A stretch of DNA of 32,666 bases. Origin: an uncultured Candidatus Saccharibacteria bacterium (GTDB taxonomy: Bacteria; Patescibacteriota; Dojkabacteria; SC72). Positions 1 to 32,666 of the stretch are shown here, piece after piece. Positions within the stretch are counted from its first letter, which is position 1. Every line of letters begins with the position of its first letter. The notes beneath the pieces were generated by a model. The model was not told the DNA's origin and did no database searches. It worked only from the letters and a program-made list of their open reading frames with translations. The stretch lies in contig CAZULJ010000005.1 of NCBI GenBank assembly GCA_964621195.1, positions 11,168-43,833 of the forward strand, read 5' to 3'. The translations under genes and the position numbers were made by a program.

Positions 1-2
1 AC

Positions 3-851
3 TTTGCATATTTCTATCAAGGAGAAAAGTCTGCAAGATTTAGGGTAAATGCATATTTCACAATGAAGAACCTTGCTGCAGCATTTAGGTTAATTCCTTC
101 TAGAGTCAAAACAATAGAAGAATTACTACTACCTCAGATATATCACAGATTTGGACAATTAAAGCAGGGATTGATACTTGTAACTGGTCCTACTGGTCAT
201 GGTAAGAGTACTACACTCGCAGCAATCATTGAAGATATTAATCAGACTAGATACTCACACGTTGTTACCATAGAAGACCCGATTGAGTATGTATTTGAAG
301 GAAAGAAAGCCCTCATCGATCAAAGAGAGATGAACGATGATACACACTCTTGGAATATTGCACTTAGAAGTGCATTAAGACAGGATCCCGATGTTATCCT
401 AGTTGGAGAAATGAGAGACTATGAAACTATTGCAGCTGCAATTACTCTTGCTGAAACGGGACACTTAGTGTTTGCAACATTGCATACAAACAATACTGCT
501 CAAACGATTGATAGAATCATAGATGTGTTCCCAGAAAATCAACAACCTCAGATAAGATCCCAATTATCTAATATCCTTGAAGCTGTAGTTGCTCAAAGAT
601 TGGTACCTTTGGACAAAGGCGGAAGAAGAGCTGTATCTGAGATTTTAATTGCGAATCCAGCTGTACGTAATCTTATTCGAGAGGGTAAAACACATCAGCT
701 TGATAATGTAATTAGGACAAGCTCTGATATTGGAATGGTATCCTTAGAAAGGTCTCTTGTAAATCTTGTTCGTGAAGGTGTAATTACTGTTCAAAAAGCT
801 CAGGAATATTCTATATATCCTGAGGAAGTTTTAAGATTATTAAAGAGTTAA
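3..851 (+). CDS. pilT: Type IV pilus retraction ATPase PilT (5'-truncated by the window edge)
   Basis: Walker A GPTGHGKST, Asp box EDPIE, Walker B LVGEMRD, His box TLHT and AVRNLIRE (PilT AIRNLIRE motif). The frame stays open upstream of ATG 63 (FAYFYQGEKSARFRVNAYFT), so the true start lies before base 1. Confidence 0.95.
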   Translation, partial: FAYFYQGEKSARFRVNAYFTMKNLAAAFRLIPSRVKTIEELLLPQIYHRFGQLKQGLILVTGPTGHGKSTTLAAIIEDINQTRYSHVVTIEDPIEYVFEGKKALIDQREMNDDTHSWNIALRSALRQDPDVILVGEMRDYETIAAAITLAETGHLVFATLHTNNTAQTIDRIIDVFPENQQPQIRSQLSNILEAVVAQRLVPLDKGGRRAVSEILIANPAVRNLIREGKTHQLDNVIRTSSDIGMVSLERSLVNLVREGVITVQKAQEYSIYPEEVLRLLKS

Positions 852-854
852 TAG

Positions 855-2096
855 ATGAAAAAATTCAGATATTCAGCAAGAGATGCTAACGGTAAAGATA
901 TAAGTGGGAAGATTGAAGCGAGGGACTCTGATGCAGTTGCTGAGATTTTACATGATAGAGGATTAATTGTTGTTAATATTAAAGATGAATTCGCTATTGA
1001 TTTCGAAGAACTAGCTGAGATAAATATCGGTGGTATACCGATGAAAGAGAAAGTAGTCTTCATGAGACAGATGGCAACTATGGTTGGTGCAGGTTTACCT
1101 CTTACTCGTGCTTTAGAGATTATGGAACAGCAGGTAGAAAATCCCGCGTTCCGAAAAATTATTACCCAAGTAAAAACGAATGTTGAAGGTGGTATCAGTC
1201 TCTCTGCATCTTTCAGGCAAGCAGGGGATGTTTTTGACGATGTCTCATTGAATTTAATTGAGGCTGGTGAATCTAGTGGTAACCTCGATATTATCCTTAC
1301 AAAGTTAGCAGTGGAGCTTGAGGAAAGTAAAAAGCTTGCAGACAAATTAAGAGGAGCTTTGATATATCCAGTAATAATCTTGGTAGTCATAGTCGCGGTT
1401 GTAGCACTCCTTATGTTCATCCTTGTTCCTTCTATGGCAGAAATATACTCAGAATTTGGGGCAGAACTTCCATGGGTTACTACATTCCTTATAAATATGA
1501 GTAATTTTACCCTTAAGTATTGGTGGGTTATAGCTGTGACTATCGCTGTTGTTATTTTCGGTGGTAAGGCATATTTAGGAACTCCTGGTGGTAAAAGAAA
1601 CAAGGATAAAATTATGCTTAAGATTCCAGTTATAGGTACGATTGTTTCAAAGATGCAATTAGCTCAGTTTACTAGATTGCTTGCCCTACTTTTAGGTAGT
1701 GGTCTTTCTATAATCAGAGCTTTGGAATTAACTGCACAATCTCTAAGTAACGATATGTACAAAGAGGTTATTATGGAGTCAAGGAACGATGTAGAGAAGG
1801 GAGGATCTCTTGCAATCCCTATCGCTAGAAGTGAGTACTTCCCATTAATTGTGAGTAGTATGATCGCCGTTGGTGAGGAAACCGGAGAGTTGGATAACGT
1901 CTTGAACAAAGTTGCAGAGTACTACAAAGATGAGGTAGATGTTGCAACCTCTAATATGTCTACTTTGCTTGAGCCGGTCTTTCTTATAGTAATGGGTTTG
2001 GTAATCGCATTTATAGCATTAGCTGTATATATGCCTATGTTCCAGTTGTCTGATGTAATGACTATGGTTGTTGACATTGTGAGCTTGATTGTGTAA
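855..2096 (+). CDS. pilC: Type IV pilus platform protein PilC (GspF family)
   Basis: Two T2SSF-type repeats (F.RQMATMVGAGLPL / FTRLLALLLGSGLSI; LIEAGESSGNLD / MIAVGEETGELD), three TM segments, directly after pilT. Confidence 0.93.
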   Translation: MKKFRYSARDANGKDISGKIEARDSDAVAEILHDRGLIVVNIKDEFAIDFEELAEINIGGIPMKEKVVFMRQMATMVGAGLPLTRALEIMEQQVENPAFRKIITQVKTNVEGGISLSASFRQAGDVFDDVSLNLIEAGESSGNLDIILTKLAVELEESKKLADKLRGALIYPVIILVVIVAVVALLMFILVPSMAEIYSEFGAELPWVTTFLINMSNFTLKYWWVIAVTIAVVIFGGKAYLGTPGGKRNKDKIMLKIPVIGTIVSKMQLAQFTRLLALLLGSGLSIIRALELTAQSLSNDMYKEVIMESRNDVEKGGSLAIPIARSEYFPLIVSSMIAVGEETGELDNVLNKVAEYYKDEVDVATSNMSTLLEPVFLIVMGLVIAFIALAVYMPMFQLSDVMTMVVDIVSLIV

Positions 2097-2099
2097 TTT
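2071..2099 (+). promoter_or_regulatory. Candidate sigma70 promoter for the major pilin, embedded in the last codons of pilC
   Basis: TTGACA (2071-2076), 17-nt spacer, TAATTT (2094-2099), 34 nt upstream of ATG 2134. The -35 is perfect and the -10 matches at T1, A2 and T6 only. Confidence 0.5.
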
Positions 2100-2133
2100 T
2101 TGTATATAAATTATTTAAAACTTTTTACCTAAT

Positions 2134-2661
2134 ATGGATAGAAAATATTCAGCATTCACACTCGTAGAAATGCTTATCGTCATGGGTATCTTAATAATCC
2201 TTATGGCTGTAGGTATTACTGCTGGTAGATTTGCTATAAACAGGGCTAATGACGTTGCACATCAGAATGCTGCAGATCAGCTATTCACAGCATTACAAGC
2301 ATACTATACTGATAATAGAGAGTATCCTGTTATAGATGGTACTGCTGATTTTGGTGTCGCAATTTCTGCAGGTGGGGTACTCAATACTTACATGGGAGAT
2401 GGTGAATTTACAGGTGGTACAGATGCAACATTCTACTATTGGATTGATGACCTAGGACAGTCCGTACTAGTTTGTGTGTCAAAGGGCGGTATTGGAGATG
2501 AAACCTTAAGAGGATATTACTGCACCGGTAATGGATTCGGTTCAGACTCTGGTATTACAACCAAAGAAGTCGCTGCGAACGCAAATCCTAACGAGGAGCC
2601 GGGTGGTGGAACAGACACGTTCTTTGCTGATGATTGGGATGGAACTAATAAGACATTCTAA
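2134..2661 (+). CDS. Type IV pilin, probable major pilin
   Basis: Class III signal MDRKYSA|FTLVEMLIVMGILIIL with E5 and Ala instead of Gly at -1. It has one C-terminal Cys pair, an upstream promoter candidate and its own terminator. Confidence 0.88.
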   Translation: MDRKYSAFTLVEMLIVMGILIILMAVGITAGRFAINRANDVAHQNAADQLFTALQAYYTDNREYPVIDGTADFGVAISAGGVLNTYMGDGEFTGGTDATFYYWIDDLGQSVLVCVSKGGIGDETLRGYYCTGNGFGSDSGITTKEVAANANPNEEPGGGTDTFFADDWDGTNKTF

Positions 2662-2682
2662 GATTGTATAGAATTTGTTTTT

Positions 2683-2711
2683 AACCCCCTCTTTGAGGGG
2701 GTTTTCTTTTT
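2683..2711 (+). terminator. Intrinsic terminator after the pilin gene
   Basis: Perfect 9-bp stem AACCCCCTC-ttt-GAGGGGGTT followed by TTCTTTTT. Confidence 0.85.
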
Positions 2712-2723
2712 CAGTAATGCATA

Positions 2724-2729
2724 TATAAT
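2724..2729 (+). promoter_or_regulatory. -10 box 5 nt upstream of the pilD ATG (candidate leaderless promoter)
   Basis: Perfect TATAAT at 2724-2729 and ATG at 2735. No clear -35 was found. Confidence 0.5.
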
Positions 2730-2734
2730 GGAGT

Positions 2735-3499
2735 ATGCATATTTATTTCACAATTGTCATTTTTGTAATAGGTACTACGATTGCAAGCTTTTTAAATGCA
2801 TTGCTGTATAGAATTGATAACGGATATAAGTATCCGGAAATATTTATAAAAGGCTCTCACTGCGAAAAGTGTAGTAAACAACTATCTTGGTATGAATTAA
2901 TACCAATTATATCTTTTGTAATATTTCGTGGAAGATGTAAACAGTGTGGATATAAAGTACCACTCTACTATCCAGTATCCGAGTTTTTTCTTGGTTTATC
3001 ATTTGCATCATCTTTTTACTTCCAGCAGAATTGGAGTATATATATCTTGATTATTTTCCTCTTTACCTTTTCATATTTTGATAGGATATATAAAGGTATA
3101 CAGAAGGATTTAGTGCATATTTTCTTGGGATTTGCATTAGTATCCTTTGTTATAAATACTGTTGTTATTGGGGAATTACCAGCAAATTCGATACTATTCT
3201 CTCTGATACTTGCACTTTTTATCTATCTACTAACTAAGTTGCTAAGAAAACCCTTTGGAATTGGTGATATCTTAGTCCTTATCGGTATGGGTTTTATATT
3301 ACCAATATATATATACATTGGCTTTATATATACCTTCCTGCTTACCTCCTTAATATATGCATTGATTATGATATGTCTTAAGAAGGCAACATTGAAAACT
3401 TCTATGCCCCTACTCCCTTTTATGTATATATCCTTCGGTATTACAATATTACTAGGTGAATATATTCTCTTAATTTTAGAAGCAACAAATCTAATATGA
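2735..3499 (+). CDS. pilD: Prepilin peptidase PilD (A24A family)
   Basis: Zn-binding Cys pairs (SHCEKC ... RGRCKQC), ELIPIISF, catalytic Asp motifs (YFDRI and GIGD), multi-TM protein. Confidence 0.93.
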   Translation: MHIYFTIVIFVIGTTIASFLNALLYRIDNGYKYPEIFIKGSHCEKCSKQLSWYELIPIISFVIFRGRCKQCGYKVPLYYPVSEFFLGLSFASSFYFQQNWSIYILIIFLFTFSYFDRIYKGIQKDLVHIFLGFALVSFVINTVVIGELPANSILFSLILALFIYLLTKLLRKPFGIGDILVLIGMGFILPIYIYIGFIYTFLLTSLIYALIMICLKKATLKTSMPLLPFMYISFGITILLGEYILLILEATNLI

Positions 3500-4062
3500 A
3501 ATATAAAGGTTTTACTTTGGTAGAAGTGTTAATCGTAATGGGAATATTAATCATCCTTATTGCCATAGGTGTTGGTGTTGGTAGGTATGCAATAGATAGG
3601 GCGAACAGGGTAAAGCATCAAGATGCTGCAGATCAACTCTTTACCGCTTTAGTAAAATACAAACTAGACAACAAAGTATATCCAGGCATTGGTACATGTA
3701 GCGGTTGCATTGATGAGCAGTTTTTCGCAGAAGCTCTTGGATATAAAGGAACAAATTCTTTGCTGAAAAATTATGTAGAAGATGGAGCATTCGATGGCGG
3801 TACTGATGCCTCATACTATTACTATGTAGATCCAGTCACAAAACAATTTGCAATAGTGTGCGTATCGTTCGGTGGTATAGATGATGAGGAGAATAAAGGG
3901 CACTACTGTACTGGAGATGGTATTGGTACTCAACCAGTTGGTAACCCCCTAACAAAAAATGAAATAGGTTCTGTGGAGAGTGGAGATGCTGCATATGTAG
4001 ATATTATTCGTGGTTTTGATGTATCAGACTGGCAGCTAAATGAAGGCTTTGCAGTAAACTAG
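3496..4062 (+). CDS. Type IV pilin, paralog of 2134..2661
   Basis: MKYKG|FTLVEVLIVMGILIIL. Shares AADQLFTAL, GGTDA.YY, CVS.GG..DE and YCTG.G with the first pilin. ATGA overlap with pilD. Confidence 0.88.
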   Translation: MKYKGFTLVEVLIVMGILIILIAIGVGVGRYAIDRANRVKHQDAADQLFTALVKYKLDNKVYPGIGTCSGCIDEQFFAEALGYKGTNSLLKNYVEDGAFDGGTDASYYYYVDPVTKQFAIVCVSFGGIDDEENKGHYCTGDGIGTQPVGNPLTKNEIGSVESGDAAYVDIIRGFDVSDWQLNEGFAVN

Positions 4063-4066
4063 TATA

Positions 4067-4095
4067 TTGTTTATATATGAGCTTTCTGTTAAATT
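4067..4095 (+). promoter_or_regulatory. Candidate promoter for the minor-pilin operon
   Basis: TTGTTT (4067-4072), 17 nt, TAAATT (4090-4095) with an extended -10 TG at 4087-4088. ATG is at 4125. Confidence 0.5.
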
Positions 4096-4124
4096 TAATA
4101 TAGATTACTTTTTAATCAAAAAAG

Positions 4125-5045
4125 ATGTTTAAGAAATCTGCCTTCTATTACGGTTATACCTTGGCCGAAATCCTTGTAGTTCTAATGATCGTTATTATCC
4201 TTGGTGGTATGGGAGCATATTCTTTCTCAGGATTAAGAGATACTATCTTAGTAAAACAGAATATTGAAGAGATAAAGCAGGACATGCAGTTAGTTCAACA
4301 GAAGGCTATGTTAATTGAAAAAAGATCAGATGAGGGGTGGATATACGGTATTGGTATAGATTTTAGTCATGTAAACGAAGGGAGGTATACATTCTTTAAG
4401 TGGTGTTCACCATTCCCATCATATGGTGATCCTGCTACAAGATCTGAGATAATAGCTTACAATCCAGATCTTGGTGATATTGGCTATCCTTTGGGTGATG
4501 GTACATTCAACGGAATTTTACCAACAGATCAGGAACATGTTTTCTTAGAGGAAAGTTTCTGTGATCCTACATTAGGAACTGCTGTGGTTAGTATGCCTGG
4601 TCTTGAAGAGGGTAAAATTAATGCTGGTTTTAATATCGGTCTATTAAATGATGCCAGGTATGTTGTGTTTGAAGCCGTAACCGGTCGTGTTTTCCTATAC
4701 AAATCTGATGGATGGCCAATAAACTATAACGAGTCTGGAGAATATGATCCAGCGCCTGTATTAGGAATTGTAATTATGAGAAATCAAGGCCAGATGGCAG
4801 ATGTTTTACAGATAGGTTCTTTGTCTGGTGCTGTAACACAAAGCACTGTTAAAGATCCTGAGATTTTGGAATACATCATCCCTGAGACTCCGATTGATTT
4901 GGATCCTGTTCCTGACCCTACAGAGGAAGAACCACCTTTTATCCATCCTCCTGCACCAATAGACCTTGAAGACCCTATTGATAACTGGATATTACCTGTT
5001 CTTCCTGAATATAATGAAATTGATCCTTATAGACCTCTTTTATAA
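4125..5045 (+). CDS. Minor pilin, FimT/GspH-like position, with a Pro/Asp/Glu-rich C-terminal tail
   Basis: G|YTLAEILVVLMIVIILGGMG class III signal. First of four consecutive minor pilins. Confidence 0.75.
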   Translation: MFKKSAFYYGYTLAEILVVLMIVIILGGMGAYSFSGLRDTILVKQNIEEIKQDMQLVQQKAMLIEKRSDEGWIYGIGIDFSHVNEGRYTFFKWCSPFPSYGDPATRSEIIAYNPDLGDIGYPLGDGTFNGILPTDQEHVFLEESFCDPTLGTAVVSMPGLEEGKINAGFNIGLLNDARYVVFEAVTGRVFLYKSDGWPINYNESGEYDPAPVLGIVIMRNQGQMADVLQIGSLSGAVTQSTVKDPEILEYIIPETPIDLDPVPDPTEEEPPFIHPPAPIDLEDPIDNWILPVLPEYNEIDPYRPLL

Positions 5046-5611
5046 TGCAATTAAAGAAGAAATCTAAACAATATGACGGCCTTGGTTTTGTAGAAGCTTT
5101 AATAGCTATTATGGTATCGGGAATAGTTGCAACTGTTTTAATAAATATCGCAGCATCTGCAATGAGAGAACTCATTAAACTAGATATTGAAGATGCACAG
5201 GCCCATCATGCAAGATCTGCTGCTGTTATCGTTCAAAATATGGCTAATAAAGAAAGACTGCAGGATGATGAAAACATCTTTGAAGACTTAGAAGAGAACA
5301 CCTGTTATCGAATTGATAAAAGTGGTGATAATTACGAATTTTACGATATCAATGGTGATGGAAGGTATACAGAAGGCGAAAGAGATAGATATAAGACGGA
5401 AGCAATAATAACGGATGGTGTAAATGACAATGAAGAGGATTACTTTAGGATAGTGTGTATTGAGAGTAATACTAGGGCGAACGCAGATCCTTCCGATGAC
5501 ACCAATAAAGTATTTATTAGTGTAATTATTGGTTTTAACAAGGTTGATGGGGAATTTACTTCCTCTGCGAATGTAAAGGATTATAAATATTATGCATTGA
5601 TAAACCTATGA
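5045..5611 (+). CDS. Minor pilin, PilV/GspI-like
   Basis: G|LGFVEALIAIMVSGIVATVLI class III-like signal with E5. TAATG-type 1-nt overlap with the upstream gene. Confidence 0.72.
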   Translation: MQLKKKSKQYDGLGFVEALIAIMVSGIVATVLINIAASAMRELIKLDIEDAQAHHARSAAVIVQNMANKERLQDDENIFEDLEENTCYRIDKSGDNYEFYDINGDGRYTEGERDRYKTEAIITDGVNDNEEDYFRIVCIESNTRANADPSDDTNKVFISVIIGFNKVDGEFTSSANVKDYKYYALINL

Positions 5612-6309
5612 TACACAAAGGTAAAAAATATGAAGGTTTTAGTCTAGTGGAGATGTTACTAACGATTGGTATCTTAGGAATCATCACACTATTAGTAGCT
5701 ACGACTCTCACTACATTAATAAAAGTATCAATTGTTTCTAATGCAAAAAATCAAGCTAGAAATGATATCAACTTTATAACCGAACTAATGCATAGATCTT
5801 TGGGAAATACAAATGTTGGAGATGTTACATTATATAATTCATCTGCTGTGAGATTTTTCGATGTGAGTACTATGACTGTTGTCGATGGTGCACCATTGGG
5901 AACTACATATTCTAGCCCTACTCTTATTACCGATACACCATCTAATGAGATTCATGTAAGATCTTACGGATACAATATATGGAGCTGTATAGGCTTCTTC
6001 TTTGATTCTAGAGAAGAGTATCGCGATTATGGATATCTTGTAAAAACTTCTAGGTACTCTTTAAATGATCACTCCGAATGCTTTGATGGAAGTTTACCAA
6101 ATTCGTATGTAGCTTTACTGCATAACTATTCAGTGAATGTAATAGATTTTAGTGTTGAATATCTTGTTGTTGGTGATGATAACGATAATATGTTTATCAT
6201 AAATACAGTAGTGGAACCACTCAATTGGCCAGAGGGCTTTAGTGTTCCAGTTAATAGGGAAATAACAAGACAAACCACGGTATCTACTCAAGGTTTGACT
6301 TGGTATTAG
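5608..6309 (+). CDS. Minor pilin, PilW/GspJ-like
   Basis: EG|FSLVEMLLTIGILGIITLLVA. ATGA overlap with the upstream gene. Confidence 0.78.
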   Translation: MIHKGKKYEGFSLVEMLLTIGILGIITLLVATTLTTLIKVSIVSNAKNQARNDINFITELMHRSLGNTNVGDVTLYNSSAVRFFDVSTMTVVDGAPLGTTYSSPTLITDTPSNEIHVRSYGYNIWSCIGFFFDSREEYRDYGYLVKTSRYSLNDHSECFDGSLPNSYVALLHNYSVNVIDFSVEYLVVGDDNDNMFIINTVVEPLNWPEGFSVPVNREITRQTTVSTQGLTWY

Positions 6310-6329
6310 TTAATTGTTAATTTTTATAT

Positions 6330-7292
6330 ATGACAAAAAACATAAAAAGTATGTACTCTGGGCAAGCAATTGCCATCGTTATGGTTATACTTGTAGTTGC
6401 AACTGTATTGGGAGCATCACTCTACTCAAGAACACTGAAAAACAAGGATGCAGCAATCAATACAAAAGATTCAATGCTCGCAGTTGAGCAAGCAGACAGC
6501 TTACTTGACCTATTTGTCCGTGCCGACTATCAATTCCTCCAAGATATGTATGCCACTATTCAACAGGATGGAGAAAAGACTTTTGATGATCTTGGTCAGC
6601 TTAGAACTTTTCTGTCAGACTATAACATAGATACTGGGCTGTTGGACAAGGAGGATGCATGGTGTGATGATGGTAGTACAGGGTCATCAATAAAACTAAC
6701 TATTAGCGAAGCAGATCCTGCAGACTTTGTTGATGTTCGAGTTGGTTCTTCAAGAGTTTTTAATTTGGCAGAAAGCGGGCTTGTTGCAACTGCCCCATGT
6801 GGTGTTACTTTGACCTTTGAGGCTAGAGACAACGCGCCTACAATATTTGTGGTAAAGGAAATTTATGGAGATGGTACACATATTGAAGAGTATGTTAACG
6901 ATGGTGCCTCCGTTGACGATATGATTGCATACTGTTTTGAACCAGATGGCTCGGCATGTTCAGATATCTCTGGGTTTGCGGCCCCAGCTGGATCCTTTCA
7001 AGCTCTTAGTGCAGGTAGAACTCTCGGTATAGATTTTGCTAAAACAAGAAATGGGTATCCACTTGCTCAAATTAGAATTATACCTTTGAACTTAACTTTA
7101 GGGGTATCTCATACTCCAACAGGTACATGTACTGGAAATGAGTTCTCATATATGAAAGTGAATGCTGCAGTTAACTGCTATGGATCCTTTAGAGAGAAGC
7201 AGATTATGATCCCAGGTGCTGATAGTCTTGGCTACTCTTCACTTTTTGACTATACTATTTACAATATTGGTACATTAAGACCTAATAACTAA
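6330..7292 (+). CDS. Minor pilin, PilX/GspK-like
   Basis: SG|QAIAIVMVILVVATVLG lacks E5, as is typical of PilX/GspK. It is the last and largest of the four-gene minor-pilin set. Confidence 0.72.
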   Translation: MTKNIKSMYSGQAIAIVMVILVVATVLGASLYSRTLKNKDAAINTKDSMLAVEQADSLLDLFVRADYQFLQDMYATIQQDGEKTFDDLGQLRTFLSDYNIDTGLLDKEDAWCDDGSTGSSIKLTISEADPADFVDVRVGSSRVFNLAESGLVATAPCGVTLTFEARDNAPTIFVVKEIYGDGTHIEEYVNDGASVDDMIAYCFEPDGSACSDISGFAAPAGSFQALSAGRTLGIDFAKTRNGYPLAQIRIIPLNLTLGVSHTPTGTCTGNEFSYMKVNAAVNCYGSFREKQIMIPGADSLGYSSLFDYTIYNIGTLRPNN

Positions 7293-7309
7293 ATTAACTA
7301 TTAGATTGT

Positions 7310-7696
7310 ATGGCAGAGCAAATTAGAAAAATATTGATAGTAGAGGATGAGGCTCCCCTACTCGATTCTTATGCAGAATTAGTAGAAGCTGCAGGGTTTG
7401 TACCTCTAAAAGCTCTTGATGGATATCAGGGTTTAGATATATTGGCAAACAACATTGGCCAGATTGATCTAGTATTACTTGACCTTATGATGCCAGGAGT
7501 TGATGGCCTTGAGGTTATAAAAACGATAAAGGCAAATGAAGAAAAGTATGGAGAGATGCCAATAGTTATTCTTACAAACATGACTAGTGAGTCCGTTGTT
7601 AAGGAAGCTTTCAATATCGGGGCATCATCATACTTAGTAAAAACAGATCTTGATTATGAAGGTCTTATGAAAGAGTTAGACAAGTTCTTAGGTTAA
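7310..7696 (+). CDS. Single-domain response regulator (CheY-like receiver)
   Basis: ILIVEDE, phosphoacceptor LLDLMMPGVDG, IVILTN and YLVK. No output domain (128 aa). Confidence 0.93.
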   Translation: MAEQIRKILIVEDEAPLLDSYAELVEAAGFVPLKALDGYQGLDILANNIGQIDLVLLDLMMPGVDGLEVIKTIKANEEKYGEMPIVILTNMTSESVVKEAFNIGASSYLVKTDLDYEGLMKELDKFLG

Positions 7697-7727
7697 GGGA
7701 ATCTTATTTTTATAGCTGCCCTGGAAA

Positions 7728-8756
7728 GTGAAAATAGTTTTAAACAAAAGAAAATCTTTCTGGATTGTTTTTATGGTTTTATTCCTGTCTCTCCTAATAG
7801 GCTTAGTATATTTTTTCTATTCTAGCAACTTGTATAGGAATTATTTTTCTGGAAGATTTGATAGGTACGGAGAACTACTTTCTAAATGTGATGAAAAAAC
7901 AAATGATGGGAAGAGAATTTATAAATGTTCTGCACTTCTGAATTACGTTGATGTAAGTAAACAAGAGAAGGATTGTATTATCTTATCATATATTTCAGGT
8001 GATCCAAGTATTGAAAACAAAGAGATTTGTGAAGATTTTGAAATTATTGAATGGGATGAAGAAGTATTTAAAAAGGAAGAGAGATTTCCCGTATATCTAG
8101 AATTTATATATACTGGGAACTACATTCAGGGTTTTTCACTTGAGAAAATTCAAATTGAGTGGATGACAGATGATGAAACATCGATATTTACAAATTTACT
8201 TTCAGAGATTGGTGTCTCACTTACGAATTTAGCCACAAGGAGAGATTACAACATAGAACAGAGTGGATATTACTTCCAACCCCTTTCTGAAGAATTTTTT
8301 AATGGTAGTGTTGGAGTTGTTAATTTTGCACAAGCCAGAATTAAGGAATTTGCATTTGATGAAGGTATTGTAACTGTAAATTCTGAACTACTTATCAATG
8401 GGTTTTCAAGAGAATTAACATTAATAAGTAGGAAATTCCTCTATCAAAGAGATCCTATGGATGAGAATCTGCTAGAGGTTAAAAGAGAGAATTTATCTGA
8501 CTTAGATTTTAATAAAGAATATCAATTATCTGCTTTTTATCTTACTAAGTCAATTGATGAAGAGACATTTAAGAAAAAATGTTCAAACCCTGAAGAGATT
8601 GACATTTTTACACAAGCTTTTTGTTCTAGCTTTGAAACTTTGGAGATATCGGAGTATGTAATAGATATTGAGAAGTATTTAAATGAACAATTACTACTCG
8701 AGGGGGGCTTGCAACTGGATAAGGTAAAATTTTTTTATCTAGTTACATATGAGTAG
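7728..8756 (+). CDS. Hypothetical single-pass membrane protein, cassette 1 partner (paralog of 15174..16208)
   Basis: GTG start, N-terminal basic residues plus a TM helix, six Cys alignable with 15174..16208. Overlaps the next gene by 8 nt. Confidence 0.75.
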   Translation: MKIVLNKRKSFWIVFMVLFLSLLIGLVYFFYSSNLYRNYFSGRFDRYGELLSKCDEKTNDGKRIYKCSALLNYVDVSKQEKDCIILSYISGDPSIENKEICEDFEIIEWDEEVFKKEERFPVYLEFIYTGNYIQGFSLEKIQIEWMTDDETSIFTNLLSEIGVSLTNLATRRDYNIEQSGYYFQPLSEEFFNGSVGVVNFAQARIKEFAFDEGIVTVNSELLINGFSRELTLISRKFLYQRDPMDENLLEVKRENLSDLDFNKEYQLSAFYLTKSIDEETFKKKCSNPEEIDIFTQAFCSSFETLEISEYVIDIEKYLNEQLLLEGGLQLDKVKFFYLVTYE

Positions 8757-11139
8757 AAAAATATTTCAAAAAATTCTACTTTTATTATTACTTCCATTGC
8801 TAATCTTTATAAGCAAATCAGACACTTATGCACAAAGTACATACGATTGTACTCGTTGGGGTATGTATTGTCAGTTACCTGGAGGTATAATAAATGGTTT
8901 TTGGTATGAATGGTACTGGGGAGGATGCAGAAGATACCCAGATTCTGGAGGGTGGACTTGGCGTTGTACCGGTACAGATTCAGATTGTACAGAAAGTAGA
9001 TATAGGACTTACTACAGCTCTGAAGATGATTGTCTTGCCGGTAGAGATCCTAAGGGTACTGGCTGTTGCGGTAGTACTCCAACAATTCCACCTTGTAATG
9101 ATTGTACACTAGGCTCTTGTCCTGCTCCGCTAACAGAAACAGGTCTTGAGGAGTTCAAACTTTTGAATTATCGTGTATGCCAAAGAACAGGTAGCTGTGC
9201 GGGTCCTAAATACGGAGATTGTTACGAGAACAAAACAGGATCCGACCCAACAGCAAGTATTCAAGTATTCCCCGATGGTGTAGCCTCTACCCTTGGTTGT
9301 GTCTCTAATACCTACTCTAGCACCTATGTAAACAACAGAGTTAATATGGTAGGAACATATACAGACGCAGATGGGGGAACAGATATAGAAGCGATATACG
9401 TGTGGTTTAAAACGGATATTACAACCCCTAATACCCCTAAGTATATAGACCTAAATAACGATTCGGGTCAAACAGGTAGAACATACACAAGTAATAGCTT
9501 TGGCTTCATGATGCACAAAGAGGGAGGCAACTGGGTAGCATATGTTCCTAGCCTTGTAGGTGGAGGTAGTGATAAATGGGTAAGAGCTAGCATGTCAGGT
9601 AGTAACTTTGATATTTTGGGTCCTAGTGGTAGTGCATTAATCCGTATAGAGAATCCAGTAACAAATATTTCTGGTAACAATGTAACCTTAAACTTCTATG
9701 CCCACTTTGGTCCATCAGCAGCTAGTGATGGCTTGTACAACATATTTGTAATGGCTAATGATGTATTTGGATTTACCCCCTATGACAACTACGGTCCAGG
9801 AGTAACTAAGATGGGAGATTACTTTGATGAGGAAGAGATAAGGTATCATCAGGTATGGAGTGACAGTAGTAGAGATTGGGGATTGGACAAGATCTCCCCT
9901 ACCATCTCTTACTTAAATACTGAAGTTACTGCTCCTACTAAGATAAAGTTCTCTTGGGAAGCGGGTGATTTAAGGAACATTTATGGCATAGTTGGAAATC
10001 TATACAGATCTGATGGAGTTGTTAACTTTGAATCAGTACGAGATGTTACGTTAACATCTCTTGGGACAAAAACGGTTAATACCCCGTACCTACCAGAAGA
10101 ATTGGGCGAAAACGTTGTAGGTCATCTCAACAATGAATTTTTTGTAAGAGCGATGACACCTGGTAGTGTAAATCTTACAGGCGAGGTTGAAATGAACGTT
10201 GGTAGTAATAGAGAGGGCAGTATAATTTACTATGTTACTGCATTCGATATTGCATGCAATCCAGGAGCATTGTATTCAACATATGATCTTGAAGACTGGA
10301 TTATTACCTATGGAGGACTACTCTATTCTTCTACAGGTATAGAGTTTTATGTAAAGAATGTTGATGACCCAAATCTCTGGAATCCGGTGCTACTCTTAAA
10401 CAAAATCAGTCCACTATTTGCCGACATTTCAAGCGAATTGTATGGTAATGCTCTCAGTTTTCCATCTCCTTTGGAAAAGAGTGTTCAAAACAAATCCTTC
10501 TCTGTTAGCCCATTTGTAGCCTACAAGAGCTTTGACTTCTACAACGACTTGAGAAGGAGCTACGAAAGAAGAGAATTAGGTTTGCCCTCGAGTGTCAGCA
10601 GGTTAAATCCAAGTATATCTACTCTAACTGGTTACCTAAGTGGATATGGATCTGGTTCGGTTAAGGTCTTAAATAGAGTTGGAGATCTTACAATTGGAGA
10701 TACAAATGCTTTCTACTGCGATCAAAAAGGTTTGTTTTTCGTAAGTGGAGACTTGATAGTGAATCATGAAATATTGAATTCTGATAGAAACTCCGATGCA
10801 TGTATTTTTGTTGTAGATGGGGATATGATAATTAATCCTGGACCAGATTCTACGAATGGCGCGATTGGGACCTTGGGATATGATGAATTGAATGGATACT
10901 TCTTAGTGAATGGTTCTGTAACTATCAACGAAGACCCTTTCTACAATGGATTGTATATTAATGGAGGTATTCAATCTCTTGGTGGTATAGATATGAACAG
11001 GTATCTTGGACTTGATCATAGAAGCTTGTATCCTTTATTTTTTGTTGAGAACAGCTCAAAATATGGGTATACAAGTAGTGAATTAATTGGAGATCAAATA
11101 GATATTGTAAAGGTTGAACCAGGATACAAACCATATTAA
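8749..11139 (+). CDS. Secreted Cys-rich modular protein, putative adhesin (cassette 1)
   Basis: Sec-type signal (..SDTYA|Q), Trp/Tyr/Cys-rich N-terminal domain, one Cys repeat, beta-rich core, C-terminal domain with repeated (F/V)V.G.L.I motifs. Ends IDIVKVEPGYKPY. Confidence 0.75.
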   Translation: MSRKIFQKILLLLLLPLLIFISKSDTYAQSTYDCTRWGMYCQLPGGIINGFWYEWYWGGCRRYPDSGGWTWRCTGTDSDCTESRYRTYYSSEDDCLAGRDPKGTGCCGSTPTIPPCNDCTLGSCPAPLTETGLEEFKLLNYRVCQRTGSCAGPKYGDCYENKTGSDPTASIQVFPDGVASTLGCVSNTYSSTYVNNRVNMVGTYTDADGGTDIEAIYVWFKTDITTPNTPKYIDLNNDSGQTGRTYTSNSFGFMMHKEGGNWVAYVPSLVGGGSDKWVRASMSGSNFDILGPSGSALIRIENPVTNISGNNVTLNFYAHFGPSAASDGLYNIFVMANDVFGFTPYDNYGPGVTKMGDYFDEEEIRYHQVWSDSSRDWGLDKISPTISYLNTEVTAPTKIKFSWEAGDLRNIYGIVGNLYRSDGVVNFESVRDVTLTSLGTKTVNTPYLPEELGENVVGHLNNEFFVRAMTPGSVNLTGEVEMNVGSNREGSIIYYVTAFDIACNPGALYSTYDLEDWIITYGGLLYSSTGIEFYVKNVDDPNLWNPVLLLNKISPLFADISSELYGNALSFPSPLEKSVQNKSFSVSPFVAYKSFDFYNDLRRSYERRELGLPSSVSRLNPSISTLTGYLSGYGSGSVKVLNRVGDLTIGDTNAFYCDQKGLFFVSGDLIVNHEILNSDRNSDACIFVVDGDMIINPGPDSTNGAIGTLGYDELNGYFLVNGSVTINEDPFYNGLYINGGIQSLGGIDMNRYLGLDHRSLYPLFFVENSSKYGYTSSELIGDQIDIVKVEPGYKPY
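9547..10424 (+). repeat. 878-bp direct repeat, copy 1 (identical to 13594..14471)
   Basis: Line-by-line manual comparison found no mismatch. Constant offset 4047 nt, no indels. Confidence 0.92.
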
Positions 11140-11219
11140 GAAAATATATAGAACTCTTTAAACTTTCATGTAATAATGGATTTGTAAAGAGGAAGGTGTA
11201 ATTTTTTACTAAAAATTAA

Positions 11220-12887
11220 ATGCTGCCTATTAAAAAATATATCCTAATATTCTTAGCTATAATCGCTGGAATCTTAGCTATCTTCTTTGGCTACACATAC
11301 TATTTAATGGTGACTTCTAATGGCTCTCATCTTACTATGTTTGTTGAGACAAAAGAGGATGTTTTAGGCCAGAAGATTAGAACAGATTTCCCTATCCAAG
11401 GTGAAGATGATATTACATACGTGTTCCCTGTTGTTTTTGAAAAAGTATTAGAAACAGATTCCGTATACAAATTTACTCTTTCTCCTACTGTATTCCCGAA
11501 AGACTCTGTTCGTGGTGAGAAATTTGAGTATGAGTTGGGTAAAGATAAATATGAGGGAGACATTGATATCAAAAGTATTGAACCAGGGGCAAAGGTATAT
11601 ATAAATCTCCAGTATGATTTGTCAAAGAATTTAAGATACTTCCTTGAATACTCCGTTTGTACTGTAAAGAAGGCTTACTCTGATCTCTTCAAATTAGATT
11701 TAACCTGTGGAAGAGGCAATTGTATAGTAAATCGTGATATTGATAATTGGGATATAAAGAAAATATCAAGCGAGATTACTGAGAAAGTAGAATATTTTGA
11801 AAGTTACAATCCGGAGGAGCTATCTACAAGATTGTTAAATTTCTTCATTACAGATGATTTCGGATATTTCAATCCTGAGGCTTTTAGATATGTATCTACT
11901 CAAACATCAAGGCCTGATGGAACATTTAGTTTCGCAACTCAGAGCATTAACAATCCTCAGGATGGTAAAAACAGTACACCTTCAATATTTTGGCTACTTA
12001 CGGGTGTCTCTGGAGCTTTAGAAAGAGAGGATATCGATTTAGAAGGGTACATGTCTACTGTTTTAGGATATTTAGATGGTGAGACATACGGTGAGGCATA
12101 CTTCCAGAACTGTACCGCATCTTCGTATATTATTGAAAACTTAAAATCTTGTTCATCTCAGTCTTGTGAAGGTGTAAAAAAGAAGGCATTCGAATATTGC
12201 GAGGAGACATTACAAACTGCTATCGCTAAGTACGATACCACTGCCCAAGCATTTTCCCAATATACAAGAAAATCGATATTGAGAGGATATCTCTTCGGTA
12301 TTTCTTCGGAAATGATTAAATACAACAAGATTGCACAGGCAATGGGTCTCGAACCAAAGTATACAATGAACGATTTGAGTTCTTTCTATGAGAAGGGTAA
12401 AGGGGTCTTAGGAAATTCAGAGGAGATTTTACCAATCTGTTATCAATTGAAATCGGCAAAAGACATATACAATGAATATCCTTTAGATTCTTTGCTTTTA
12501 GATATTGAGATATTGTATGGAAAGATTGATGGCTTAGAAACCATCTGCGACAAAGATTCTAGAAATACTTTCTGTGAGTTATCAATATCCGAAAAATTAG
12601 TATGTGTTGATGCATTAATGGGTTACAAGAATATTGAGGCAAAAAATCTTCTTTCGGATATTTTCTACAGACATTACTTTGAGAGTCCTGGGGCGGTGAA
12701 GATGGTGACATATGAAAACTGGAGATTCTCACCATTTAGTGAAGAAAATCCTAACTCTTATACGAAGATTGAAGATTATGGATATTTGACATCTATCGTT
12801 GATGATGAGGGATTTGTAACACACTCTGCACATATTGGTGATTCATATTACTTTATAAATTTACTGAGACTTTTAAACAATGAGTAA
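11220..12887 (+). CDS. Hypothetical single-pass membrane protein, cassette 2 partner (555 aa, Cys-containing, not obviously homologous to the other two partners)
   Basis: N-terminal TM helix, beta-like N-terminal part, helical-looking C-terminal part with many Cys. 8-nt overlap with the next gene. Confidence 0.72.
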   Translation: MLPIKKYILIFLAIIAGILAIFFGYTYYLMVTSNGSHLTMFVETKEDVLGQKIRTDFPIQGEDDITYVFPVVFEKVLETDSVYKFTLSPTVFPKDSVRGEKFEYELGKDKYEGDIDIKSIEPGAKVYINLQYDLSKNLRYFLEYSVCTVKKAYSDLFKLDLTCGRGNCIVNRDIDNWDIKKISSEITEKVEYFESYNPEELSTRLLNFFITDDFGYFNPEAFRYVSTQTSRPDGTFSFATQSINNPQDGKNSTPSIFWLLTGVSGALEREDIDLEGYMSTVLGYLDGETYGEAYFQNCTASSYIIENLKSCSSQSCEGVKKKAFEYCEETLQTAIAKYDTTAQAFSQYTRKSILRGYLFGISSEMIKYNKIAQAMGLEPKYTMNDLSSFYEKGKGVLGNSEEILPICYQLKSAKDIYNEYPLDSLLLDIEILYGKIDGLETICDKDSRNTFCELSISEKLVCVDALMGYKNIEAKNLLSDIFYRHYFESPGAVKMVTYENWRFSPFSEENPNSYTKIEDYGYLTSIVDDEGFVTHSAHIGDSYYFINLLRLLNNE

Positions 12888-15165
12888 AGTAATTAAATAT
12901 TTAAAGGTATTCTCAATATTGTTGCTATCTGTTGCTACTGTATTGATTTTGAAAAATGACAACCTATATGCTTGGAACGGATGTTGTTCCCCCTCTTCTC
13001 AATGGTCTGGAACATTATGGAATGGATGCTGTTACTCTGGTGGTGGTGGTGATAACTGTTGCTCCTTGGGCGATGCCATTGCTTCTGGTTGTGAAGGTAT
13101 TCTTCCATGTCCGAACTGTCAAGGTGGTGATCCACCATGTGAGGAGTGCACGCTAGGTAGTTGTCCAGCTCCTTTAACTAATACAGGTGATCCTGAGTTT
13201 AAGCTTGAGGATTACAGAAGGTGCCAGAATGGTGAATATTGTGATGATGAATGGAAATACGGAGATTGCTATGAAAACAAAACAGGATCTGATCCAACAG
13301 CTAGTATCCAGGTATTCCCTGATGGAGTAGCCTCCACCCTTGGTTGTGTGTCTAATACCTACTCTAGTACCTATGTAAACAACCGAGTTAATATGGTAGG
13401 CACATACACTGATGCAGATGGAGGAACAGATATAGAAGCGATATACGTATGGTTTAAAACAGAGAGTGCAATCCCTAATACCCCTAAGTATATAGACTTG
13501 AATAACGATTCGGGTCAAACAGGTAGTACGTACACAAGTAATAGCTTTGGATTCATGATGCACAAAGAAGGCGGTAGCTGGGTCGCGTATGTACCTAGCC
13601 TTGTAGGTGGAGGTAGTGATAAATGGGTAAGAGCTAGCATGTCAGGTAGTAACTTTGATATTTTGGGTCCTAGTGGTAGTGCATTAATCCGTATAGAGAA
13701 TCCAGTAACAAATATTTCTGGTAACAATGTAACCTTAAACTTCTATGCCCACTTTGGTCCATCAGCAGCTAGTGATGGCTTGTACAACATATTTGTAATG
13801 GCTAATGATGTATTTGGATTTACCCCCTATGACAACTACGGTCCAGGAGTAACTAAGATGGGAGATTACTTTGATGAGGAAGAGATAAGGTATCATCAGG
13901 TATGGAGTGACAGTAGTAGAGATTGGGGATTGGACAAGATCTCCCCTACCATCTCTTACTTAAATACTGAAGTTACTGCTCCTACTAAGATAAAGTTCTC
14001 TTGGGAAGCGGGTGATTTAAGGAACATTTATGGCATAGTTGGAAATCTATACAGATCTGATGGAGTTGTTAACTTTGAATCAGTACGAGATGTTACGTTA
14101 ACATCTCTTGGGACAAAAACGGTTAATACCCCGTACCTACCAGAAGAATTGGGCGAAAACGTTGTAGGTCATCTCAACAATGAATTTTTTGTAAGAGCGA
14201 TGACACCTGGTAGTGTAAATCTTACAGGCGAGGTTGAAATGAACGTTGGTAGTAATAGAGAGGGCAGTATAATTTACTATGTTACTGCATTCGATATTGC
14301 ATGCAATCCAGGAGCATTGTATTCAACATATGATCTTGAAGACTGGATTATTACCTATGGAGGACTACTCTATTCTTCTACAGGTATAGAGTTTTATGTA
14401 AAGAATGTTGATGACCCAAATCTCTGGAATCCGGTGCTACTCTTAAACAAAATCAGTCCACTATTTGCCGATATTTCAACCGAAATGTATGGTAACTCTT
14501 TGAGTAATCCTGGTGTATTAGATAAGAGCAATGTGACGAAGTCTTACAGTATTAGTCCGTTTACGGGATACACAGTCTATGATTTCTATAAAGATGTAAA
14601 AACAACCTTTGAAAGAAGGGAATTAGGAATCGAAAATATTGTGAGATTAAACCCCTCAACATCTTCTCTTACTGGGAGTTTAGGTGGGGGGACAGTTAAA
14701 GTATTAGATAGAAATGGGAATCTTACAGTTGGTGATGCTAATCCTTTTGTTTGTAGCGGTAAGGGAATATTCTTTGTAAGTGGTAATTTGACAATAAATA
14801 ACTCAATACTTAATTCTGATCTGGCATCTGATGCATGTATTTTTGTTGTAGATGGAGATATGATAATAAATCCTGGTAGAGATTCCTCGGGGGGATTGAT
14901 AGGGTATGACGAATTGAATGGGTATTTCCTAATCAATGGAAATATAATTATCAATGAAGATAGCGCATTTGATGGGATATATGTTAGTGGCGGTCTGCAA
15001 TCTCTCGGTGGTTTTGAGATGAGTAGATACTTGGGTCTCGCATATAGAGATATGCATCCACTACTTGTAGTAAACCATCACTCAAAATATGGAATATTTA
15101 GTAGTACACTAATTGGAACTCCAATTGATATTGTAAAAACTGAGGTAGGTTTTAAGATATATTAA
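12880..15165 (+). CDS. Secreted Cys-rich modular protein, putative adhesin (cassette 2), paralog of 8749..11139
   Basis: Signal ..DNLYA|W, distinct short tip with WNGCC twice, one Cys repeat, core nearly identical to cassette 1. Ends IDIVKTEVGFKIY. Confidence 0.75.
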   Translation: MSKVIKYLKVFSILLLSVATVLILKNDNLYAWNGCCSPSSQWSGTLWNGCCYSGGGGDNCCSLGDAIASGCEGILPCPNCQGGDPPCEECTLGSCPAPLTNTGDPEFKLEDYRRCQNGEYCDDEWKYGDCYENKTGSDPTASIQVFPDGVASTLGCVSNTYSSTYVNNRVNMVGTYTDADGGTDIEAIYVWFKTESAIPNTPKYIDLNNDSGQTGSTYTSNSFGFMMHKEGGSWVAYVPSLVGGGSDKWVRASMSGSNFDILGPSGSALIRIENPVTNISGNNVTLNFYAHFGPSAASDGLYNIFVMANDVFGFTPYDNYGPGVTKMGDYFDEEEIRYHQVWSDSSRDWGLDKISPTISYLNTEVTAPTKIKFSWEAGDLRNIYGIVGNLYRSDGVVNFESVRDVTLTSLGTKTVNTPYLPEELGENVVGHLNNEFFVRAMTPGSVNLTGEVEMNVGSNREGSIIYYVTAFDIACNPGALYSTYDLEDWIITYGGLLYSSTGIEFYVKNVDDPNLWNPVLLLNKISPLFADISTEMYGNSLSNPGVLDKSNVTKSYSISPFTGYTVYDFYKDVKTTFERRELGIENIVRLNPSTSSLTGSLGGGTVKVLDRNGNLTVGDANPFVCSGKGIFFVSGNLTINNSILNSDLASDACIFVVDGDMIINPGRDSSGGLIGYDELNGYFLINGNIIINEDSAFDGIYVSGGLQSLGGFEMSRYLGLAYRDMHPLLVVNHHSKYGIFSSTLIGTPIDIVKTEVGFKIY
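13594..14471 (+). repeat. 878-bp direct repeat, copy 2 (identical to 9547..10424)
   Basis: As for copy 1. Confidence 0.92.
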
Positions 15166-15173
15166 AAACTTGA

Positions 15174-16208
15174 ATGAAAATACTTGTTAGTAAAAAAACA
15201 TCTGTAATATTTACAATGCTTGGTGTTATTCTTGTTCTTTCATCTGTTCTGGGAGGGTATTATCTCTATGAGAGAAATGTAATCATAAATGGTCAGTATG
15301 AATTAGATAAATACAGAGAGGAAACCGAGCTATGTACAAGAGAAGGTTTTTTTGGAAAGTTGAATTTTCGCTGTGAAGGATACATAGATATTTACCAAGA
15401 AAAGGATGGTAGAGATTGTTTCTCAATGGCTTTATTAAGTCCAGAAAAGGAGCTCTACTATAAGGAGATATGTGAACCAAAAGATTCCATAGAGTGGGAT
15501 AGAGGGACAATGATTTCTGAGAAAAAAGTCCCAGTATTTGTAGAGTTTTCATATTCAAGGCCAATGTTCGGTGGTTATGTCATAGATAGCATCAAATACA
15601 CCCTTATGTCCGATGAAGAGATTCAGAATTTTGCAGGCAAACTTGTGGAAGAAAGAATACCTGTACCTCATCTACGTACCCAACTAGAAGAGGATCTGGA
15701 ATATAAAGGTTACTATTTATCAAATGAACTTGAAGTTGCTGGGGGGGGAGGCCTAAGTTTTTTTGTACTCTTTAGTGCCAGTATAAAAGAAGTCGCGGTA
15801 TTGGGTGATAATTTAAGTATTACAGTACAGTTCTCAAACGAAGGTAAGGAATATGAATCAGTTTTTGTTGTAAAATCGGTTATGTTCCAAAAGGATATGT
15901 CTACAAATTACATCTCTTTAGATGTGAGTAACATTCAGGACTATGAATTCTCCGATTCTTCTCAAATCCTCTTGATGTATCTTGGAGAAGACACCAACCT
16001 TAGAAAGGAAGAGATTCTTTCCTACTGTTCTTCAGGTAATATATTGGCTGAATTCTTCTCCATTTGTTCAATAGTTGAAGATATTAATATAGATTCTTAC
16101 CGTATTGCAAATGCCGAAGAATACTTTAGATCTTCTTTAGAAAAGAATGCTGATGGCTTCGTTGATCTTGATAAGTTTCTGCTAAGTGGAATTCTTTTTA
16201 GATTGTAG
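15174..16208 (+). CDS. Hypothetical single-pass membrane protein, cassette 3 partner (paralog of 7728..8756)
   Basis: Shares DC..., KEICE...IEWD, PV(Y/F).EF.Y and M(T/S)D(D/E)E plus a C-terminal Cys pair with 7728..8756. Contains a G8 run at 15741-15748. Confidence 0.75.
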   Translation: MKILVSKKTSVIFTMLGVILVLSSVLGGYYLYERNVIINGQYELDKYREETELCTREGFFGKLNFRCEGYIDIYQEKDGRDCFSMALLSPEKELYYKEICEPKDSIEWDRGTMISEKKVPVFVEFSYSRPMFGGYVIDSIKYTLMSDEEIQNFAGKLVEERIPVPHLRTQLEEDLEYKGYYLSNELEVAGGGGLSFFVLFSASIKEVAVLGDNLSITVQFSNEGKEYESVFVVKSVMFQKDMSTNYISLDVSNIQDYEFSDSSQILLMYLGEDTNLRKEEILSYCSSGNILAEFFSICSIVEDINIDSYRIANAEEYFRSSLEKNADGFVDLDKFLLSGILFRL

Positions 16209-16210
16209 AA

Positions 16211-19200
16211 ATGAAAATTGGAAAATTAAAAACAATTATACTTTCAATATTTTTTCTGACAACATTGTTTGTTGTGTTAGAAATATCTAAAGGAGATGTT
16301 TCTGCAATGATCTGTGGAACTAACTACTATTGTACAACATCAAATCAATGGGTTAATTCTTATGTTCGTATCGGTGGTGGCTCATGCCATTACATTACTT
16401 ATTACTCGTGCAATGGAAATGATACAAACTGTCAGGAAGACTATGTTGATATATATTCTGATGCAGAATGTGCAGTAAAAACTCACGATGACTATGGTTG
16501 TTGTATATATGATTCACCTCCTGCTTGTAACAATTGTACACCATCGTCTCCACCTGCTTGTCCAGCGGGTACAACAGAGACAAATACGGGAGACTTCCAT
16601 TCCTCGACAACTTCAAGTTGTGATAGAGGCTCTGGTTGTGATCCAAGATATAATACTAGTACGAGAAACTGCTACTGTTCACTTTGTACGCCACCATCAT
16701 GTACCCCAACCTACTCTACAACCAATCTAGGTTTTGGTTCAATATCTCTTTCTTGTCAAAACTCTCCCACTGGAGACTCTCGTTGTGATTACAGATCAAA
16801 TACTTGCTACTGTTACCAATGTACTCCTGCAAACTGTCCTGCTGATTTGAGCAATACGGATCTCGGTGTTGGAGTTAGTACTCATACGGTATCTTGTACC
16901 AATGCATGTAGCTCAAGTAACAGTCGGGCCTGTTATTGTAGAGATTGTACATTACCAGTTCCTTCTGGAACAACATTAACAAATACTGGCCGACAATCTA
17001 CTGATCCTACCTATCAAAGCACAAGCTGTAGTAAGGGTACCGGATGTACTCCAAAAAGTGCACCATTGTACTGTACAAGATGTACTCCTACAGCATGTGG
17101 CCCCACCTACGCTACTTCAAACCAGGGATATGGCACCTTGAACTTTACTTGTAATAATACTTTGGCTTCCTGTGGTACTGAGACCAGAGCTTGTTACTGC
17201 TATAGCTGTACACCACCGGCCTGTGCACCAACCTACAGTACTACAAATTATGGATATGGCTCAGTTACATTAAGCTGTACGAATGCATGTAGTACAACTA
17301 GTAACAGAACCTGTTATATTGATAGATGTAGTAACTGTACACTACCAAACTGCCCATCTCCACTCACAAATACCCCTACCACAGCAGATCCAAATATGGA
17401 ACTTACAAACTTCAGATCATGTACACGTAGTGCACCTTGCGGTGGTCCAGCAAACTATGGAGCATGTTATGAGGTTGTAAGCCCACAACCAACAACAAGT
17501 TTACAAATATATCCTGATGCTGCAAATGTTTATAACTTCTCGAGTAGTACACATACGGGAACTAGAACACCGCTTTACAACCTTAATGACCCAATACCTA
17601 TGACTGCTACATATACAGATGTCAATGGAGCCACTGATATTGAGGCTGTATCTGTTTGGTTTAGAGATGAAAGTCTTTCTGGGGAGATAAATACTCCGTT
17701 AGTTTTTATGGAGACGGGTGGACCTTCGGTACCTGCACCACAAACGGAAACAAATAATAGCTGGGGCTTTATGATGAGATGGAATGGCTCGACATGGCTT
17801 CCATATGTACCTTCTTACCCTTCAGCGCCTAGTACTCCAGCTTGGGTCCCTGCCTTGTATGCTAGCAATTCTTTTGTAATTTCAGGTCCTAATGGACTAC
17901 AAATGGTGAGAGTTACAATAGGTCATTCTCTTCAGAGTAATATCACTAGGTCTGGAAATAACGTAGTATTACCATTCCAACTTAGTTTTAACTTCTCCTC
18001 AGGATATGATAGCGTAGCTCAGGTTGATTACCAGACTTACCTAATGGGTAACGATGTCTTCAGTTTTACACCAAGTGATAACTATGCCTTCTCGGTTGAG
18101 GGTTACTGGCAGGGTGGTCAATTACGATACCGAACGAGCCAATTACCTGCACAGCTTTATGCAAGGCAGTGGGCATTAACAGGGTATACATGGAGTGTAG
18201 ATAAGGATGTTCCAGAAGTAGAAGACCTTACTATGACAGTAATTGGTGATACAACTTTAAGATTAAGTTGGAATGTAACTGATTCTAGAGAAATATATGC
18301 TGTTGTGGGAAATATCTATGCATCAATTAGTATGCCTCCAAACCCTGATGATCTAGTAATTACTGGCACAGGTTTGGATGTGAACTCCCCTCATCAACTT
18401 ATTACAGATACTACAGATCTTGCAAAATTGAATACAGGTTATGCTTTCAGAGGTTTAAATATTGGCGGTACAACATATACAAACAATGTAACAATCGATA
18501 TCGGTTCAAATATTGAGGGAAGTCTTGTAGTATACCTCACGGCTTTTGATATGGCCGGTAATATGAGTACAAGAAGTTTAACCTACTCTCTTGGCGATTG
18601 GATAGCTACGTATGGTGGATTTGTATACTCTTCTGAGGGTAGAGACTATGAAATGAAGACAATAGAAAGTGATACCGCTTGGGATTCAGTACCTGTTCTA
18701 GCTGGGCTGGATCCAACCCTTGCGGATGTCTCTACAGAGCTTTTCGCAGATAATCAAAGTAGTGGTACATTGCCATCAGCTCTTGATAGAAGTACCGAGT
18801 TACGTTCTTACCACATGAGACCATTTAGTGTGAATGTAGAAATGGATAGTCTGTATCAGGAATTAAAACAGGCTTACAATGATAGGGAAATTGAAGGAAA
18901 GGTGGATCTAACCTTGGACTTACCTATGATTACAAGTCTAAATGGTAATCTAAGTGATATTGGGAGCTGTACTGACTCTTCAAGGGTATGTATTTTAAAA
19001 AGACAAGGAGATTTGGATGTCGGGAATGTATCAACGTTTAATTGTGATCAATGGGGAGTATTCTTTGTAGAAGGAAATCTAACTATTTCAAGAAACATTG
19101 TTAATGCAAATCCTTCCTATGACGCATGTATCTTTGTAGTTGGAGGTGAAGTTTTAATTGAAGATGGACAGGCACATTCTAACGCTTTACTGATAGGGTA

Positions 19201-19471
19201 TGATCAGATCAATGCATATATAATGGCGGATGGAGCAGTAAATATCCAAGCTGAGCTTGGTGCAGCTGCAAAGTATGATGGTGTATTTGTAGGCGGTGGT
19301 TTACATAGTTTAACAGGCATTAATATGGATAGAAGTCTTAAGTTGGCAGACAGAAATATATACCCTGCTCTACTTGTTAAATATCATCCTAAATACTCGG
19401 TATTGAGTAATCTTGTATTTGGTAGTCAGATTGATATACTAAAAACAGAATTAGGTTTTAAACCATACTAG
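16211..19471 (+). CDS. Large secreted Cys-rich repeat protein, putative adhesin (cassette 3, 1086 aa)
   Basis: Signal ..GDVSA|M, tip alignable to that of cassette 1, seven Cys repeats, diverged core (TYTDVNGATDIEAVSVWF vs TYTDADGGTDIEAIYVWF). Ends IDILKTELGFKPY. Confidence 0.75.
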   Translation: MKIGKLKTIILSIFFLTTLFVVLEISKGDVSAMICGTNYYCTTSNQWVNSYVRIGGGSCHYITYYSCNGNDTNCQEDYVDIYSDAECAVKTHDDYGCCIYDSPPACNNCTPSSPPACPAGTTETNTGDFHSSTTSSCDRGSGCDPRYNTSTRNCYCSLCTPPSCTPTYSTTNLGFGSISLSCQNSPTGDSRCDYRSNTCYCYQCTPANCPADLSNTDLGVGVSTHTVSCTNACSSSNSRACYCRDCTLPVPSGTTLTNTGRQSTDPTYQSTSCSKGTGCTPKSAPLYCTRCTPTACGPTYATSNQGYGTLNFTCNNTLASCGTETRACYCYSCTPPACAPTYSTTNYGYGSVTLSCTNACSTTSNRTCYIDRCSNCTLPNCPSPLTNTPTTADPNMELTNFRSCTRSAPCGGPANYGACYEVVSPQPTTSLQIYPDAANVYNFSSSTHTGTRTPLYNLNDPIPMTATYTDVNGATDIEAVSVWFRDESLSGEINTPLVFMETGGPSVPAPQTETNNSWGFMMRWNGSTWLPYVPSYPSAPSTPAWVPALYASNSFVISGPNGLQMVRVTIGHSLQSNITRSGNNVVLPFQLSFNFSSGYDSVAQVDYQTYLMGNDVFSFTPSDNYAFSVEGYWQGGQLRYRTSQLPAQLYARQWALTGYTWSVDKDVPEVEDLTMTVIGDTTLRLSWNVTDSREIYAVVGNIYASISMPPNPDDLVITGTGLDVNSPHQLITDTTDLAKLNTGYAFRGLNIGGTTYTNNVTIDIGSNIEGSLVVYLTAFDMAGNMSTRSLTYSLGDWIATYGGFVYSSEGRDYEMKTIESDTAWDSVPVLAGLDPTLADVSTELFADNQSSGTLPSALDRSTELRSYHMRPFSVNVEMDSLYQELKQAYNDREIEGKVDLTLDLPMITSLNGNLSDIGSCTDSSRVCILKRQGDLDVGNVSTFNCDQWGVFFVEGNLTISRNIVNANPSYDACIFVVGGEVLIEDGQAHSNALLIGYDQINAYIMADGAVNIQAELGAAAKYDGVFVGGGLHSLTGINMDRSLKLADRNIYPALLVKYHPKYSVLSNLVFGSQIDILKTELGFKPY
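16526..17473 (+). repeat. Seven degenerate ~40-51-aa Cys/Thr-rich protein repeats (C-T-P/L-x2-C-P...TN.G...C...C...CY-C/E)
   Basis: Units end in RNCYC, NTCYC, RACYC, PLYC, RACYC, RTCYI and GACYE. Diverged at DNA level. Confidence 0.85.
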
Positions 19472-19518
19472 TTTTCTGATATTATTAATGTAGTCATAAT
19501 TTAACTGTCCAAAATAAT

Positions 19519-20547
19519 ATGGCTAAACTGCCTGACCATGTAGGAATAGACTTTGGAACACACTCCGTAAAGGCTGTTGAGCTTAAAAACTCTGGAACCT
19601 CTCCTGAGTTGATTAATCTTGGTAGTCAGATAACTCCAAAGGGAGTTATAAATAGTGAAGACAAACAAGATCAAAAGAAGTTAGCAGATGTTCTTAAGAA
19701 GCTTTACGATGATTCGAAGATAAAGAACACAAATGTTGTAATGGCATTGCCAGAGTTTTCTGTTTTTACAAGATTCTTAGAATTTCCTGGTGTTAAGAAA
19801 GAAGAGCTAAGAGATGCGGTTTTCTTTGAAGCAAAGCAGTATATCCCTATGTCTATAAACGATGTACATATGAGTTTTGTAACCATTGGTTTCAATGAAG
19901 AAAAAAATGCTCCAAGAGTTCTTTTGGTTGCAGCACCTAAAAAGGTTGTAAATATATACATGGATATTGCTAAAATGGCTGACTTAGATCTTGTAGCTAT
20001 AGAAACAGAATCTGTTGCTATGGGTAGAGCAATGTACAAGTCTACTAATATAAAAAATCTTGTAATGTTAGATTTTGGAGCAAATAGCACAGACATGAGC
20101 ATTATGAGTGACGGATACCTTGTATTTTCTCAAAGTATCGCTATTGGGTCAGACTCTTTAACACAGGCTATTGTTAATAAATTCAACTTTGAATACAGTA
20201 GAGCTGAAGAATTTAAGAGAAACTATGGATTAGTACCTACAGTATTGGAAGGTAAAATCTATGGAGCACTTTCTCCAATTGTTGAATCTATACTCCTAGA
20301 GGTACAAAGAGGTGTTGAATTCTATAAAAACAAAACCTCAAGCTCCTCTCCAAGCGATTATCAATTGAATGGTGATGGTGCCCTACTCCCTGGTTTGTCT
20401 GAATTTGTTTCAAAATCTTTGGGTGTTAATGCAAAGGTTTCAAATCCATGGAATGGTATTAATGTTGATAGTAAATTTAAAGATATTGTTGCAAAGGGTG
20501 GACCATCATACTCTGTTGCAATAGGTTTAGCATTAAAAGATGAATAA
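19519..20547 (+). CDS. pilM: Type IV pilus assembly protein PilM
   Basis: Actin-like motifs VGIDFGTHSVKAVEL and LDFGANSTDMSI, EAKQYIP, VLLVAAP, ending SVAIGLALK. Confidence 0.92.
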   Translation: MAKLPDHVGIDFGTHSVKAVELKNSGTSPELINLGSQITPKGVINSEDKQDQKKLADVLKKLYDDSKIKNTNVVMALPEFSVFTRFLEFPGVKKEELRDAVFFEAKQYIPMSINDVHMSFVTIGFNEEKNAPRVLLVAAPKKVVNIYMDIAKMADLDLVAIETESVAMGRAMYKSTNIKNLVMLDFGANSTDMSIMSDGYLVFSQSIAIGSDSLTQAIVNKFNFEYSRAEEFKRNYGLVPTVLEGKIYGALSPIVESILLEVQRGVEFYKNKTSSSSPSDYQLNGDGALLPGLSEFVSKSLGVNAKVSNPWNGINVDSKFKDIVAKGGPSYSVAIGLALKDE

Positions 20548-21211
20548 GGAGCCGAATCAGACACAAACCGTGCAGAGTCCTAAAGTAGCACCTGTTACTA
20601 CTCCGGTTAGTGCACCTAAAACAATGGTTGAACAACTTTCTAGCGAATCACAAGGCCTCACAGAGGGCTTTAACTTAATGCCTTCTATGACAAAGGAAGA
20701 GATAGTTGTAGAGAAAACAAAAACCACTGTAAATTTGGGATCTGTTGTAAGTCTAATTGTTCTTGTTTTGATAATTCTTGGTGTAGTTGGTTTTAATATT
20801 GTTTCAAAGCAGATGCTCAATAGTAAGAAAGAGGAGCTTTTTGCTTTAGAAAATATTGTAAATCAACAATCAGATAAAATTATTGCAAATGATGAAATTG
20901 TTGATAGAGCAATTCTTTACAATACTGTTAAAACTGGAGCATTCTCTCATAAGGCAATCATAGAATTTATATCAGCAATAAGCCAAAAGGTTGGAAATAT
21001 TGAAATCAGGAGCGTAATGATATCTGAGAACCTTGAATTCACATATGTTGGATATACGGCCAGTTTAGAGAATGTATCTAAACTCTGGTATATGTTGGGT
21101 ATTGATGAAAATATTGAAAATATTAATCTAAAGTCAGTTGGGAAATCTAATGGATCTGTATCTTTTACTTTTGAGGGTCTTTTAAATATTAAAAATTTTT
21201 CAAATAAATAG
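20540..21211 (+). CDS. pilN: PilN-like alignment-complex protein
   Basis: FNLMP (INLLP-like PilM-binding motif) before a single TM, then a coiled coil and a small beta/alpha domain. Overlaps pilM. Carries a Q/P/T-rich N-terminal extension. Confidence 0.7.
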   Translation: MNKEPNQTQTVQSPKVAPVTTPVSAPKTMVEQLSSESQGLTEGFNLMPSMTKEEIVVEKTKTTVNLGSVVSLIVLVLIILGVVGFNIVSKQMLNSKKEELFALENIVNQQSDKIIANDEIVDRAILYNTVKTGAFSHKAIIEFISAISQKVGNIEIRSVMISENLEFTYVGYTASLENVSKLWYMLGIDENIENINLKSVGKSNGSVSFTFEGLLNIKNFSNK

Positions 21212-21213
21212 AC

Positions 21214-21912
21214 ATGGGATTAGCTAAGGGATCTAATACAAAAACAAGTAAAGAAATTGCAGTAATTAGCGAGAAGATAAGGCAGTCGAGATTAAGCTTT
21301 TCTGATCTGGTTGTTCCAATAATAGTTTTGATTGTATTACTTCTTCTTTCTGTATTTGTTTTTGTACCAATGATCAATGCTGCATTAGAGTATCGGGCAG
21401 AGTTAAAAGATACAGAGCAAAAGATTGAAACTTTGGAAGAGCTTTCTAAGAAGTTGGATAATATAGATGAGAATCAATTAAGCGATGATATTATCCTTGC
21501 AAAAAGTGTAATACCAAAAGTATTAAAAGTCTCAGATTTTATATATTATGTAGATAATCTTGCAAAGGAGAAAGGTCTTTTGATTAGAGAGCTTTCCGCA
21601 GGCGATATGGGTGGTGCAGTTTCTCAGGCAGAAAGCGGAGCTGGGGTATCTGGGCCAGTATCATATGTTGGTGATTACCAAAGTGTTGTAGGATTCCTTG
21701 AACAGGTACAAGTTGTATCTCCATATATAATACGTTTACAAAATGTAGAGGTAGCAGCTCTAACCACGGGTCAATGGAGTATCTCTCTTAATTTGAGTGG
21801 ATATTATATGGCAGATCGAAATGCTGTCGTAGACTTATACAAGCCATTTAGGCCATACACCGATTACCAAGATACAATTGATATCTTTAAAGCAAAAGCA
21901 GAAAGCCTTTAA
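21214..21912 (+). CDS. pilO: PilO-like alignment-complex protein
   Basis: Single TM, coiled coil, G.YQSVVGFLEQV..VSPYIIRL.NVEV ferredoxin-like pattern. Follows pilM-pilN. Confidence 0.7.
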   Translation: MGLAKGSNTKTSKEIAVISEKIRQSRLSFSDLVVPIIVLIVLLLLSVFVFVPMINAALEYRAELKDTEQKIETLEELSKKLDNIDENQLSDDIILAKSVIPKVLKVSDFIYYVDNLAKEKGLLIRELSAGDMGGAVSQAESGAGVSGPVSYVGDYQSVVGFLEQVQVVSPYIIRLQNVEVAALTTGQWSISLNLSGYYMADRNAVVDLYKPFRPYTDYQDTIDIFKAKAESL

Positions 21913-21918
21913 TATATA

Positions 21919-22209
21919 CTAGATTTCATCCCTGAGCATATCATCATCCTCAATATGAGGCTCTGCTCGATCATCTTTTAACAGTACTCTTACTCTTTTG
22001 TTATTTCTTATCGCACTTATGGTAATAATATCTCTTATTGAGTTAATAGTTCTTCCTTTTCTTCCAATTATTACACCTTTATCTGATTCGTTTACATCAA
22101 TTGTTAGTATGGTTAATCCTGGAAAATCTACACTATCTCTCTCCTCTACTGATACATCGTCTGGGTAGTTTACTATTGCTTTGATGATGTGTACTAGTAA
22201 TTCTTTCAT
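21919..22209 (-). CDS. khpA: KH-domain RNA-binding protein KhpA (YlqC family)
   Basis: IIKAIVNYPDDVSV, DKGVIIGRKGRTINSIR (GxxG loop). Downstream of rpsP. Short acidic C-terminal tail. Confidence 0.9.
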   Translation of the reverse strand: MKELLVHIIKAIVNYPDDVSVEERDSVDFPGLTILTIDVNESDKGVIIGRKGRTINSIRDIITISAIRNNKRVRVLLKDDRAEPHIEDDDMLRDEI

Positions 22210-22235
22210 TGTTTGCGATATTGAATTTAAAATAT

Positions 22236-22252
22236 ATTATATGCAAATTATA
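22236..22252 (-). promoter_or_regulatory. Two tandem TATAAT boxes upstream of khpA
   Basis: ATTATA on the + strand at 22236-22241 and 22247-22252, lying between the rpsP terminator and the khpA start. Confidence 0.45.
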
Positions 22253-22286
22253 CTCTTATGAAATAAATTTTACCAGAAGTAAATAG

Positions 22287-22315
22287 AAAACAAAACAGAC
22301 CTACATAGTAGGCCT
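22287..22315 (-). terminator. Intrinsic terminator after rpsP
   Basis: Minus strand AGGCCTAC-tat-GTAGGTCT (8-bp stem, one G-U) followed by GTTTTGTTTT. Confidence 0.65.
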
Positions 22316-22334
22316 ATCTTCGGAGGATTATGAA

Positions 22335-22634
22335 TTACTTTGATTCTTCTGTTTTCTTTTTGTTACGAGGTTTTACTGAACCTCTTTTAAGAGCTTTCAT
22401 CAAACCCTCTTTAACAAAATATTGGGCAACAGTAGCTGTTGGTTGTGCACCCTTCTCTAGCCAACTCTTTGCAACTTCTTTGTCAACCTGGAATGTTGTA
22501 GGATTTGTAGTTGGGTTGTATACACCTATTTCCTGTACAGTTCTACCACTTCTAGGACTGCTAGATTCCATCACTACGATTCTGTATGATGGCTGTCCCT
22601 TTTTACCTATTCTTTTTAGTCTTATTTTTAACAT
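22335..22634 (-). CDS. rpsP: 30S ribosomal protein S16
   Basis: MLKIRLKRIGKKGQPSYRIVV...SPRSGR...GVYNP...WLEKGAQPT. Confidence 0.97.
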   Translation of the reverse strand: MLKIRLKRIGKKGQPSYRIVVMESSSPRSGRTVQEIGVYNPTTNPTTFQVDKEVAKSWLEKGAQPTATVAQYFVKEGLMKALKRGSVKPRNKKKTEESK

Positions 22635-22643
22635 AGCGCTGTT

Positions 22644-22672
22644 ATTTTAACAGATGAGATATTAATATTCAA
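22644..22672 (-). promoter_or_regulatory. Candidate internal promoter for rpsP
   Basis: Minus strand TTGAAT, 17 nt, TGn-TAAAAT. The -10 ends 9 nt before the ATG, implying a very short leader. Confidence 0.6.
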
Positions 22673-22673
22673 G

Positions 22674-23369
22674 CTATTTATTACTACTTTCAATATTTTC
22701 TATACCTACCTTTGCTGCTTGCTCTTCTGCTTTCTGCTTACTACTGCCCTTACCCTCTCCGTAAATCTTGTTATCAATCTTAATAACTACAGTAAAAGTC
22801 TTATCATGATCGGGTCCCTCTTCGTTTATTACTTCGTATACAGGTGTCGATTTGTATAGCGATTGGGCTAATTCCTGAATCTTTGTTTTGTTATCAATGT
22901 CTAATCTATGTTTAACTATTTCTTCAATCTTAGGTAGGAGACTTCTCTCTACGAATGATTTACACTCCTCGTACCCCTTATCTATATATATAGCGCCAAG
23001 TATTGCTTCAAAAGTATTTGCTAAAAGATAATCTTTATCTCTACCACCACTATCTTCTTCCCCTCTTGAAAGCCTGAGATGGTCACCAAGACTTAAAGCT
23101 TTTGCTGTTTGAGCTAAACTATCTGTTCTAACTAATGCTGAGCGAAAACTTGTTAACTCTCCCTCTGCTCTTTCAGGATATTTAGTATAGAGGAAGTTTG
23201 ATACTATCAGTTCTAATACGGCATCACCAAGGAATTCTAATCTCTCATTATGTTCTGGAACATTCCTATTCTCATTAAGATATGACCTATGTGTTACTGC
23301 AACCTCAAGTAGTCCCTTATTTGAGAATTCTACACCAATACTTTTTTCTAAATCCTTAATATTACTCAT
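22674..23369 (-). CDS. rnc: Ribonuclease III
   Basis: HRSY..E, NERLEFLGDAVL signature and a C-terminal dsRBD (GPDHDKTF, GKGSSKQKAEEQAA). Start reassigned from 23414 to ATG 23369 (MSNIKDLEK), overlapping the nusB stop by 8 nt. Confidence 0.95.
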   Translation of the reverse strand: MSNIKDLEKSIGVEFSNKGLLEVAVTHRSYLNENRNVPEHNERLEFLGDAVLELIVSNFLYTKYPERAEGELTSFRSALVRTDSLAQTAKALSLGDHLRLSRGEEDSGGRDKDYLLANTFEAILGAIYIDKGYEECKSFVERSLLPKIEEIVKHRLDIDNKTKIQELAQSLYKSTPVYEVINEEGPDHDKTFTVVIKIDNKIYGEGKGSSKQKAEEQAAKVGIENIESSNK

Positions 23370-23802
23370 TCTCTTCTTTTTTGTTAATCTCATATATTGC
23401 ACCCAATACACCATTTACAAATTTACTACTAGTTTCTCCACCAAATTCCTTTGCTATTTCTATTGCCTCATCAATTGATACTTTAGGAGGTGTTATCTTT
23501 CCAACAAACCCTTCAAATATTGCAATTCTTAGAATCTGAAGATCAACTAATTTCATTTGTGAAATTGGCCATTGTGGTGCGAACTTGATGATAAATTGAT
23601 CTATAGCATCAATATTCTCTTGAACTCCAGATACTAAAGATTGATAGAGCTCTTCGTTGTAGCTATCTATTTCATCTAAGGCTGAAAGATCTGTAACATT
23701 AAACTCTACTACACCTTCCGGTGAATGATTGAAGTCCTTAGAGAAAAGGGTTTGAAGTGCTAATTCTCTGGATAAATGCCTAGGGTCAGTTGCTCTCTTC
23801 AT
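23362..23802 (-). CDS. nusB: Transcription antitermination factor NusB
   Basis: RHLSRELALQTLF, DLQILRIAIFE, IDEAIEIAKEFG, SKFVNGVLG. Confidence 0.95.
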   Translation of the reverse strand: MKRATDPRHLSRELALQTLFSKDFNHSPEGVVEFNVTDLSALDEIDSYNEELYQSLVSGVQENIDAIDQFIIKFAPQWPISQMKLVDLQILRIAIFEGFVGKITPPKVSIDEAIEIAKEFGGETSSKFVNGVLGAIYEINKKEENE

Positions 23803-23816
23803 TGTTTAAAGATTGA

Positions 23817-23999
23817 TTATTTAGTTTTCTTCAAATCTTTACCATCTCCATAGTAGCCACAGAACTCGCATACAAAGTGAGGTCTTTTTGTCTTTCCACA
23901 CTTTGGACACTTTGACATTTTTGGAGTCTTTAGAGCATCATTTGCTCTTCTTCTATTCTTTCTTCCTTTAGAAATTTTTCTTTTTGGTAATGCTCCCAT
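23817..23999 (-). CDS. rpmF: 50S ribosomal protein L32 (Zn-ribbon form)
   Basis: ALPKRKISKGRKNRRRA, CPKCG..KRPHFVCEFCGYY. Confidence 0.96.
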   Translation of the reverse strand: MGALPKRKISKGRKNRRRANDALKTPKMSKCPKCGKTKRPHFVCEFCGYYGDGKDLKKTK

Positions 24000-24027
24000 A
24001 TCTTTTTAAACTATTTTATGACCTTGT

Positions 24028-24056
24028 ATTATATTTTAATATTACTATTCTTGCAA
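24028..24056 (-). promoter_or_regulatory. Near-consensus sigma70 promoter for rpmF-nusB-rnc
   Basis: Minus strand TTGCAA (24056-24051), 17 nt, TATAAT (24033-24028). Confidence 0.8.
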
Positions 24057-24064
24057 CAAAAATA

Positions 24065-26782
24065 CTATATTATCCAACTCTCTTTAATTTCTATCTCTTC
24101 CCCTGGTTGTATTTGTCCCTCGATCATCTCTTTTGCGATATTTCCTTCTATATTATCCTGTATATATCTCTTTATTGGCCTTGCACCTAATCCTGGTTGA
24201 TTAGCTTTGTTTGCAATTAATTGGGGTACTAGATGATTCCATGTTAAGACTATACTCTTTTCAGAAAGTCTCTTTGAAAGCTCTCTGAGTAATATCTCTG
24301 ATATATCTGCAAGACTTTCCATATCGTGTGGGTGGAATACAACGACCCTATCAAACCTATTTAGTAGTTCTGGCCTTATCGATTGTCGTAGCTCAATTAG
24401 TGCACGATCTTTTGCTTCCTCCCAAGTAGTTCTTCCTTCACTTAAGGAGTTAAGAAGCATTAGACTACCAATATTGCTTGTACATACTATTATGCAGTTT
24501 GTAAAATCTACTACCTCACCTAAGTTACTTGTTAATCTACCCTCATCAAACATTTGTAAGAAAAGGTCGAGAATTTGGGGATGTGCTTTCTCTATCTCAT
24601 CAAAGAGAACTACTGTATATGGATTAAGCTTCACTTTATCGATTAGTGATACTGCGCTTTGCCCCGTGATATTGGTCTGACCACTCTCTCCTAGGAACTT
24701 CTCTATACTTGCAATATCTTGATATTCAGACATATCTACCCTAATCATATCGCTTGCTTCTCCGAAATATTCTTCGGCAACAATTTTTGCCAAATATGTC
24801 TTTCCGACACCCGTTGGTCCCATGAAAAGGAATGTACCAATTGGCTTGTTAGGGTTTCGGATATCAGTATGTGCTCTTCTAAGAGACTCTACAATTGCTT
24901 TTATAGCTTCATCTTGCCCAATTACCCTACCCTTTATCTTCTCCTCAAGTTGCATTAACTTTGTGCTCTCTTGTGCATTTACACCTGCAATTGAAATACC
25001 CTTCTGATTAGAGAGTACCTTTGCAATATGCTCCCCTGTAAGAACATTAACACCATTACTTTGAGCCCATGCACATGATGCTTCAAGTAGTTGTACTGCA
25101 CTACTTGGTAATTTACGTTCCTTAGAGTATCTTTGTGCTAACTCAACTGTGCTAATTAACGCGGGTAGAGTTATATATATCCCGAAGTTTTTTTCTAATT
25201 GCAAAATCTTTGTTTCAAGTATTACTAGAGCATCATCTGCCGATATTTCGGCAACTTCAATATTTGTGAATGTCTGTCTAAGAGATTCTGAACTGTAGAA
25301 ATATTTTTTGTAATCAGAATGATTAACAGTACCAATGATTGGGAACTTACTGTTGAGTATGTAAGGTAGAAGTATTCCAGCAAGTGAGTGTCCAGAATCT
25401 TGTGCCTTTGCAGGTATTAATTCTTGCATCTCATCTATGTACAAGATAGTATCGCCTGCATTTTCTAACTCTTCGATAGCTTTGCCAATTAGCTGCTCGA
25501 CACTTTTCTCTTTTGATGCGAATGCGATCAATCCATTAATATCGAACTGTAGTATCCTTTTATCTTTCAATTGTAATGGTACATCTCCCCTATTTATCCT
25601 CTGTGCAATGCCAAGTATGAGGCTAGATTTTCCAACACCGGGTTCTCCTACTAAGAGGGCATTTTTGTTTGAGACCTTACCCAATACCGATACCAGATTG
25701 TCTATTTCTTTTTCATGCCCGATACCAAAGATATCATCATATCTTGCAACATATTCGTTAATATTTTTGCTGAATTTGTTTAATATGAATGTATATCCGT
25801 ATATCCATGATTCTGCTATCCCACCCTTCTTGTAGTATGTTACGTTAGGATTGAGATAGTTTGTACTTCTTCTTTTTTCTCTTTCATATGATTGATATCT
25901 TACGACCTCTCGTAGTATATCGATAGAGGAGTTTTGAGTAAGAAGGTATTTCTTGAGTACGGGGAAAACATTAAACAGTGCTAACATAATATGCTCCGGC
26001 CTTATTTCTCTTGATGATGTTAAAAGGGCTTCGTTTAGCGAATATATCAGTATACTTCTGATTGCAGTTGCTGGATACTTTGGTATTGTGTTACTGTTAA
26101 CATCCTCTTTTGAAAGAGATTCAAAATCTAGTTTTAGGTCTGCTCTTTTAAAAATATCTTGAGATTGAGGATAGATGATTAGCTCTGCTAGTAGAGAGAG
26201 TGTATCTAGTTGGTCTTTCGAGGTATTTGCGCAGATAATGTCTAATGAAACATCATTTATGTAATTTATTGCCTCTAAATGGGCATATCTTCCGAATTTA
26301 AATCCTGTTGCCTTTATTTCTTCTAAATCATTTAGTGGTATCTTTTCAGCATTTGGTAGTTTTACTGGGTGACTTTTGTCTTTGTAATAGTCGTGCCATA
26401 GGATAAAGACACTGAAGATTGATAGGCCAAAAAGAGCATCAGATATTCCACTAGCAAGAAACTCCTTAACTATTGAAATATTCTCGAGAATTCCAAACTG
26501 TCTTAACATATATCCTACTGCTATGACTAACCCAGGAACCAGTAATACATTAGCTACTAGCCTTATATTCTCATAGTATCTTTCATATCTAAGGTAATTT
26601 GTTAATACGTTGCTAACTTGTGGGGTTGAGATTGTGAAGAACTGGTCTCTTGTTAAAAGGAAAAGGGCTTCAGATTCTTTAGTGAGAATAGGAAATTCCT
26701 TACTTACAACACCAAAAGTGTTACTATCCTTAGAATGAAAGCCTATTAATGTTCTGTTTTGCCATCCGTAATCTATCGCCAT
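24065..26782 (-). CDS. Atypical class I Clp/Hsp100 AAA+ ATPase with an N-terminal membrane anchor
   Basis: Two NBDs: GEPGVGKS / ILYIDE and GPTGVGKT / VVLFDEIEKAH, RPELLNR, GARPIKR. Two hydrophobic segments near the N-terminus. No M-domain, no IGF/L loop, and both Tyr pore loops are not recognisable. Confidence 0.85.
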   Translation of the reverse strand: MAIDYGWQNRTLIGFHSKDSNTFGVVSKEFPILTKESEALFLLTRDQFFTISTPQVSNVLTNYLRYERYYENIRLVANVLLVPGLVIAVGYMLRQFGILENISIVKEFLASGISDALFGLSIFSVFILWHDYYKDKSHPVKLPNAEKIPLNDLEEIKATGFKFGRYAHLEAINYINDVSLDIICANTSKDQLDTLSLLAELIIYPQSQDIFKRADLKLDFESLSKEDVNSNTIPKYPATAIRSILIYSLNEALLTSSREIRPEHIMLALFNVFPVLKKYLLTQNSSIDILREVVRYQSYEREKRRSTNYLNPNVTYYKKGGIAESWIYGYTFILNKFSKNINEYVARYDDIFGIGHEKEIDNLVSVLGKVSNKNALLVGEPGVGKSSLILGIAQRINRGDVPLQLKDKRILQFDINGLIAFASKEKSVEQLIGKAIEELENAGDTILYIDEMQELIPAKAQDSGHSLAGILLPYILNSKFPIIGTVNHSDYKKYFYSSESLRQTFTNIEVAEISADDALVILETKILQLEKNFGIYITLPALISTVELAQRYSKERKLPSSAVQLLEASCAWAQSNGVNVLTGEHIAKVLSNQKGISIAGVNAQESTKLMQLEEKIKGRVIGQDEAIKAIVESLRRAHTDIRNPNKPIGTFLFMGPTGVGKTYLAKIVAEEYFGEASDMIRVDMSEYQDIASIEKFLGESGQTNITGQSAVSLIDKVKLNPYTVVLFDEIEKAHPQILDLFLQMFDEGRLTSNLGEVVDFTNCIIVCTSNIGSLMLLNSLSEGRTTWEEAKDRALIELRQSIRPELLNRFDRVVVFHPHDMESLADISEILLRELSKRLSEKSIVLTWNHLVPQLIANKANQPGLGARPIKRYIQDNIEGNIAKEMIEGQIQPGEEIEIKESWII

Positions 26783-27186
26783 TATATGCTAAACAATGAT
26801 TTAAGAATGAAGAATACTGTTGCTGGAGGTAGAAGTAGCCACACTACTATAACTAGAAGGTAAGCAATCATTACAAGTATATATGTGATACCTGCAATTG
26901 GTAAATACAATATCTTTATTAAAAATCCAAATGTATACCCAATTAGTGAAAAATCTCTATGCCAAGGTAGTAGGAAGTTCTTAAACAGTAGGCTAATAGA
27001 GAGGTTGTCATCTACAAACTCAGAAAGTCTAACTAACATTCTTAGATGCCATAGGGGCATCCTTGCGTACCACCAATATAAGAATTCCTTAGAGGTATAT
27101 GTGATAATAACAAGGAGGTTATCGACCTGTGACTCATTTAGGATTTTTTGTCCACTATTGCTTGTTAATATATTCTTTTGTTCCAT
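26782..27186 (-). CDS. Small membrane protein translationally coupled to the Clp-like ATPase
   Basis: Hydrophobic and Trp-rich (FLYWWY, LSISLLFKNFLLPWHRD). Its TAA overlaps the ATPase ATG (TAATG at 26784-26780). Confidence 0.78.
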   Translation of the reverse strand: MEQKNILTSNSGQKILNESQVDNLLVIITYTSKEFLYWWYARMPLWHLRMLVRLSEFVDDNLSISLLFKNFLLPWHRDFSLIGYTFGFLIKILYLPIAGITYILVMIAYLLVIVVWLLLPPATVFFILKSLFSI

Positions 27187-27308
27187 ACCTTAGGCAGTAA
27201 TACATTGTAAGTTTATTGTAAATTCAATATTAATTCAAGTAAAAACACTTTCCCCAGTTTATGGTTTGGGCCTTGGAACAAGGAAAAGACAGAAATTGGG
27301 TTGTAATA

Positions 27309-27317
27309 TGTTAGAAT
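27309..27317 (+). promoter_or_regulatory. Extended -10 promoter, predicted leaderless dus transcript
   Basis: TG-T-TAGAAT (27309-27317). Exactly 6 nt separate the hexamer from ATG 27324. Confidence 0.6.
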
Positions 27318-27323
27318 TACGGA

Positions 27324-28265
27324 ATGAATATATATACAGAAATTAAAAAACCGATATTAGCACTTGCCCCAATGGAGGATGTTACTGATACGGTATTTAG
27401 ACAGATTGTATTATCTCTCGGTAGACCCTCTCTCTTCTATACAGAGTTTGTTAATGTAGAAGGCTTAAATAGCCGTGGTAGAGATCGTGTAATACATCGA
27501 TTAAGCTATGTTAAAGAGGAGAAGCCAATCATTGCCCAGCTATGGGGTGTTAAACCTGAGAATTTTCTCTACGGTGCAAAGTTAGTTAAAGATATGGGAT
27601 TTGATGGTGTAGATATTAATATGGGGTGTTCAGTAAAGAATGTTGTGAAAAACAATGCTGGCAGTGGATTGATTAATGAGGATAGAGGGAGGGTAAAAGA
27701 GATAATAGAGGCTGTGATGGAAGGTTCGGATGGTTTGCCGGTATCTGTTAAAACAAGATTGGGTTTTGACTCGATAGATATTGATGGATGGATTGCATTC
27801 TTACTTTCACAAAACCTGGAGGCCCTAACTGTTCATATGAGAACGGCAAGGGGTGAGAATTCCATTAATGCAGATTGGGAGCATATGGGCAGTATAGTGG
27901 CCTTGAGGGATACAATCTCACCCTCTACTCTACTTTTGGGTAATGGTGATATTAAATCTATAAAAGAGGGTTTAGAGAAAATTAAACAATACAATATTGA
28001 GGGAGTGATGATTGGTAGAGAGGCAATATCTAATCCTTGGGTGTTTTCTGGGAGAACAGATATAAGTATTGAAGAGAAGTTGGAAACACTCAAGAAACAC
28101 TTAATTCTTTGGAGAGAGGGTTGGGAAGGTGAAAAAGATTATCACTCACTAAAAAAGTTCTTTCATGGGTATATCCGAGAATATACTAATGCTAAAACAC
28201 TTAGGGATTCTCTTATGAAAACAGAAAATGTTTCTCAAGCGCTTGAAATATTAGAGGAAATTTAA
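27324..28265 (+). CDS. dusB: tRNA-dihydrouridine synthase (Dus family, DusB-like)
   Basis: LAPMEDVTD, YTEFV, IIAQLWG, DINMGC (catalytic Cys), SVKTRLG, VH.RT, GNGDI, GVMIGR. Subfamily assignment is less certain than the family. Confidence 0.88.
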   Translation: MNIYTEIKKPILALAPMEDVTDTVFRQIVLSLGRPSLFYTEFVNVEGLNSRGRDRVIHRLSYVKEEKPIIAQLWGVKPENFLYGAKLVKDMGFDGVDINMGCSVKNVVKNNAGSGLINEDRGRVKEIIEAVMEGSDGLPVSVKTRLGFDSIDIDGWIAFLLSQNLEALTVHMRTARGENSINADWEHMGSIVALRDTISPSTLLLGNGDIKSIKEGLEKIKQYNIEGVMIGREAISNPWVFSGRTDISIEEKLETLKKHLILWREGWEGEKDYHSLKKFFHGYIREYTNAKTLRDSLMKTENVSQALEILEEI

Positions 28266-30487
28266 GAGTCTCTTTTTAATCCCATCTTTGCAAACATATC
28301 GGTAGTATCTTTTTGCATCTTGTGTTCCTCTTGGTTGGTATATTTTTCTAAGCTTACGGTAAATGTACTCCCCTTACCTAGCTCACTTTGTATATCAATT
28401 TTTCCACCCATTTTTTGTACTAACCCAAATGTTACATACAGTCCTAGTCCGGTTCCTCCTGGTCTAACAATATCAAAATCGTCTTTTTCCTCTGACTGTA
28501 TGTATGTTTTTGTTCTAAAGAACTTTGTACCTAATCTCTTTAAATCTTCGGGGGCAATACCTCTACCAGTGTCCTGTATTGAAATATGGAGATACTTTTC
28601 ATCTTCTTTGGCATAGACGTTGATACACCCTTCGTCTGTGTATTTTACTGCATTACTTATGAGGTTATTAAATATCTCTACTGTTCTCGCGTGGTCTGCA
28701 TATATTGCAGGGGTATCTTGTGGGACCTCATTTATTATCTTTATACCTTTCTGTGTAGCGTGCTCTTCTTCTCCGTGTATTGCCATCTCTATTTCTTTTG
28801 AGATATCAATTTTCTCTTTATTTATTTCAACCTTATCTCCCTCTAGCTTTGCACTACTTAGGAGTGTATTGATCAATTTTATCTCTGTTTCTACCGCATC
28901 CTTAATCCTACCTACATATTTATCAAACGATTGCTTATCTTGGGTAACCTTATCTGAAAATTGCCTTAAAAGGTCTGCGTTAAGCTTTACTACTGTAGCG
29001 GGAGTTCTTAACTCATGTCCCATTATATCTATCATATCGGCTTCTTTCTTCCTTGCCTCTTCGAGTAGTCTGACTTTTTCCTGTAATTCTGTAGTCTGTT
29101 CATCTACTCGAGTTTTTAGTGATTTATTTATCTCTTGAAGTTCTTCATAAAGGATTGTTCTATTCAAGGAAACGGACATACTGTTAGACATAAGGGAGAG
29201 ACTGTTATACTGTGCTTCCCCTAGTACATCGTCTGTGTTGTAAATATTAATCAATGCCTGTAAAGAGTTTTTGCTTGCAAGTGGGATGATTATACTAATT
29301 TTGTTTTTCTGCATATGGTTATAGATCTCCTTTGTAATCTCTTTATTATTCTCCCTATCGAAGTACGACTCTATTAGCACCTCCTTGTTTATTACTGGAA
29401 TTCTTGATCTTAATTTCCACCAGTGAGTAATCTTTTCTTGAATATCAGTAATATGTTCTTGTCTGATTAATTCTAAGACTATACTCTCCGGTTTTAACAT
29501 CTTTTCTAAGGTGCTGTAAGCAACCTGTGTTAACTCTTCCGTTGAAGTAATACTTGTTGTTTTATCAATAAAAGAACCAACTTCCTCTTGTGATTGTACC
29601 TGTCTTTTTTCGTATATTCTGTTGAAGTATCCATAAAATCCGTTGATTACAATAACTATTGAAAGAGAGGTTAAAAATCTACCGACAATGTTCATCTCAA
29701 TATCAACGACTCCTGCAAATGACCATATCGCTAGTATTACAAGAGCAGATAGTAATACTCCGAAGAGTCTCGTAAGTTCCTCTCTAATATCTACTACTGC
29801 AACCTTTATCCATAGACTCTTATTTATTACGAATGCTAGTAATGAGAGAGAGAGAAACATAAAGGGGCTATACATAGAGAGCCCTAGCATAGGTAGCACA
29901 ATTAGACCAAGACTCATTGAGACGTAAACGAATGCAAGAGTTAGAGATATTGTTGATATCTGCCTTTTCTGTGTAGGAGTGTATAGAGGTAGTCTTGATT
30001 TCCAATGTAGTAGGATTGCTACAAAGAATACCACTGCTAATGCTATTAATGCATAATACAAAGGTCCTGGTGAGAAATCTGCTGGAGAGTTTTGAACAAC
30101 GGAGAAGTTTGTTATGTTGTATTGAGATCTGAAGAGAAACGCAGATGCAATTGTGTATAGTCCAGTAATAACGGCACATATTTTGAATATACGATTCTCT
30201 TTATTTATTGTAATTATTCTAGGGAACTGATCGACAATCCCCATTAAAGCGTTAATAATATTGAGTGGGAAAAAGATTGAAATCTGTGCAAATAGAAGAG
30301 CTGTTTCTTGCTCTCTGAGAATATCTGCAAGAGCATTAGTTACTGCCCATCCAGTTATCGAAATTAATAGGTATAGATACTGAAAGGTTTCTTTTTTGGT
30401 TAATTTTTTTCTTAACCTAAAAAACACCCATATGTTAGAAAAGAGTGTAAGAAGAATAAAAAGATATATAATGTATAGATTCAGCAT
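28262..30487 (-). CDS. Sensor histidine kinase with an N-terminal multi-TM (7TM-like) input, a GAF-like region, HisKA and HATPase domains
   Basis: H-box MGHELRTP, N-box NNLISNAVKYT, G1 DTGRGI, G2 GGTGLGL. About 290 N-terminal residues are mostly hydrophobic helices. Confidence 0.92.
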   Translation of the reverse strand: MLNLYIIYLFILLTLFSNIWVFFRLRKKLTKKETFQYLYLLISITGWAVTNALADILREQETALLFAQISIFFPLNIINALMGIVDQFPRIITINKENRIFKICAVITGLYTIASAFLFRSQYNITNFSVVQNSPADFSPGPLYYALIALAVVFFVAILLHWKSRLPLYTPTQKRQISTISLTLAFVYVSMSLGLIVLPMLGLSMYSPFMFLSLSLLAFVINKSLWIKVAVVDIREELTRLFGVLLSALVILAIWSFAGVVDIEMNIVGRFLTSLSIVIVINGFYGYFNRIYEKRQVQSQEEVGSFIDKTTSITSTEELTQVAYSTLEKMLKPESIVLELIRQEHITDIQEKITHWWKLRSRIPVINKEVLIESYFDRENNKEITKEIYNHMQKNKISIIIPLASKNSLQALINIYNTDDVLGEAQYNSLSLMSNSMSVSLNRTILYEELQEINKSLKTRVDEQTTELQEKVRLLEEARKKEADMIDIMGHELRTPATVVKLNADLLRQFSDKVTQDKQSFDKYVGRIKDAVETEIKLINTLLSSAKLEGDKVEINKEKIDISKEIEMAIHGEEEHATQKGIKIINEVPQDTPAIYADHARTVEIFNNLISNAVKYTDEGCINVYAKEDEKYLHISIQDTGRGIAPEDLKRLGTKFFRTKTYIQSEEKDDFDIVRPGGTGLGLYVTFGLVQKMGGKIDIQSELGKGSTFTVSLEKYTNQEEHKMQKDTTDMFAKMGLKRDS

Positions 30488-30490
30488 GTT

Positions 30491-31606
30491 TTAGAGTTCT
30501 ATAATCTTGGGGAATTTCCTCATATGGAAATTCTCATACACAAAACTATATGCTCCTGCATTGGGTATTATAAGATAGTCACCCTCTTTTAGATTAATAG
30601 GCAGTAAGCATTTCTTATTTATAATATCATAGCCGTCGCAAGAAATTCCAACGATCTTATAATATTTCTTTGGACTATTCTCACATTCTTTTGTTGTACA
30701 GTACTTATAAACAGGGTATTCAAAATGTTCTAGAGGTTCTATTAATCCATTAAATACACTTAAATCTGTTACAACAATTTGTGGACTCTTGTAACTCTTA
30801 ATATTTACAACCTTGGCAGCAAGCACCATCGTGTTTGCAGATAATGCCCTGCCAGGCTCAATAATAAATTCACTTACTCCTGTTCTTGATTTTACGTAGT
30901 GAGTAAACTTGATTATCTTGTCTATGTAATACTCCACGGACTTTACTCCATTTTCATACCTTACTGGGATTCCACCCCCCATGTTTATACATTTTAGATT
31001 TATTCCGTATTCTTTTGAGGTCACGACAAGACGTTCAATATCGTAAAGCGCGTTCCTCCAAGAAAGTACTGACTTATTTTGAGATCCGACATGAAAGGTC
31101 AATCCATATATTGGCCACTTATTCTTTTTAGCCTTTTTAAGTATATCTGTGTAGTATGATTCCGACATTCCAAACTTATCAGAAAGATTGAATGTAGCAT
31201 CCTTATTTTTTGCGGTCATTCGTCCTATTAATTTTGGATTCCTTGTATTCCTTAGGATCTTTTTTAATTCGATTTCTGTATCAAATGCGTAGTATTCGAC
31301 ACCAACGCTAGATGCATACTGTACGTCTTTTTCTAATTTGGTTGGAGCTGAAAAGGAAATCTTTTTTGGATCTGCACCAAGACTTAATGCGTATTCTAAT
31401 TCTTCTTTTGAGGCAACATCGAAACCGTATCCTGCTTCTATGTAAGCTTGGATCATGGGTTTATAGTTATTTGCTTTGATTGCGTAGAATATTTGTATGG
31501 AATTATCGAGGAGGGGTTGGAAGGTCTTGATATTTTGAGCGGTATTTTGTGCTTGGTATAGGTATGCTGGAGTTTCTAGTTTATTGGTTATTTTCAGGTC
31601 TTTCAT
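30491..31606 (-). CDS. Fold-type III PLP-dependent decarboxylase, ornithine/lysine decarboxylase-like
   Basis: FYAIKAN (PLP Lys), FDVAS..E, HVGSQ, NMGGG, EPGR, GISCDGYD and GAY. The CD motif is ODC-type, whereas LysA has CE. Confidence 0.85.
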   Translation of the reverse strand: MKDLKITNKLETPAYLYQAQNTAQNIKTFQPLLDNSIQIFYAIKANNYKPMIQAYIEAGYGFDVASKEELEYALSLGADPKKISFSAPTKLEKDVQYASSVGVEYYAFDTEIELKKILRNTRNPKLIGRMTAKNKDATFNLSDKFGMSESYYTDILKKAKKNKWPIYGLTFHVGSQNKSVLSWRNALYDIERLVVTSKEYGINLKCINMGGGIPVRYENGVKSVEYYIDKIIKFTHYVKSRTGVSEFIIEPGRALSANTMVLAAKVVNIKSYKSPQIVVTDLSVFNGLIEPLEHFEYPVYKYCTTKECENSPKKYYKIVGISCDGYDIINKKCLLPINLKEGDYLIIPNAGAYSFVYENFHMRKFPKIIEL

Positions 31607-32498
31607 CTTTTACCTTGTATATATTAACAAAAACATTCTGTCCTTCTTCATTTCTGTATCCCTTTCTTGTAAGGGTTAGTTTTTTGTTTTGGTAAAGGAC
31701 CTTTGAGAAGAGAGAGAGAAGCCTATCCTCCTCTTCTGCAGTTCTAATTGTGGCGGAGCCTTCCTTTGTGAACATTATGAACTGATCGGGAAGTGGGCTA
31801 AACTTCTTTGCTGCGCGGATTATTGACTCCATCATAAAGCGGCTCTCCTTTGTTACTGCAATTTCTCCTAAGTATGTTGTAGGTACTTCATCTATTAAAG
31901 CTCTTAATTCCTCTTGCATCTCTTCGGGTATATAGTAGCCAATTTCGTCAAAAATCTGATCTCCAATATTTGAACCCATGTATCTAACTCTTGTAACTCC
32001 CCTTGGGCTTACAATTTCCCCTGGTGATTCCTCTGTTAAATCTATTGTTTGTTGTTTGTCATTAGCATCGTGATATGAGACCAAGACCATGGACTTAGGA
32101 TCTTTAGAGTCTCTAGCATATGCCTTTAATATACTTGAGAATGGATATATCATCCTTATCCTTGCGAGTGTTTCCTCATCTGAGATAATTTCAAGAATCT
32201 CTTCTTCTCCCTCAGTAGTTAGAAATACTGACTCTGGGTTTACAAGTAATGCATCTATTAATCTAAAAAGATGAGTTGCATTATGTGGATCAAAGTCGTC
32301 CTCTGAGTCTGAAAATTGTTGTAAATAGTCATCCCCCTCTTCTACTGTCCATTCTTCTGCAAATGGTGGTCTAGAAAATACCGAGACATATACGGAAATT
32401 GCGCATGCTAGTCCCTCTATTTGTTTATCAGAAAAACTATCTTTATCAAATTTCTCTCCAAGGCTAGTTCTTGTTATTACTGGATCTTTTGGGTCCAT
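31581..32498 (-). CDS. Hypothetical acidic protein with GNAT-like features
   Basis: N-terminal VYVSVFSRPPFAEEW and YLGEIAVTKESR resemble GNAT helix-1 and beta4/motif A. The (R/Q)xxGxG loop is absent. Overlaps the decarboxylase start by 26 nt. Confidence 0.45.
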   Translation of the reverse strand: MDPKDPVITRTSLGEKFDKDSFSDKQIEGLACAISVYVSVFSRPPFAEEWTVEEGDDYLQQFSDSEDDFDPHNATHLFRLIDALLVNPESVFLTTEGEEEILEIISDEETLARIRMIYPFSSILKAYARDSKDPKSMVLVSYHDANDKQQTIDLTEESPGEIVSPRGVTRVRYMGSNIGDQIFDEIGYYIPEEMQEELRALIDEVPTTYLGEIAVTKESRFMMESIIRAAKKFSPLPDQFIMFTKEGSATIRTAEEEDRLLSLFSKVLYQNKKLTLTRKGYRNEEGQNVFVNIYKVKDERPENNQ

Positions 32499-32527
32499 TT
32501 ATACTAAAAGATGAACAAATAATTATC

Positions 32528-32556
32528 ATTATAGTAAATTATTCTATTTTTGACCA
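32528..32556 (-). promoter_or_regulatory. Candidate promoter for the GNAT-like/decarboxylase/kinase operon
   Basis: Minus strand TGGTCA, 17 nt, TATAAT (32533-32528), 29 nt upstream of ATG 32498. Confidence 0.55.
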
Positions 32557-32583
32557 GATATGTTTGAATAATTGCTCTTTAAA

Positions 32584-32612
32584 TTGACACTGCCTAGTGG
32601 TACTAGTATATT
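32584..32612 (+). promoter_or_regulatory. Divergent sigma70 promoter for a gene beyond the window's right edge
   Basis: TTGACA (32584-32589), 17 nt, TATATT (32607-32612). Confidence 0.65.
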
Positions 32613-32666
32613 TTAGGGTCTCGTGAAGAATAGTACATTATAAATGTGGTAAAATACCTTACAAGA

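Follow-up and report, generated by a model that had tools for sequence, protein, structure and literature searches.

Type IV pili (T4P) are nearly universal in CPR/Patescibacteria, where they are thought to be the means by which such bacteria find and hold their hosts, and they drive host binding in Saccharibacteria. In bacteriophages, the receptor-binding end of the tail fibre is swapped together with an adjacent, specific chaperone gene on a conserved body (gp37/gp38 of T4, stf/tfa of lambda, S/U of Mu), which gives rise to host-range mosaics. Among non-pilin proteins of the pilus tip, the last ~10-12 residues of PilC/PilY1 add as a β-strand to PilK-family pilins, and the same is predicted for the non-homologous MshQ (PMC13533445). 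The T4P loci of CPR bacteria are also known to encode large accessory-domain proteins without a PilD-type signal, namely PilX1 and PilX2 of TM7x, which are proposed to be tip adhesins and of which PilX2 is needed for efficient host binding (PMC11623550). The locus described below offers a test case for the newly described β-strand addition in a monoderm-like, deeply divergent lineage.

The pilus locus and its three cassettes

The window, that is, the whole stretch of 32,666 nt analysed, is from an uncultured Dojkabacteria genome (GCA_964621195.1, contig CAZULJ010000005.1, positions 11,168-43,833 of the forward strand). The genes of its pilus locus are as follows.

63-851, + strand: PilT-like ATPase, 3′ part (Pfam T2SSE, E = 9e-46; motif AVRNLIREGK inside)
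855-2096, + strand: PilC platform protein (Pfam T2SSF, E = 5e-63)
2134-2661, 2735-3499 and 3496-4062, + strand: pilin, prepilin peptidase PilD and second pilin (Pfam N_methyl, A24_N_bact)
4125-5045, 5045-5611 and 5608-6309, + strand: three minor pilins (N_methyl matches; prepilin-type N-termini with Glu)
6330-7292, + strand: mp4X, fourth and largest minor pilin, of GspK/PilX type by its position and the lack of Glu5 (…SG/QAIAIVMV…)
7310-7696, + strand: stand-alone CheY-like receiver domain (Pfam Response_reg, E = 2e-20)
7728-8756, + strand: A1, 342 aa, single-pass (N-in) membrane protein by hydropathy, A1/A3 family, partner of B1
8749-11139, + strand: B1, 796 aa, secreted modular protein (AF2 pLDDT 80.3)
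11220-12887, + strand: A2, 555 aa, single-pass membrane protein, second partner family (long form)
12880-15165, + strand: B2, 761 aa, B1 paralogue with a 'CC…CC…CC' tip
15174-16208, + strand: A3, 344 aa, single-pass membrane protein, A1/A3 family (G8 tract at 15741)
16211-19471, + strand: B3, paralogue of 1086 aa
19519-20547, 20540-21211 and 21214-21912, + strand: PilM (Pfam PilM_2, E = 5e-52) and two PilN/PilO-like bitopic proteins (synteny conserved)

Full-length relatives of the PilT-like ATPase measure 532-534 aa. The order of the minor-pilin genes is the same in all Dojkabacteria loci compared, and the CheY-like receiver gene is present in every locus having that flank. The last and largest of the four syntenic minor pilins, mp4X, has a prepilin-like N-terminus (…YSG/QAIAIVMVILVV…) without the Glu at +5 that mp1 and mp3 carry. 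It has no Pfam match at E ≤ 0.1, no sequence likeness to GspK/PilX or T2SSK was detected, and a profile of 12 orthologues recovered no pilin when searched against PDB sequences. We also noticed that mp4X has a conserved C-terminus of its own (…LFDYTIYN…), which might provide the last strand in cis, a point against donation of that strand by B.

The original prediction described three tandem two-gene units, starting at 7728/8749, 11220/12880 and 15174/16211 and lying between the PilX-like gene and pilM. The reading frames are exactly as it gave them and so is their placement between these two genes, but they do not directly follow the PilX-like gene, as the CheY-like gene intervenes. The couplings it reported are likewise those of the sequence, with 8-nt overlaps for A1/B1 and A2/B2 and a 2-nt gap for A3/B3, and the whole cluster looks like one co-directional operon. 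Topology was called from hydropathy by a heuristic on the predicted proteins, and the calls bear out the pairing of a single-pass A protein with a signal-peptide-bearing B protein: the A proteins have a single N-terminal hydrophobic segment behind a short basic N-terminus, and in the B proteins the N-terminal hydrophobic segment is followed by an Ala-rich, cleavage-like site.

B1 and B2 are 81% identical overall and share 36% identity with B3 over ~720 aa (E = 1e-135), and A1 and A3 are 27% identical along their full length (E = 9e-30); judged by these alignments, the homology among B1, B2 and B3 and between A1 and A3 is far above chance. A2 has no detectable relation to A1/A3, and the A proteins are handled here as two families because a profile-profile comparison gave no relation between them. 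The bodies of B1 and B2 are 84% identical, with unrelated tips and unrelated partners, and those of B1 and B3 are 36% identical, with related partners and weakly related tips.

Architecture of the B proteins

The segments of the B genes referred to in the following are listed first.

8836-9093, + strand: B1 hypervariable Cys-rich tip, aa 30-115, of type 'Y.C..G.YC…C.GTD..C' (region of lowest conservation; low pLDDT)
9094-9228, + strand: B1 single 6-Cys module, aa 116-160 (regular expression and alignment)
9229-10425, + strand: B1 core, three predicted β-sandwich (Ig/FN3-like) domains, aa 161-559 (AF2)
9547-10424, + strand: perfect 878-nt repeat, copy 1, in B1 (gene-conversion tract)
10528-11100, + strand: B1 predicted C-terminal right-handed β-helix with a flanking long helix, aa 594-784 (AF2 pLDDT 86.7, pTM 0.85)
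11101-11136, + strand: B1 C-terminal peptide …DQIDIVKVEPGYKPY (near-invariant; putative docking strand; disordered when modelled as a monomer)
13594-14471, + strand: perfect 878-nt repeat, copy 2, in B2
15127-15162, + strand: B2 C-terminal peptide …IDIVKTEVGFKIY
16526-17467, + strand: B3, seven 6-Cys modules of ~45 aa each in a tandem array, aa 106-419
19433-19468, + strand: B3 C-terminal peptide …IDILKTELGFKPY

One architecture is common to B1-B3, as had been predicted, and comprises from N- to C-terminus a hypervariable Cys-rich tip, the 6-Cys module(s) (one in B1, one in B2, seven in B3), a conserved core of three Ig-like domains, a β-helix C-domain and a near-invariant terminal peptide. 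That the N-terminus varies and the C-terminus is conserved is also borne out, with conservation of 0.32 in the tip versus 0.73 in the last ~12 residues. The B1 tip is similar only to that of the relative P0003 (76% identical), and the B2 tip shares 89% identity with the tip of P0004 from HGW-Dojkabacteria-1.

Foldseek matches to the modelled B1 core are MSCRAMM (ClfA/B, Sdr), Als, AgI/II, integrin-leg and FN3 proteins, and a BFVD fold search returned generic FN3/Ig proteins alone. The likeness to MSCRAMM and other sortase-anchored adhesins consists of tandem Ig-like domains and nothing beyond. For the B1 C-domain, the closest PDB folds among the Foldseek matches listed are of the IBP-1/DUF3494 type (TM 0.42-0.47, probability ~1, E = 0.05-0.3), a likeness at the level of the fold alone, with no Pfam Ice_binding match; ComZ is found among the PDB fold matches at rank 49 (E = 2.2). 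As modelled, the β-helix C-domain is unlike any known pilus protein. Pfam DUF7305, on which a literature search returned nothing, weakly matches four of 22 C-domains of relatives (best E = 1e-3) and is absent from B1.

None of the six A and B proteins has a match in Pfam or NCBIfam (E ≤ 1 for the PilY1/PilC test), and PDB sequence searches with A2, with A3 and with profiles of the B family and of both A families gave nothing meaningful. A PilY1 structure is absent from the 50 matches listed in each of two PDB fold searches, and the AlphaFold models consist of Ig-like domains and a β-helix, in agreement with the earlier statement that no PilY1 β-propeller is seen. Because they have no propeller, the B proteins are not PilY1 homologues.

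The terminal peptide (...[DN]I[VL]K[TV]E.G[FY]K.Y-COOH) is the most conserved stretch in the B family. The motif is retained in 142 of 184 relatives, many distant members included, and is always the end of the protein. In B1 its pLDDT is below 50 in both monomer models (full protein and C-domain), which fits a strand that folds upon a partner.

Relatives and exchange of partner and tip

A word search with B1 gave 39 matches and a profile search 650 cluster representatives, and all of the named matches are from Dojkabacteria. As far as their sequences tell, the B proteins are an unannotated family found lineage-wide in Dojkabacteria, for which the original term 'CPR analogue' is too broad. Informative flanks are present in 26 of the 33 close loci (both flanks in 16, one in 10), and B lies in the slot of PilY1, between mp4X plus the receiver gene and pilM, in 26/26 of them and elsewhere in 0, which places this family of 650 representatives in a tip-adhesin slot. 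Two more distant B subfamilies (P0129, P0105) are directly upstream of pilM, and P0167 is beside a convergent minor-pilin operon and pilC. The occupation of the PilY1 slot agrees with the original prediction.

Satellite modules are found outside the main locus (L035, L036 twice, L049, L050, L051), and in 6/6 of them a single-pass membrane ORF precedes the B-like gene and an mp4X paralogue immediately follows it. The mp4X paralogues of L049, L050 and L051 match profile A7 with E = 1e-69 to 1e-102, and the three of L035 and L036, which are themselves rows of that profile, match mp4X by BLAST with E = 2e-19 to 3e-32. In longer B relatives the conserved module is preceded, on its N-terminal side, by Laminin_G_3, VWA, pentaxin and F5/8-type-C domains, and one relative has a weak polysaccharide-lyase match.

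Overlaps of 4-17 nt recur in most A/B pairs. The suggestion of a dedicated partner for each tip is upheld insofar as partner family tracks tip family (odds ratio 11 over 36 pairs that are phylogenetically non-independent), but not for ~5 second-position B genes in other genomes, which have no partner ORF. As A and tip are adjacent stretches of DNA, co-inheritance alone could yield the correlation between them. Loci L052 and L001 have 88.5% nucleotide identity overall and 92% within the body of B; their A genes and the first ~95-155 codons of B are without nucleotide similarity and belong to different families. From strain to strain, the A gene and the tip-coding 5′ end of B thus behave as a single block that can be exchanged. 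Between genomes whose flanks are 88% identical in nucleotides or 90% in amino acids, A genes are only 20-28% identical; A1 is 38% identical to the partner of P0003, and A3, 28% identical to its HGW-1 orthologue, is the fastest-evolving gene of the locus. No fold or motif, CxxC included, was recognised in the A families by Pfam, NCBIfam and PDB sequence and profile searches, and database searches for A relatives yielded just one protein besides the query, both when run with one sequence and when run with a profile of 20.

The perfect 878-nt repeat shared by B1 and B2 lies within their bodies, and B bodies are homogenised or shuffled by gene conversion. B1 is not a recent duplicate of B2, as its tip (by the match to P0003) and its C-domain (~60% identical to that of B2) are old and the middle alone is identical. 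The sister strain L037 is just 57-61% identical to the window at 14008-14407. Independent contigs break ~66 nt inside the right end of repeat copy 1, and five or more contigs, independent and from other samples, cover the B1 3′ end, the intergenic region, A2 and the 5′ part of B2 at 98-99% identity. An assembly chimera behind the third cassette is ruled out by these contigs, which cross the B1/A2/B2 junction, and the tandem order of the cassettes is not an assembly artefact.

The word 'interchangeable', taken in the sense of switching, finds no support: the cluster contains no invertible segment, and the B genes are free of phase-variable tracts. Inversion and slipped-strand mispairing were rejected on scans for repeats, for promoters and terminators and for homopolymers: inverted repeats are weak (≤29 nt, 71-95% complementary), scattered within coding sequences and flank no cassette, promoter and terminator matches in the cluster are fewer than the shuffled expectation, and the sole notable homopolymer is the G8 inside A3.

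Proposed function, alternatives and known systems

We consider it reasonably probable that B1-B3 are alternative, Sec-exported non-pilin adhesins of the T4P tip, functional analogues but not homologues of PilY1/PilC/MshQ, with the docking and the role of A as follows. The hypervariable tip would be the receptor-binding end, Cys-rich here and lectin-like or made of VWA or discoidin domains in relatives, the Cys modules and Ig-like domains would form a stalk, and the β-helix domain with its free, near-invariant C-terminal peptide would be the conserved docking module. The linkage of the satellite modules to a K-type pilin and the terminal peptide together point to PilY1/PilC-like docking on the tip complex, in which the peptide may add as a β-strand to mp4X during assembly of the minor-pilin initiation complex, leaving one adhesin atop each pilus. 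Since the same peptide is found in all B paralogues, a single minor-pilin set could load any of them, and we propose that mixed pili with different tips would result. The A protein would be anchored in the membrane and act outside the cytoplasm as an accessory factor dedicated to one tip, that of the B protein which follows, most likely as a holdase or folding chaperone that, in a cell without an outer membrane, keeps B at the membrane until loading.

On this basis the specificity-determining end would be exchanged along with a dedicated membrane protein, the types of tip and partner could become genome-based markers for the host range of uncultured Dojkabacteria, and the A proteins would represent membrane chaperones of a new, adhesin-specific class. 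A further step, which we put forward tentatively and hold to be somewhat doubtful, is that the tips are plug-and-play: a universal docking peptide would mount any adhesin from the main-locus cassettes and the satellite A-B-K modules, and horizontal exchange of 'membrane chaperone + tip', along with gene conversion of the stalk, would reset which host or receptor is recognised.

The membrane anchor of A and its translational coupling to B can also be read in another way, namely that B is a cell-surface adhesin off the pilus, held in the envelope by A or by its β-helix/C-terminal module and merely co-transcribed, so that the pilus pulls and A-B grips the host. The resemblance to wall-anchored Ig-like adhesins and the operon-like layout agree with it, and the aromatic-ended C-terminal motif could be an envelope-anchoring signal. 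We regard this as unlikely, since it leaves unexplained both the private K-type minor pilin that accompanies each satellite B and the constant position of B between the minor pilins and pilM. An anchor should moreover bind the conserved part of B, yet A co-varies with the variable tip, and the B C-termini (…E.GFKPY) have no LPXTG, hydrophobic tail or other known anchor motif.

Sec signal peptides on large multi-domain secreted proteins in a type IV filament locus, together with the weak polysaccharide-lyase match in one relative, might instead suggest that B is cargo, a secreted effector or enzyme acting on the host and exported by the filament as a type II secretion-like piston, with A as a targeting or escort factor. 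An invariant peptide at the extreme C-terminus is not known from T2SS substrates. The architecture of B is that of an adhesin, and Pfam and NCBIfam searches found no catalytic domain in B1-B3. CPR cells have neither an outer membrane nor PilQ, so Sec export by itself would suffice for release (PMC6744442), and we judge a cargo role highly improbable. Least credible of all is a polymorphic recognition or antagonism pair (toxin/immunity or self/non-self) with an active tip that A protects against or masks in the producer, which would suit the extremely fast divergence of the A genes and the swapping of the variable end as a block with an adjoining small gene, but whose N-terminal variable domain and upstream partner are arranged the opposite way round from known polymorphic toxin loci, whose B1-B3 proteins gave no toxin domain in Pfam or NCBIfam, and whose relatives bear lectin, VWA and discoidin binding domains instead of toxins.

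Read as alternative tip adhesins, the B proteins compare with PilY1/PilC of Pseudomonas, Neisseria and Myxococcus. Both are Sec-exported non-pilins encoded after a K/PilX-type minor pilin (with the receiver gene in between here), both combine a conserved C-terminal module with a variable N-terminal binding region (VWA- or lectin-like in some members), both occur as several paralogues per genome, and both end in a short conserved extreme C-terminus, which in PilC/PilY1 docks to PilK (PMC13533445). Unlike PilY1/PilC, B has no propeller and no Pfam match, its conserved module is modelled as a β-helix and its stalk as Ig-like and Cys modules, a single minor-pilin set serves as many as three paralogues within one operon, and each of these has an upstream single-pass membrane partner, in an organism without an outer membrane. 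Like B, MshQ from the MSHA pilus of Vibrio, whose gene lies downstream of mshDOP, is a large non-PilY1 protein in the same syntenic slot, and it is a predicted C-terminal strand donor to a PilK homologue (PMC13533445); it thus sets a precedent for analogous, non-homologous tip proteins. No sequence relation between the two was detected in NCBIfam and Pfam, and MshQ is encoded singly, with neither a partner protein nor a cassette array. PilX1 and PilX2 of TM7x differ by their published folds, a jelly-roll lectin-like domain and a seven-bladed propeller versus the Ig-like and β-helix models of B, and are single genes for which neither a partner protein nor an exchange of cassettes is described (PMC11623550).

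An arrangement reminiscent of the exchangeable block is that of phage tail fibres, with no homology implied: there the variable end is C-terminal and the chaperone downstream, whereas in B the variable end is N-terminal and the partner is upstream and membrane-anchored. If the tips do prove to be plug-and-play, the locus would represent in cells what tail-fibre/chaperone mosaicism is in phages, and the host range of uncultured episymbionts could be read from their genomes.

The pilus locus and its three gene pairs

Every gene between window positions 63 and 21912 is closely spaced on the plus strand, and the closest genome is that of Candidatus Dojkabacteria HGW-Dojkabacteria-1, with 95% identity in the PilT-like protein and 89% in PilM. 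The features, with the basis of assignment in brackets, are:

63-851, +, PilT-like ATPase fragment (Pfam)
855-2096, +, PilC (Pfam)
2134-4062, +, two pilins either side of a prepilin peptidase gene (Pfam)
4125-6309, +, three minor pilins, mp1 to mp3, with N-methyl-type N-termini (Pfam)
6330-7292, +, mp4X, 320 aa, the fourth and largest pilin-like protein (position and N-terminus …SG/QAIAIVMV…)
7310-7696, +, CheY-like receiver (Pfam)
7728-8756 and 8749-11139, +, first gene pair, A1 and B1
11220-12887 and 12880-15165, +, second pair, A2 and B2
15174-16208 and 16211-19471, +, third pair, A3 and B3
19519-20547, +, PilM (Pfam)
20540-21211 and 21214-21912, +, two bitopic PilN/O-like proteins following PilM (Pfam)

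The sequence of mp4X has no Pfam match and no similarity to GspK/PilX was found. Its N-terminus lacks Glu5, which is present in mp1 and mp3 and whose absence is a hallmark of GspK/PilX/PilK-type minor pilins; since it is also the largest of the four pilin-like proteins, we assign mp4X to that type.

The six ORFs of the pairs agree exactly with the original prediction, in length as well as in how they join (overlaps of 8 nt in the first two pairs, a 2-nt gap in the third). Each A protein starts with a few basic residues and has a single hydrophobic segment, and each B protein has a signal-peptide-like N-terminus. The pairs do lie between the PilX-like gene and pilM, but the receiver gene separates the PilX-like gene from the first cassette. 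Likewise, there is one single-pass partner per B protein, but the three partners fall into two unrelated families: A1 and A3 are 27% identical over their full length (E = 9e-30), whereas A2 has no detectable relation to either, profile-profile comparison included. B1 and B2 share 81% identity, and both align to B3 at 36% over ~720 residues (E about 1e-135). Six-cysteine modules of ~45 residues number seven in tandem in B3 and one each in B1 and B2. The tandem order is real: at least five independent contigs from other samples cross the 3′ end of B1, the 80-nt spacer, A2 and the 5′ end of B2 at 98-99% identity.

In every Dojkabacteria locus showing that flank, the stand-alone receiver (7310-7696) is kept at the same spot, after the K-type minor pilin and ahead of the first cassette, at 69-92% identity, and by analogy with PilG/PilH it may couple pilus-tip assembly to signalling. 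A close relative (L052, 1-2253) carries two T2SSE-family ATPase genes upstream of pilC, encoding a 601-aa PilB-like protein with an MshEN domain and a 532-aa protein; the truncated first ORF of the window is the orthologue of the latter and has the PilT-type AVRNLIREGK motif, yet it belongs to a protein unusually long for PilT. Beyond the cluster, the ORF at 21919-22209 (-) is the counterpart of a KhpA-like KH protein, and two opposite-strand ORFs overlap, 22330-22650 (+) and 22335-22634 (-); as the minus-strand one is ribosomal protein S16 by synteny with L052 and L001 (the HGW-Dojkabacteria-1 locus), the plus-strand one is probably spurious.

Fold and distribution of the B family

None of the six A and B proteins has a match in Pfam, NCBIfam or PDB-sequence searches. 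B relatives number 39 by word-based search, the named ones being Dojkabacteria/WS6, and 650 cluster representatives at E ≤ 1e-3 by exhaustive profile search, 227 of them at E ≤ 1e-30; in the distant members, of which the named ones are likewise Dojkabacteria, the match is restricted to the C-terminal half. An AlphaFold2 model of B1 (pLDDT 80, pTM 0.64) gives the following architecture:

Residues 30-115, tip, poorly predicted
Residues 116-160, Cys module, confident
Residues 161-559, core, three beta-sandwich domains
Residues 560-593, linker, disordered
Residues 594-784, C-domain, right-handed beta-helix with a flanking helix (modelled alone, pLDDT 86.7, pTM 0.85)
Residues 785-796, terminal peptide, pLDDT <50

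Foldseek relates the core to tandem Ig-like adhesins (ClfA/B, Sdr proteins, Als3/9, AgI/II), integrin legs and viral FN3 proteins. The nearest solved folds to the C-domain are IBP-1/DUF3494 proteins (TM 0.42-0.47, E ≥ 0.05), and 4 of 22 B C-domains match Pfam DUF7305 weakly. The models contain no propeller, in line with the lack of PilY1 beta-propeller resemblance noted in the original prediction, and on this structural ground the B family is not PilY1/PilC. In longer relatives, recognised binding domains precede the conserved module: Laminin_G_3/ConA-like lectin (one relative is annotated as a Dojkabacteria LamG protein), VWA, pentaxin, F5/8 type C (discoidin), Listeria-Bacteroides repeats and Gly_rich_2. 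The same pattern is seen in PilY1 proteins, where the binding region at the N-terminus varies and the docking module is conserved.

Scanning a single genome for each species gave 32 loci, and L001, in which the HGW-Dojkabacteria-1 locus was assembled a second time, brought the number to 33; all are Dojkabacteria except where the label is a generic TPA one and for a single 3-kb contig placed in a Bacillota bin. The B genes have mp4X-receiver upstream and pilM downstream in 16 of the 33, ten show the same arrangement on the single visible flank, seven are too short to judge, and no locus has B genes in any other context. In all 26 informative close loci the B genes thus occupy the pilus slot. 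Most loci have two cassettes, two have one, and the three in the window are exceptional (the count for L016, a fragmented locus, is unreliable). Among distant subfamilies, P0129 and P0105 lie directly upstream of pilM and P0167 adjoins a convergent minor-pilin operon and pilC; other distant members lie outside the main cluster, beside FtsH/PolA/ligase or tRNA-synthetase genes.

Exchange, homogenisation and expression of the cassettes

In a set of 36 complete A-B pairs, partner relatedness goes strongly with tip relatedness (odds ratio 11 and Fisher p about 1e-27, descriptive figures only as the pairs are non-independent). The window holds its own natural controls: B1 and B2 have bodies 84% identical with unrelated tips and partners, and B1 and B3 have bodies 36% identical with homologous partners and weakly similar tips. 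L052 and L001 share 88.5% nucleotide identity across the cluster as a whole and 92% within the B body, with no nucleotide similarity in the first partner gene and the first ~95-155 B codons; here one genome has an A1-type partner with a 'Y.C..G.YC' tip and the other an A2-type partner with a 'CC..CC..CC' tip. The window has these two alternatives for the first cassette side by side, plus A3/B3. Physical adjacency alone could explain the correlation; these sequence comparisons show partner and tip to be exchanged as one block. Partner genes evolve extremely fast (identities of 28%, for A3, and 20% between genomes whose neighbour genes are 67-95% identical), some B genes in other genomes have no partner, and sequence and profile searches gave no recognisable fold for the A proteins.

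The perfect 878-nt direct repeat of B1 and B2 (9547-10424 = 13594-14471) has a graded left edge, 340 nt at ~11% divergence chiefly in third codon positions, and a sharp right edge with an abrupt fall to ~60% identity, which from the sequence is the signature of recent gene conversion. As every other known B shares only 57-60% protein identity with this tract, the two genes have been homogenised within the window's own lineage. The repeat is real: short-read contigs from other samples stop within either copy, 66 nt from its right edge. A sister strain (L037, 1-900, aligning to window 13608-14500) is ~100% identical downstream of 14608 and 57-61% in 14008-14407, so that the third Ig-like domain of B2 is by alignment mosaic among very close strains.

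Tips that are interchangeable in the sense of switching find no support: the window showed neither an invertible segment nor convincing promoters or terminators inside the cluster, and none of the B genes has a phase-variable tract, for which reason the three tips are probably co-expressed, not alternated. A G8 homopolymer (15741-15748, a Gly run in the A3 coding sequence of a ~35% GC genome) could be a slipped-strand site acting on A3 and, via translational coupling, on B3; no length variation was seen, the A3 protein being identical in seven contigs.

Proposed docking to a K-type pilin and comparison with known systems

The most conserved part of the B proteins is the terminal dozen residues, with consensus …[DN].. 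[KQ][TV]E[VIL]G[FYIV]KP[YF]-COOH (majority-residue fraction 0.73, against 0.32 in the tip). The motif is kept in 142 of 184 relatives, many distant ones included, always at the polypeptide end, and it is disordered in B1 whether the full protein or the C-domain alone is modelled. Invariant, strictly terminal, of alternating polarity and apparently not folded on its own protein, this peptide is as expected for a strand donated to a partner. In PilC/PilY1 the final ~10-12 residues were recently demonstrated to complete the sheet of a PilK-family pilin, and similar C-terminal strand donation is predicted for the non-homologous MshQ in the same syntenic slot (PMC13533445). Alternatively, mp4X might provide its own last strand. 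A distant B-like protein of 1223 aa (L034, 15903-19574, adjoining a RuBisCO large-subunit gene) ends in …KTEVGFEAD in place of …GFKPY, and with this degenerate terminus may be a non-docking or decaying copy.

The strongest available argument that B works with the K-type pilin comes from satellite modules away from the main pilus locus in other Dojkabacteria genomes. In all six examined, a single-pass membrane ORF, a B-like gene and an mp4X paralogue are immediately adjacent, in that order:

L035, 9085-14802
L036, 10001-21037, two modules in tandem
L049, 7405-12664
L050, 5256-11733, with two paralogous membrane ORFs upstream
L051, 6901-12268

The mp4X paralogues of L049-L051 match the mp4X profile at E 1e-69 to 1e-102, and BLAST relates those of L035 and L036 to mp4X with E 2e-19 to 3e-32. 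Several modules adjoin FtsH-PolA-DNA ligase. A B gene outside the pilus locus thus carries a private K-type pilin, a pairing we liken to the PilC-PilK heterodimer. The ~6 kb downstream of the L035 module (14802-20881) has no ORF of at least 150 aa and almost no called genes, and may be non-coding, for instance an rRNA operon.

We propose that B would be exported by Sec and that an A partner specific for its tip would fold it or retain it at the membrane; in a cell lacking an outer membrane, this would usefully keep a soluble exported protein from diffusing off. The minor-pilin initiation complex would then capture B, the C-terminal peptide adding as a strand to mp4X, and B would be carried to the pilus tip; because that peptide is universal, one minor-pilin set could load any paralogue.

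Adhesins that dock at the pilus tip through their C-terminus are already known as a role. The B protein family is new, as are the array of several cassettes sharing a single minor-pilin set, the membrane partners dedicated to them, the satellite modules of A-B-K type and the exchange in blocks; literature searches found no description of the B family, the A family or Dojkabacteria pilus tips. Phage tail-fibre tip and chaperone modules are exchanged together and offer an analogy for the exchange of partner and tip. PilY1/PilC is closest to B in function, although B, lacking the defining propeller, is not a member, and MshQ sets a precedent for a protein without homology filling that role. Within the CPR, TM7x PilX1/PilX2 provide a precedent for large non-pilin tip candidates, with folds that differ from B (PMC11623550).

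Follow-up and report, generated by a model that had tools for sequence, protein, structure and literature searches.

Two neighboring genes of a type IV pilus cluster in an uncultured Candidatus Dojkabacteria bacterium (CPR), here called A and B, are very probably full-length tandem paralogs that have repeatedly exchanged stretches of sequence by gene conversion. That gene conversion took place, recurrently and recently, is well supported; what we infer is the enzymology behind it, how many events there were and in which order, and its biological role. The window, i.e., the whole stretch of DNA that was analyzed, comprises 32,666 nt of a metagenome contig (assembly GCA_964621195.1, contig CAZULJ010000005.1, positions 11,168 to 43,833 of the forward strand), and all coordinates below are positions within it.

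Layout of the locus and its relatives

Genes A and B encode large, secreted-type products and are flanked by genes for PilB, PilC, PilD, pilins with an N_methyl motif, a ComGD-like minor pilin, and PilM. All genes and segments laid out below lie on the plus strand. The conserved left flank of the variable region is a response-regulator (RR) receiver gene (7310..7696; Pfam Response_reg, E 1.7e-20), which was found directly upstream of the accessory gene in the inspected syntenic loci L001, L002, L032, L033, L044, and L046. It is followed by X1 (7728..8756), a type-1 accessory gene encoding 342 aa with an N-terminal membrane helix, which runs, stop included, 8 nt into the start of A. X1 shares 38% identity with the gene that precedes the A-like gene of L001 and 27% with X2. 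Gene A (8749..11139) encodes a 796-aa protein that is predicted from its ORF, its AF2 model, and Foldseek to be secreted or anchored, with a Cys-rich type-1 N-module, a beta-sandwich core, a conserved linker, and a C-terminal domain in this order. The N-module (8749..9207) is not homogenized with B. It is followed by segment S1 (S1a, 9208..9546), by the first copy of segment S2 (9547..10424, residues 267 to 559 of A), which codes for two beta-sandwich domains plus half the linker, and by a C-terminal domain (10425..11139) that is diverged from that of B and appears as a long-branch orphan in trees.

A spacer of 80 nt (11140..11219), homologous to the RR-to-Y intergenic region of a sister lineage, separates A from Y (11220..12887), a type-2 accessory gene of 555 aa that, like X1 with A, has an 8-nt overlap between its stop and the start of the next gene, B. 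Y is 53% identical to the L002 gene located upstream of the L002 B-like gene, and a 555-aa gene occupies the equivalent position in L032 and L033. Gene B (12880..15165), the 761-aa paralog of A, contains S1b (13255..13593), matched to S1a by pairwise comparison, the second copy of S2 (13594..14471), and its own C-terminal domain (14472..15165). Both A and B are complete ORFs with start codons. Downstream lie X2 (15174..16208), an accessory gene that is a distant paralog of X1 and is hypervariable among related genomes, and gene C (16211..19471), a third paralog with 1086 aa and 36% identity to both A and B, which has an expanded Cys-rich N terminus and takes no part in the conversion. Neither GC nor GC3 gave a foreign signature for X1-A, and a promoter/terminator scan of 7600-16300 yielded fewer hits than shuffled sequence, with none in the A-to-Y spacer.

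All related loci (33/33) carry a single A/B-type gene preceded by an X1-type or a Y-type accessory gene, and X1-type accessory genes are invariably paired with type-1 N termini. Among the related loci compared, both modules occur in tandem only in the species of the window. The sister lineage represented by L032 and L033 has RR-Y-B-X2-C only, and positions 11136-15198 of the window, including the spacer upstream of Y, are collinear with 8257-12363 of L033. Judged by this collinearity of B with the single gene of the sister lineage, Y-B appears to be the resident module, and X1-A a second, alternative module carried by other lineages in place of Y-B. Locus L001 is identical to L011 (100%) up to about A residue 546 and L002-like (98%) thereafter, against a background of 88.5%, a switch point suggesting that the same joints are used between genomes. 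Scans of GTDB genomes and metagenomes returned no further genome of the species and no second locus with near-identical paralog DNA, and exact look-ups of full-length A and of GTG-started X1 gave no matches.

The A/B family is confined to Dojkabacteria, and A, B, C, X1, Y, and X2 had no match in Pfam, NCBIfam, or a PDB sequence-profile search. The AF2 model consists of Ig-like beta-sandwiches and a separate beta-rich C-terminal domain, and Foldseek related it to ClfA/B, SdrG, Als, and integrin legs with E values of 1e-6 to 1e-4 but TM-scores of just 0.1-0.26. An LPXTG-like sortase motif is absent from A, B, and C. The beta-propeller of PilY1/PilC had no Pfam or NCBIfam match at E<0.01, nor does the AF2 model contain one. 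A and B lack a class III signal peptide and an N_methyl motif and hence are not pilins; we regard them as putative adhesins.

Identity steps between genes A and B

The two genes were compared at a fixed offset of 4047 with zero indels, S1 being 113 codons long and in frame in both. The preliminary description had put the codon differences between 9208-9546 and 13255-13593 at about 30 synonymous and 6 nonsynonymous, and the count obtained here was 30 and 6. These 36 codons account for 37 nucleotide differences, one Leu codon differing twice, so that S1 is 89% identical at the nucleotide level, and the longest identical stretch inside it is 26 nt. The identical block that was said to follow was also recovered, with a longest exact run of 878/878 nt (9547-10424 equal to 13594-14471) and a first mismatch at 10425. 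Upstream, the peptide CTLGSCPAPLT (9103-9135 and 13147-13179) is the same in both proteins while 9/33 of its nucleotides differ, again as described. The C-terminal domains had been put at roughly half amino acid identity with indels; the indels are present (three, all small), but identity is actually 60-62%.

Nei-Gojobori estimates calculated by segment confirmed the step that had been proposed from codon counts. Between A and B, dS is 1.30 (dN 0.59) in the N-terminal part, 0.63 (dN 0.023) in S1, 0 in S2, and 1.75 (dN 0.31) in the C-terminal part, synonymous sites being saturated in the regions that flank S1 and S2. In a Sawyer/GENECONV-style permutation test based on a six-sequence codon alignment with 1301 polymorphic sites, the A-B concordant run extended over 496 sites, compared with a maximum of 34 in the permutations (0/2000 as long). 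For all 37 differences to lie within the first 339 sites out of 1217, the probability is about 3e-21. The step pattern is thus far from chance expectation.

Trees of the individual segments disagree in the way that gene conversion predicts, with A and B being sisters inside the tract and not outside it. In the S1 and S2 trees, A and B group together in 100% of bootstraps. In the N-module tree this grouping occurs in 0%. There, A pairs with P0003 (89%), to which its N-module is 66% identical by BLASTP (63% in the alignment) as opposed to 43% to B, and the N-module of B groups with P0004, P0005, P0006, P0009, and P0011 (85% bootstrap). In the C-domain tree, A and B group in 33% of bootstraps, and B is nearer to eight orthologs (66-73% identity) than to A (61%).

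Tract ends in other strains and alternative explanations

Independent views of the locus were obtained from Logan contigs, which are k=31 assemblies from other sequencing runs and, for the same species, are 98-99.98% identical to the window. Outside three patches (10389-10418, 10794-10890, and 13384-13593), contig L034 differs from the window at 1 site over its 3.28 kb. Within S1, however, the B copy of L034 carries 13 b-alleles followed by 24 a-alleles, i.e., the last 24 of the 37 sites are A-type. From 10389 onward, the A copy of sister strains follows a sequence of its own: over 10389-10418 it differs from the A copy of the window at 12 positions, and at 12/12 of these window A equals window B. 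The tract-boundary comparison recommended in the preliminary description therefore showed end-points that differ between strains: identity between A and B starts at 9322-9337 or at 9547 and ends at 10388 or at 10424 in near-identical strains, which are otherwise about 99.97% identical.

The direction of transfer is suggested by contig L039, in which a core is physically linked to the C-terminal domain of B. The third beta-sandwich domain (D3) of this haplotype is 56% identical to the D3 of the window and 64-67% identical to sister-lineage orthologs, and it groups with P0005 and P0006 in 89% of bootstraps. The D3 of the window, in contrast, is 45-46% identical to these orthologs and branches deep. 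L039 thus seems to retain a native-type D3, whereas the D3 part of window B (about 14080-14425) is A-type, which argues for transfer from A to B. That the L039 strain is unconverted is a reading of its B-linked haplotype, the A copy of this strain being unrecovered.

Lying as direct repeats 4047 bp apart, A and B would be substrates for homologous recombination acting between the copies, and the exchange would be non-reciprocal gene conversion, presumably through repair of breaks or gaps that depends on RecA; the window contains neither recA nor another recombination gene. The 878-nt tract would then be the sum of the most recent events, by which D3 of A may have moved into B and, at the right edge, 36 nt of B sequence may have moved into A. 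Two opposite directions in one contiguous identical tract call for a minimum of two events, or else for sequence imported from another strain. The tract ends appear to fall in short segments conserved across the family, namely, the KYGDCYE junction and the linker (A residues 516-559) that joins the core to the C-terminal domain, and since homology is available at such segments, whole domains could move as modules. The lower identity of S1 could mark an older homogenization or could date the duplication or acquisition. Segment incongruence, the independent assemblies, and the L039 haplotype all support the gene conversion first proposed from the DNA alone. The further idea of nested tracts of different ages holds insofar as there were multiple events with different end-points, but S1 may equally represent divergence since duplication or acquisition. 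The picture of a core being homogenized while tips and C-terminal domains stay distinct is an oversimplification, given that the domain replaced in the last event was only 56% identical.

It is improbable that no conversion occurred and that the core is the remnant of a single recent event, a tandem duplication or an acquisition, after which N-modules, accessory genes, and C-terminal domains were imported from other lineages. Module replacement between lineages does occur at this locus (L001/L002/L011), and the dS of S1 could be that of such a founding event. However, several independent imports would be required, all ending precisely at the edges of the core, and the two levels of identity inside the core (dS 0.63 versus 0), the differing start and end points of identity in near-identical strains, and a B-linked haplotype with a native-type D3 would be left unexplained. 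In these cases the genome itself contains the donor sequence, so that transfer within the genome is the more economical reading.

Another concern is that the copies truly differ across 9547-10424 and were collapsed during assembly, or that a single consensus was threaded through the two, an alternative that had been raised at the outset. The window is a metagenome contig known from its assembly alone, a repeat of 878 nt is longer than the k and insert sizes usual for short reads, and traversal of a de Bruijn loop would print one edge twice and could pop sparse SNPs as bubbles. Yet S1, next to the tract, stayed copy-specific with a difference about every 9 nt, so that only divergence below about 1-2% could be hidden, and the step pattern would remain intact even with this much collapsed. 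The ends of the Logan contigs also bear on this question. L044 and L046, from other runs, stop at 9576, exactly 30 nt past the last copy-specific site (9546); L035, L037, and L038 stop at 13398 (13368+30); and L034-L036 and L040-L043 begin at 10359 or 14406, the former being 10389-30. Ends lying k-1 = 30 nt from copy-specific sites indicate that the copies share sequence from 9547 on in the L044 and L046 samples too. The end of L036 at 13255 does not fit this logic, and contig ends could partly reflect strain mixtures within samples instead of differences between copies. Finally, k-mers across recombinant junctions must derive from reads, for instance, those joining the b-allele at 13368 to the a-allele at 13384 in L034, and the window likewise joins B-type 10418 to A-type 10425. 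An assembly artifact is therefore very unlikely, and what weakly survives of it is that a few SNPs within the 878 nt were possibly merged.

Even less credible is a chimeric contig in which the assembler joined an X1-A strain and a Y-B strain in tandem, although related genomes hold either module alone at the same position and a strain mixture is conceivable. The A-to-Y junction crosses unique sequence that has no k-mers in common with the RR-to-X1 and B-to-X2 junctions, and the C-terminal domain of A, the spacer, Y, and the N-module of B are spanned by five contigs (L034-L038) from five runs, whose separate unitig assemblies cannot share one misassembly. Joining through a strain bubble was rejected on these grounds, and the tandem arrangement on one molecule is real. 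Preservation of synonymous identity by nucleotide-level selection, be it on an overlapping gene, a regulatory element, or an RNA embedded in the tract, can practically be dismissed: nothing specific favors it beyond small antisense ORFs at 13174-13563 and 14586-14954, orthologs show ordinary pS in the same segment (0.19 for L032-L033, 0.43 for L001-L002, and 0.71 for A or B versus L032), and for part of the segment the same species has an allele that is 56% identical.

A diversity-generating retroelement was rejected as well. There is no RT among the ORFs of the window, the S1 differences (24 transitions and 13 transversions) are not A-specific, and the repeat measures 878-1217 nt versus about 100-150 nt for TR/VR.

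Comparison with known systems and possible role

The mechanism of conversion is familiar, and the gene family and its setting are new; literature searches for gene conversion in Patescibacteria returned nothing relevant. In Helicobacter pylori, bab and sab paralogs swap segments via RecA-type gene conversion, which gives rise to chimeric genes. A and B resemble these outer-membrane adhesin paralogs (babA/babB/babC and sabA/sabB; reviewed in PMC3960876 and PMC4552749) in being full-length, surface-type paralogs of one genome whose segment placement varies by strain. The bab genes, in contrast, share their ends and are diverse in the middle, whereas A and B share the middle and are diverse at the ends; bab loci are dispersed, whereas A and B are in tandem, 4 kb apart; and the two families have no kinship in sequence or fold, the host of A and B being an uncultured CPR bacterium in which their role is proposed from the locus.

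In Pseudomonas aeruginosa, each pilA allele (groups I-V) has its own accessory gene and is swapped between strains via conserved flanks. The present locus is similar in that pilus-locus alleles travel with a cognate accessory gene (X1 with the type-1 and Y with the type-2 N-module). It differs in that the variable protein is not a pilin, the accessory gene lies upstream and overlaps, and one species holds both alleles in tandem, recombining with each other. As in Neisseria pilE/pilS, Mycoplasma genitalium mgpB/MgPar, and Borrelia vlsE, variants are apparently copied by homologous recombination in tracts that end in conserved joints. Those systems, however, are unidirectional, with one expression site, silent truncated donors, and dedicated cis elements, whereas A and B are each a complete ORF coupled to an upstream gene, transfer seems to run both ways, and a generic promoter/terminator scan found no specialized element at A/B.

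Within CPR, PilX2 is required for efficient host binding in the Saccharibacteria strain TM7x (PMC11623550). The genes A, B, and C hold a position analogous to that of PilX1/PilX2/PilY1-type genes, since they too encode large proteins with non-prepilin signal peptides and lie next to minor pilin genes in the type IV pilus locus of a CPR bacterium, but sequence similarity to PilX1/PilX2/PilY1 was undetected and A and B are Ig-like in predicted structure.

Host attachment in CPR/Patescibacteria is believed to depend centrally on type IV pili (PMC6744442; PMC11623550), and the proteins that give specificity are largely unknown beyond a few cultured Saccharibacteria. What the present locus indicates is a family of large proteins, specific to Dojkabacteria and encoded at the pilus locus, whose domains are shuffled between paralogs and strains at present, at a background divergence of about 0.03%, as would be expected of surface molecules in contact with a host or exposed to phages. 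The process may thus reshuffle binding modules of a pilus-associated host-attachment protein. A more speculative proposal, which we consider possible but doubtful, is that the locus is a modular specificity-switching system for such a protein in an episymbiotic CPR bacterium, with the joints as preferred end-points within and between genomes. If so, there would be three exchangeable modules, i.e., the accessory gene with the Cys-rich N-module, the beta-sandwich core domains, and the C-terminal domain, and the tandem state would be a standing reservoir or a stage in the replacement of one cassette by another. If the 878-nt direct repeats then recombined with each other, the C-terminal domain of A, Y, and the N-module of B would be lost and an L001-like hybrid gene would be left, and host range or attachment specificity could shift on the time-scale of strain divergence. 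The locus supplies both converted and putatively unconverted haplotypes, along with sequencing runs (SRR31966177-82, SRR31914707, ERR14064716, ERR14064718, and SRR33038822), with which the process can be followed. For users of metagenome-assembled genomes (MAGs), it is also a caution, as k=31 graphs do not allow A and B to be assembled and long reads are needed to check that the two are identical in their interior.

The A/B/C gene family and its pilus locus

The window corresponds to a chromosomal type IV pilus cluster. Genes for a PilB fragment, PilC, pilins with an N-methylation motif, a prepilin peptidase, minor-pilin-like proteins, and a response regulator lie upstream of a variable block that comprises, in order, accessory gene X1 (7728-8756), gene A (8749-11139), accessory gene Y (11220-12887), gene B (12880-15165), accessory gene X2 (15174-16208), and gene C (16211-19471). 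Downstream are PilM and two small membrane proteins, then RNase III, NusB, ClpB, and other housekeeping genes. The start of A precedes the stop of X1 by 8 nt, as does that of B with respect to Y. A, B, and C are paralogous (A and B 81% identical overall; A and C, and B and C, 36% each), and X1 and X2 are distant paralogs (27% identity). A database search found family members only in Candidatus Dojkabacteria (WS6, CPR), and neither a Pfam domain nor a match in NCBIfam and PDB profile searches was detected. The proteins carry an N-terminal hydrophobic signal or anchor, which is not a prepilin leader, and a Cys-rich N-module (14-16 Cys), and lack an LPXTG motif. An AlphaFold2 model (25 homologs, mean pLDDT 73.6) is confident and all-beta over residues 120-515 and contains a second confident, beta-rich domain (residues 594-780), with low confidence at residues 519-593 despite sequence conservation. 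According to Foldseek, the core matches Ig-like domains of MSCRAMM and Als adhesins as well as integrin legs, with low TM-scores. Given the pilus-locus position, the secretion signals, the fold type, and the analogy with saccharibacterial PilX2, required for host binding (PMC11623550), "adhesin" would be a reasonable guess.

The N terminus of C (16211-17400, ~390 aa) is expanded and Cys-rich: 48 Cys fall within the first 420 aa. In C, a regular-expression scan located at least four copies of the motif CT(P/L)xxC(P/A)xx(L/Y)(S/T)xT (residues 159, 204, 333, and 376); A and B have one copy each, as CTLGSCPAPLT. Two pilin paralogs (2134-2661 and 3496-4062) on either side of the prepilin peptidase gene share 55% protein identity and 72% DNA identity over the first 153 nt, without any trace of recent conversion. 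In the syntenic loci inspected, the pilus cluster includes a response-regulator receiver gene that stands alone (7310-7696), directly ahead of the variable block, and a histidine kinase gene (28262-30487, minus strand) is found 20 kb from it on the other strand.

Identity steps and incongruent trees of A and B

A preliminary description had claimed gene conversion between A and B, and self-comparison of the window at offset 4047 reproduced its underlying observations. Segment S1 (9208-9546 in A, 13255-13593 in B) keeps the same reading frame without indels and has 37 nucleotide differences, which affect 36 codons (synonymously in 30, non-synonymously in 6). The following segment, S2 (9547-10424 and 13594-14471), has none over 878 nt, and CTLGSCPAPLT, the same in both proteins, differs at 9 of 33 nt. 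Starting at 10425, identity falls to ~58% and then to background level after indels break the register; the C-domains, previously put at roughly half identical, share ~60-62% amino-acid identity. According to a codon alignment of A and B (Nei-Gojobori), dS and dN are 1.30 and 0.59 in the N-terminal part, 0.63 and 0.023 in S1, both 0 in S2, and 1.75 and 0.31 in the C-terminal part. A Sawyer-type permutation test used a six-sequence codon alignment with 1301 polymorphic sites; A and B were concordant over a run of 496 sites, and the longest run over 2000 permutations was 34 sites. A de Bruijn assembler that collapsed the two copies could hide a few SNPs in the interior of S2, but the step pattern of identity is beyond what such a collapse could create. 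The S1 step (dS 0.63) may represent an older conversion tract, as initially proposed, or equally divergence fixed at duplication or acquisition of the second module.

Segment-wise identities and bootstrapped neighbor-joining (NJ) trees were then compared. For the N-module, A grouped with the orthologous protein P0003 (89%) and B with P0004, P0005, P0006, P0009, and P0011 (85%), and an (A,B) pair was never recovered. For S1 and S2, (A,B) received 100% support and was placed with P0005 and P0006 (96-98%), while for the C-domain it received only 33%, with A on a long branch. The B C-domain is 66-73% identical to eight orthologs of other genomes and 61% identical to A. The two genes are thus old and distinct at their N- and C-terminal ends, with a young middle part, the textbook signature of conversion. 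This pattern cannot arise from purifying selection at the protein level, and synonymous constraint in S2 is out since orthologs diverge normally in that segment (pS 0.19-0.81). A DGR reading of A and B was rejected.

The identity steps, the tree incongruence, and independent assemblies with strain-variable tract ends all uphold gene conversion between A and B, the population data carrying the case well past what the window sequence alone could show. Tandem surface-protein paralogs here undergo ordinary ectopic gene conversion, a known kind of event, whose enzymology and function we infer. Its closest analogue is found in the H. pylori bab/sab genes; pilE/pilS cassette systems are unlike A and B because these are both complete. 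The gene family, its setting in a CPR pilus locus, and a modular pattern that includes cognate accessory genes are new, as are converted and unconverted haplotypes caught in public data.

Independent assemblies and tract boundaries among strains

When Y, X2, the response regulator, and ATG-started X1 were looked up as exact proteins, Logan contigs of the same species came back from at least 10 runs, spread over four accession series; their identity to the window is 98-99.98%. Contigs L034-L038 cover the A C-domain, the spacer, and Y and extend into the B N-module; the tandem A-Y-B arrangement is real. Logan uses k=31, and the following offsets were observed. Contigs L044 and L046 end at 9576 (9546+30), L035, L037, and L038 end at 13398 (13368+30), L034-L036 and L040-L043 start at 10359/14406 (10389-30), and L039 starts at 13608 (13638-30), with L034 ending at 13637. 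These are the positions at which sequence shared by the two copies would force a k=31 graph to stop, an indirect indication from mixed samples. The only contig end outside this k-1 rule, that of L036 at 13255, is exactly the N-module/S1 junction of B and might reflect either a strain with the whole of S1 common to both copies or a drop in coverage.

In the B copy of L034, the first 13 S1 sites carry the B-copy alleles of the window and the other 24 the A-copy alleles, such that A-B identity in this strain begins near 9322-9337, compared to 9547 in the window. At 12 sites within 10389-10418, the A copies of L034-L036 have a sequence of their own; A of the window equals B at 12/12 of these sites. 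In these contigs, A-B identity stops at 10388 instead of 10424. Outside the patches 10389-10418 and 10794-10890 and the S1 block of A-copy alleles (13384-13593), the 3.28-kb L034 contig differs from the window only once; the conversion events are therefore extremely recent. Diagnostic sites at the recombinant junctions are just 6-15 nt apart, and k-mers spanning these junctions must occur in the reads, so the junctions cannot have been created by the assembler.

The patch at 10794-10890, in the A C-domain, comprises 16 clustered differences between the A copies of L034-L038 and the window. A and B of the window agree at 10/16 of these sites, near a common DACIFVVDGDMIINPG motif; the pattern is not clean and may represent a further B-to-A micro-conversion. 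L044 represents a strain with 99.5% identity to the window over 7.7 kb. Of its 36 differences, 34 lie in three clusters (4373-4463, 5275-5593, and 6884-6908), located in two minor-pilin-like genes (4125-5045 and 5045-5611) and in gene 6330-7292, suggesting that recombination patches reach minor pilins too.

A probable domain swap, module joints, and related loci

Contig L039 (SRR33038822) runs without a break from 13608 across the B C-domain and X2 into C and matches the window exactly from 14628 on. It is 94% identical to the window over the first 390 nt of S2 and 89% in the linker, yet the third beta-sandwich domain (D3, A residues 401-515) shows only 56% protein identity. P0005 and P0006, orthologs from the sister lineage, share 64-67% identity with the D3 of L039, which groups with them at 89% bootstrap, and 45-46% with the window D3, which forms a deep branch. 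The simplest reading of these sequences is that L039 kept a native B-type D3. The D3 of A would thus have been copied into B in the window, with the well-matched sequences on both sides as homology arms. The right edge shows the opposite direction, with B-type sequence within A (10389-10424). Two opposite directions in the 878-nt tract therefore imply at least two superimposed events. The last conversion swapped a whole divergent domain, beyond polishing a conserved core.

Three related lineages (L001, L002, and L011), ~88.5% identical genome-wide, form a mosaic over L001 10001-13400, L002 10001-13340, and L011 1-2760. Accessory genes and N-modules of L001 and L002 are unrelated, and homology begins exactly at KYGDCYE (window 9208). 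L001 equals L011 (100%) through the core to approximately A residue 546 (window ~10385-10390) and is then 98% identical to L002 through the C-domain, a crossover ~40 nt or less from the right tract boundary of the window and within the conserved, low-confidence linker. Recombination end-points thus recur at two short conserved segments between three modules, reflecting either homology availability alone or a true hotspot. The linker (A residues 519-593, 10303-10527), in which both right-side joints lie, is among the most conserved segments of the family (W517, G522, G523, W544, D559, and E563 invariant) and has a pLDDT of just 29-41; its folding may require a partner, or it may be a processing site.

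All 33 related Dojkabacteria loci compared are syntenic, each with one A/B-type gene after an X1-type (~340 aa) or Y-type (~515-555 aa) accessory gene whose type always matches that of the N-module, and near-identical paralog pairs are absent from all of them. In the closest lineage (L032/L033), the order is response regulator-Y-B-X2-C; window 11136-15198 is collinear with it, the 80-nt spacer ahead of Y being homologous to the response regulator-to-Y intergenic region of that lineage. Y-B is therefore the resident module, and X1-A (~7697-11139) is an extra module in the window species. By eye, the spacer (11140-11219; TAGAACTCTT.AAC.TTTCATGTAATAATGGA..TGTAAA) looks closer to L032/L033 than the adjoining Y coding region (~69% nt) and may be a promoter or regulatory element; a simple sigma-70 scan gave no match in it. 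The X2-type gene (window 15174-16208, L001 12389-13393, L002 12305-13333, and L011 ~1254-2219) is hypervariable, with ~42-50% nt (~20% aa) identity between genomes in which the flanking genes share 88-98% identity, and is identical among strains of the window species.

What the first reader, a model, noticed from the sequence alone, without database searches (positions are those of the whole stretch)
16526..17473. Cys/Thr-rich ~45-aa repeat present in 1, 1 and 7 copies: a modular disulfide-stapled stalk
Seen: the unit C-x2-C-T-(P/L)-x2-C-P...T(N/E)xG...C...C...CY(C/E) occurs once at 9094-9228, once at 13138-13275 and seven times at 16526-17473, always between tip and core. The last unit of the seven (CSNCTLPNCPSPLTN...NFRSC...YGACYE) is the closest match to the single units. 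Inference: it is a length-tuning spacer projecting the tip about seven modules further in cassette 3. I do not recognise the unit as EGF, TSP1 or TNFR, although it is superficially similar to eukaryotic Cys-rich extracellular repeats. It implies strong oxidative-folding capacity in a cell without a classical periplasm.
Basis: partly seen in the sequence, partly recalled or inferred. Interest (0 to 1): 0.62.

Follow-up and report, generated by a model that had tools for sequence, protein, structure and literature searches.

The report
New disulfide-rich stalk repeat, pilus-locus proteins
Three secreted proteins in the type IV pilus gene cluster of an uncultured ultra-small (Dojkabacteria/CPR) bacterium carry 1, 1 and 7 copies of a roughly 45-residue six-cysteine module that matches no described domain. 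It most likely forms a stiff, disulfide-stapled neck or stalk between a variable binding head and a conserved body.

Summary
They share the framework C-x2-C-T-P-x2-C ... C ... C ... C-Y, and there are no others in this 99.6%-complete genome.

The unit matches nothing in Pfam, NCBIfam, PDB sequences, or Foldseek against PDB and BFVD. A profile search of 1.84 billion proteins returned only members of the same protein family. That family occurs in one family-level clade of Dojkabacteria, always in the slot between the minor pilins and pilM.

AlphaFold2 folds the seven-unit array confidently (pLDDT 89.5). Each unit is an irregular N-terminal segment plus one beta-hairpin, and most junctions have no linker.

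Among about 200 units, cysteines are lost or gained in pairs: 164 have six, 15 have four (Cys3 and Cys6 lost together) and 7 have eight. With almost no His and few hydrophobic residues, this favours three disulfides over metal sites.

Copy number runs from 0-1 to 7 among paralogs and orthologs. The units are old and positionally orthologous, not recent DNA repeats.

The genus has a membrane-anchored DsbA-like CPYC protein but no recognisable DsbB or VKOR.

The stalk reading is supported structurally. The disulfide state, rod geometry and pilus-tip location are inferred.

The parts
16526..17473 (+). Seven-unit Cys/Thr-rich array (aa 106-421 of the 1086-aa protein P0001)
   Evidence: Unit starts at aa 106, 156, 201, 243, 288, 330 and 373. 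Unit-HMM domains score 37-52 bits each. The AF2 array model has pLDDT 89.5 with one beta-hairpin per unit. Composition is T 18%, S 13%, C 12.7%, P 9%, with 2 His.
16937..17071 (+). Unit 4, the conserved four-Cys variant lacking Cys3 and Cys6 together
   Evidence: Sequence CRDCTLPVPSGTT...APLY. The same variant occurs in 15 units of at least 13 homologs. No unit lacks only one of the two cysteines.
17327..17473 (+). Unit 7, the core-proximal 'neck' unit, orthologous to the single units of the short paralogs
   Evidence: 45-50% identical to the P0002/P0003 units and 66-75% to the last unit of the orthologs compared. Scores 42.8 bits with a profile built from single-unit proteins only.
9094..9228 (+). 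Single unit of P0002 (aa 116-160)
   Evidence: In the full-length AF2 model pLDDT is 71-90, with a hairpin at E137-145/E153-159.
13138..13275 (+). Single unit of P0003 (aa 87-132)
   Evidence: 66.9 bits.
16211..19471 (+). P0001, the long paralog: signal peptide, 8-Cys tip (about aa 33-105), 7 units, beta-sandwich core, C-terminal beta-solenoid-like domain, conserved C-terminal peptide
   Evidence: Orthologs with 4-7 units have cores 58-69% identical.
8749..11139 (+). P0002, a short paralog (796 aa, 1 unit)
   Evidence: AF2 pLDDT is 81.7. Foldseek's best matches for the core are tandem Ig-like adhesin domains (ClfB, SdrG, Als3, AspA, integrin alpha legs) at E 1e-6 to 1e-4 with low TM scores.
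12880..15165 (+). P0003, a short paralog (761 aa, 1 unit, different tip)
   Evidence: 81% identical to P0002 over 88% of its length.
19430..19468 (+). Conserved C-terminal 13-mer (IDILKTELGFKPY), a candidate docking strand
   Evidence: Conserved at the C-terminus of the full-length family members inspected (consensus). In the P0002 AF2 monomer the last 10 residues have pLDDT 25. The analogy is to the PilC/PilY1 C-terminal strand in PMC13533445.
7728..8756 (+). Single-pass companion protein of cassette 1
   Evidence: Has an N-terminal TM segment. It is 27% identical over its full length to the cassette-3 companion, E 4e-29. No Pfam or NCBIfam match.
11220..12887 (+). Companion of cassette 2 (555 aa), unrelated to the other two
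   Evidence: A 554-aa ORF occupies the corresponding position in a congener (L005).
15174..16208 (+). Single-pass companion protein of cassette 3
2134..7292 (+). Pilins, prepilin peptidase and minor pilins upstream, which define the 'PilY1 slot'
   Evidence: N_methyl motifs occur on five ORFs. The ORF at 2735-3499 corresponds in position and length (254 aa) to the A24_N_bact prepilin-peptidase gene called in L002. PilT- and PilC-like ORFs lie at 3-2096. PilM is at 19519-20547.

Best explanation
The ~45-residue unit is a previously undescribed small extracellular domain. It lacks a hydrophobic core and is held together by three intramolecular disulfides.

From paired loss of cysteines, the inferred connectivity is Cys3-Cys6, Cys2-Cys4 and Cys1-Cys5. 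An irregular CxxCTPxxCP segment would be stapled onto a beta-hairpin.

One copy, the core-proximal 'neck', is the ancestral state. It joins a hypervariable Cys/aromatic-rich head to the conserved beta-sandwich body of a family of secreted proteins. These proteins occupy the PilC/PilY1 position of the Dojkabacteria type IV pilus operon.

In the long paralog lineage, extra copies were inserted N-terminal to the neck. Adjacent units usually abut with zero linker (…C-Y-C…), and the hairpin strand runs across the junction. The result would be a thin, stiff, covalently cross-braced stalk carrying the head away from the body.

The probable roles are to present the head on a slender rigid probe and to transmit pilus-retraction or shear load without unfolding. 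Oxidation would be carried out outside the membrane by the single membrane-anchored DsbA-like CPYC protein.

Shown: the repeat, its restriction to this clade, its confident modular fold, copy-number variation, paired Cys changes, the operon position, and the presence of DsbA.

Inferred: the oxidised state, the exact pairing, rod geometry, pilus-tip location and mechanical role.
For: 1. The repeat is real and in register.

2. It is a folded module. AF2 of aa 100-425 has mean pLDDT 89.5, with 198/326 residues at >=90 and one hairpin per unit. In several units the second strand continues into Cys1 of the next unit. The single unit in full-length P0002 has pLDDT 71-90.

3. Composition argues for covalent stabilisation. 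L+V+I+F+M total about 8%, Cys is 12.7%, and there are only 2 His in 316 residues.

4. Cysteines change in pairs. Of 200 units, 164 have 6 Cys, 15 have 4 and 7 have 8. All 15 units lacking Cys3 also lack Cys6, and no unit lacks only one of them. One unit (P0073) lacks Cys2 and Cys4 together. In one group of eight-Cys variants the extra pair sits opposite across the hairpin.

5. The proteins are exported: they carry N-terminal signal peptides. The pilins in the operon carry C-terminal Cys pairs. Exported ORFs of the genome are biased towards even Cys counts: 50/80 against 48% for cytoplasmic ORFs, p=0.01.

6. A DsbA-like CPYC protein with an N-terminal anchor is present, and in 10/10 congeners.

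7. Spacer-like behaviour. There are 0-7 units per protein with constant flanks. Unit counts per genome in the genus are 9, 6, 5, 5, 4, 8, 1 and 5. The linker is 0 aa at 88/131 junctions. The tip is 16-48% identical among orthologs, against 41-68% for the array and 58-69% for the core.

8. Short and long paralogs co-occur in the same locus in four genomes examined.

9. Operon position. The genes lie after the minor pilins and a response regulator and before pilM. The conserved C-terminal peptide is left unstructured by AF2. This parallels the PilC/PilY1 C-terminal strand that docks into PilK and bears >=100 pN (PMC13533445).
Against: - There is no direct evidence that the cysteines are oxidised. 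Structure prediction returned no coordinates, so S-S distances, connectivity and end-to-end length could not be measured.
- The Cys3/Cys6 co-loss is essentially one ancestral event inherited by orthologous units. The Cys2/Cys4 co-loss rests on one metagenomic sequence.
- No DsbB or VKOR is detectable in the genome or in 9 congeners. How DsbA would be re-oxidised is unknown.
- P0003 and its orthologs have an odd total Cys count of 19.
- The protein is not homologous to PilY1. There is no Pfam hit, and the C-terminal domain is beta-solenoid-like rather than a propeller. Pilus-tip location is inferred from position only.
- On a long pilus, an estimated 15-20 nm of extra length has no obvious value for reach.
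- Non-Cys positions are about as conserved as the core (roughly 63% against 69% for P0041). This would also fit a binding surface.
Confidence: 0.55

Rival explanations
1. The units are themselves ligand-binding modules, for example small disulfide-rich carbohydrate- or host-envelope-binding domains in the manner of hevein/CBM18-type modules. Copy number would then tune avidity rather than length.
For: - Positional orthologs are about as conserved as the core, even outside the Cys positions: array 68% against core 69% for P0041.
- The conserved T-x-T-N-x-G-Y-G loop and 6% Tyr on an otherwise polar surface resemble sugar-binding surfaces.
- The head+unit module is also found fused to a different Ig-repeat stalk (P0074 and 4 further related clusters). 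It therefore travels with the presumed binding end.
Against: - No similarity to any CBM, lectin or other Pfam family at E<=10.
- No PDB or Foldseek match.
- The hypervariable part is the tip, not the units.
- Zero-length linkers and strands shared across junctions look structural.
Confidence: 0.2
2. The proteins are not pilus-tip subunits. They are cell-surface proteins held by their single-pass companions, and the array spans or clears the wall or S-layer in the manner of a Periscope-type or fibrillar adhesin. It would still be a spacer, but measured from the cell surface.
For: - Each large gene is translationally coupled to a single-pass membrane protein.
- Foldseek's best matches for the core are cell-wall-anchored MSCRAMM, Als and AgI/II adhesins.
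- For a surface-anchored protein, 15-20 nm of extra height is functionally meaningful (Periscope concept, PMC8201768).
Against: - There is no LPxTG, lipobox or C-terminal TM segment. The sequences end in ...GFKPY.
- The genes are invariably inside the T4P operon between the minor pilins and pilM.
- The conserved, unstructured C-terminal peptide fits the PilC/PilY1 docking mode.
- The repeats are not near-identical at the DNA level, unlike those of Periscope proteins.
Confidence: 0.2
3. The cysteines coordinate metal. For example, Cys1, Cys2, Cys4 and Cys5 could form a Cys4 zinc site (CxxC...Cx3-9C), so the units would be zinc-knuckle-like rather than disulfide modules.
For: The conserved four-Cys variant retains exactly Cys1, 2, 4 and 5, i.e. 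CxxC plus Cx5C. No DsbB or VKOR is detectable.
Against: - The proteins are exported (signal peptides).
- Cys4-Cys5 spacing varies from 2 to 13 residues, unlike zinc knuckles.
- The P0073 unit lacks Cys2 and Cys4 but keeps Cys1, 3, 5 and 6, which would destroy such a site.
- Eight-Cys variants add a pair.
- There are only 2 His in the array.
- A DsbA-like protein is present.
Confidence: 0.07

Closest known systems
Stalk repeats of fibrillar adhesins and 'Periscope proteins' (SHIRT, Rib, G5-E; PMC8201768, PMC9704523, PMC9210967)
   Same: A tandem array of small modules lies between an N-terminal functional head and the rest of the protein. Copy number differs between genes and lineages while the flanks stay constant. 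The modules join with little or no linker.
   Different: - Periscope repeats are near-identical at the DNA level and vary between strains. Here the units are 20-62% identical, have no DNA repeat and are positionally orthologous across species.
- The modules here are about 45 aa and cysteine-stapled, not 80-100-aa Ig-like or SHIRT folds.
- There is no LPxTG anchor.
- The genes lie in a T4P operon.
Eukaryotic disulfide-rich extracellular repeats (EGF, TSP1, TNFR Cys-rich domain, CCP/sushi) and protist CXXC surface proteins (Giardia VSP)
   Same: Modules of about 40-60 aa have 4-8 Cys in a fixed framework and a small beta-hairpin core, and are arranged head-to-tail in extracellular proteins.
   Different: No profile match to any of them, with no Pfam hit at all at E<=10, and no Foldseek match (best E 0.64). 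The Cys spacing and the CxxCTP/...CY signature are distinct. The host is a bacterium.
PilC/PilY1 type IV pilus tip adhesins (PMC7541494, PMC13533445)
   Same: A large secreted protein is encoded next to the minor pilins. It has a variable N-terminal region, a conserved C-terminal region, and a conserved extreme C-terminal peptide.
   Different: No PilY1/PilC beta-propeller was detected (no Pfam hit), and the C-terminal domain is beta-solenoid-like. There are multiple cassettes, each with its own single-pass companion. PilC/PilY1 is not known, from my own knowledge, to have a Cys-rich stalk.
DsbA without DsbB (Staphylococcus aureus DsbA) and BdbD-dependent ComGC pseudopilin oxidation in Bacillus subtilis. 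Both are from my own knowledge and were not checked here.
   Same: A membrane-tethered DsbA-like oxidoreductase acts outside a single membrane, and type IV filament proteins are among the likely substrates.
   Different: B. subtilis has the DsbB homolog BdbC. This genus has no detectable DsbB or VKOR, yet would need to make about 26 disulfides in one protein.

Membership tests
EGF / TSP1 / TNFR_c6 / any Pfam Cys-rich repeat | Significant match to the family profile | tested here: not met
   hmmscan against Pfam-A gave 0 families on the array at E<=10, and 0 on P0001-P0003 at E<=0.01. NCBIfam gave 0 at E<=1.
Any solved fold (PDB) or viral predicted fold (BFVD) | Significant sequence or structural match | tested here: not met
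   PDB sequence searches gave 0 hits at E<=10, both with the unit profile and with the array. Foldseek with the array model gave a best E of 0.64 against PDB and 0.053 against BFVD. Caveat: Foldseek is weak on 45-aa modules queried as a seven-unit rod.
Periscope proteins | Highly similar tandem DNA repeats that allow strain-level length variation | tested here: not met
   TRF gave 0 arrays. Only 15-42-nt diverged matches were found. Units are 20-62% identical within the array, against 64-78% for positional orthologs in P0041.
Periscope proteins | Variable repeat number with constant flanking domains | tested here: met
   There are 0-7 units among 72 family members and 4-7 among the nine orthologs of P0001 compared (cores 58-69% identical).
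Periscope proteins | Rod-like, rigid repeat region | tested here: inconclusive
   AF2 is confident per unit, the linker is 0 aa at 88/131 junctions, and the strand spans several junctions. No coordinates were available to measure shape, and pTM is 0.57.
Periscope proteins / MSCRAMM | Cell-wall sorting signal (LPxTG) | tested here: not met
   The sequences end ...GYKPY...GFKIY and ...GFKPY, with no LPxTG or C-terminal TM segment.
PilC/PilY1 | Gene adjacent to the minor-pilin genes of a T4P operon | tested here: met
   The order is the same in L002, L003 and L005.
PilC/PilY1 | C-terminal beta-propeller domain (Pfam Neisseria_PilC) | tested here: not met
   No Pfam hit. In the AF2 model, aa 600-796 form short repeated strands that look solenoid-like. 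PilY1 is not among the Foldseek matches shown.
PilC/PilY1 | The last ~10 residues add a beta-strand to the PilK-family minor pilin | not testable with these tools
   The conserved C-terminal 13-mer has pLDDT 25 in the monomer. No multimer prediction was available. The criterion comes from PMC13533445.
Disulfide-rich extracellular domain (generic) | Exported; even, conserved Cys framework; Cys gained or lost in pairs; no hydrophobic core | tested here: met
Disulfide-rich extracellular domain (generic) | Cysteines actually oxidised, with defined connectivity | not testable with these tools
   The only evidence is inference from co-loss patterns: C3-C6 and C2-C4, hence C1-C5.
Cys4 zinc knuckle / ribbon | Two tight CxxC-type knuckles with fixed spacing, usually cytoplasmic | tested here: inconclusive
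   The first pair is CxxC (x2 in 128/164, x3 in 34). The second pair has spacing x2-x13. The proteins are exported. One unit lacks Cys2 and Cys4. Metal content cannot be tested here.

The most novel reading that the evidence does not exclude
The unit is a new protein fold: a 45-residue, triple-disulfide 'chain-link'. Consecutive links would share a beta-strand (Cys6-Tyr-Cys1'). Only about 10 residues per unit would then lie in the force path, giving a practically inextensible nanorod about 2 nm thick. CPR bacteria would mount it on type IV pilus tips to push a variable head through a host's surface layer and hold on during retraction. The roughly 26 disulfides of the long protein would be made by a DsbA that has no DsbB or VKOR partner, implying an unknown re-oxidation route in an organism with a minimal genome.
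Probability: 0.3. Interest if true: 0.65.

Novelty: new variant of a known kind. Interest (0 to 1): 0.45.

Why it matters
CPR/Patescibacteria are thought to live attached to other microbes, and in Saccharibacteria type IV pili are needed for host association. Which proteins recognise the host is largely unknown.

This family sits in the pilus-tip-adhesin slot. It has a hypervariable head, comes in short and long versions in the same locus, and is confined to one Dojkabacteria clade. That makes it a concrete candidate host-specificity determinant.

The Cys-rich unit is a new domain family that could be added to domain databases, which would improve annotation of hundreds of 'hypothetical' CPR proteins.

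It also gives a tractable test object, a 326-aa confidently modelled array, for two questions. How do monoderm-like ultra-small cells do oxidative folding with only a DsbA? Can disulfide-stapled mini-domains serve as load-bearing stalks in the way isopeptide-bonded pilins do?

Tried and rejected
- Tandem Repeats Finder and a direct-repeat search on the DNA found no real DNA repeat. Slipped-strand or recombinational length switching is therefore rejected.
- Pfam at E<=10, NCBIfam at E<=1, PDB sequence search (profile and array) and Foldseek against PDB and BFVD gave no significant match. EGF, TSP1, TNFR, hevein, VSP and myxococcal Cys-repeat membership are rejected on sequence.
- The unit profile was searched against 1.84 billion representatives. 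It gave 20 hits: 19 in the same family and one low-complexity artefact, P0068.
- DsbB and VKOR were searched in the own genome and in the genus and not found. A manual screen of CxxC-containing membrane ORFs found no plausible substitute.
- The AF2 models returned no coordinates in /data. Cys-Cys distances and rod length could not be measured.
There was therefore no read-level check of expression or of population-level unit-number variants.
- A literature search for a Cys-rich pilus protein in Patescibacteria found nothing relevant.
- The claim that the unit is restricted to one protein family had to be softened. A congener carries head + one unit fused to Flg_new and five Ig_Rha78A_N domains, outside any T4P locus.
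Full report
**Context**

The window is part of a 925-kb, 99.6%-complete genome. The closest named relatives are Candidatus Dojkabacteria (WS6, CPR/Patescibacteria).

The finding lies in a type IV pilus operon. Its gene order is as follows.
- PilT- and PilC-like ORFs (3-2096).
- Two pilin genes with N-methylation motifs, flanking a PilD-like ORF (2134-4062).
- Four minor-pilin-like ORFs (4125-7292).
- A response regulator (7310-7696).
- Three cassettes, each a single-pass membrane 'companion' followed by a large signal-peptide protein: 7728/8749, 11220/12880 and 15174/16211.
- PilM (19519-20547) and two PilN/O-like ORFs.

Companions 1 and 3 are homologous (27% identity, E 4e-29). Companion 2 is unrelated to them.

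P0001 (16211-19471, 1086 aa) has seven consecutive units starting at aa 106, 156, 201, 243, 288, 330 and 373 and ending at aa 421. This is nt 16526-17473. P0002 (796 aa) has one unit at aa 116-160 (nt 9094-9228). P0003 (761 aa) has one at aa 87-132 (nt 13138-13275).

The nine units align on the framework C-x2-C-T-P-x2-C-P-x3-T-x-T-N-x-G ... C ... C ... C-Y. Unit 7 is indeed the closest to the single units: 45-50% identity, against 22-39% for the others.

I tested this against chance with a profile built only from single-unit proteins.
- It scores unit 7 at 42.8 bits and units 1 and 3 at 13-14.5 bits.
- It places the other four units in exact register, though with low scores.
- The best score in 200 shuffled arrays is 7.3 bits.

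A six-frame profile scan of the whole genome finds these nine units and nothing else. There is no repeat at the DNA level. TRF finds nothing, and only 15-42-nt diverged matches sit at the C-Y-C-x-x-C-T-P junctions.

**It matches nothing described**

- Pfam-A gives no hit on the array even at E<=10, and none on the three whole proteins.
- NCBIfam gives none at E<=1.
- PDB sequence searches with the unit profile and with the array give none at E<=10.
- A profile search of 1.84 billion representative proteins gave only 20 hits at E<=0.001. Nineteen are members of the same family, sharing the core (full-length members end ...EVGFKPY). One is a low-complexity artefact.

**Distribution**

The family was found in 16 of 20 sampled genomes of the same GTDB family. 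It was found in 0 of 381 other genomes of the phylum.

The unit profile hits all 8 sampled genomes of the genus and 15 of 53 other genomes of the family. Unit counts per genome in the genus are 9, 6, 5, 5, 4, 8, 1 and 5.

Among 72 collected family members, the number of units is 0 (4 proteins), 1 (31), 2 (3), 3 (6), 4 (11), 5 (6), 6 (6) or 7 (5). At least two of the '0' cases (P0017, P0040) carry a unit too diverged for the profile.

In three other genomes the same slot, between the response regulator and pilM, holds a short and a long paralog side by side.
- L002: 857 aa with 1 unit, plus 1163 aa with 6 units.
- L003: 846 aa plus 1096 aa.
- L005: 763 aa plus 1093 aa.

There is one exception to 'one family only'. 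A congener carries a Cys-rich head plus one eight-Cys unit fused to an InlB-type B-repeat and five Ig_Rha78A_N domains, outside any pilus locus (P0074). Five clusters with this architecture (one identical to P0074) exist in the large database. The head+neck module can therefore be mounted on a different stalk.

**Structure**

AF2 of aa 100-425, using an alignment of 36 sequences, has mean pLDDT 89.5, with 198 residues at >=90 and none of the array disordered. Its pTM is 0.57.

Every unit has the same layout.
- An irregular N-terminal CxxCTPxxCP segment.
- A one- to two-residue bridge near the T-(Y/L) position.
- A beta-hairpin. Cys4 ends strand 1, Cys5 lies in or near the turn, and Cys6-Tyr ends strand 2.

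In several units strand 2 continues into Cys1 of the next unit. Consecutive unit envelopes abut with 0 residues at 88 of 131 junctions, and with 3 residues at 21 more.

In full-length P0002 (pLDDT 81.7) the regions differ.
- The single unit is confident (71-90).
- The tip is poorly predicted.
- The core is a series of beta-sandwiches followed by a domain of short repeated strands.
- The last 10 residues are unstructured (pLDDT 25).

Foldseek's best matches for the core are tandem Ig-like domains of surface adhesins: ClfB, ClfA, SdrG, Als3, AspA and integrin alpha legs. E-values are 1e-6 to 1e-4, but TM scores are low, so this shows only a general resemblance.

The array model has no significant structural neighbour in PDB (best E 0.64) or BFVD (best E 0.053). 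Foldseek is not sensitive for such small modules, so 'new fold' is likely but not proven.

**Disulfide or metal?**

No coordinates were returned, so I used sequence evidence.

1. The proteins have signal peptides.

2. The array has almost no hydrophobic core residues: L 4.4, V 1.6, I 0.6, F 1.3 and M 0.3%. It has 12.7% Cys and only two His.

3. Of 200 units, 164 have six Cys, 15 have four and 7 have eight. The units counted with five or seven Cys that I inspected are envelope-edge effects (a Cys1 cut off, or Cys1 spaced x3-x4 from Cys2) or tip-adjacent units carrying one extra Cys.

4. All 15 units that lack Cys3 also lack Cys6, and none lacks only one of them. This is a conserved subtype, which includes unit 4 of P0001. 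It therefore counts as roughly one evolutionary event that has been maintained.

5. One unit (P0073) lacks Cys2 and Cys4 but keeps Cys1, 3, 5 and 6.

6. One group of eight-Cys variants adds one Cys right after Cys4 and one between Cys5 and Cys6, opposite each other across the hairpin.

7. Cys4-Cys5 spacing ranges from 2 to 13 residues, unlike a zinc knuckle.

Together these favour three intra-unit disulfides with pairing C3-C6, C2-C4 and C1-C5. The pairing is an inference.

**Oxidative folding capacity**

The genome encodes one DsbA/Thioredoxin_4 protein with an N-terminal membrane anchor and a CPYC site. It is present in 10 of 10 genomes of the genus.

DsbB and VKOR are absent from all ten, two of which are single-contig assemblies. 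A screen of CxxC-containing membrane ORFs found no plausible replacement.

Two further observations fit extracytoplasmic oxidation.
- Exported ORFs show a modest excess of even Cys counts: 50/80, against 48% for cytoplasmic ORFs, p=0.01. The gene calling here was crude.
- The operon's pilins have the usual C-terminal Cys pairs.

So the machinery is present but minimal, and the re-oxidant is unknown.

**Evolution of the array**

Units within P0001 are 20-62% identical to one another. They are 64-78% identical to the unit at the same position in the ortholog P0041. The diagonal pattern persists in P0043 and P0029.

The array is therefore old and not homogenised. Orthologs differ through loss, gain or duplication of whole internal units.
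- P0043 has 6 units.
- P0047 has 4.
- P0042 has two copies of the four-Cys unit.
- In ten proteins a domain of roughly 138 aa is inserted after the first unit.

Between orthologs the tip is 16-48% identical, the array 41-68% and the core 58-69%. The head diversifies, while the array is about as constrained as the body.

**How it most likely works**

The gene position, the variable N-terminus with a conserved C-terminus, and the conserved terminal 13-mer left unstructured in the monomer parallel PilC/PilY1. The last ~10 residues of PilC/PilY1 were recently shown to insert as a beta-strand into the PilK-family minor pilin. That interface must bear >=100 pN during retraction (PMC13533445).

The family is not homologous to PilY1. 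It has no Pfam hit and no propeller.

If the analogy holds, the C-terminus is fixed to the pilus tip and the N-terminal head is distal. The Cys-rich units then lie in the load path between them. A chain of core-less mini-domains, each cross-braced by three disulfides and joined without linkers, would be thin, stiff and hard to unfold.

The single neck unit is the ancestral connector. The long paralogs extend it to 4-7 units, which I estimate roughly at 15-20 nm. That figure was not measured.

I consider 'mechanically robust slender probe' a better rationale than 'reach', because the pilus itself supplies reach.

The alternatives are listed with odds under the rival explanations:
- the proteins sit on the cell surface with their companions;
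- the units are themselves binding modules;
- the cysteines bind metal.

**Comparison with known systems**

Functionally the closest known things are the stalk repeats of fibrillar adhesins and Periscope proteins (PMC8201768, PMC9210967). The defining near-identical DNA repeats and the LPxTG anchor are absent here.

Architecturally the unit resembles eukaryotic EGF/TSP1/TNFR/CCP-type modules, but without detectable homology.

I rate it a new variant of a known kind: a new, clade-restricted disulfide-rich domain family used as an adhesin neck or stalk. It is moderately interesting, chiefly as a handle on CPR host recognition and on DsbA-only oxidative folding.

**Limits**

- No experimental evidence.
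- The oxidised state, pairing, rod shape, location and function are all inferences.

Noticed in passing
own genome contig C2:84223-84978 (L001:1258-2013): This is the only DsbA-like protein in the genome: 251 aa, with an N-terminal anchor and a CPYC site. It is conserved in 10/10 genomes of the genus. DsbB and VKOR are absent from all ten, including two closed genomes. What re-oxidises it is unknown.
   Followed up: partly
window 19430-19468, 11098-11136, 15124-15162: A conserved C-terminal 13-mer (…K(T/V)E(V/L/P)G(F/Y)K(P/I)Y) ends the full-length family members inspected. In the P0002 model AF2 leaves the last 10 residues unstructured (pLDDT 25). This fits the PilC/PilY1 'beta-strand addition to PilK' mechanism of PMC13533445, but no multimer model could be run.
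   Followed up: partly
homologs P0026, P0029, P0031, P0032, P0034, P0046, P0050, P0051, P0052, P0066 (not in the window): A domain of roughly 136-142 aa with no Pfam match is inserted between the first unit and the remaining units of the stalk in ten long orthologs. P0001 lacks it.
   Followed up: no
L004:6887-9301 (-) in congener G191 (protein P0074): A second architecture carries the module: signal peptide, Cys-rich head, one eight-Cys unit, an InlB-type B-repeat (Flg_new_2) and five Ig_Rha78A_N domains. It is not in a pilus locus. Five clusters with this architecture (one identical to P0074) exist in the large protein collection.
   Followed up: partly
own genome contig C1:74570-77629 (-) and C1:77830-79995 (-): Two adjacent large exported proteins (1019 aa with 36 Cys, and 721 aa with 14 Cys). 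The first carries a different Cys-rich repeat, C-x-DPDGC-x-C-x-Y...C...C-P, in at least three copies, followed by a Thr/Pro linker. This may be another lineage-specific disulfide-rich surface protein.
   Followed up: no
window 7728-16208 and loci L002, L003, L005: Cassette number and make-up vary between genomes. This window has 3 cassettes. L003 and L005 have 2 (companion + short, companion + long). L002 has one companion followed by the short and long genes. The 555-aa companion type always precedes the P0003-type short protein in the two genomes where it was seen.
   Followed up: partly
homologs P0040 and P0071 (not in the window): Some family members have a Gly_rich_2 domain (PF21722), plus several hundred extra residues, inserted within the C-terminal domain just before the final conserved segment.
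   Followed up: no
window 9208-14471: P0002 and P0003 are near-identical through the first part of the core, with long identical stretches visible in the translations, while the tips and C-terminal domains differ. This is consistent with the earlier gene-conversion note. It was not re-analysed here.
   Followed up: no

Follow-up and report, generated by a model that had tools for sequence, protein, structure and literature searches.

A membrane-anchored Clp/Hsp100-like ATPase without pore-loop tyrosines and its small membrane partner in CPR/Patescibacteria

Background

The ATPase described here is a membrane-anchored, two-ring Clp/Hsp100-like protein, which we propose, with a probability of roughly 0.4, to be an ATP-driven, non-threading membrane switch or remodeller that works with a small membrane protein encoded directly upstream; under the same estimate, the two genes would constitute a translationally coupled and conserved two-gene membrane machine of the CPR/Patescibacteria. 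The gene lies in a stretch of 32,666 nucleotides (the window) from an uncultured Candidatus Saccharibacteria bacterium that GTDB places in the Dojkabacteria. To our knowledge, every characterised bacterial Hsp100/Clp ATPase grips polypeptides by tyrosines in its pore loops; a clade that keeps the active site of its second AAA+ module (NBD2) intact but has discarded these loops would therefore be informative. CPR/Patescibacteria have minimal genomes with many conserved genes of obscure role, and because these genomes are minimal, the genes conserved in them are likely to matter.

Results

Architecture and class of the ATPase

The features of the ATPase and of its partner are collected in Table 1. 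The open reading frame extends exactly over the interval given there, and all the peptides quoted in the original prediction, which was made from the DNA letters and their translations, were found in the translation at their places. Pfam matches are AAA (residues 376-489), AAA_lid_9 (514-577), AAA_2 (646-812) and ClpB_D2-small (821-899), so that the protein has the traits of Clp/Hsp100 class I, i.e. two tandem AAA+ modules with Walker A and B motifs and a D2-small domain. Both Walker pairs are intact, as had been claimed (GEPGVGKS and ILYIDE in NBD1, GPTGVGKT and VVLFDE in NBD2). The best sequence match in the PDB is ClpB (1qvr, E 5e-108), and a Foldseek search with the AlphaFold2 (AF2) monomer model (mean pLDDT 80) returned ClpC structures as the best matches (9a66_A, E 3e-47). 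Among the NCBIfam models, ClpB (TIGR03346) gave the best HMM match with 452.8 bits against an equivalog cutoff of 1232, ClpA (TIGR02639) scored 414 against 993 and ClpV (TIGR03345) 363 against 885, and all equivalog scores are far under their cutoffs. A weak Pfam Torsin match covers residues 606-680. On the sequence, the domain order is a transmembrane (TM) hairpin (predicted N-in/C-in), a tether of about 12 residues, a putative Clp_N-type domain, NBD1 and NBD2.

Table 1. Features of the ATPase gene and of the partner gene, with positions in the window
Feature	Residues	Positions	Strand	Basis or remark
Complete CDS, membrane-anchored two-ring Clp/Hsp100-like ATPase	905 aa + stop	24065..26782	-	ORF list, Pfam, orthologue clusters
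N-terminal cytoplasmic four-strand beta domain	1-52	26627..26782	-	AF2 strands; Dojkabacteria-type subfamily only
TM helix 1, LVANVLLVPGLVIAVGYML	75-93	26504..26560	-	Hydropathy; within AF2 helix 53-95
TM helix 2, FLASGISDALFGLSIFSVFILW	108-129	26396..26461	-	Hydropathy; AF2 helix 112-137
Divergent Clp_N-type helical domain (putative)	~150-306	25865..26335	-	hhalign, Foldseek, NCBIfam ClpA alignment
Clade-specific aromatic linker from N-domain to NBD1, YY.KGGIA..WIYGYTFIL..FS	316-342	25757..25837	-	Conservation
NBD1: Walker A GEPGVGKS, Walker B IDE, sensor-1 N487, AAA lid	345-580	25043..25750	-	Pfam, invariant residues
NBD1 pore loop, LIAFASKEKSVEQ	418-430	25493..25531	-	Alignments
NBD1 Arg-finger region, SSESLRQTF	497-505	25268..25294	-	Alignments; Q-T replaces canonical RR
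NBD2 and D2-small: GPTGVGKT, FDE, N770, R809, sensor-2 GAR868P	600-905	24068..24985	-	Pfam, conservation
NBD2 pore-loop region, FLGESGQTNITGQSAVS, replacing GAPPGYVGYEEGG	696-712	24647..24697	-	Alignments
Post-sensor-1 segment, TSNIG...IR	768-803	24374..24481	-	IGF/L-loop site of ClpA/ClpC/ClpX; ClpB-like here
Conserved C-terminal tail, KESWII	900-905	24068..24085	-	Orthologue endings
Partner gene, membrane protein	134 aa	26782..27186	-	Sequence, hydropathy; directly upstream of ATPase

Membrane anchor, N-terminal domains and linker

Two hydrophobic N-terminal helices had been noticed in the original prediction, and both are borne out by hydropathy and by the AF2 model. The Kyte-Doolittle maximum of TM helix 1 (19-residue window) is 2.25 and reaches at least 1.6 in all 121 aligned sequences, i.e. 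the query and 120 representatives of orthologue clusters; TM helix 2 is weaker, with a maximum of 1.77 and a value of at least 1.6 in 92 of the 121. A K/R-rich flank precedes TM helix 1 (4.3 K+R, against 1.5 in the loop), which is consistent with an N-in orientation, and a conserved juxtamembrane motif, WHDYYKDKSHP, follows TM helix 2. Ahead of the hairpin, the AF2 model places four beta strands at residues 12-17, 22-25, 38-43 and 47-50 (pLDDT 81-89) in a well conserved region with invariant residues such as G14, H16, F41, R45, F49 and Q55; a fold search with this domain gave no credible match. The N-terminal module as a whole is rare, with 55 matching representatives among 1.84 billion proteins, and the matches spanning all of it are Clp-like wherever the protein is of complete length, the remainder being short fragments.

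The helical domain that follows is assigned to the Clp_N type on several divergent similarities. The hhalign comparison of family residues 188-294 with canonical Clp N-domains gave a probability of 90% (E 1.6e-6), and Foldseek matched the N-domains of Hsp104, PfHsp101, ClpC and ClpD with target-normalised TM-scores of 0.45-0.62, yet with E-values of 0.1-1. The alignment to the NCBIfam ClpA model starts at residue 221; Pfam Clp_N does not match the ATPase even at E<=10, though it is precomputed for some orthologues. The putative domain is joined to NBD1 by an aromatic linker in which Y316, G320, G321, W326, G329, T331, L334 and F337 are invariant and residues 321-331 are modelled with pLDDT <50. 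All membrane-anchored subfamilies have GG[IV]...W.[YF]G[YF]T in this linker, whereas ClpA and ClpB of E. coli do not.

Catalytic sites and pore loops

Motif positions were read from alignments made with HMMER (T. thermophilus ClpB, S. aureus ClpC) and with MAFFT (E. coli ClpB and ClpA). In NBD1, K385, S386, D450, E451 and N487 are invariant in the Dojkabacteria family, and this module of the Dojkabacteria type is apparently active. Both pore loops are altered, as originally proposed. K424 occupies the canonical pore-loop-1 tyrosine position in the HMMER and MAFFT alignments alike, and this column (K83 G12 R9 N8 V3) is aromatic in none of the 121 sequences. The loop ranks in the top 5% of core windows by variability, and in the Dojkabacteria type it has a moderately conserved motif, A-x-S-S-K-E-K-N-h-E, with N427 and E429 near-invariant. 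The claim of an altered NBD1 Arg finger needs qualification: R502-Q503-T504 align opposite the E-R-R of ALERRF, so that Q-T stands for the canonical RR, and R502, two positions upstream of the canonical finger, is kept in 120 of 121 sequences. The sister subfamilies have no Arg whatever in this region. The Parcubacteria-type sister subfamily has a short, acidic NBD1 loop and a degenerate NBD1, the Walker A Ser/Thr having been lost in 44 of 46 members and the Walker B Glu in 37 of 46.

In NBD2, the Walker A and B motifs, sensor-1 N770, the Arg finger R809 and the sensor-2 R868 are invariant in the Dojkabacteria family; the catalytic residues are also present in the sister subfamily (46/46; sensor-2 Arg, 45/46). 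The loop peptide FLGESGQTNITGQ corresponds to residues 696-708, and N704 aligns to the tyrosine of GYVG. Columns 699-706 vary and contain indels across the 121 sequences. No 12-residue window of the AAA core varies more than the NBD2 pore loop, and just 0.2% of windows vary as much; the loop has a pLDDT <50 in the AF2 model. Residue 705/706 is hydrophobic (I/L/F/M) in most orthologues. Most members of the sister subfamily have an NBD2 loop that is 4-6 residues shorter and composed of G/S/P/E/D/N.

The absence of an M-domain and of an IGF/L loop after TSNIG, both claimed originally, was upheld by the alignments to ClpB, ClpC and ClpA. The ATPase has no counterpart to ClpB residues ~391-506 and no coiled-coil insertion in the AF2 model, and ClpA, which has no M-domain, is alignable in a single stretch (query 254-898 to ClpA 97-732). 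A ClpP-docking tripeptide [IVL]-G-[FL] was found neither among the 31 residues following TSNIG (768-772) nor within 768-803; a gap opens opposite the FAGFGGS of ClpC, and the segment matches the ClpB pattern, including an invariant W787. The commonest C-terminal ending in the 120 orthologue clusters is ESWI[IVM], related forms of which occur in nearby subfamilies; this tail is missing from the sister subfamily and from canonical Clp proteins.

Distribution and clade

At least 120 orthologue clusters were found with full coverage, 901-907 aa and 56-99% identity, the exception being two clusters of 864 aa with 96% coverage. Loci of the Dojkabacteria type occur in the genomes of 74 GTDB species, whose titles read Dojkabacteria/WS6, 'Saccharibacteria' or Patescibacteria, and the ATPase is found in every Dojkabacteria species genome sampled. 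Wider CPR relatives of 800-940 aa form one clade with the Dojkabacteria type in 100 of 100 neighbour-joining bootstraps, the monophyly resting on this tree of 554 ATPase-core columns with long branches. In a sample of 119 proteins drawn from the same search result, KYRG, GYVG and ERRF are missing in all 46 membrane-anchored proteins and present in all 73 soluble ClpB/ClpC proteins.

As far as these alignments reach, no member of the clade has the tyrosine in either pore loop, the NBD1 Arg-finger pair, an M-domain or a ClpP loop, and the catalytic residues of NBD2 are kept throughout, those of NBD1 only in the Dojkabacteria type. The motif losses are thus conserved traits rather than lineage-specific decay. 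The original prediction had named a lack of TM helices, or orthologues retaining canonical pore loops (lineage-specific decay), as evidence against itself; TM helices are predicted, and since the losses are conserved, such decay does not apply. We propose a new clade of membrane-anchored, Tyr-less CPR Hsp100 proteins with a small TM partner, which appears to be confined to CPR/Patescibacteria. The ATPase of the window shows all its marks, i.e. the TM hairpin, the loss of KYRG, GYVG and ERRF, the absence of an M-domain, the linker motif, the intact NBD2 site and the upstream partner, and the subfamilies share them. Public records name these genes 'ClpC', 'ClpA', 'AAA family ATPase' or 'Clp protease ATP-binding subunit'. 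The impression that similar genes recur unannotated in CPR genomes is accordingly right as to recurrence and wrong as to annotation.

Partner gene and genomic context

The TAA stop of the partner gene overlaps the ATG of the ATPase (TAATG) in the window. The N-terminal part of the partner protein is soluble and contains the motifs WWY..P and LPWHRD; a hydrophobic C-terminal part of about 55 residues follows. The partner has no match in Pfam, PADLOC or the PDB, and no similarity to ClpS or MecA. A homologous gene for a membrane protein of 123-137 aa is found immediately ahead of the ATPase gene, in the same orientation, at all 70 testable GTDB Dojkabacteria loci and at six of six distant loci; the small proteins of both subfamilies align in hhalign with a probability of 98% (E 1.3e-13). 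The upstream membrane protein, which the original prediction had singled out for modelling with the ATPase, is thus a conserved and translationally coupled partner.

The module holds a fixed operon place (Dus, module, L32-NusB-RNase III-S16-KH) for orthologues down to 58% identity; between lineages, the genes flanking the pair differ. Its presence in all sampled Dojkabacteria species and in an operon with ribosomal-protein, NusB and RNase III genes suggests a housekeeping role at the membrane. No T6SS genes were found in the window, where type IV pilus and housekeeping genes are present instead. ClpP is encoded beside tig in a Dojkabacteria genome and in genomes of the sister lineage, with no adjacent clpX in the stretches seen.

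Discussion

Proposed mode of action

In the mechanism that we favour, the ATPase hexamer would lie with its N-domain/NBD1 face against the cytoplasmic face of the membrane and, going by gene order only, would join the small membrane protein in a stoichiometric complex. NBD2 would hydrolyse ATP and thereby drive a conformational change which would pass via the N-domain, the aromatic linker (GGI..W.YGYT) and the TM hairpins, and would end at the partner or at another membrane-embedded client. Such action would resemble that of Torsin and its membrane cofactors, and would involve no threading, no feeding of ClpP and no DnaK-coupled disaggregation. The original reading of a repurposed membrane motor or scaffold holds as far as a membrane-anchored Hsp100 without the hallmarks of unfoldases, ClpP partners and disaggregases is concerned; a scaffold role is unlikely, since NBD2 has invariant catalytic residues clade-wide, as has NBD1 too within the Dojkabacteria family. 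The suggested uses in extraction and at host contact are speculative. The NBD1 loop motif, the hydrophobic residue at 705/706 and the apparently active NBD1 leave room for substrate contact, so that the Dojkabacteria-type ATPase may make some contact with substrate in its channel. A conserved Clp_N domain, usually a binding site for substrate or adaptor, and AAA+ rings such as the D1 ring of p97, which line a substrate path although their loops are non-aromatic, likewise count against the non-threading reading.

Comparison with known systems

Like ClpB/Hsp104, the ATPase has a (putative) Clp_N-type domain, two AAA+ modules, D2-small and a post-sensor-1 pattern with a conserved Trp and no ClpP loop; unlike them, it has no M-domain, no KYRG/GYVG tyrosines and no NBD1 RR finger, and its beta domain, its TM hairpin and its dedicated partner in the membrane are further differences. 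With ClpA/ClpC it shares the N-D1-D2 order without a long M-domain, and a small gene directly upstream recalls clpS-clpA in E. coli; however, it is membrane-anchored, lacks the IGL/VGF docking loop and the pore-loop tyrosines, and its small neighbour encodes a membrane protein rather than a ClpS/MecA-like one. The analogy to ClpV/TssH that had been drawn, i.e. an Hsp100 for one dedicated client independent of ClpP and DnaK, proved loose. ClpV is a soluble protein that threads VipB and has retained its pore-loop tyrosines, whereas the ATPase described here is membrane-anchored and Tyr-less, scores 363 bits where the ClpV cutoff is 885, and has no T6SS context in the window.

Torsins with their LAP1/LULL1 cofactors need a membrane-spanning partner, and are thought to be switches rather than threading motors; they are single-ring, eukaryotic and lumenal, and their missing Arg finger is supplied by the cofactor. 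They are Clp/Hsp100-related AAA+ proteins that are membrane-associated and without aromatic pore-loop residues (PMC5425593). The present ATPase differs in its two rings, its own NBD2 Arg finger R809 with sensor-2, and its small non-AAA partner. Torsin-type membership is ruled out by the two modules and the invariant R809 and R868, and the resemblance is a working one only. In FtsH and Msp1/ATAD1, an N-terminal anchor sets the entry face of the hexamer at the membrane, and the clients are membrane proteins (PMC7018516). The ATPase likewise has its anchor N-terminal to the AAA+ ring, but is related to them by the AAA+ fold alone. FtsH and Msp1 are single-ring classical AAA proteins whose aromatic pore loops thread substrates, FtsH having a protease domain in addition.

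Alternative explanations

An extractase or unfoldase of membrane proteins with a non-canonical grip, sitting on the membrane as FtsH or Msp1 does and perhaps receiving substrates from the partner, is unlikely, though several features speak for it. The N-terminal anchor brings the face where substrate would enter up to the membrane, the Dojkabacteria type has two intact ATPase sites, and possible grip sites would be a collar of W326/Y328/Y330/F332 in the aromatic motif that is invariant just ahead of NBD1 in all subfamilies, the semi-conserved NBD1 loop, and the mostly I/L/F/M residue 705/706 of the NBD2 loop. However, the sister subfamily, with the same partner and ancestry, has a shortened NBD2 loop, a short acidic NBD1 loop and a degenerate NBD1, which makes threading hard to sustain there, and constraint on the core is weakest in the NBD2 loop, the Dojkabacteria type included. 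Extraction by threading thus fits poorly with an NBD2 pore loop that is deleted or variable.

That the protein is a fast-evolving ClpB/ClpC orthologue, i.e. a general cytoplasmic chaperone or unfoldase whose unusual motifs would stem from relaxed selection in a reduced genome, is improbable. CPR proteins are divergent as a rule, databases match the ATPase best to ClpB, ClpA and ClpC, and the public names are ClpC or ClpA; but the catalytic residues, TM hairpin, linker and partner are strictly conserved with variation confined to the pore loops, membrane-anchored and soluble Clp proteins split cleanly, and all NCBIfam equivalog scores fall far short (e.g. ClpB, 453 against 1232). We consider it very improbable that the ATPase is a ClpP-coupled unfoldase docking by other means than an IGF/L loop, e.g. 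by its conserved hydrophobic tail at the end of NBD2: a ClpP gene without adjacent clpX does occur beside tig in the stretches seen, but the tail is missing from the sister subfamily though ClpP is nearby there too, and without pore loops there is nothing to feed ClpP. That the pair is a module of anti-phage defence or of a mobile element, with the small membrane protein as effector of the AAA+ ATPase, is hardly credible, although an ATPase paired with a small TM protein is frequent in defence systems. The PADLOC matches (DolB, PDC-M37B and other ClpB-NBD2-like defence ATPases, <=116 bits, residues ~592-773) are limited to the generic AAA_2 core, the small protein has none, and a fixed housekeeping-operon position, along with presence in 74 species genomes, is not patchy like a defence island.

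Implications

If the non-threading switch is the right reading, the ATPase could be a bacterial counterpart of the Torsin principle, in which a two-ring Hsp100 gave up threading entirely and became a switch or mechanotransducer acting on a dedicated small membrane cofactor, as a core housekeeping module conserved in several CPR/Patescibacteria lineages; we regard this as possible but hold it tentatively. It would represent a way of working that has so far gone unrecognised among bacterial Clp/Hsp100 proteins, and the membrane process that it serves might be specific to CPR. The names ClpC, ClpA and 'Clp protease ATP-binding subunit' given to members of the clade amount to systematic mis-annotation, and the ATPase probably performs a job not yet described for Clp/Hsp100 motors. 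As the two-gene module is small and clearly delimited, the question is directly testable by expression in E. coli. The clade would show that the Hsp100 scaffold has acquired another role in bacteria, comparable to what happened with Torsins in eukaryotes.

Identity of the ATPase and loss of canonical Hsp100 features

The gene for the two-ring Clp/Hsp100-type ATPase has exactly the position and extent given in the original prediction (see the table), and all the peptides quoted there were found in the translation at the claimed places. Among the curated family models the protein scores best with ClpB (453 bits), ClpA (414), ClpK (371) and ClpV (363), in each case far under the equivalog cutoff (1232, 993, 1900 and 885 bits, respectively). 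The closest solved structures are Thermus thermophilus ClpB and Staphylococcus aureus ClpC (E ~1e-108 to 1e-106, HMMER), and Foldseek with an AlphaFold2 model of the ATPase (mean pLDDT 80.3) is consistent with this kinship.

Motifs were mapped by HMMER alignments and by aligning the protein to ClpB and ClpA of E. coli. In the first ring, NBD1, AFASKEKSVE stands in place of the canonical pore loop AGAKYRGEFE, K424 taking the place of the Tyr, and SLRQTF in place of the Arg-finger region ALERRF; in the second ring, NBD2, the canonical pore loop GAPPGYVGYEEGG is replaced by GESGQTNITGQSA, and here N704 takes the place of the Tyr. The M-domain (ClpB residues ~391-506) has no equivalent in the alignment, and ClpA, which itself lacks an M-domain, aligns to the protein as one continuous stretch. 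IGF, IGL or VGF was sought in the 31 residues after TSNIG and none was found, the segment being ClpB-like. The alignments thus uphold the altered pore loops, the altered NBD1 Arg finger and the missing M-domain and IGF/L loop that had been read from the sequence. Both Walker A/B pairs are intact, as are the sensor-1 residues N487 and N770, the NBD2 Arg finger R809 and the sensor-2 motif GAR868P. All the defining features of the three known Hsp100 modes, namely threading by Tyr, docking to ClpP and coupling to DnaK, are missing from the ATPase.

Features of the window and their coordinates
Feature	Nucleotides	Strand	Details
T2SSE ATPase fragment	63-851		type IV pilus gene
PilC/T2SSF	855-2096		type IV pilus gene
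Pilin-like N_methyl proteins	2134-2661, 3496-4062, 5608-6309		
Prepilin peptidase	2735-3499		
Response regulator	7310-7696		
Six successive ORFs	7728-19471	plus	342, 796, 555, 761, 344, 1086 aa
PilM	19519-20547		
Two PilN/PilO-sized ORFs	20540-21912		single TM helices
RNase III	22674-23414	minus	
NusB	23362-23802	minus	
ATPase ORF	24065..26782	minus	905 aa, from the ORF list
ATPase Pfam domains			AAA 376-489; AAA_lid_9 514-577; AAA_2 646-812; ClpB_D2-small 821-899 (residues)
C-terminal tail ESWI[IVM]	24068-24085	minus	residues 900-905
Aromatic-rich linker GGIA..WIYGYTFIL..FS	25757-25837	minus	residues 316-342, invariant
Small partner ORF	26782..27186	minus	134 aa, directly upstream of ATPase, same strand
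Histidine kinase	28262-30487	minus	741 aa, HisKA + HATPase_c
PLP-dependent Orn/DAP/Arg decarboxylase	30491-31606	minus	
ORF	31581-32498	minus	305 aa

Conservation in Dojkabacteria

Among 5.8 billion protein clusters searched, at least 120 match the ATPase at 56-99% identity. Nearly all of these are covered in full and measure 901-907 aa, and two, of 864 aa, have 96% coverage; the clusters with a named source come from Candidatus Dojkabacteria and are labelled 'ClpC', 'ClpA' or 'AAA family ATPase'. When one genome per GTDB species was scanned with N-terminal patterns, the gene was present in 74 species genomes, titled Dojkabacteria, WS6, Patescibacteria or 'uncultured Candidatus Saccharibacteria'. 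The title 'uncultured Candidatus Saccharibacteria bacterium' is borne by many of these carriers, whose N-terminal identity is 40-90%, and single contigs with the gene are titled Lachnospiraceae, Desulfuromonadaceae or Microgenomates. Such titles have the look of imprecise or mistaken taxonomic labels, or of contaminated bins, and not of true occurrences.

The window ATPase was aligned with 120 orthologue cluster representatives. Position 424 is aromatic in none of these 121 sequences (K83/G12/R9/N8/V3), the neighbouring position 421 varies among H, Q, F, Y, I, T and L, and the NBD2 loop at 699-706 varies in both sequence and length, while R502-Q503 is almost invariant. Lineage-specific decay, the outcome named beforehand as contrary to the original prediction, was not seen, as the orthologues share the loop changes. 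KYRG and GYVG are nearly invariant in 73 sampled canonical ClpB/ClpC proteins, the opposite of the situation in this family. Both ATP sites are invariant in this Dojkabacteria type, and that of NBD2 is intact and strictly conserved. The hydrophobic C-terminal tail ESWI[IVM], at the NBD2 end, is conserved in the Dojkabacteria type and in nearby subfamilies and is absent from the sister Parcubacteria type and from canonical Clp proteins; it could be a docking motif.

Membrane anchor and N-terminal region

Two hydrophobic N-terminal helices had been proposed, and both hydropathy and the AlphaFold2 helices bear them out. With a 19-residue window the Kyte-Doolittle maxima are 2.25 at residues 75-93 (TM1) and 1.77 at 108-129 (TM2), and hydropathy exceeds 1.6 for TM1 in 121/121 and for TM2 in 92/121 of the aligned sequences. 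The mean K+R count is 4.3 before TM1, 1.5 in the connecting loop and 3.4 after TM2, which fits an N-in/C-in hairpin with the ATPase part in the cytoplasm.

The AlphaFold2 model places a four-strand beta domain (12-50) first, followed by a helix including TM1 (53-95), a helix including TM2 (112-137) and a helical domain (150-306). The last of these is, judged from profiles and the predicted fold, probably a divergent Clp_N domain: its profile-profile probability against canonical Clp N-domains is 90% (E 1.6e-6), and Foldseek gave target-normalised TM-scores of 0.45-0.62, with weak E-values, against the N-domains of Hsp104, PfHsp101, ClpC and ClpD. Foldseek on the N-terminal model supports the Clp_N-like part only; gelsolin and Sec23 matches to the beta domain were set aside (probability <= 0.4). 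Pfam, the Clp_N model included, had no match over residues 1-345 at E<=10, and a PDB sequence search with the N-terminal-region profile returned noise only (E >= 0.14). TM2 and the N-domain are only ~12 residues apart, so the N-domain/NBD1 face of a hexamer would abut the membrane.

Between the N-domain and NBD1 lies a linker motif, GG[IV]...W.[YF]G[YF]T..L..FS.D[IL]T (residues 320-342), which is common to all the membrane-anchored subfamilies and absent from ClpA and ClpB; the AlphaFold2 pLDDT of the linker is below 50, that is, not confident.

The small membrane partner and the gene neighbourhood

The TAA stop codon of the small partner gene overlaps the ATG of the ATPase gene as TAATG. The N-terminal part of its product is soluble and carries the conserved motifs WWY..P and LPWHRD; the C-terminal part, of ~55 residues, is hydrophobic and has room for two helices. 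The protein has no match in Pfam, PADLOC or PDB; Pfam at E<=10 on three such small proteins gave nothing, and a PDB sequence search with their profile gave only noise (E >= 0.14). A homologue ends within ~10 nt of the ATPase start in 70/74 GTDB loci, the remaining four being interrupted by contig ends. At 6/6 loci of distant subfamilies an ORF of 123-132 aa occupies the equivalent position, abutting or overlapping the ATPase start in five and lying 128 nt upstream of the called start in the sixth (L085). The small proteins of the Parcubacteria and Dojkabacteria types match each other in hhalign with a probability of 98% (E 1.3e-13).

In Dojkabacteria the two genes are flanked by a divergent Dus gene and by L32-NusB-RNase III-S16-KH, and in other lineages they stand beside tig-clpP and a 16S rRNA gene, RsmD, LemA or unrelated genes. 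As the flanking genes change by lineage, small partner and ATPase form the conserved unit, hereafter the module. On the Parcubacteria-type contig L007 the module follows tig-clpP, and positional replacement of clpX by it was considered; the gene order says nothing on this, as the 2-kb gap between clpP and the module is the 16S rRNA gene and the module is placed elsewhere in other lineages; this 16S rRNA gene is complete (3871-5346, plus strand, 1495 bits). The ClpP gene adjoins that of trigger factor in the Dojkabacteria locus L001 (4235-5356), in L007 (3000-3593) and in the CPR locus L086 (2232-2834). In none of them does clpX follow, and in L001 the next gene is a 178-aa ORF without a Pfam match.

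Pilus genes occupy 1-7292 and 19519-21912 of the window. They are found near the module here and in the locus L009 (11061-14667), and none lies within 6 kb of it in L007, L085, L086 or L087; a functional link between module and type IV pili was discarded, the adjacency being read as lineage synteny. Inside the pilus cluster, between the response regulator and PilM, stand six ORFs with zero Pfam matches, and the corresponding place beside PilM in L001 holds large unannotated ORFs of 1163 and at least 857 aa. As listed, the NusB and RNase III ORFs share 53 nt, against an overlap of just 8-26 nt between the genes called in L001 and L002; the start of RNase III in the window is therefore probably an ATG further downstream. 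The histidine kinase gene is convergent with the Dus gene; the N-terminal region of its product is long and seems to contain many TM helices, and no sensor domain is recognised in it. The 305-aa ORF has no Pfam match and overlaps the start of the decarboxylase gene by 26 nt.

A wider membrane-anchored clade

The original prediction also gave the impression that similar genes recur in CPR genomes, which is borne out by the 74 species genomes together with more distant CPR relatives. When 1.84 billion representatives were searched exhaustively with a profile of the N-terminal 345 residues, only 55 proteins matched. Matches to the whole N-terminal module were Clp-like proteins of 818-939 aa or else short fragments, and weaker matches of 800-900 aa likewise start with hydrophobic helices; the names, where given, are 'Patescibacteria group bacterium' and 'Candidatus Yanofskybacteria'. 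None of the 27 relatives aligned with E. coli ClpA and ClpB has the pore-loop tyrosines of either ring or the NBD1 RR pair.

A search with P0162, one of these relatives and of the Parcubacteria type, gave 119 proteins that split cleanly into 46 relatives of its group and 73 canonical ClpB/ClpC. All of the 46 are without KYRG, GYVG and ERRF, and 45 have an N-terminal hydrophobic segment (KD >= 2.0), the exception being apparently truncated; the 73 proteins without this segment are all canonical ClpB/ClpC with the three motifs. In most of the 46 the NBD2 loop is 4-6 residues shorter, e.g. GSPGE------EGLL. Their NBD2 catalytic residues are kept in 46/46 and the sensor-2 Arg in 45/46; in NBD1, 44/46 have lost the Walker A Ser/Thr and 37/46 the Walker B Glu. 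In a neighbour-joining tree of 554 ATPase-core columns, with the N-terminal region left out, the membrane-anchored proteins group as a single clade in 100/100 bootstraps, and the Dojkabacteria type is nested within it.

Proposed mode of action

Read from sequence and synteny, the membrane anchor sits at the substrate-entry end, the small membrane partner appears to be obligate, and the conserved aromatic linker is new. Our preferred reading, to which we give a probability of roughly 0.4, is a membrane-apposed, non-threading machine that works with its partner. A hexamer held against the membrane in complex with the small partner would use hydrolysis at NBD2 to act by conformational change on this partner or else on a client in the membrane, by way of N-domain, linker and TM hairpins, no chain being pulled through the pore. 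The main argument against threading comes from the sister subfamily, in which the NBD2 loop is shortened (G/S/P/E-type), the NBD1 loop is short and acidic and NBD1 is dead, yet partner and ancestry are in common. The closest working analogy for ATPase and small partner is Torsin with LAP1/LULL1 (PMC5425593), a likeness and not membership, since the ATPase has an Arg finger of its own and two rings. The original interpretation is partly supported: the repurposed membrane AAA+ protein that had been proposed holds, the scaffold offered with it is unlikely, and the particular functions put forward are candidates.

The main rival, in which the ATPase would extract membrane proteins by means of a non-canonical grip, draws on the aromatic linker collar and, in the Dojkabacteria type, on the semi-conserved NBD1 loop and the hydrophobic residues 705/706; faced with the pore loops of the sister subfamily, we hold it to be rather unlikely. 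A merely degenerate general chaperone is improbable: among 12-residue windows of the AAA core, the NBD2 pore loop has the highest variability by column entropy (just 0.2% of windows are as variable) and the NBD1 pore loop is within the top 5%, and the Walker A motifs rank with the most constant. That the ATPase is a partner of ClpP, docking through the ESWI tail, is highly improbable; this rival draws on a ClpP gene beside tig in a Dojkabacteria genome, with no clpX adjoining in the stretch seen. A defence module is hardly credible, as PADLOC matches only the generic AAA_2 core (e.g. DolB), and the universal, syntenic occurrence of the module led us to reject it.

No description of such a family was found in the full-text literature, subscription journals lying outside the coverage, and the ATPase family is apparently a distinct, undescribed Hsp100 subfamily. 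The finding reaches past the coordinates of the original prediction to a partner gene, and past one genome to a CPR-wide clade.

Follow-up and report, generated by a model that had tools for sequence, protein, structure and literature searches.

Autoinducer synthase genes located beside a gene for a multi-transmembrane (TM) histidine kinase without a large periplasmic domain are known from CqsA-CqsS (the CAI-1 system of Vibrio), LuxM-LuxN and LqsA-LqsS, and in all three systems the response regulator is encoded elsewhere. A comparable layout, also with the response regulator encoded elsewhere, is found in a three-gene cassette on a stretch of DNA of 32,666 nucleotides (here called the window) from a Dojkabacteria/WS6 (CPR) bacterium with a tiny genome from anaerobic digesters. 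No prior description of this cassette was found in the literature.

Layout and recurrence of the cassette

The original prediction for this DNA had claimed three genes on the same strand behind a single promoter candidate, with a 26-nt overlap and a 3-nt gap. A listing of open reading frames on the minus strand reproduced the limits of the three genes exactly (Table 1), placed the overlap between ORF1 and the decarboxylase gene at 31581-31606 (ATGAAAGACCTGAAAATAACCAATAA) and located the gap at 30488-30490, between the decarboxylase stop codon and the ATG of the kinase gene. A sigma-70-like site is indeed present upstream of ORF1, but promoter-like sites in the region were not more frequent than expected by chance (18 observed versus 21.5 expected from shuffled sequence) and the ORF1 promoter is therefore only a candidate. 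Upstream of the ORF1 orthologue in L001, the -10 region recurs together with the AATGAT(A/T)ATTATTTGTT that comes after it. The intergenic regions of the cassette on the minus strand contain no convincing terminator.

Table 1. Positions and properties of the cassette genes, the candidate promoter and the predicted kinase regions within the window.
Feature	Position	Strand	Description
ORF1	31581..32498	-	305 aa; belongs to an undescribed family; soluble, acidic alpha/beta protein with a weakly GNAT-like fold
Decarboxylase	30491..31606	-	371 aa; fold-III (alanine-racemase-fold) PLP-dependent, ODC/L-ODC type
Sensor histidine kinase	28262..30487	-	741 aa; no adjacent response regulator
Candidate sigma-70-type promoter	32528..32556	-	TGGTCA-17-TATAAT; 10/12 consensus; ~30 nt 5' of ORF1 ATG
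Kinase input domain	29633..30487	-	Residues about 1-285; 8-9 predicted TM helices (hydropathy); no large extracytoplasmic loop
Kinase GAF-like region	29078..29590	-	Residues about 300-470; putatively cytoplasmic, between TM domain and HisKA
Kinase catalytic core	28343..29038	-	HisKA residues 484-549; HATPase_c residues 598-715
Kinase C-terminal tail motif	28271..28300	-	DMFxRLGLKK (window: DMFAKMGLKR); conserved, after ATPase domain

Whether the triple recurs across genomes, a check named with the original prediction, received a clearly positive answer, as all 11 distinct loci carrying a gene of the ORF1 family (the window, L001, L004, L007, L008, L013, L015, L016, L019, L095, and L096) also possess the decarboxylase gene and a gene for a kinase of about 700-750 aa. 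Spacing within the triples ranges from -68 to +10 nt in 10 of these loci and one locus shows an 88-nt gap. At least four different flanking contexts were observed: pilus genes or UDG/NUDIX/HD genes are located upstream in some loci and a tRNA in L013, whereas a ribosomal protein operon and a formyltransferase surround the triple in L008 and rpmH-rnpA-yidC and dnaA-dnaN surround it in L096. The gene order is kept even though identity between ORF1 proteins falls to 24-36%. As the same triple recurs in 10 other distinct loci with proteins that share only 24-68% identity with their window counterparts, the arrangement is not due to chance. For the decarboxylase clade as a whole, a kinase gene adjoins the decarboxylase gene in 16 of 16 distinct loci versus 1 of 75 loci with outgroup decarboxylases. 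The cassette is restricted to the Dojkabacteria/WS6 lineage and is translationally coupled, and a functional linkage of the three genes is strongly supported by these genomic comparisons.

Predicted properties of the three proteins

The assignment of the middle gene to the ornithine/lysine-type decarboxylases held, as both Pfam domains were found and the catalytic residues are present. The barrel domain Orn_Arg_deC_N (PF02784) was found with E 2.7e-48 and 164.9 bits (Pfam cut-off 23.4) and the beta-domain Orn_DAP_Arg_deC (PF00278) with E 1.8e-13 and 51 bits (cut-off 23). Among proteins of solved structure, the best relatives are human/mouse ornithine decarboxylase (ODC; 6e-35) and the lysine/ornithine decarboxylase (L/ODC) from S. 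ruminantium (5gjm, 1.5e-31). Key residues are the PLP lysine K44, H172-x-G-S-Q, G210-G-G, E250-P-G-R253, the C323-D324 loop (SCDGYD) and G351-A-Y353, which align with K69, H197, GGG, E274/R277, C360 and Y389 of human ODC, and in a 48-member clade alignment K44, H172/G174/S175/Q176, G210-G212, E250-R253, C323 and G351-Y353 are invariant or nearly so. The middle gene thus encodes an intact PLP decarboxylase of the ODC/L-ODC type. D324, the equivalent of ODC D361, is present in the window; as it is replaced by A in L007 and L016 and by E in methyltransferase-type loci, the substrate of the decarboxylase is uncertain. E290 lies at or next to the position of ODC D332, beside an alignment gap, and is common to the outgroup. 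The clade is distinct, with at least 380 bits on the clade HMM versus at most 296 bits for all other proteins and with a C-loop of the type SC(D/A/E)G(Y)D versus TCDSxD in the nearest outgroup.

The multi-TM sensor kinase of the original prediction was likewise recovered, its predicted TM helices being followed by HisKA (9.7e-8) and HATPase_c (4.7e-24) domains. Among 16 homologues, H491 (HELRTP), N612 and D639xGxG643 are invariant and G678-G682 (GGTGLG) nearly so. Within the membrane region, the alignment shows D55, N76, N124, Q173 and Q176 as invariant and N51 as nearly invariant, and the nearly invariant D233 is located just past the sixth predicted helix. With regard to a HisKA_7TM input domain, for which a search had also been suggested, the N-terminus of the window kinase is collinear with PF16927 over model positions 4-214 of 224, although its score of 12.1 bits (E 0.17) stays below the gathering score of 28.6; among 16 kinase relatives, 5 match this model (best E 2.1e-5), and the L096 kinase reaches 18 bits. 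The input domain is thus probably a distant relative of HisKA_7TM. The putative GAF-like region displays the conserved pattern WWxLRSxTPIIN...IIP...LIGLI...LNESDY...SVSISRALxYxE, and 3 of 16 family members weakly match GAF_2 (PF13185; best E 0.045), whereas a GAF search with the window kinase fragment itself gave no match. The DMFxRLGLKK tail motif, possibly a docking motif, is present in 14 of 15 homologues that reach the C-terminus and absent from L019. Only 13 proteins among 5.8 billion are homologous to the sensor region, most of them from contigs that agree in length with decarboxylase-bearing contigs, and as judged from these searches the sensor domain is confined to this module.

The kinase protein contains no receiver (Response_reg) domain, and a phmmer scan with CheY and PhoB of the fetched flanks (6-10 kb on each side) of clade loci other than L095 and L096 detected no response regulator near the kinase. 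The sole receiver in the window is encoded at 7310..7696, 21 kb from the kinase gene. In L096, a gene for an OmpR-type regulator is located about 3.5 kb downstream of the cassette, past dnaA and dnaN. The last gene encodes an intact histidine kinase of class I, in which a multi-TM input domain resembling HisKA_7TM is combined with a GAF-like region, and it has no partner response regulator nearby.

In the case of ORF1, neither Pfam nor NCBIfam models matched, and a comparison with PDB sequences gave no match at E <= 10. Searching 1.84 billion protein representatives yielded 25 matches, one of them spurious, which leaves a family of about 24 members, with P45, W50, Y127, R170, E185, E212 and P237 invariant in the 25-sequence alignment and with the motifs FSxPPFxExW, YLGEIA and LPxQ. 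An AlphaFold (AF2) model built from this alignment (pLDDT 91, pTM 0.89) was compared with known structures by Foldseek, and GNATs, among them amine, polyamine and agmatine N-acetyltransferases, were the best matches in both PDB and BFVD, although these matches were weak (E 1.8e-3 to 2e-2, TM 0.22-0.35). The order of secondary structures in the model is compatible with a GNAT core (beta1-alpha1-alpha2-beta2-4-alpha3-beta5-alpha4-beta6) with insertions. However, no GNAT profile was found at E <= 1 in any of the 25 family members, hhalign against a canonical GNAT was null (probability 0.1), and no acyl-CoA pyrophosphate-binding motif Q/R-x-x-G-x-G/A (beta4-alpha3 loop) is conserved after YLGEIA in the alignment. 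The earlier term 'GNAT-like' thus finds an echo in the predicted structure but not in profiles or motifs, and we regard it as a weakly supported lead, not as a classification. ORF1 represents a new and fast-evolving family found solely upstream of this decarboxylase gene, its members sharing 24-59% identity across loci versus 43-68% for the partner proteins.

Candidate roles of the cassette

We favor the reading, with a probability of roughly 0.45, that the cassette couples production of a small amine to its own dedicated sensor kinase in the membrane and so constitutes a synthase-receptor pair. The decarboxylase would convert a basic amino acid of the ornithine, lysine or arginine type into a (di)amine. 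ORF1 would modify this compound, with N-acylation on a divergent scaffold of GNAT-like type as the likeliest reaction, and it could act once decarboxylation has taken place or beforehand, on the amino acid itself. The kinase, which would come from the same transcript, might then perceive the amine, or a derivative of it, within or at the membrane and relay the signal to a response regulator encoded at an unlinked site. Sister loci carry, instead of ORF1 in the first position, an N-methyltransferase of the NNMT/PNMT type (PF01234), a canonical GNAT (PF00583) or AdoMetDC, and such enzymes, acting on amines or in polyamine synthesis, fit an amine-modifying role for ORF1. The GNAT-type sister locus also encodes a small EamA-like membrane protein. 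The kinase gene is adjacent both in L009, where it is convergent, and in L011, where it runs in the same direction, so that proximity itself is kept. Sister-type kinases contain a periplasmic loop of about 180 aa directly before HisKA, suggesting that sensing is extracellular in those relatives. Between methyltransferase-type and GNAT-type loci this periplasmic sensor is 62-70% identical; that the partner enzyme swaps while the sensor stays argues against a kinase reading the modified product and marks decarboxylase plus kinase as the invariant core. The kinase may therefore read the plain amine or something unrelated. Also counting against the signaling reading, no exporter gene is present in the operon of the window, the kinase is not of the hybrid type seen in CqsS and LuxN, and the usual acyl donors may be absent from CPR bacteria.

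Polyamine homeostasis is the strongest alternative, although we consider it somewhat unlikely. Here the decarboxylase would supply putrescine or cadaverine for its own cell, ORF1 would acylate, buffer or inactivate the excess like SpeG, and the kinase would sense an external, host-derived or envelope cue, or intracellular polyamine via its GAF-like region, and only regulate the supply, with no signal passing between cells. The missing exporter and the unchanged sensor upon enzyme swap would both be accounted for, the decarboxylase is similar to ODC and L/ODC enzymes with housekeeping roles, and one clade member, L020, adjoins AdoMetDC, an enzyme of the spermidine pathway. However, outgroup housekeeping L/ODC genes almost never adjoin kinase genes (1/75), sister-type kinases sense outside the cell, and plain metabolic control does not usually employ a kinase that is translationally coupled to the enzymes and devoid of a response regulator.

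Cadaverine or putrescine is covalently attached to peptidoglycan or a membrane component in Selenomonas and Veillonella, and GNAT-like folds include the Fem-type peptidoglycan transferases. The cassette might thus attach a diamine covalently to peptidoglycan or a membrane component, with ORF1 as the transferase and the kinase monitoring the envelope, and the presence of the S. ruminantium L/ODC (5gjm) among the closest solved relatives as well as a multi-TM kinase without a large extracytoplasmic loop, as in intramembrane or envelope sensors, agree with this. We nevertheless judge such envelope modification improbable, as forming a diamine amide needs carboxylate activation, whereas the ORF1 searches gave no ATP-binding motif or ligase similarity, and a methyltransferase in the place of ORF1 in sister loci does not fit a transferase acting on the envelope. 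A similarly low probability is assigned to a non-enzymatic ORF1, which might be a decarboxylase subunit with a regulatory or adaptor role (like an antizyme, antizyme inhibitor or prozyme) or might link the decarboxylase to the kinase: its faster evolution, its translational coupling to a decarboxylase gene with which it strictly co-occurs, and the lack of a recognizable cofactor motif in the alignment would suit such a role, but its seven invariant residues include the charged or aromatic R170, E185, E212, Y127 and W50 on a confidently predicted globular fold, and bona fide enzymes replace it in sister loci. In diaminopimelate decarboxylases the C-loop reads CESGD. That the decarboxylase is LysA, or a housekeeping gene beside a kinase gene by chance, is very improbable, for although its best NCBIfam match is TIGR01048 lysA, the score of 179 bits is well under the cut-off of 297.9 bits, the C-loop is of the ODC type (CDGxD), the best solved relatives are ODCs, and the kinase gene stays adjacent in all 16 clade loci despite changing flanks.

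The synthase-receptor reading can be extended to an autoinducer-type system of a new chemical class in the ultra-small, probably host-dependent Dojkabacteria, in which decarboxylase and GNAT-like enzyme would make an N-acyl- or aminoacyl-diamine that is sensed in the membrane by the HisKA_7TM/GAF kinase, with signaling to a regulator at an unlinked site, perhaps the stand-alone receiver of the type IV pilus cluster, controlling attachment or population behavior; in this full form it is unlikely. The recurrence of an ORF1-decarboxylase-kinase operon in a CPR lineage with tiny genomes makes it a good, if unproven, candidate for a new amine-based signaling system.

Comparison with known systems

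Human ODC (1d7k/7s3f) and the L/ODCs from S. ruminantium (5gjm) and V. vulnificus (2plj) show the same two-domain fold-III architecture as the cassette decarboxylase and share with it the PLP lysine, HxGSQ, GGG, EPGR, the Cys loop CDGxD and GAY. Clade members are 356-407 aa long, shorter than eukaryotic ODCs, and always linked to a kinase. The top structural neighbors of the ORF1 model, namely insect AANATL/spermine N-acetyltransferase (4fd4/5yag), agmatine N-acetyltransferase (7ciw/7civ), the polyamine acetyltransferase of PBCV-1 (3qb8) and SpeG, are GNAT amine N-acetyltransferases and act on the type of product expected of a basic-amino-acid decarboxylase. In contrast to them, ORF1 is about 100 residues longer, has no sequence or profile similarity and lacks the acyl-CoA pyrophosphate-binding loop.

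FigC/FslC and SbnH (N-citryl-ornithine and N-citryl-Dap decarboxylases) and BtrK are fold-III decarboxylases that act on an amino acid already acylated by the product of a neighboring gene (PMC7857480), which provides a precedent for an order with ORF1 first and decarboxylase second. Similarity of the cassette decarboxylase to FslC (7e-15) and BtrK (7e-23) is weak, and these enzymes belong to siderophore or antibiotic clusters, where their partners are NIS synthetases or carrier proteins, whereas the cassette has no such genes.

CqsA is PLP-dependent, like the cassette decarboxylase. However, CqsA belongs to the fold-I acyl-CoA transferases, LuxM is unrelated, and the cassette combines a fold-III decarboxylase with a new family. 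The cassette kinase also lacks the receiver domain present in the hybrid kinases CqsS and LuxN. Unlike systems of the CqsS/LuxN type, the kinase input is HisKA_7TM-like plus GAF-like, with sensing of the product being putative. The layout of a synthase-receptor pair, a biosynthetic gene beside that of a polytopic kinase and kept across genomes, is found in 16 of 16 clade loci.

Organization of the cassette and its conservation among related loci

The three ORFs of the cassette, claimed in the original prediction to lie on one strand, are present exactly as claimed, all on the minus strand (ORF listing); there is a 26-nt overlap between ORF1 and the decarboxylase gene and a 3-nt gap between the latter and the kinase gene. 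The Dus gene is convergent with the cassette and the unit therefore ends with the kinase. As to the one promoter candidate of the original prediction, a sigma-70-like hexamer pair is found before ORF1, and it is treated as a candidate only, because such sites are not commoner in the region than in shuffled sequence. When the DNA upstream of ORF1 from 11 loci was compared for an operator, only AT-rich -10-like words were in common.

Coordinates of the cassette and other features (window positions, except for the feature of locus L017)
Feature	Position	Strand	Remarks
ORF1	31581..32498	-	305 aa
Decarboxylase	30491..31606	-	371 aa
Histidine kinase	28262..30487	-	741 aa
Kinase C-terminal tail DMFxRLGLKK	28271..28300	-	after ATPase domain
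Candidate sigma-70-like promoter, TGGTCA-17-TATAAT	32556->32528	-	hexamer pair, 5' of ORF1
Near-consensus promoter, TTGACA-17-TATATT	32584..32612	+	11/12; directed from ORF1 to window end
Dus gene	27324..28265	convergent with cassette	3' of kinase
Membrane protein without family match	26782..27186	-	134 aa
ClpB	24065..26782	-	after 134-aa membrane protein, 1-nt stop/start overlap
Type IV pilus / T2SS-like cluster	63..21912	+	T2SSE, T2SSF, three N_methyl pilins, prepilin peptidase, PilM
Stand-alone CheY-like receiver	7310..7696	+	PF00072, 1.7e-20; within pilus cluster
Six successive ORFs without Pfam match	7728..19471		342, 796, 555, 761, 344, 1086 aa; in pilus cluster
EamA/SMR-like protein of L017	1550..1906		118 aa, four TM; weak, E 0.012; between canonical GNAT and decarboxylase

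Synteny of the triple, a check proposed in the original prediction, was found throughout: all placeable ORF1-family genes are followed by a decarboxylase gene of the same clade as the window's and then by a gene for a long multi-TM kinase. This arrangement occurs in 11 distinct loci (the window and the related loci L001, L004, L007, L008, L013, L015, L016, L019, L095 and L096), with gene junctions of -68 to +10 nt, one exception apart; identity to the window's own proteins drops as low as 24 % (ORF1), 43 % (decarboxylase) and 26 % (kinase). The flanks of the cassette vary and comprise a pilus operon, UDG/NUDIX/HD genes, a ribosomal-protein operon with a formyltransferase gene, a tRNA, or the rpmH-rnpA-yidC / dnaA-dnaN origin region. 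The last is the setting in L096 and L095, the most divergent lineages, where the cassette lies in the replication origin region with rpmH-rnpA-yidC on one side and dnaA-dnaN on the other.

In sister lineages, which combine a decarboxylase of the same clade with another gene in the ORF1 position, this upstream gene encodes a PF01234 NNMT/PNMT-type N-methyltransferase (two lineages), a canonical PF00583 GNAT accompanied by a small EamA-like membrane protein (one lineage, locus L017), or an AdoMetDC (PF02675, 1.3e-26; one lineage, locus L020). A kinase gene adjoins the decarboxylase gene in 16 of 16 distinct clade loci versus 1 of 75 outgroup loci, which contain other fold-III decarboxylases; it is convergent in locus L009 and co-directional in L011, so that proximity survives rearrangement. 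The invariant core is made up of decarboxylase and kinase, and the third partner is variable, being an amine-modifying enzyme in most lineages. The cassette is real and non-random and its functional linkage is well supported, this linkage being the strongest result of the analysis.

Surroundings of the cassette in the window and in metagenomes

The nearest relatives of all three proteins come from MAGs of Candidatus Dojkabacteria (candidate division WS6, CPR/Patescibacteria), and DNA near-identical to the window is present in metagenomes from anaerobic digesters and activated sludge. Among the sequencing runs, none that is clearly of RNA contains the locus, and in run X15 (type unspecified) it is matched just by short contigs from a 90-95 % relative. 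Assembly graphs of several digester metagenomes fork at 32614-32616 (region 32614..32666), where depth jumps from 35x to 138-200x in run X1 and from 5x to 2200x in run X5; beyond this point lies a repeat or sequence common to more abundant genomes. In X5, contigs that differ at scattered positions cover 27000..28100 (134-aa ORF/Dus) about 1000x, and the cassette is at about 14x; a much more abundant relative has 27000..28100 but apparently lacks the cassette or has no close version of it.

Elsewhere the window encodes RNase III, NusB, ClpB and Dus, and neither tRNA nor Rfam elements were detected within it. The 134-aa ORF and ClpB both recur in L001, and an ORF of 134-136 aa occupies the equivalent position in L004 and L007, ClpB being shown for L007 only. 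In L001 a divergent pilus operon lies immediately upstream of the cassette. The block with the near-consensus promoter is kept upstream of the orthologous cassette of L001 and is there oriented towards a pilin gene.

The decarboxylase clade and the ORF1 family

Both fold-III domains of the decarboxylase score far over threshold. Among proteins of solved structure it is matched best by mammalian ODC (6e-35) and the lysine/ornithine decarboxylase of Selenomonas (1.5e-31), with DAP decarboxylases, chlorovirus ADC and BtrK next. By sequence, the enzyme belongs to the ODC/L-ODC group of fold-III decarboxylases. K44, H172xGSQ, GGG210-212, EPGR250-253, C323 and GAY351-353 show no or almost no variation among 48 aligned clade members and line up with residues that are catalytic in human ODC, and with these residues kept the decarboxylase should therefore be active. 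A clade HMM gave 383-578 bits for clade members versus at most 296 bits for 75 other fold-III decarboxylase loci, a profile by which the clade is sharply set apart, and the clade's C-loop sequence is SC(D/A/E)G(Y)D, where the nearest outgroup has TCDSxD. As the equivalent of ODC D361 is not strictly conserved within the clade, the substrate is named no more closely than as an Orn/Lys/Arg-like basic amino acid. Arginine specificity had been considered on account of E290, by analogy with Glu296 of PBCV-1 ADC, and was rejected, as this Glu is common to the whole outgroup, aligns one residue off D332 and is not diagnostic. Published work on fold-III decarboxylases emphasizes that substrate preference is adjusted by the specificity helix together with the Cys loop, and shows that certain members decarboxylate amino acids that are already acylated (PMC7857480).

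ORF1 matched no family in Pfam or NCBIfam. A word-indexed search of 5.8 billion proteins returned one relative, and when 1.84 billion representatives were scanned exhaustively with HMMER there were 25 matches, of which one, the 2693-aa VWA-repeat protein P0129, is spurious, its score being a sum of weak repeat scores. None of the 25 aligned family members has a Pfam match, and the ORF1 profile matched no PDB sequence. Modeled by AlphaFold from the 25-sequence alignment, ORF1 is confidently predicted as a single globular alpha/beta protein (pLDDT 91, pTM 0.89); this model was used in place of one from two sequences only, which had a pLDDT of 68 and meaningless Foldseek matches. Foldseek against the PDB placed GNATs on top (the NAT10 acetyltransferase domain, insect arylalkylamine/spermine N-acetyltransferase, agmatine N-acetyltransferase, SbzI and chlorovirus polyamine acetyltransferase), none reaching E 1e-3 and all with TM-scores of 0.22-0.35, and in BFVD the top match was again a GNAT (E 1.6e-2). 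The term GNAT-like, under which ORF1 had been predicted, agrees with the ranking of weak structural matches and fails at the sequence level: hhalign found no relation to a canonical GNAT and the acyl-CoA loop motif is not among the conserved columns. It is a plausible lead from a structural model and no classification; ORF1 represents a genuinely new protein family. Descent from a PNMT-like methyltransferase, as found in sister loci, was rejected, hhalign being null and SAM motif I absent. P45, W50, Y127, R170, E185, E212 and P237 are invariant and suggest an active site.

The kinase and the proposed role of the cassette

The kinase belongs to class I (HisKA): its HisKA and HATPase_c domains are clear, its H-, N- and G-boxes are conserved, and it has no receiver domain. 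Its residues 1-285 are predicted to form 8-9 TM helices with no large loop; in this membrane region the polar residues D55, N76, N124, Q173 and Q176 are invariant, and N51 and D233, the latter just past the sixth predicted helix, nearly so. A HisKA_7TM input, raised in the original prediction, was recovered as collinear similarity below threshold (E 0.17 for the window's N-terminus); 5 of 16 relatives match HisKA_7TM (best E 2.1e-5), and the input is probably a distant relative of that family. Residues ~300-470 show a GAF-like pattern, with weak GAF_2 matches in 3 of 16 relatives (best E 0.045), and the C-terminal tail is shared by 14 of 15 homologues that extend to the C-terminus, L019 lacking it. 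With the kinase's sensor half as query, 5.8 billion proteins yielded just 13 matches, kinases of ~725-751 aa, three of them shorter fragments; most come from contigs equal in length to ones that bear a clade decarboxylase. No response regulator was found in the 6-10 kb flanks on each side of any clade locus scanned, a set without L095 and L096. The stand-alone receiver in the pilus cluster is a speculative partner, named because it is the window's sole response regulator.

With a constant core and a mostly amine-modifying third partner, the cassette is read here as one that ties the making of a (modified) amine to a sensor of its own. In the simplest mechanism, decarboxylase and third partner would make the amine and the kinase would detect it, closing a synthase-receptor loop. 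This proposal is tempered by the likeness of sensors across modification types and by the lack of an exporter in the window's operon; the EamA/SMR-like protein of L017 is possibly a small exporter of that variant's product. In the two methyltransferase lineages and the GNAT lineage, kinases of 469-476 aa have two TM helices and a ~180-aa periplasmic loop, and the periplasmic sensors of methyltransferase-type loci share 62-70 % identity with those of GNAT-type loci; therefore, this sensor probably does not discriminate between modifications, and it may respond to the unmodified amine or to some unrelated cue. In L020 (3..3335, from the AdoMetDC gene on) a 272-aa multi-TM ORF and then a PAS + HisKA fragment come after the decarboxylase; these may represent a kinase of different build or one with a frameshift.

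The main rival is a homeostatic circuit in which the kinase controls polyamine supply. Less likely are an envelope modification module and a non-enzymatic ORF1, the latter set against the putative active site and the modifying enzymes of sister loci. That the decarboxylase is LysA, or that the adjacency is coincidental, is disfavoured.

Genes for biosynthesis and regulation are very few in CPR/Patescibacteria, and genes retained together therefore tell of life with hosts and neighbours. This cassette is retained over deep divergence inside Dojkabacteria and holds a protein family annotated nowhere and a sensor domain seen nowhere else. If the kinase reads its partners' amine, the cassette would stand as the first proposal of a dedicated small-molecule signalling system in the lineage, with new signal chemistry; if the circuit is homeostatic, an orphan family still gains a testable role and a kinase-linked subfamily of ODC-like enzymes is defined. 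The three proteins are small, soluble or reconstitutable, so either reading is directly testable without cultivating the organism.

Literature searches returned no description of this module. As far as its genes tell, it would work most like cqsA-cqsS or luxM-luxN; however, its enzymes and kinase architecture are not homologous to theirs, which places it outside those families. In general type it presumably belongs among systems of biosynthesis-coupled two-component sensing.
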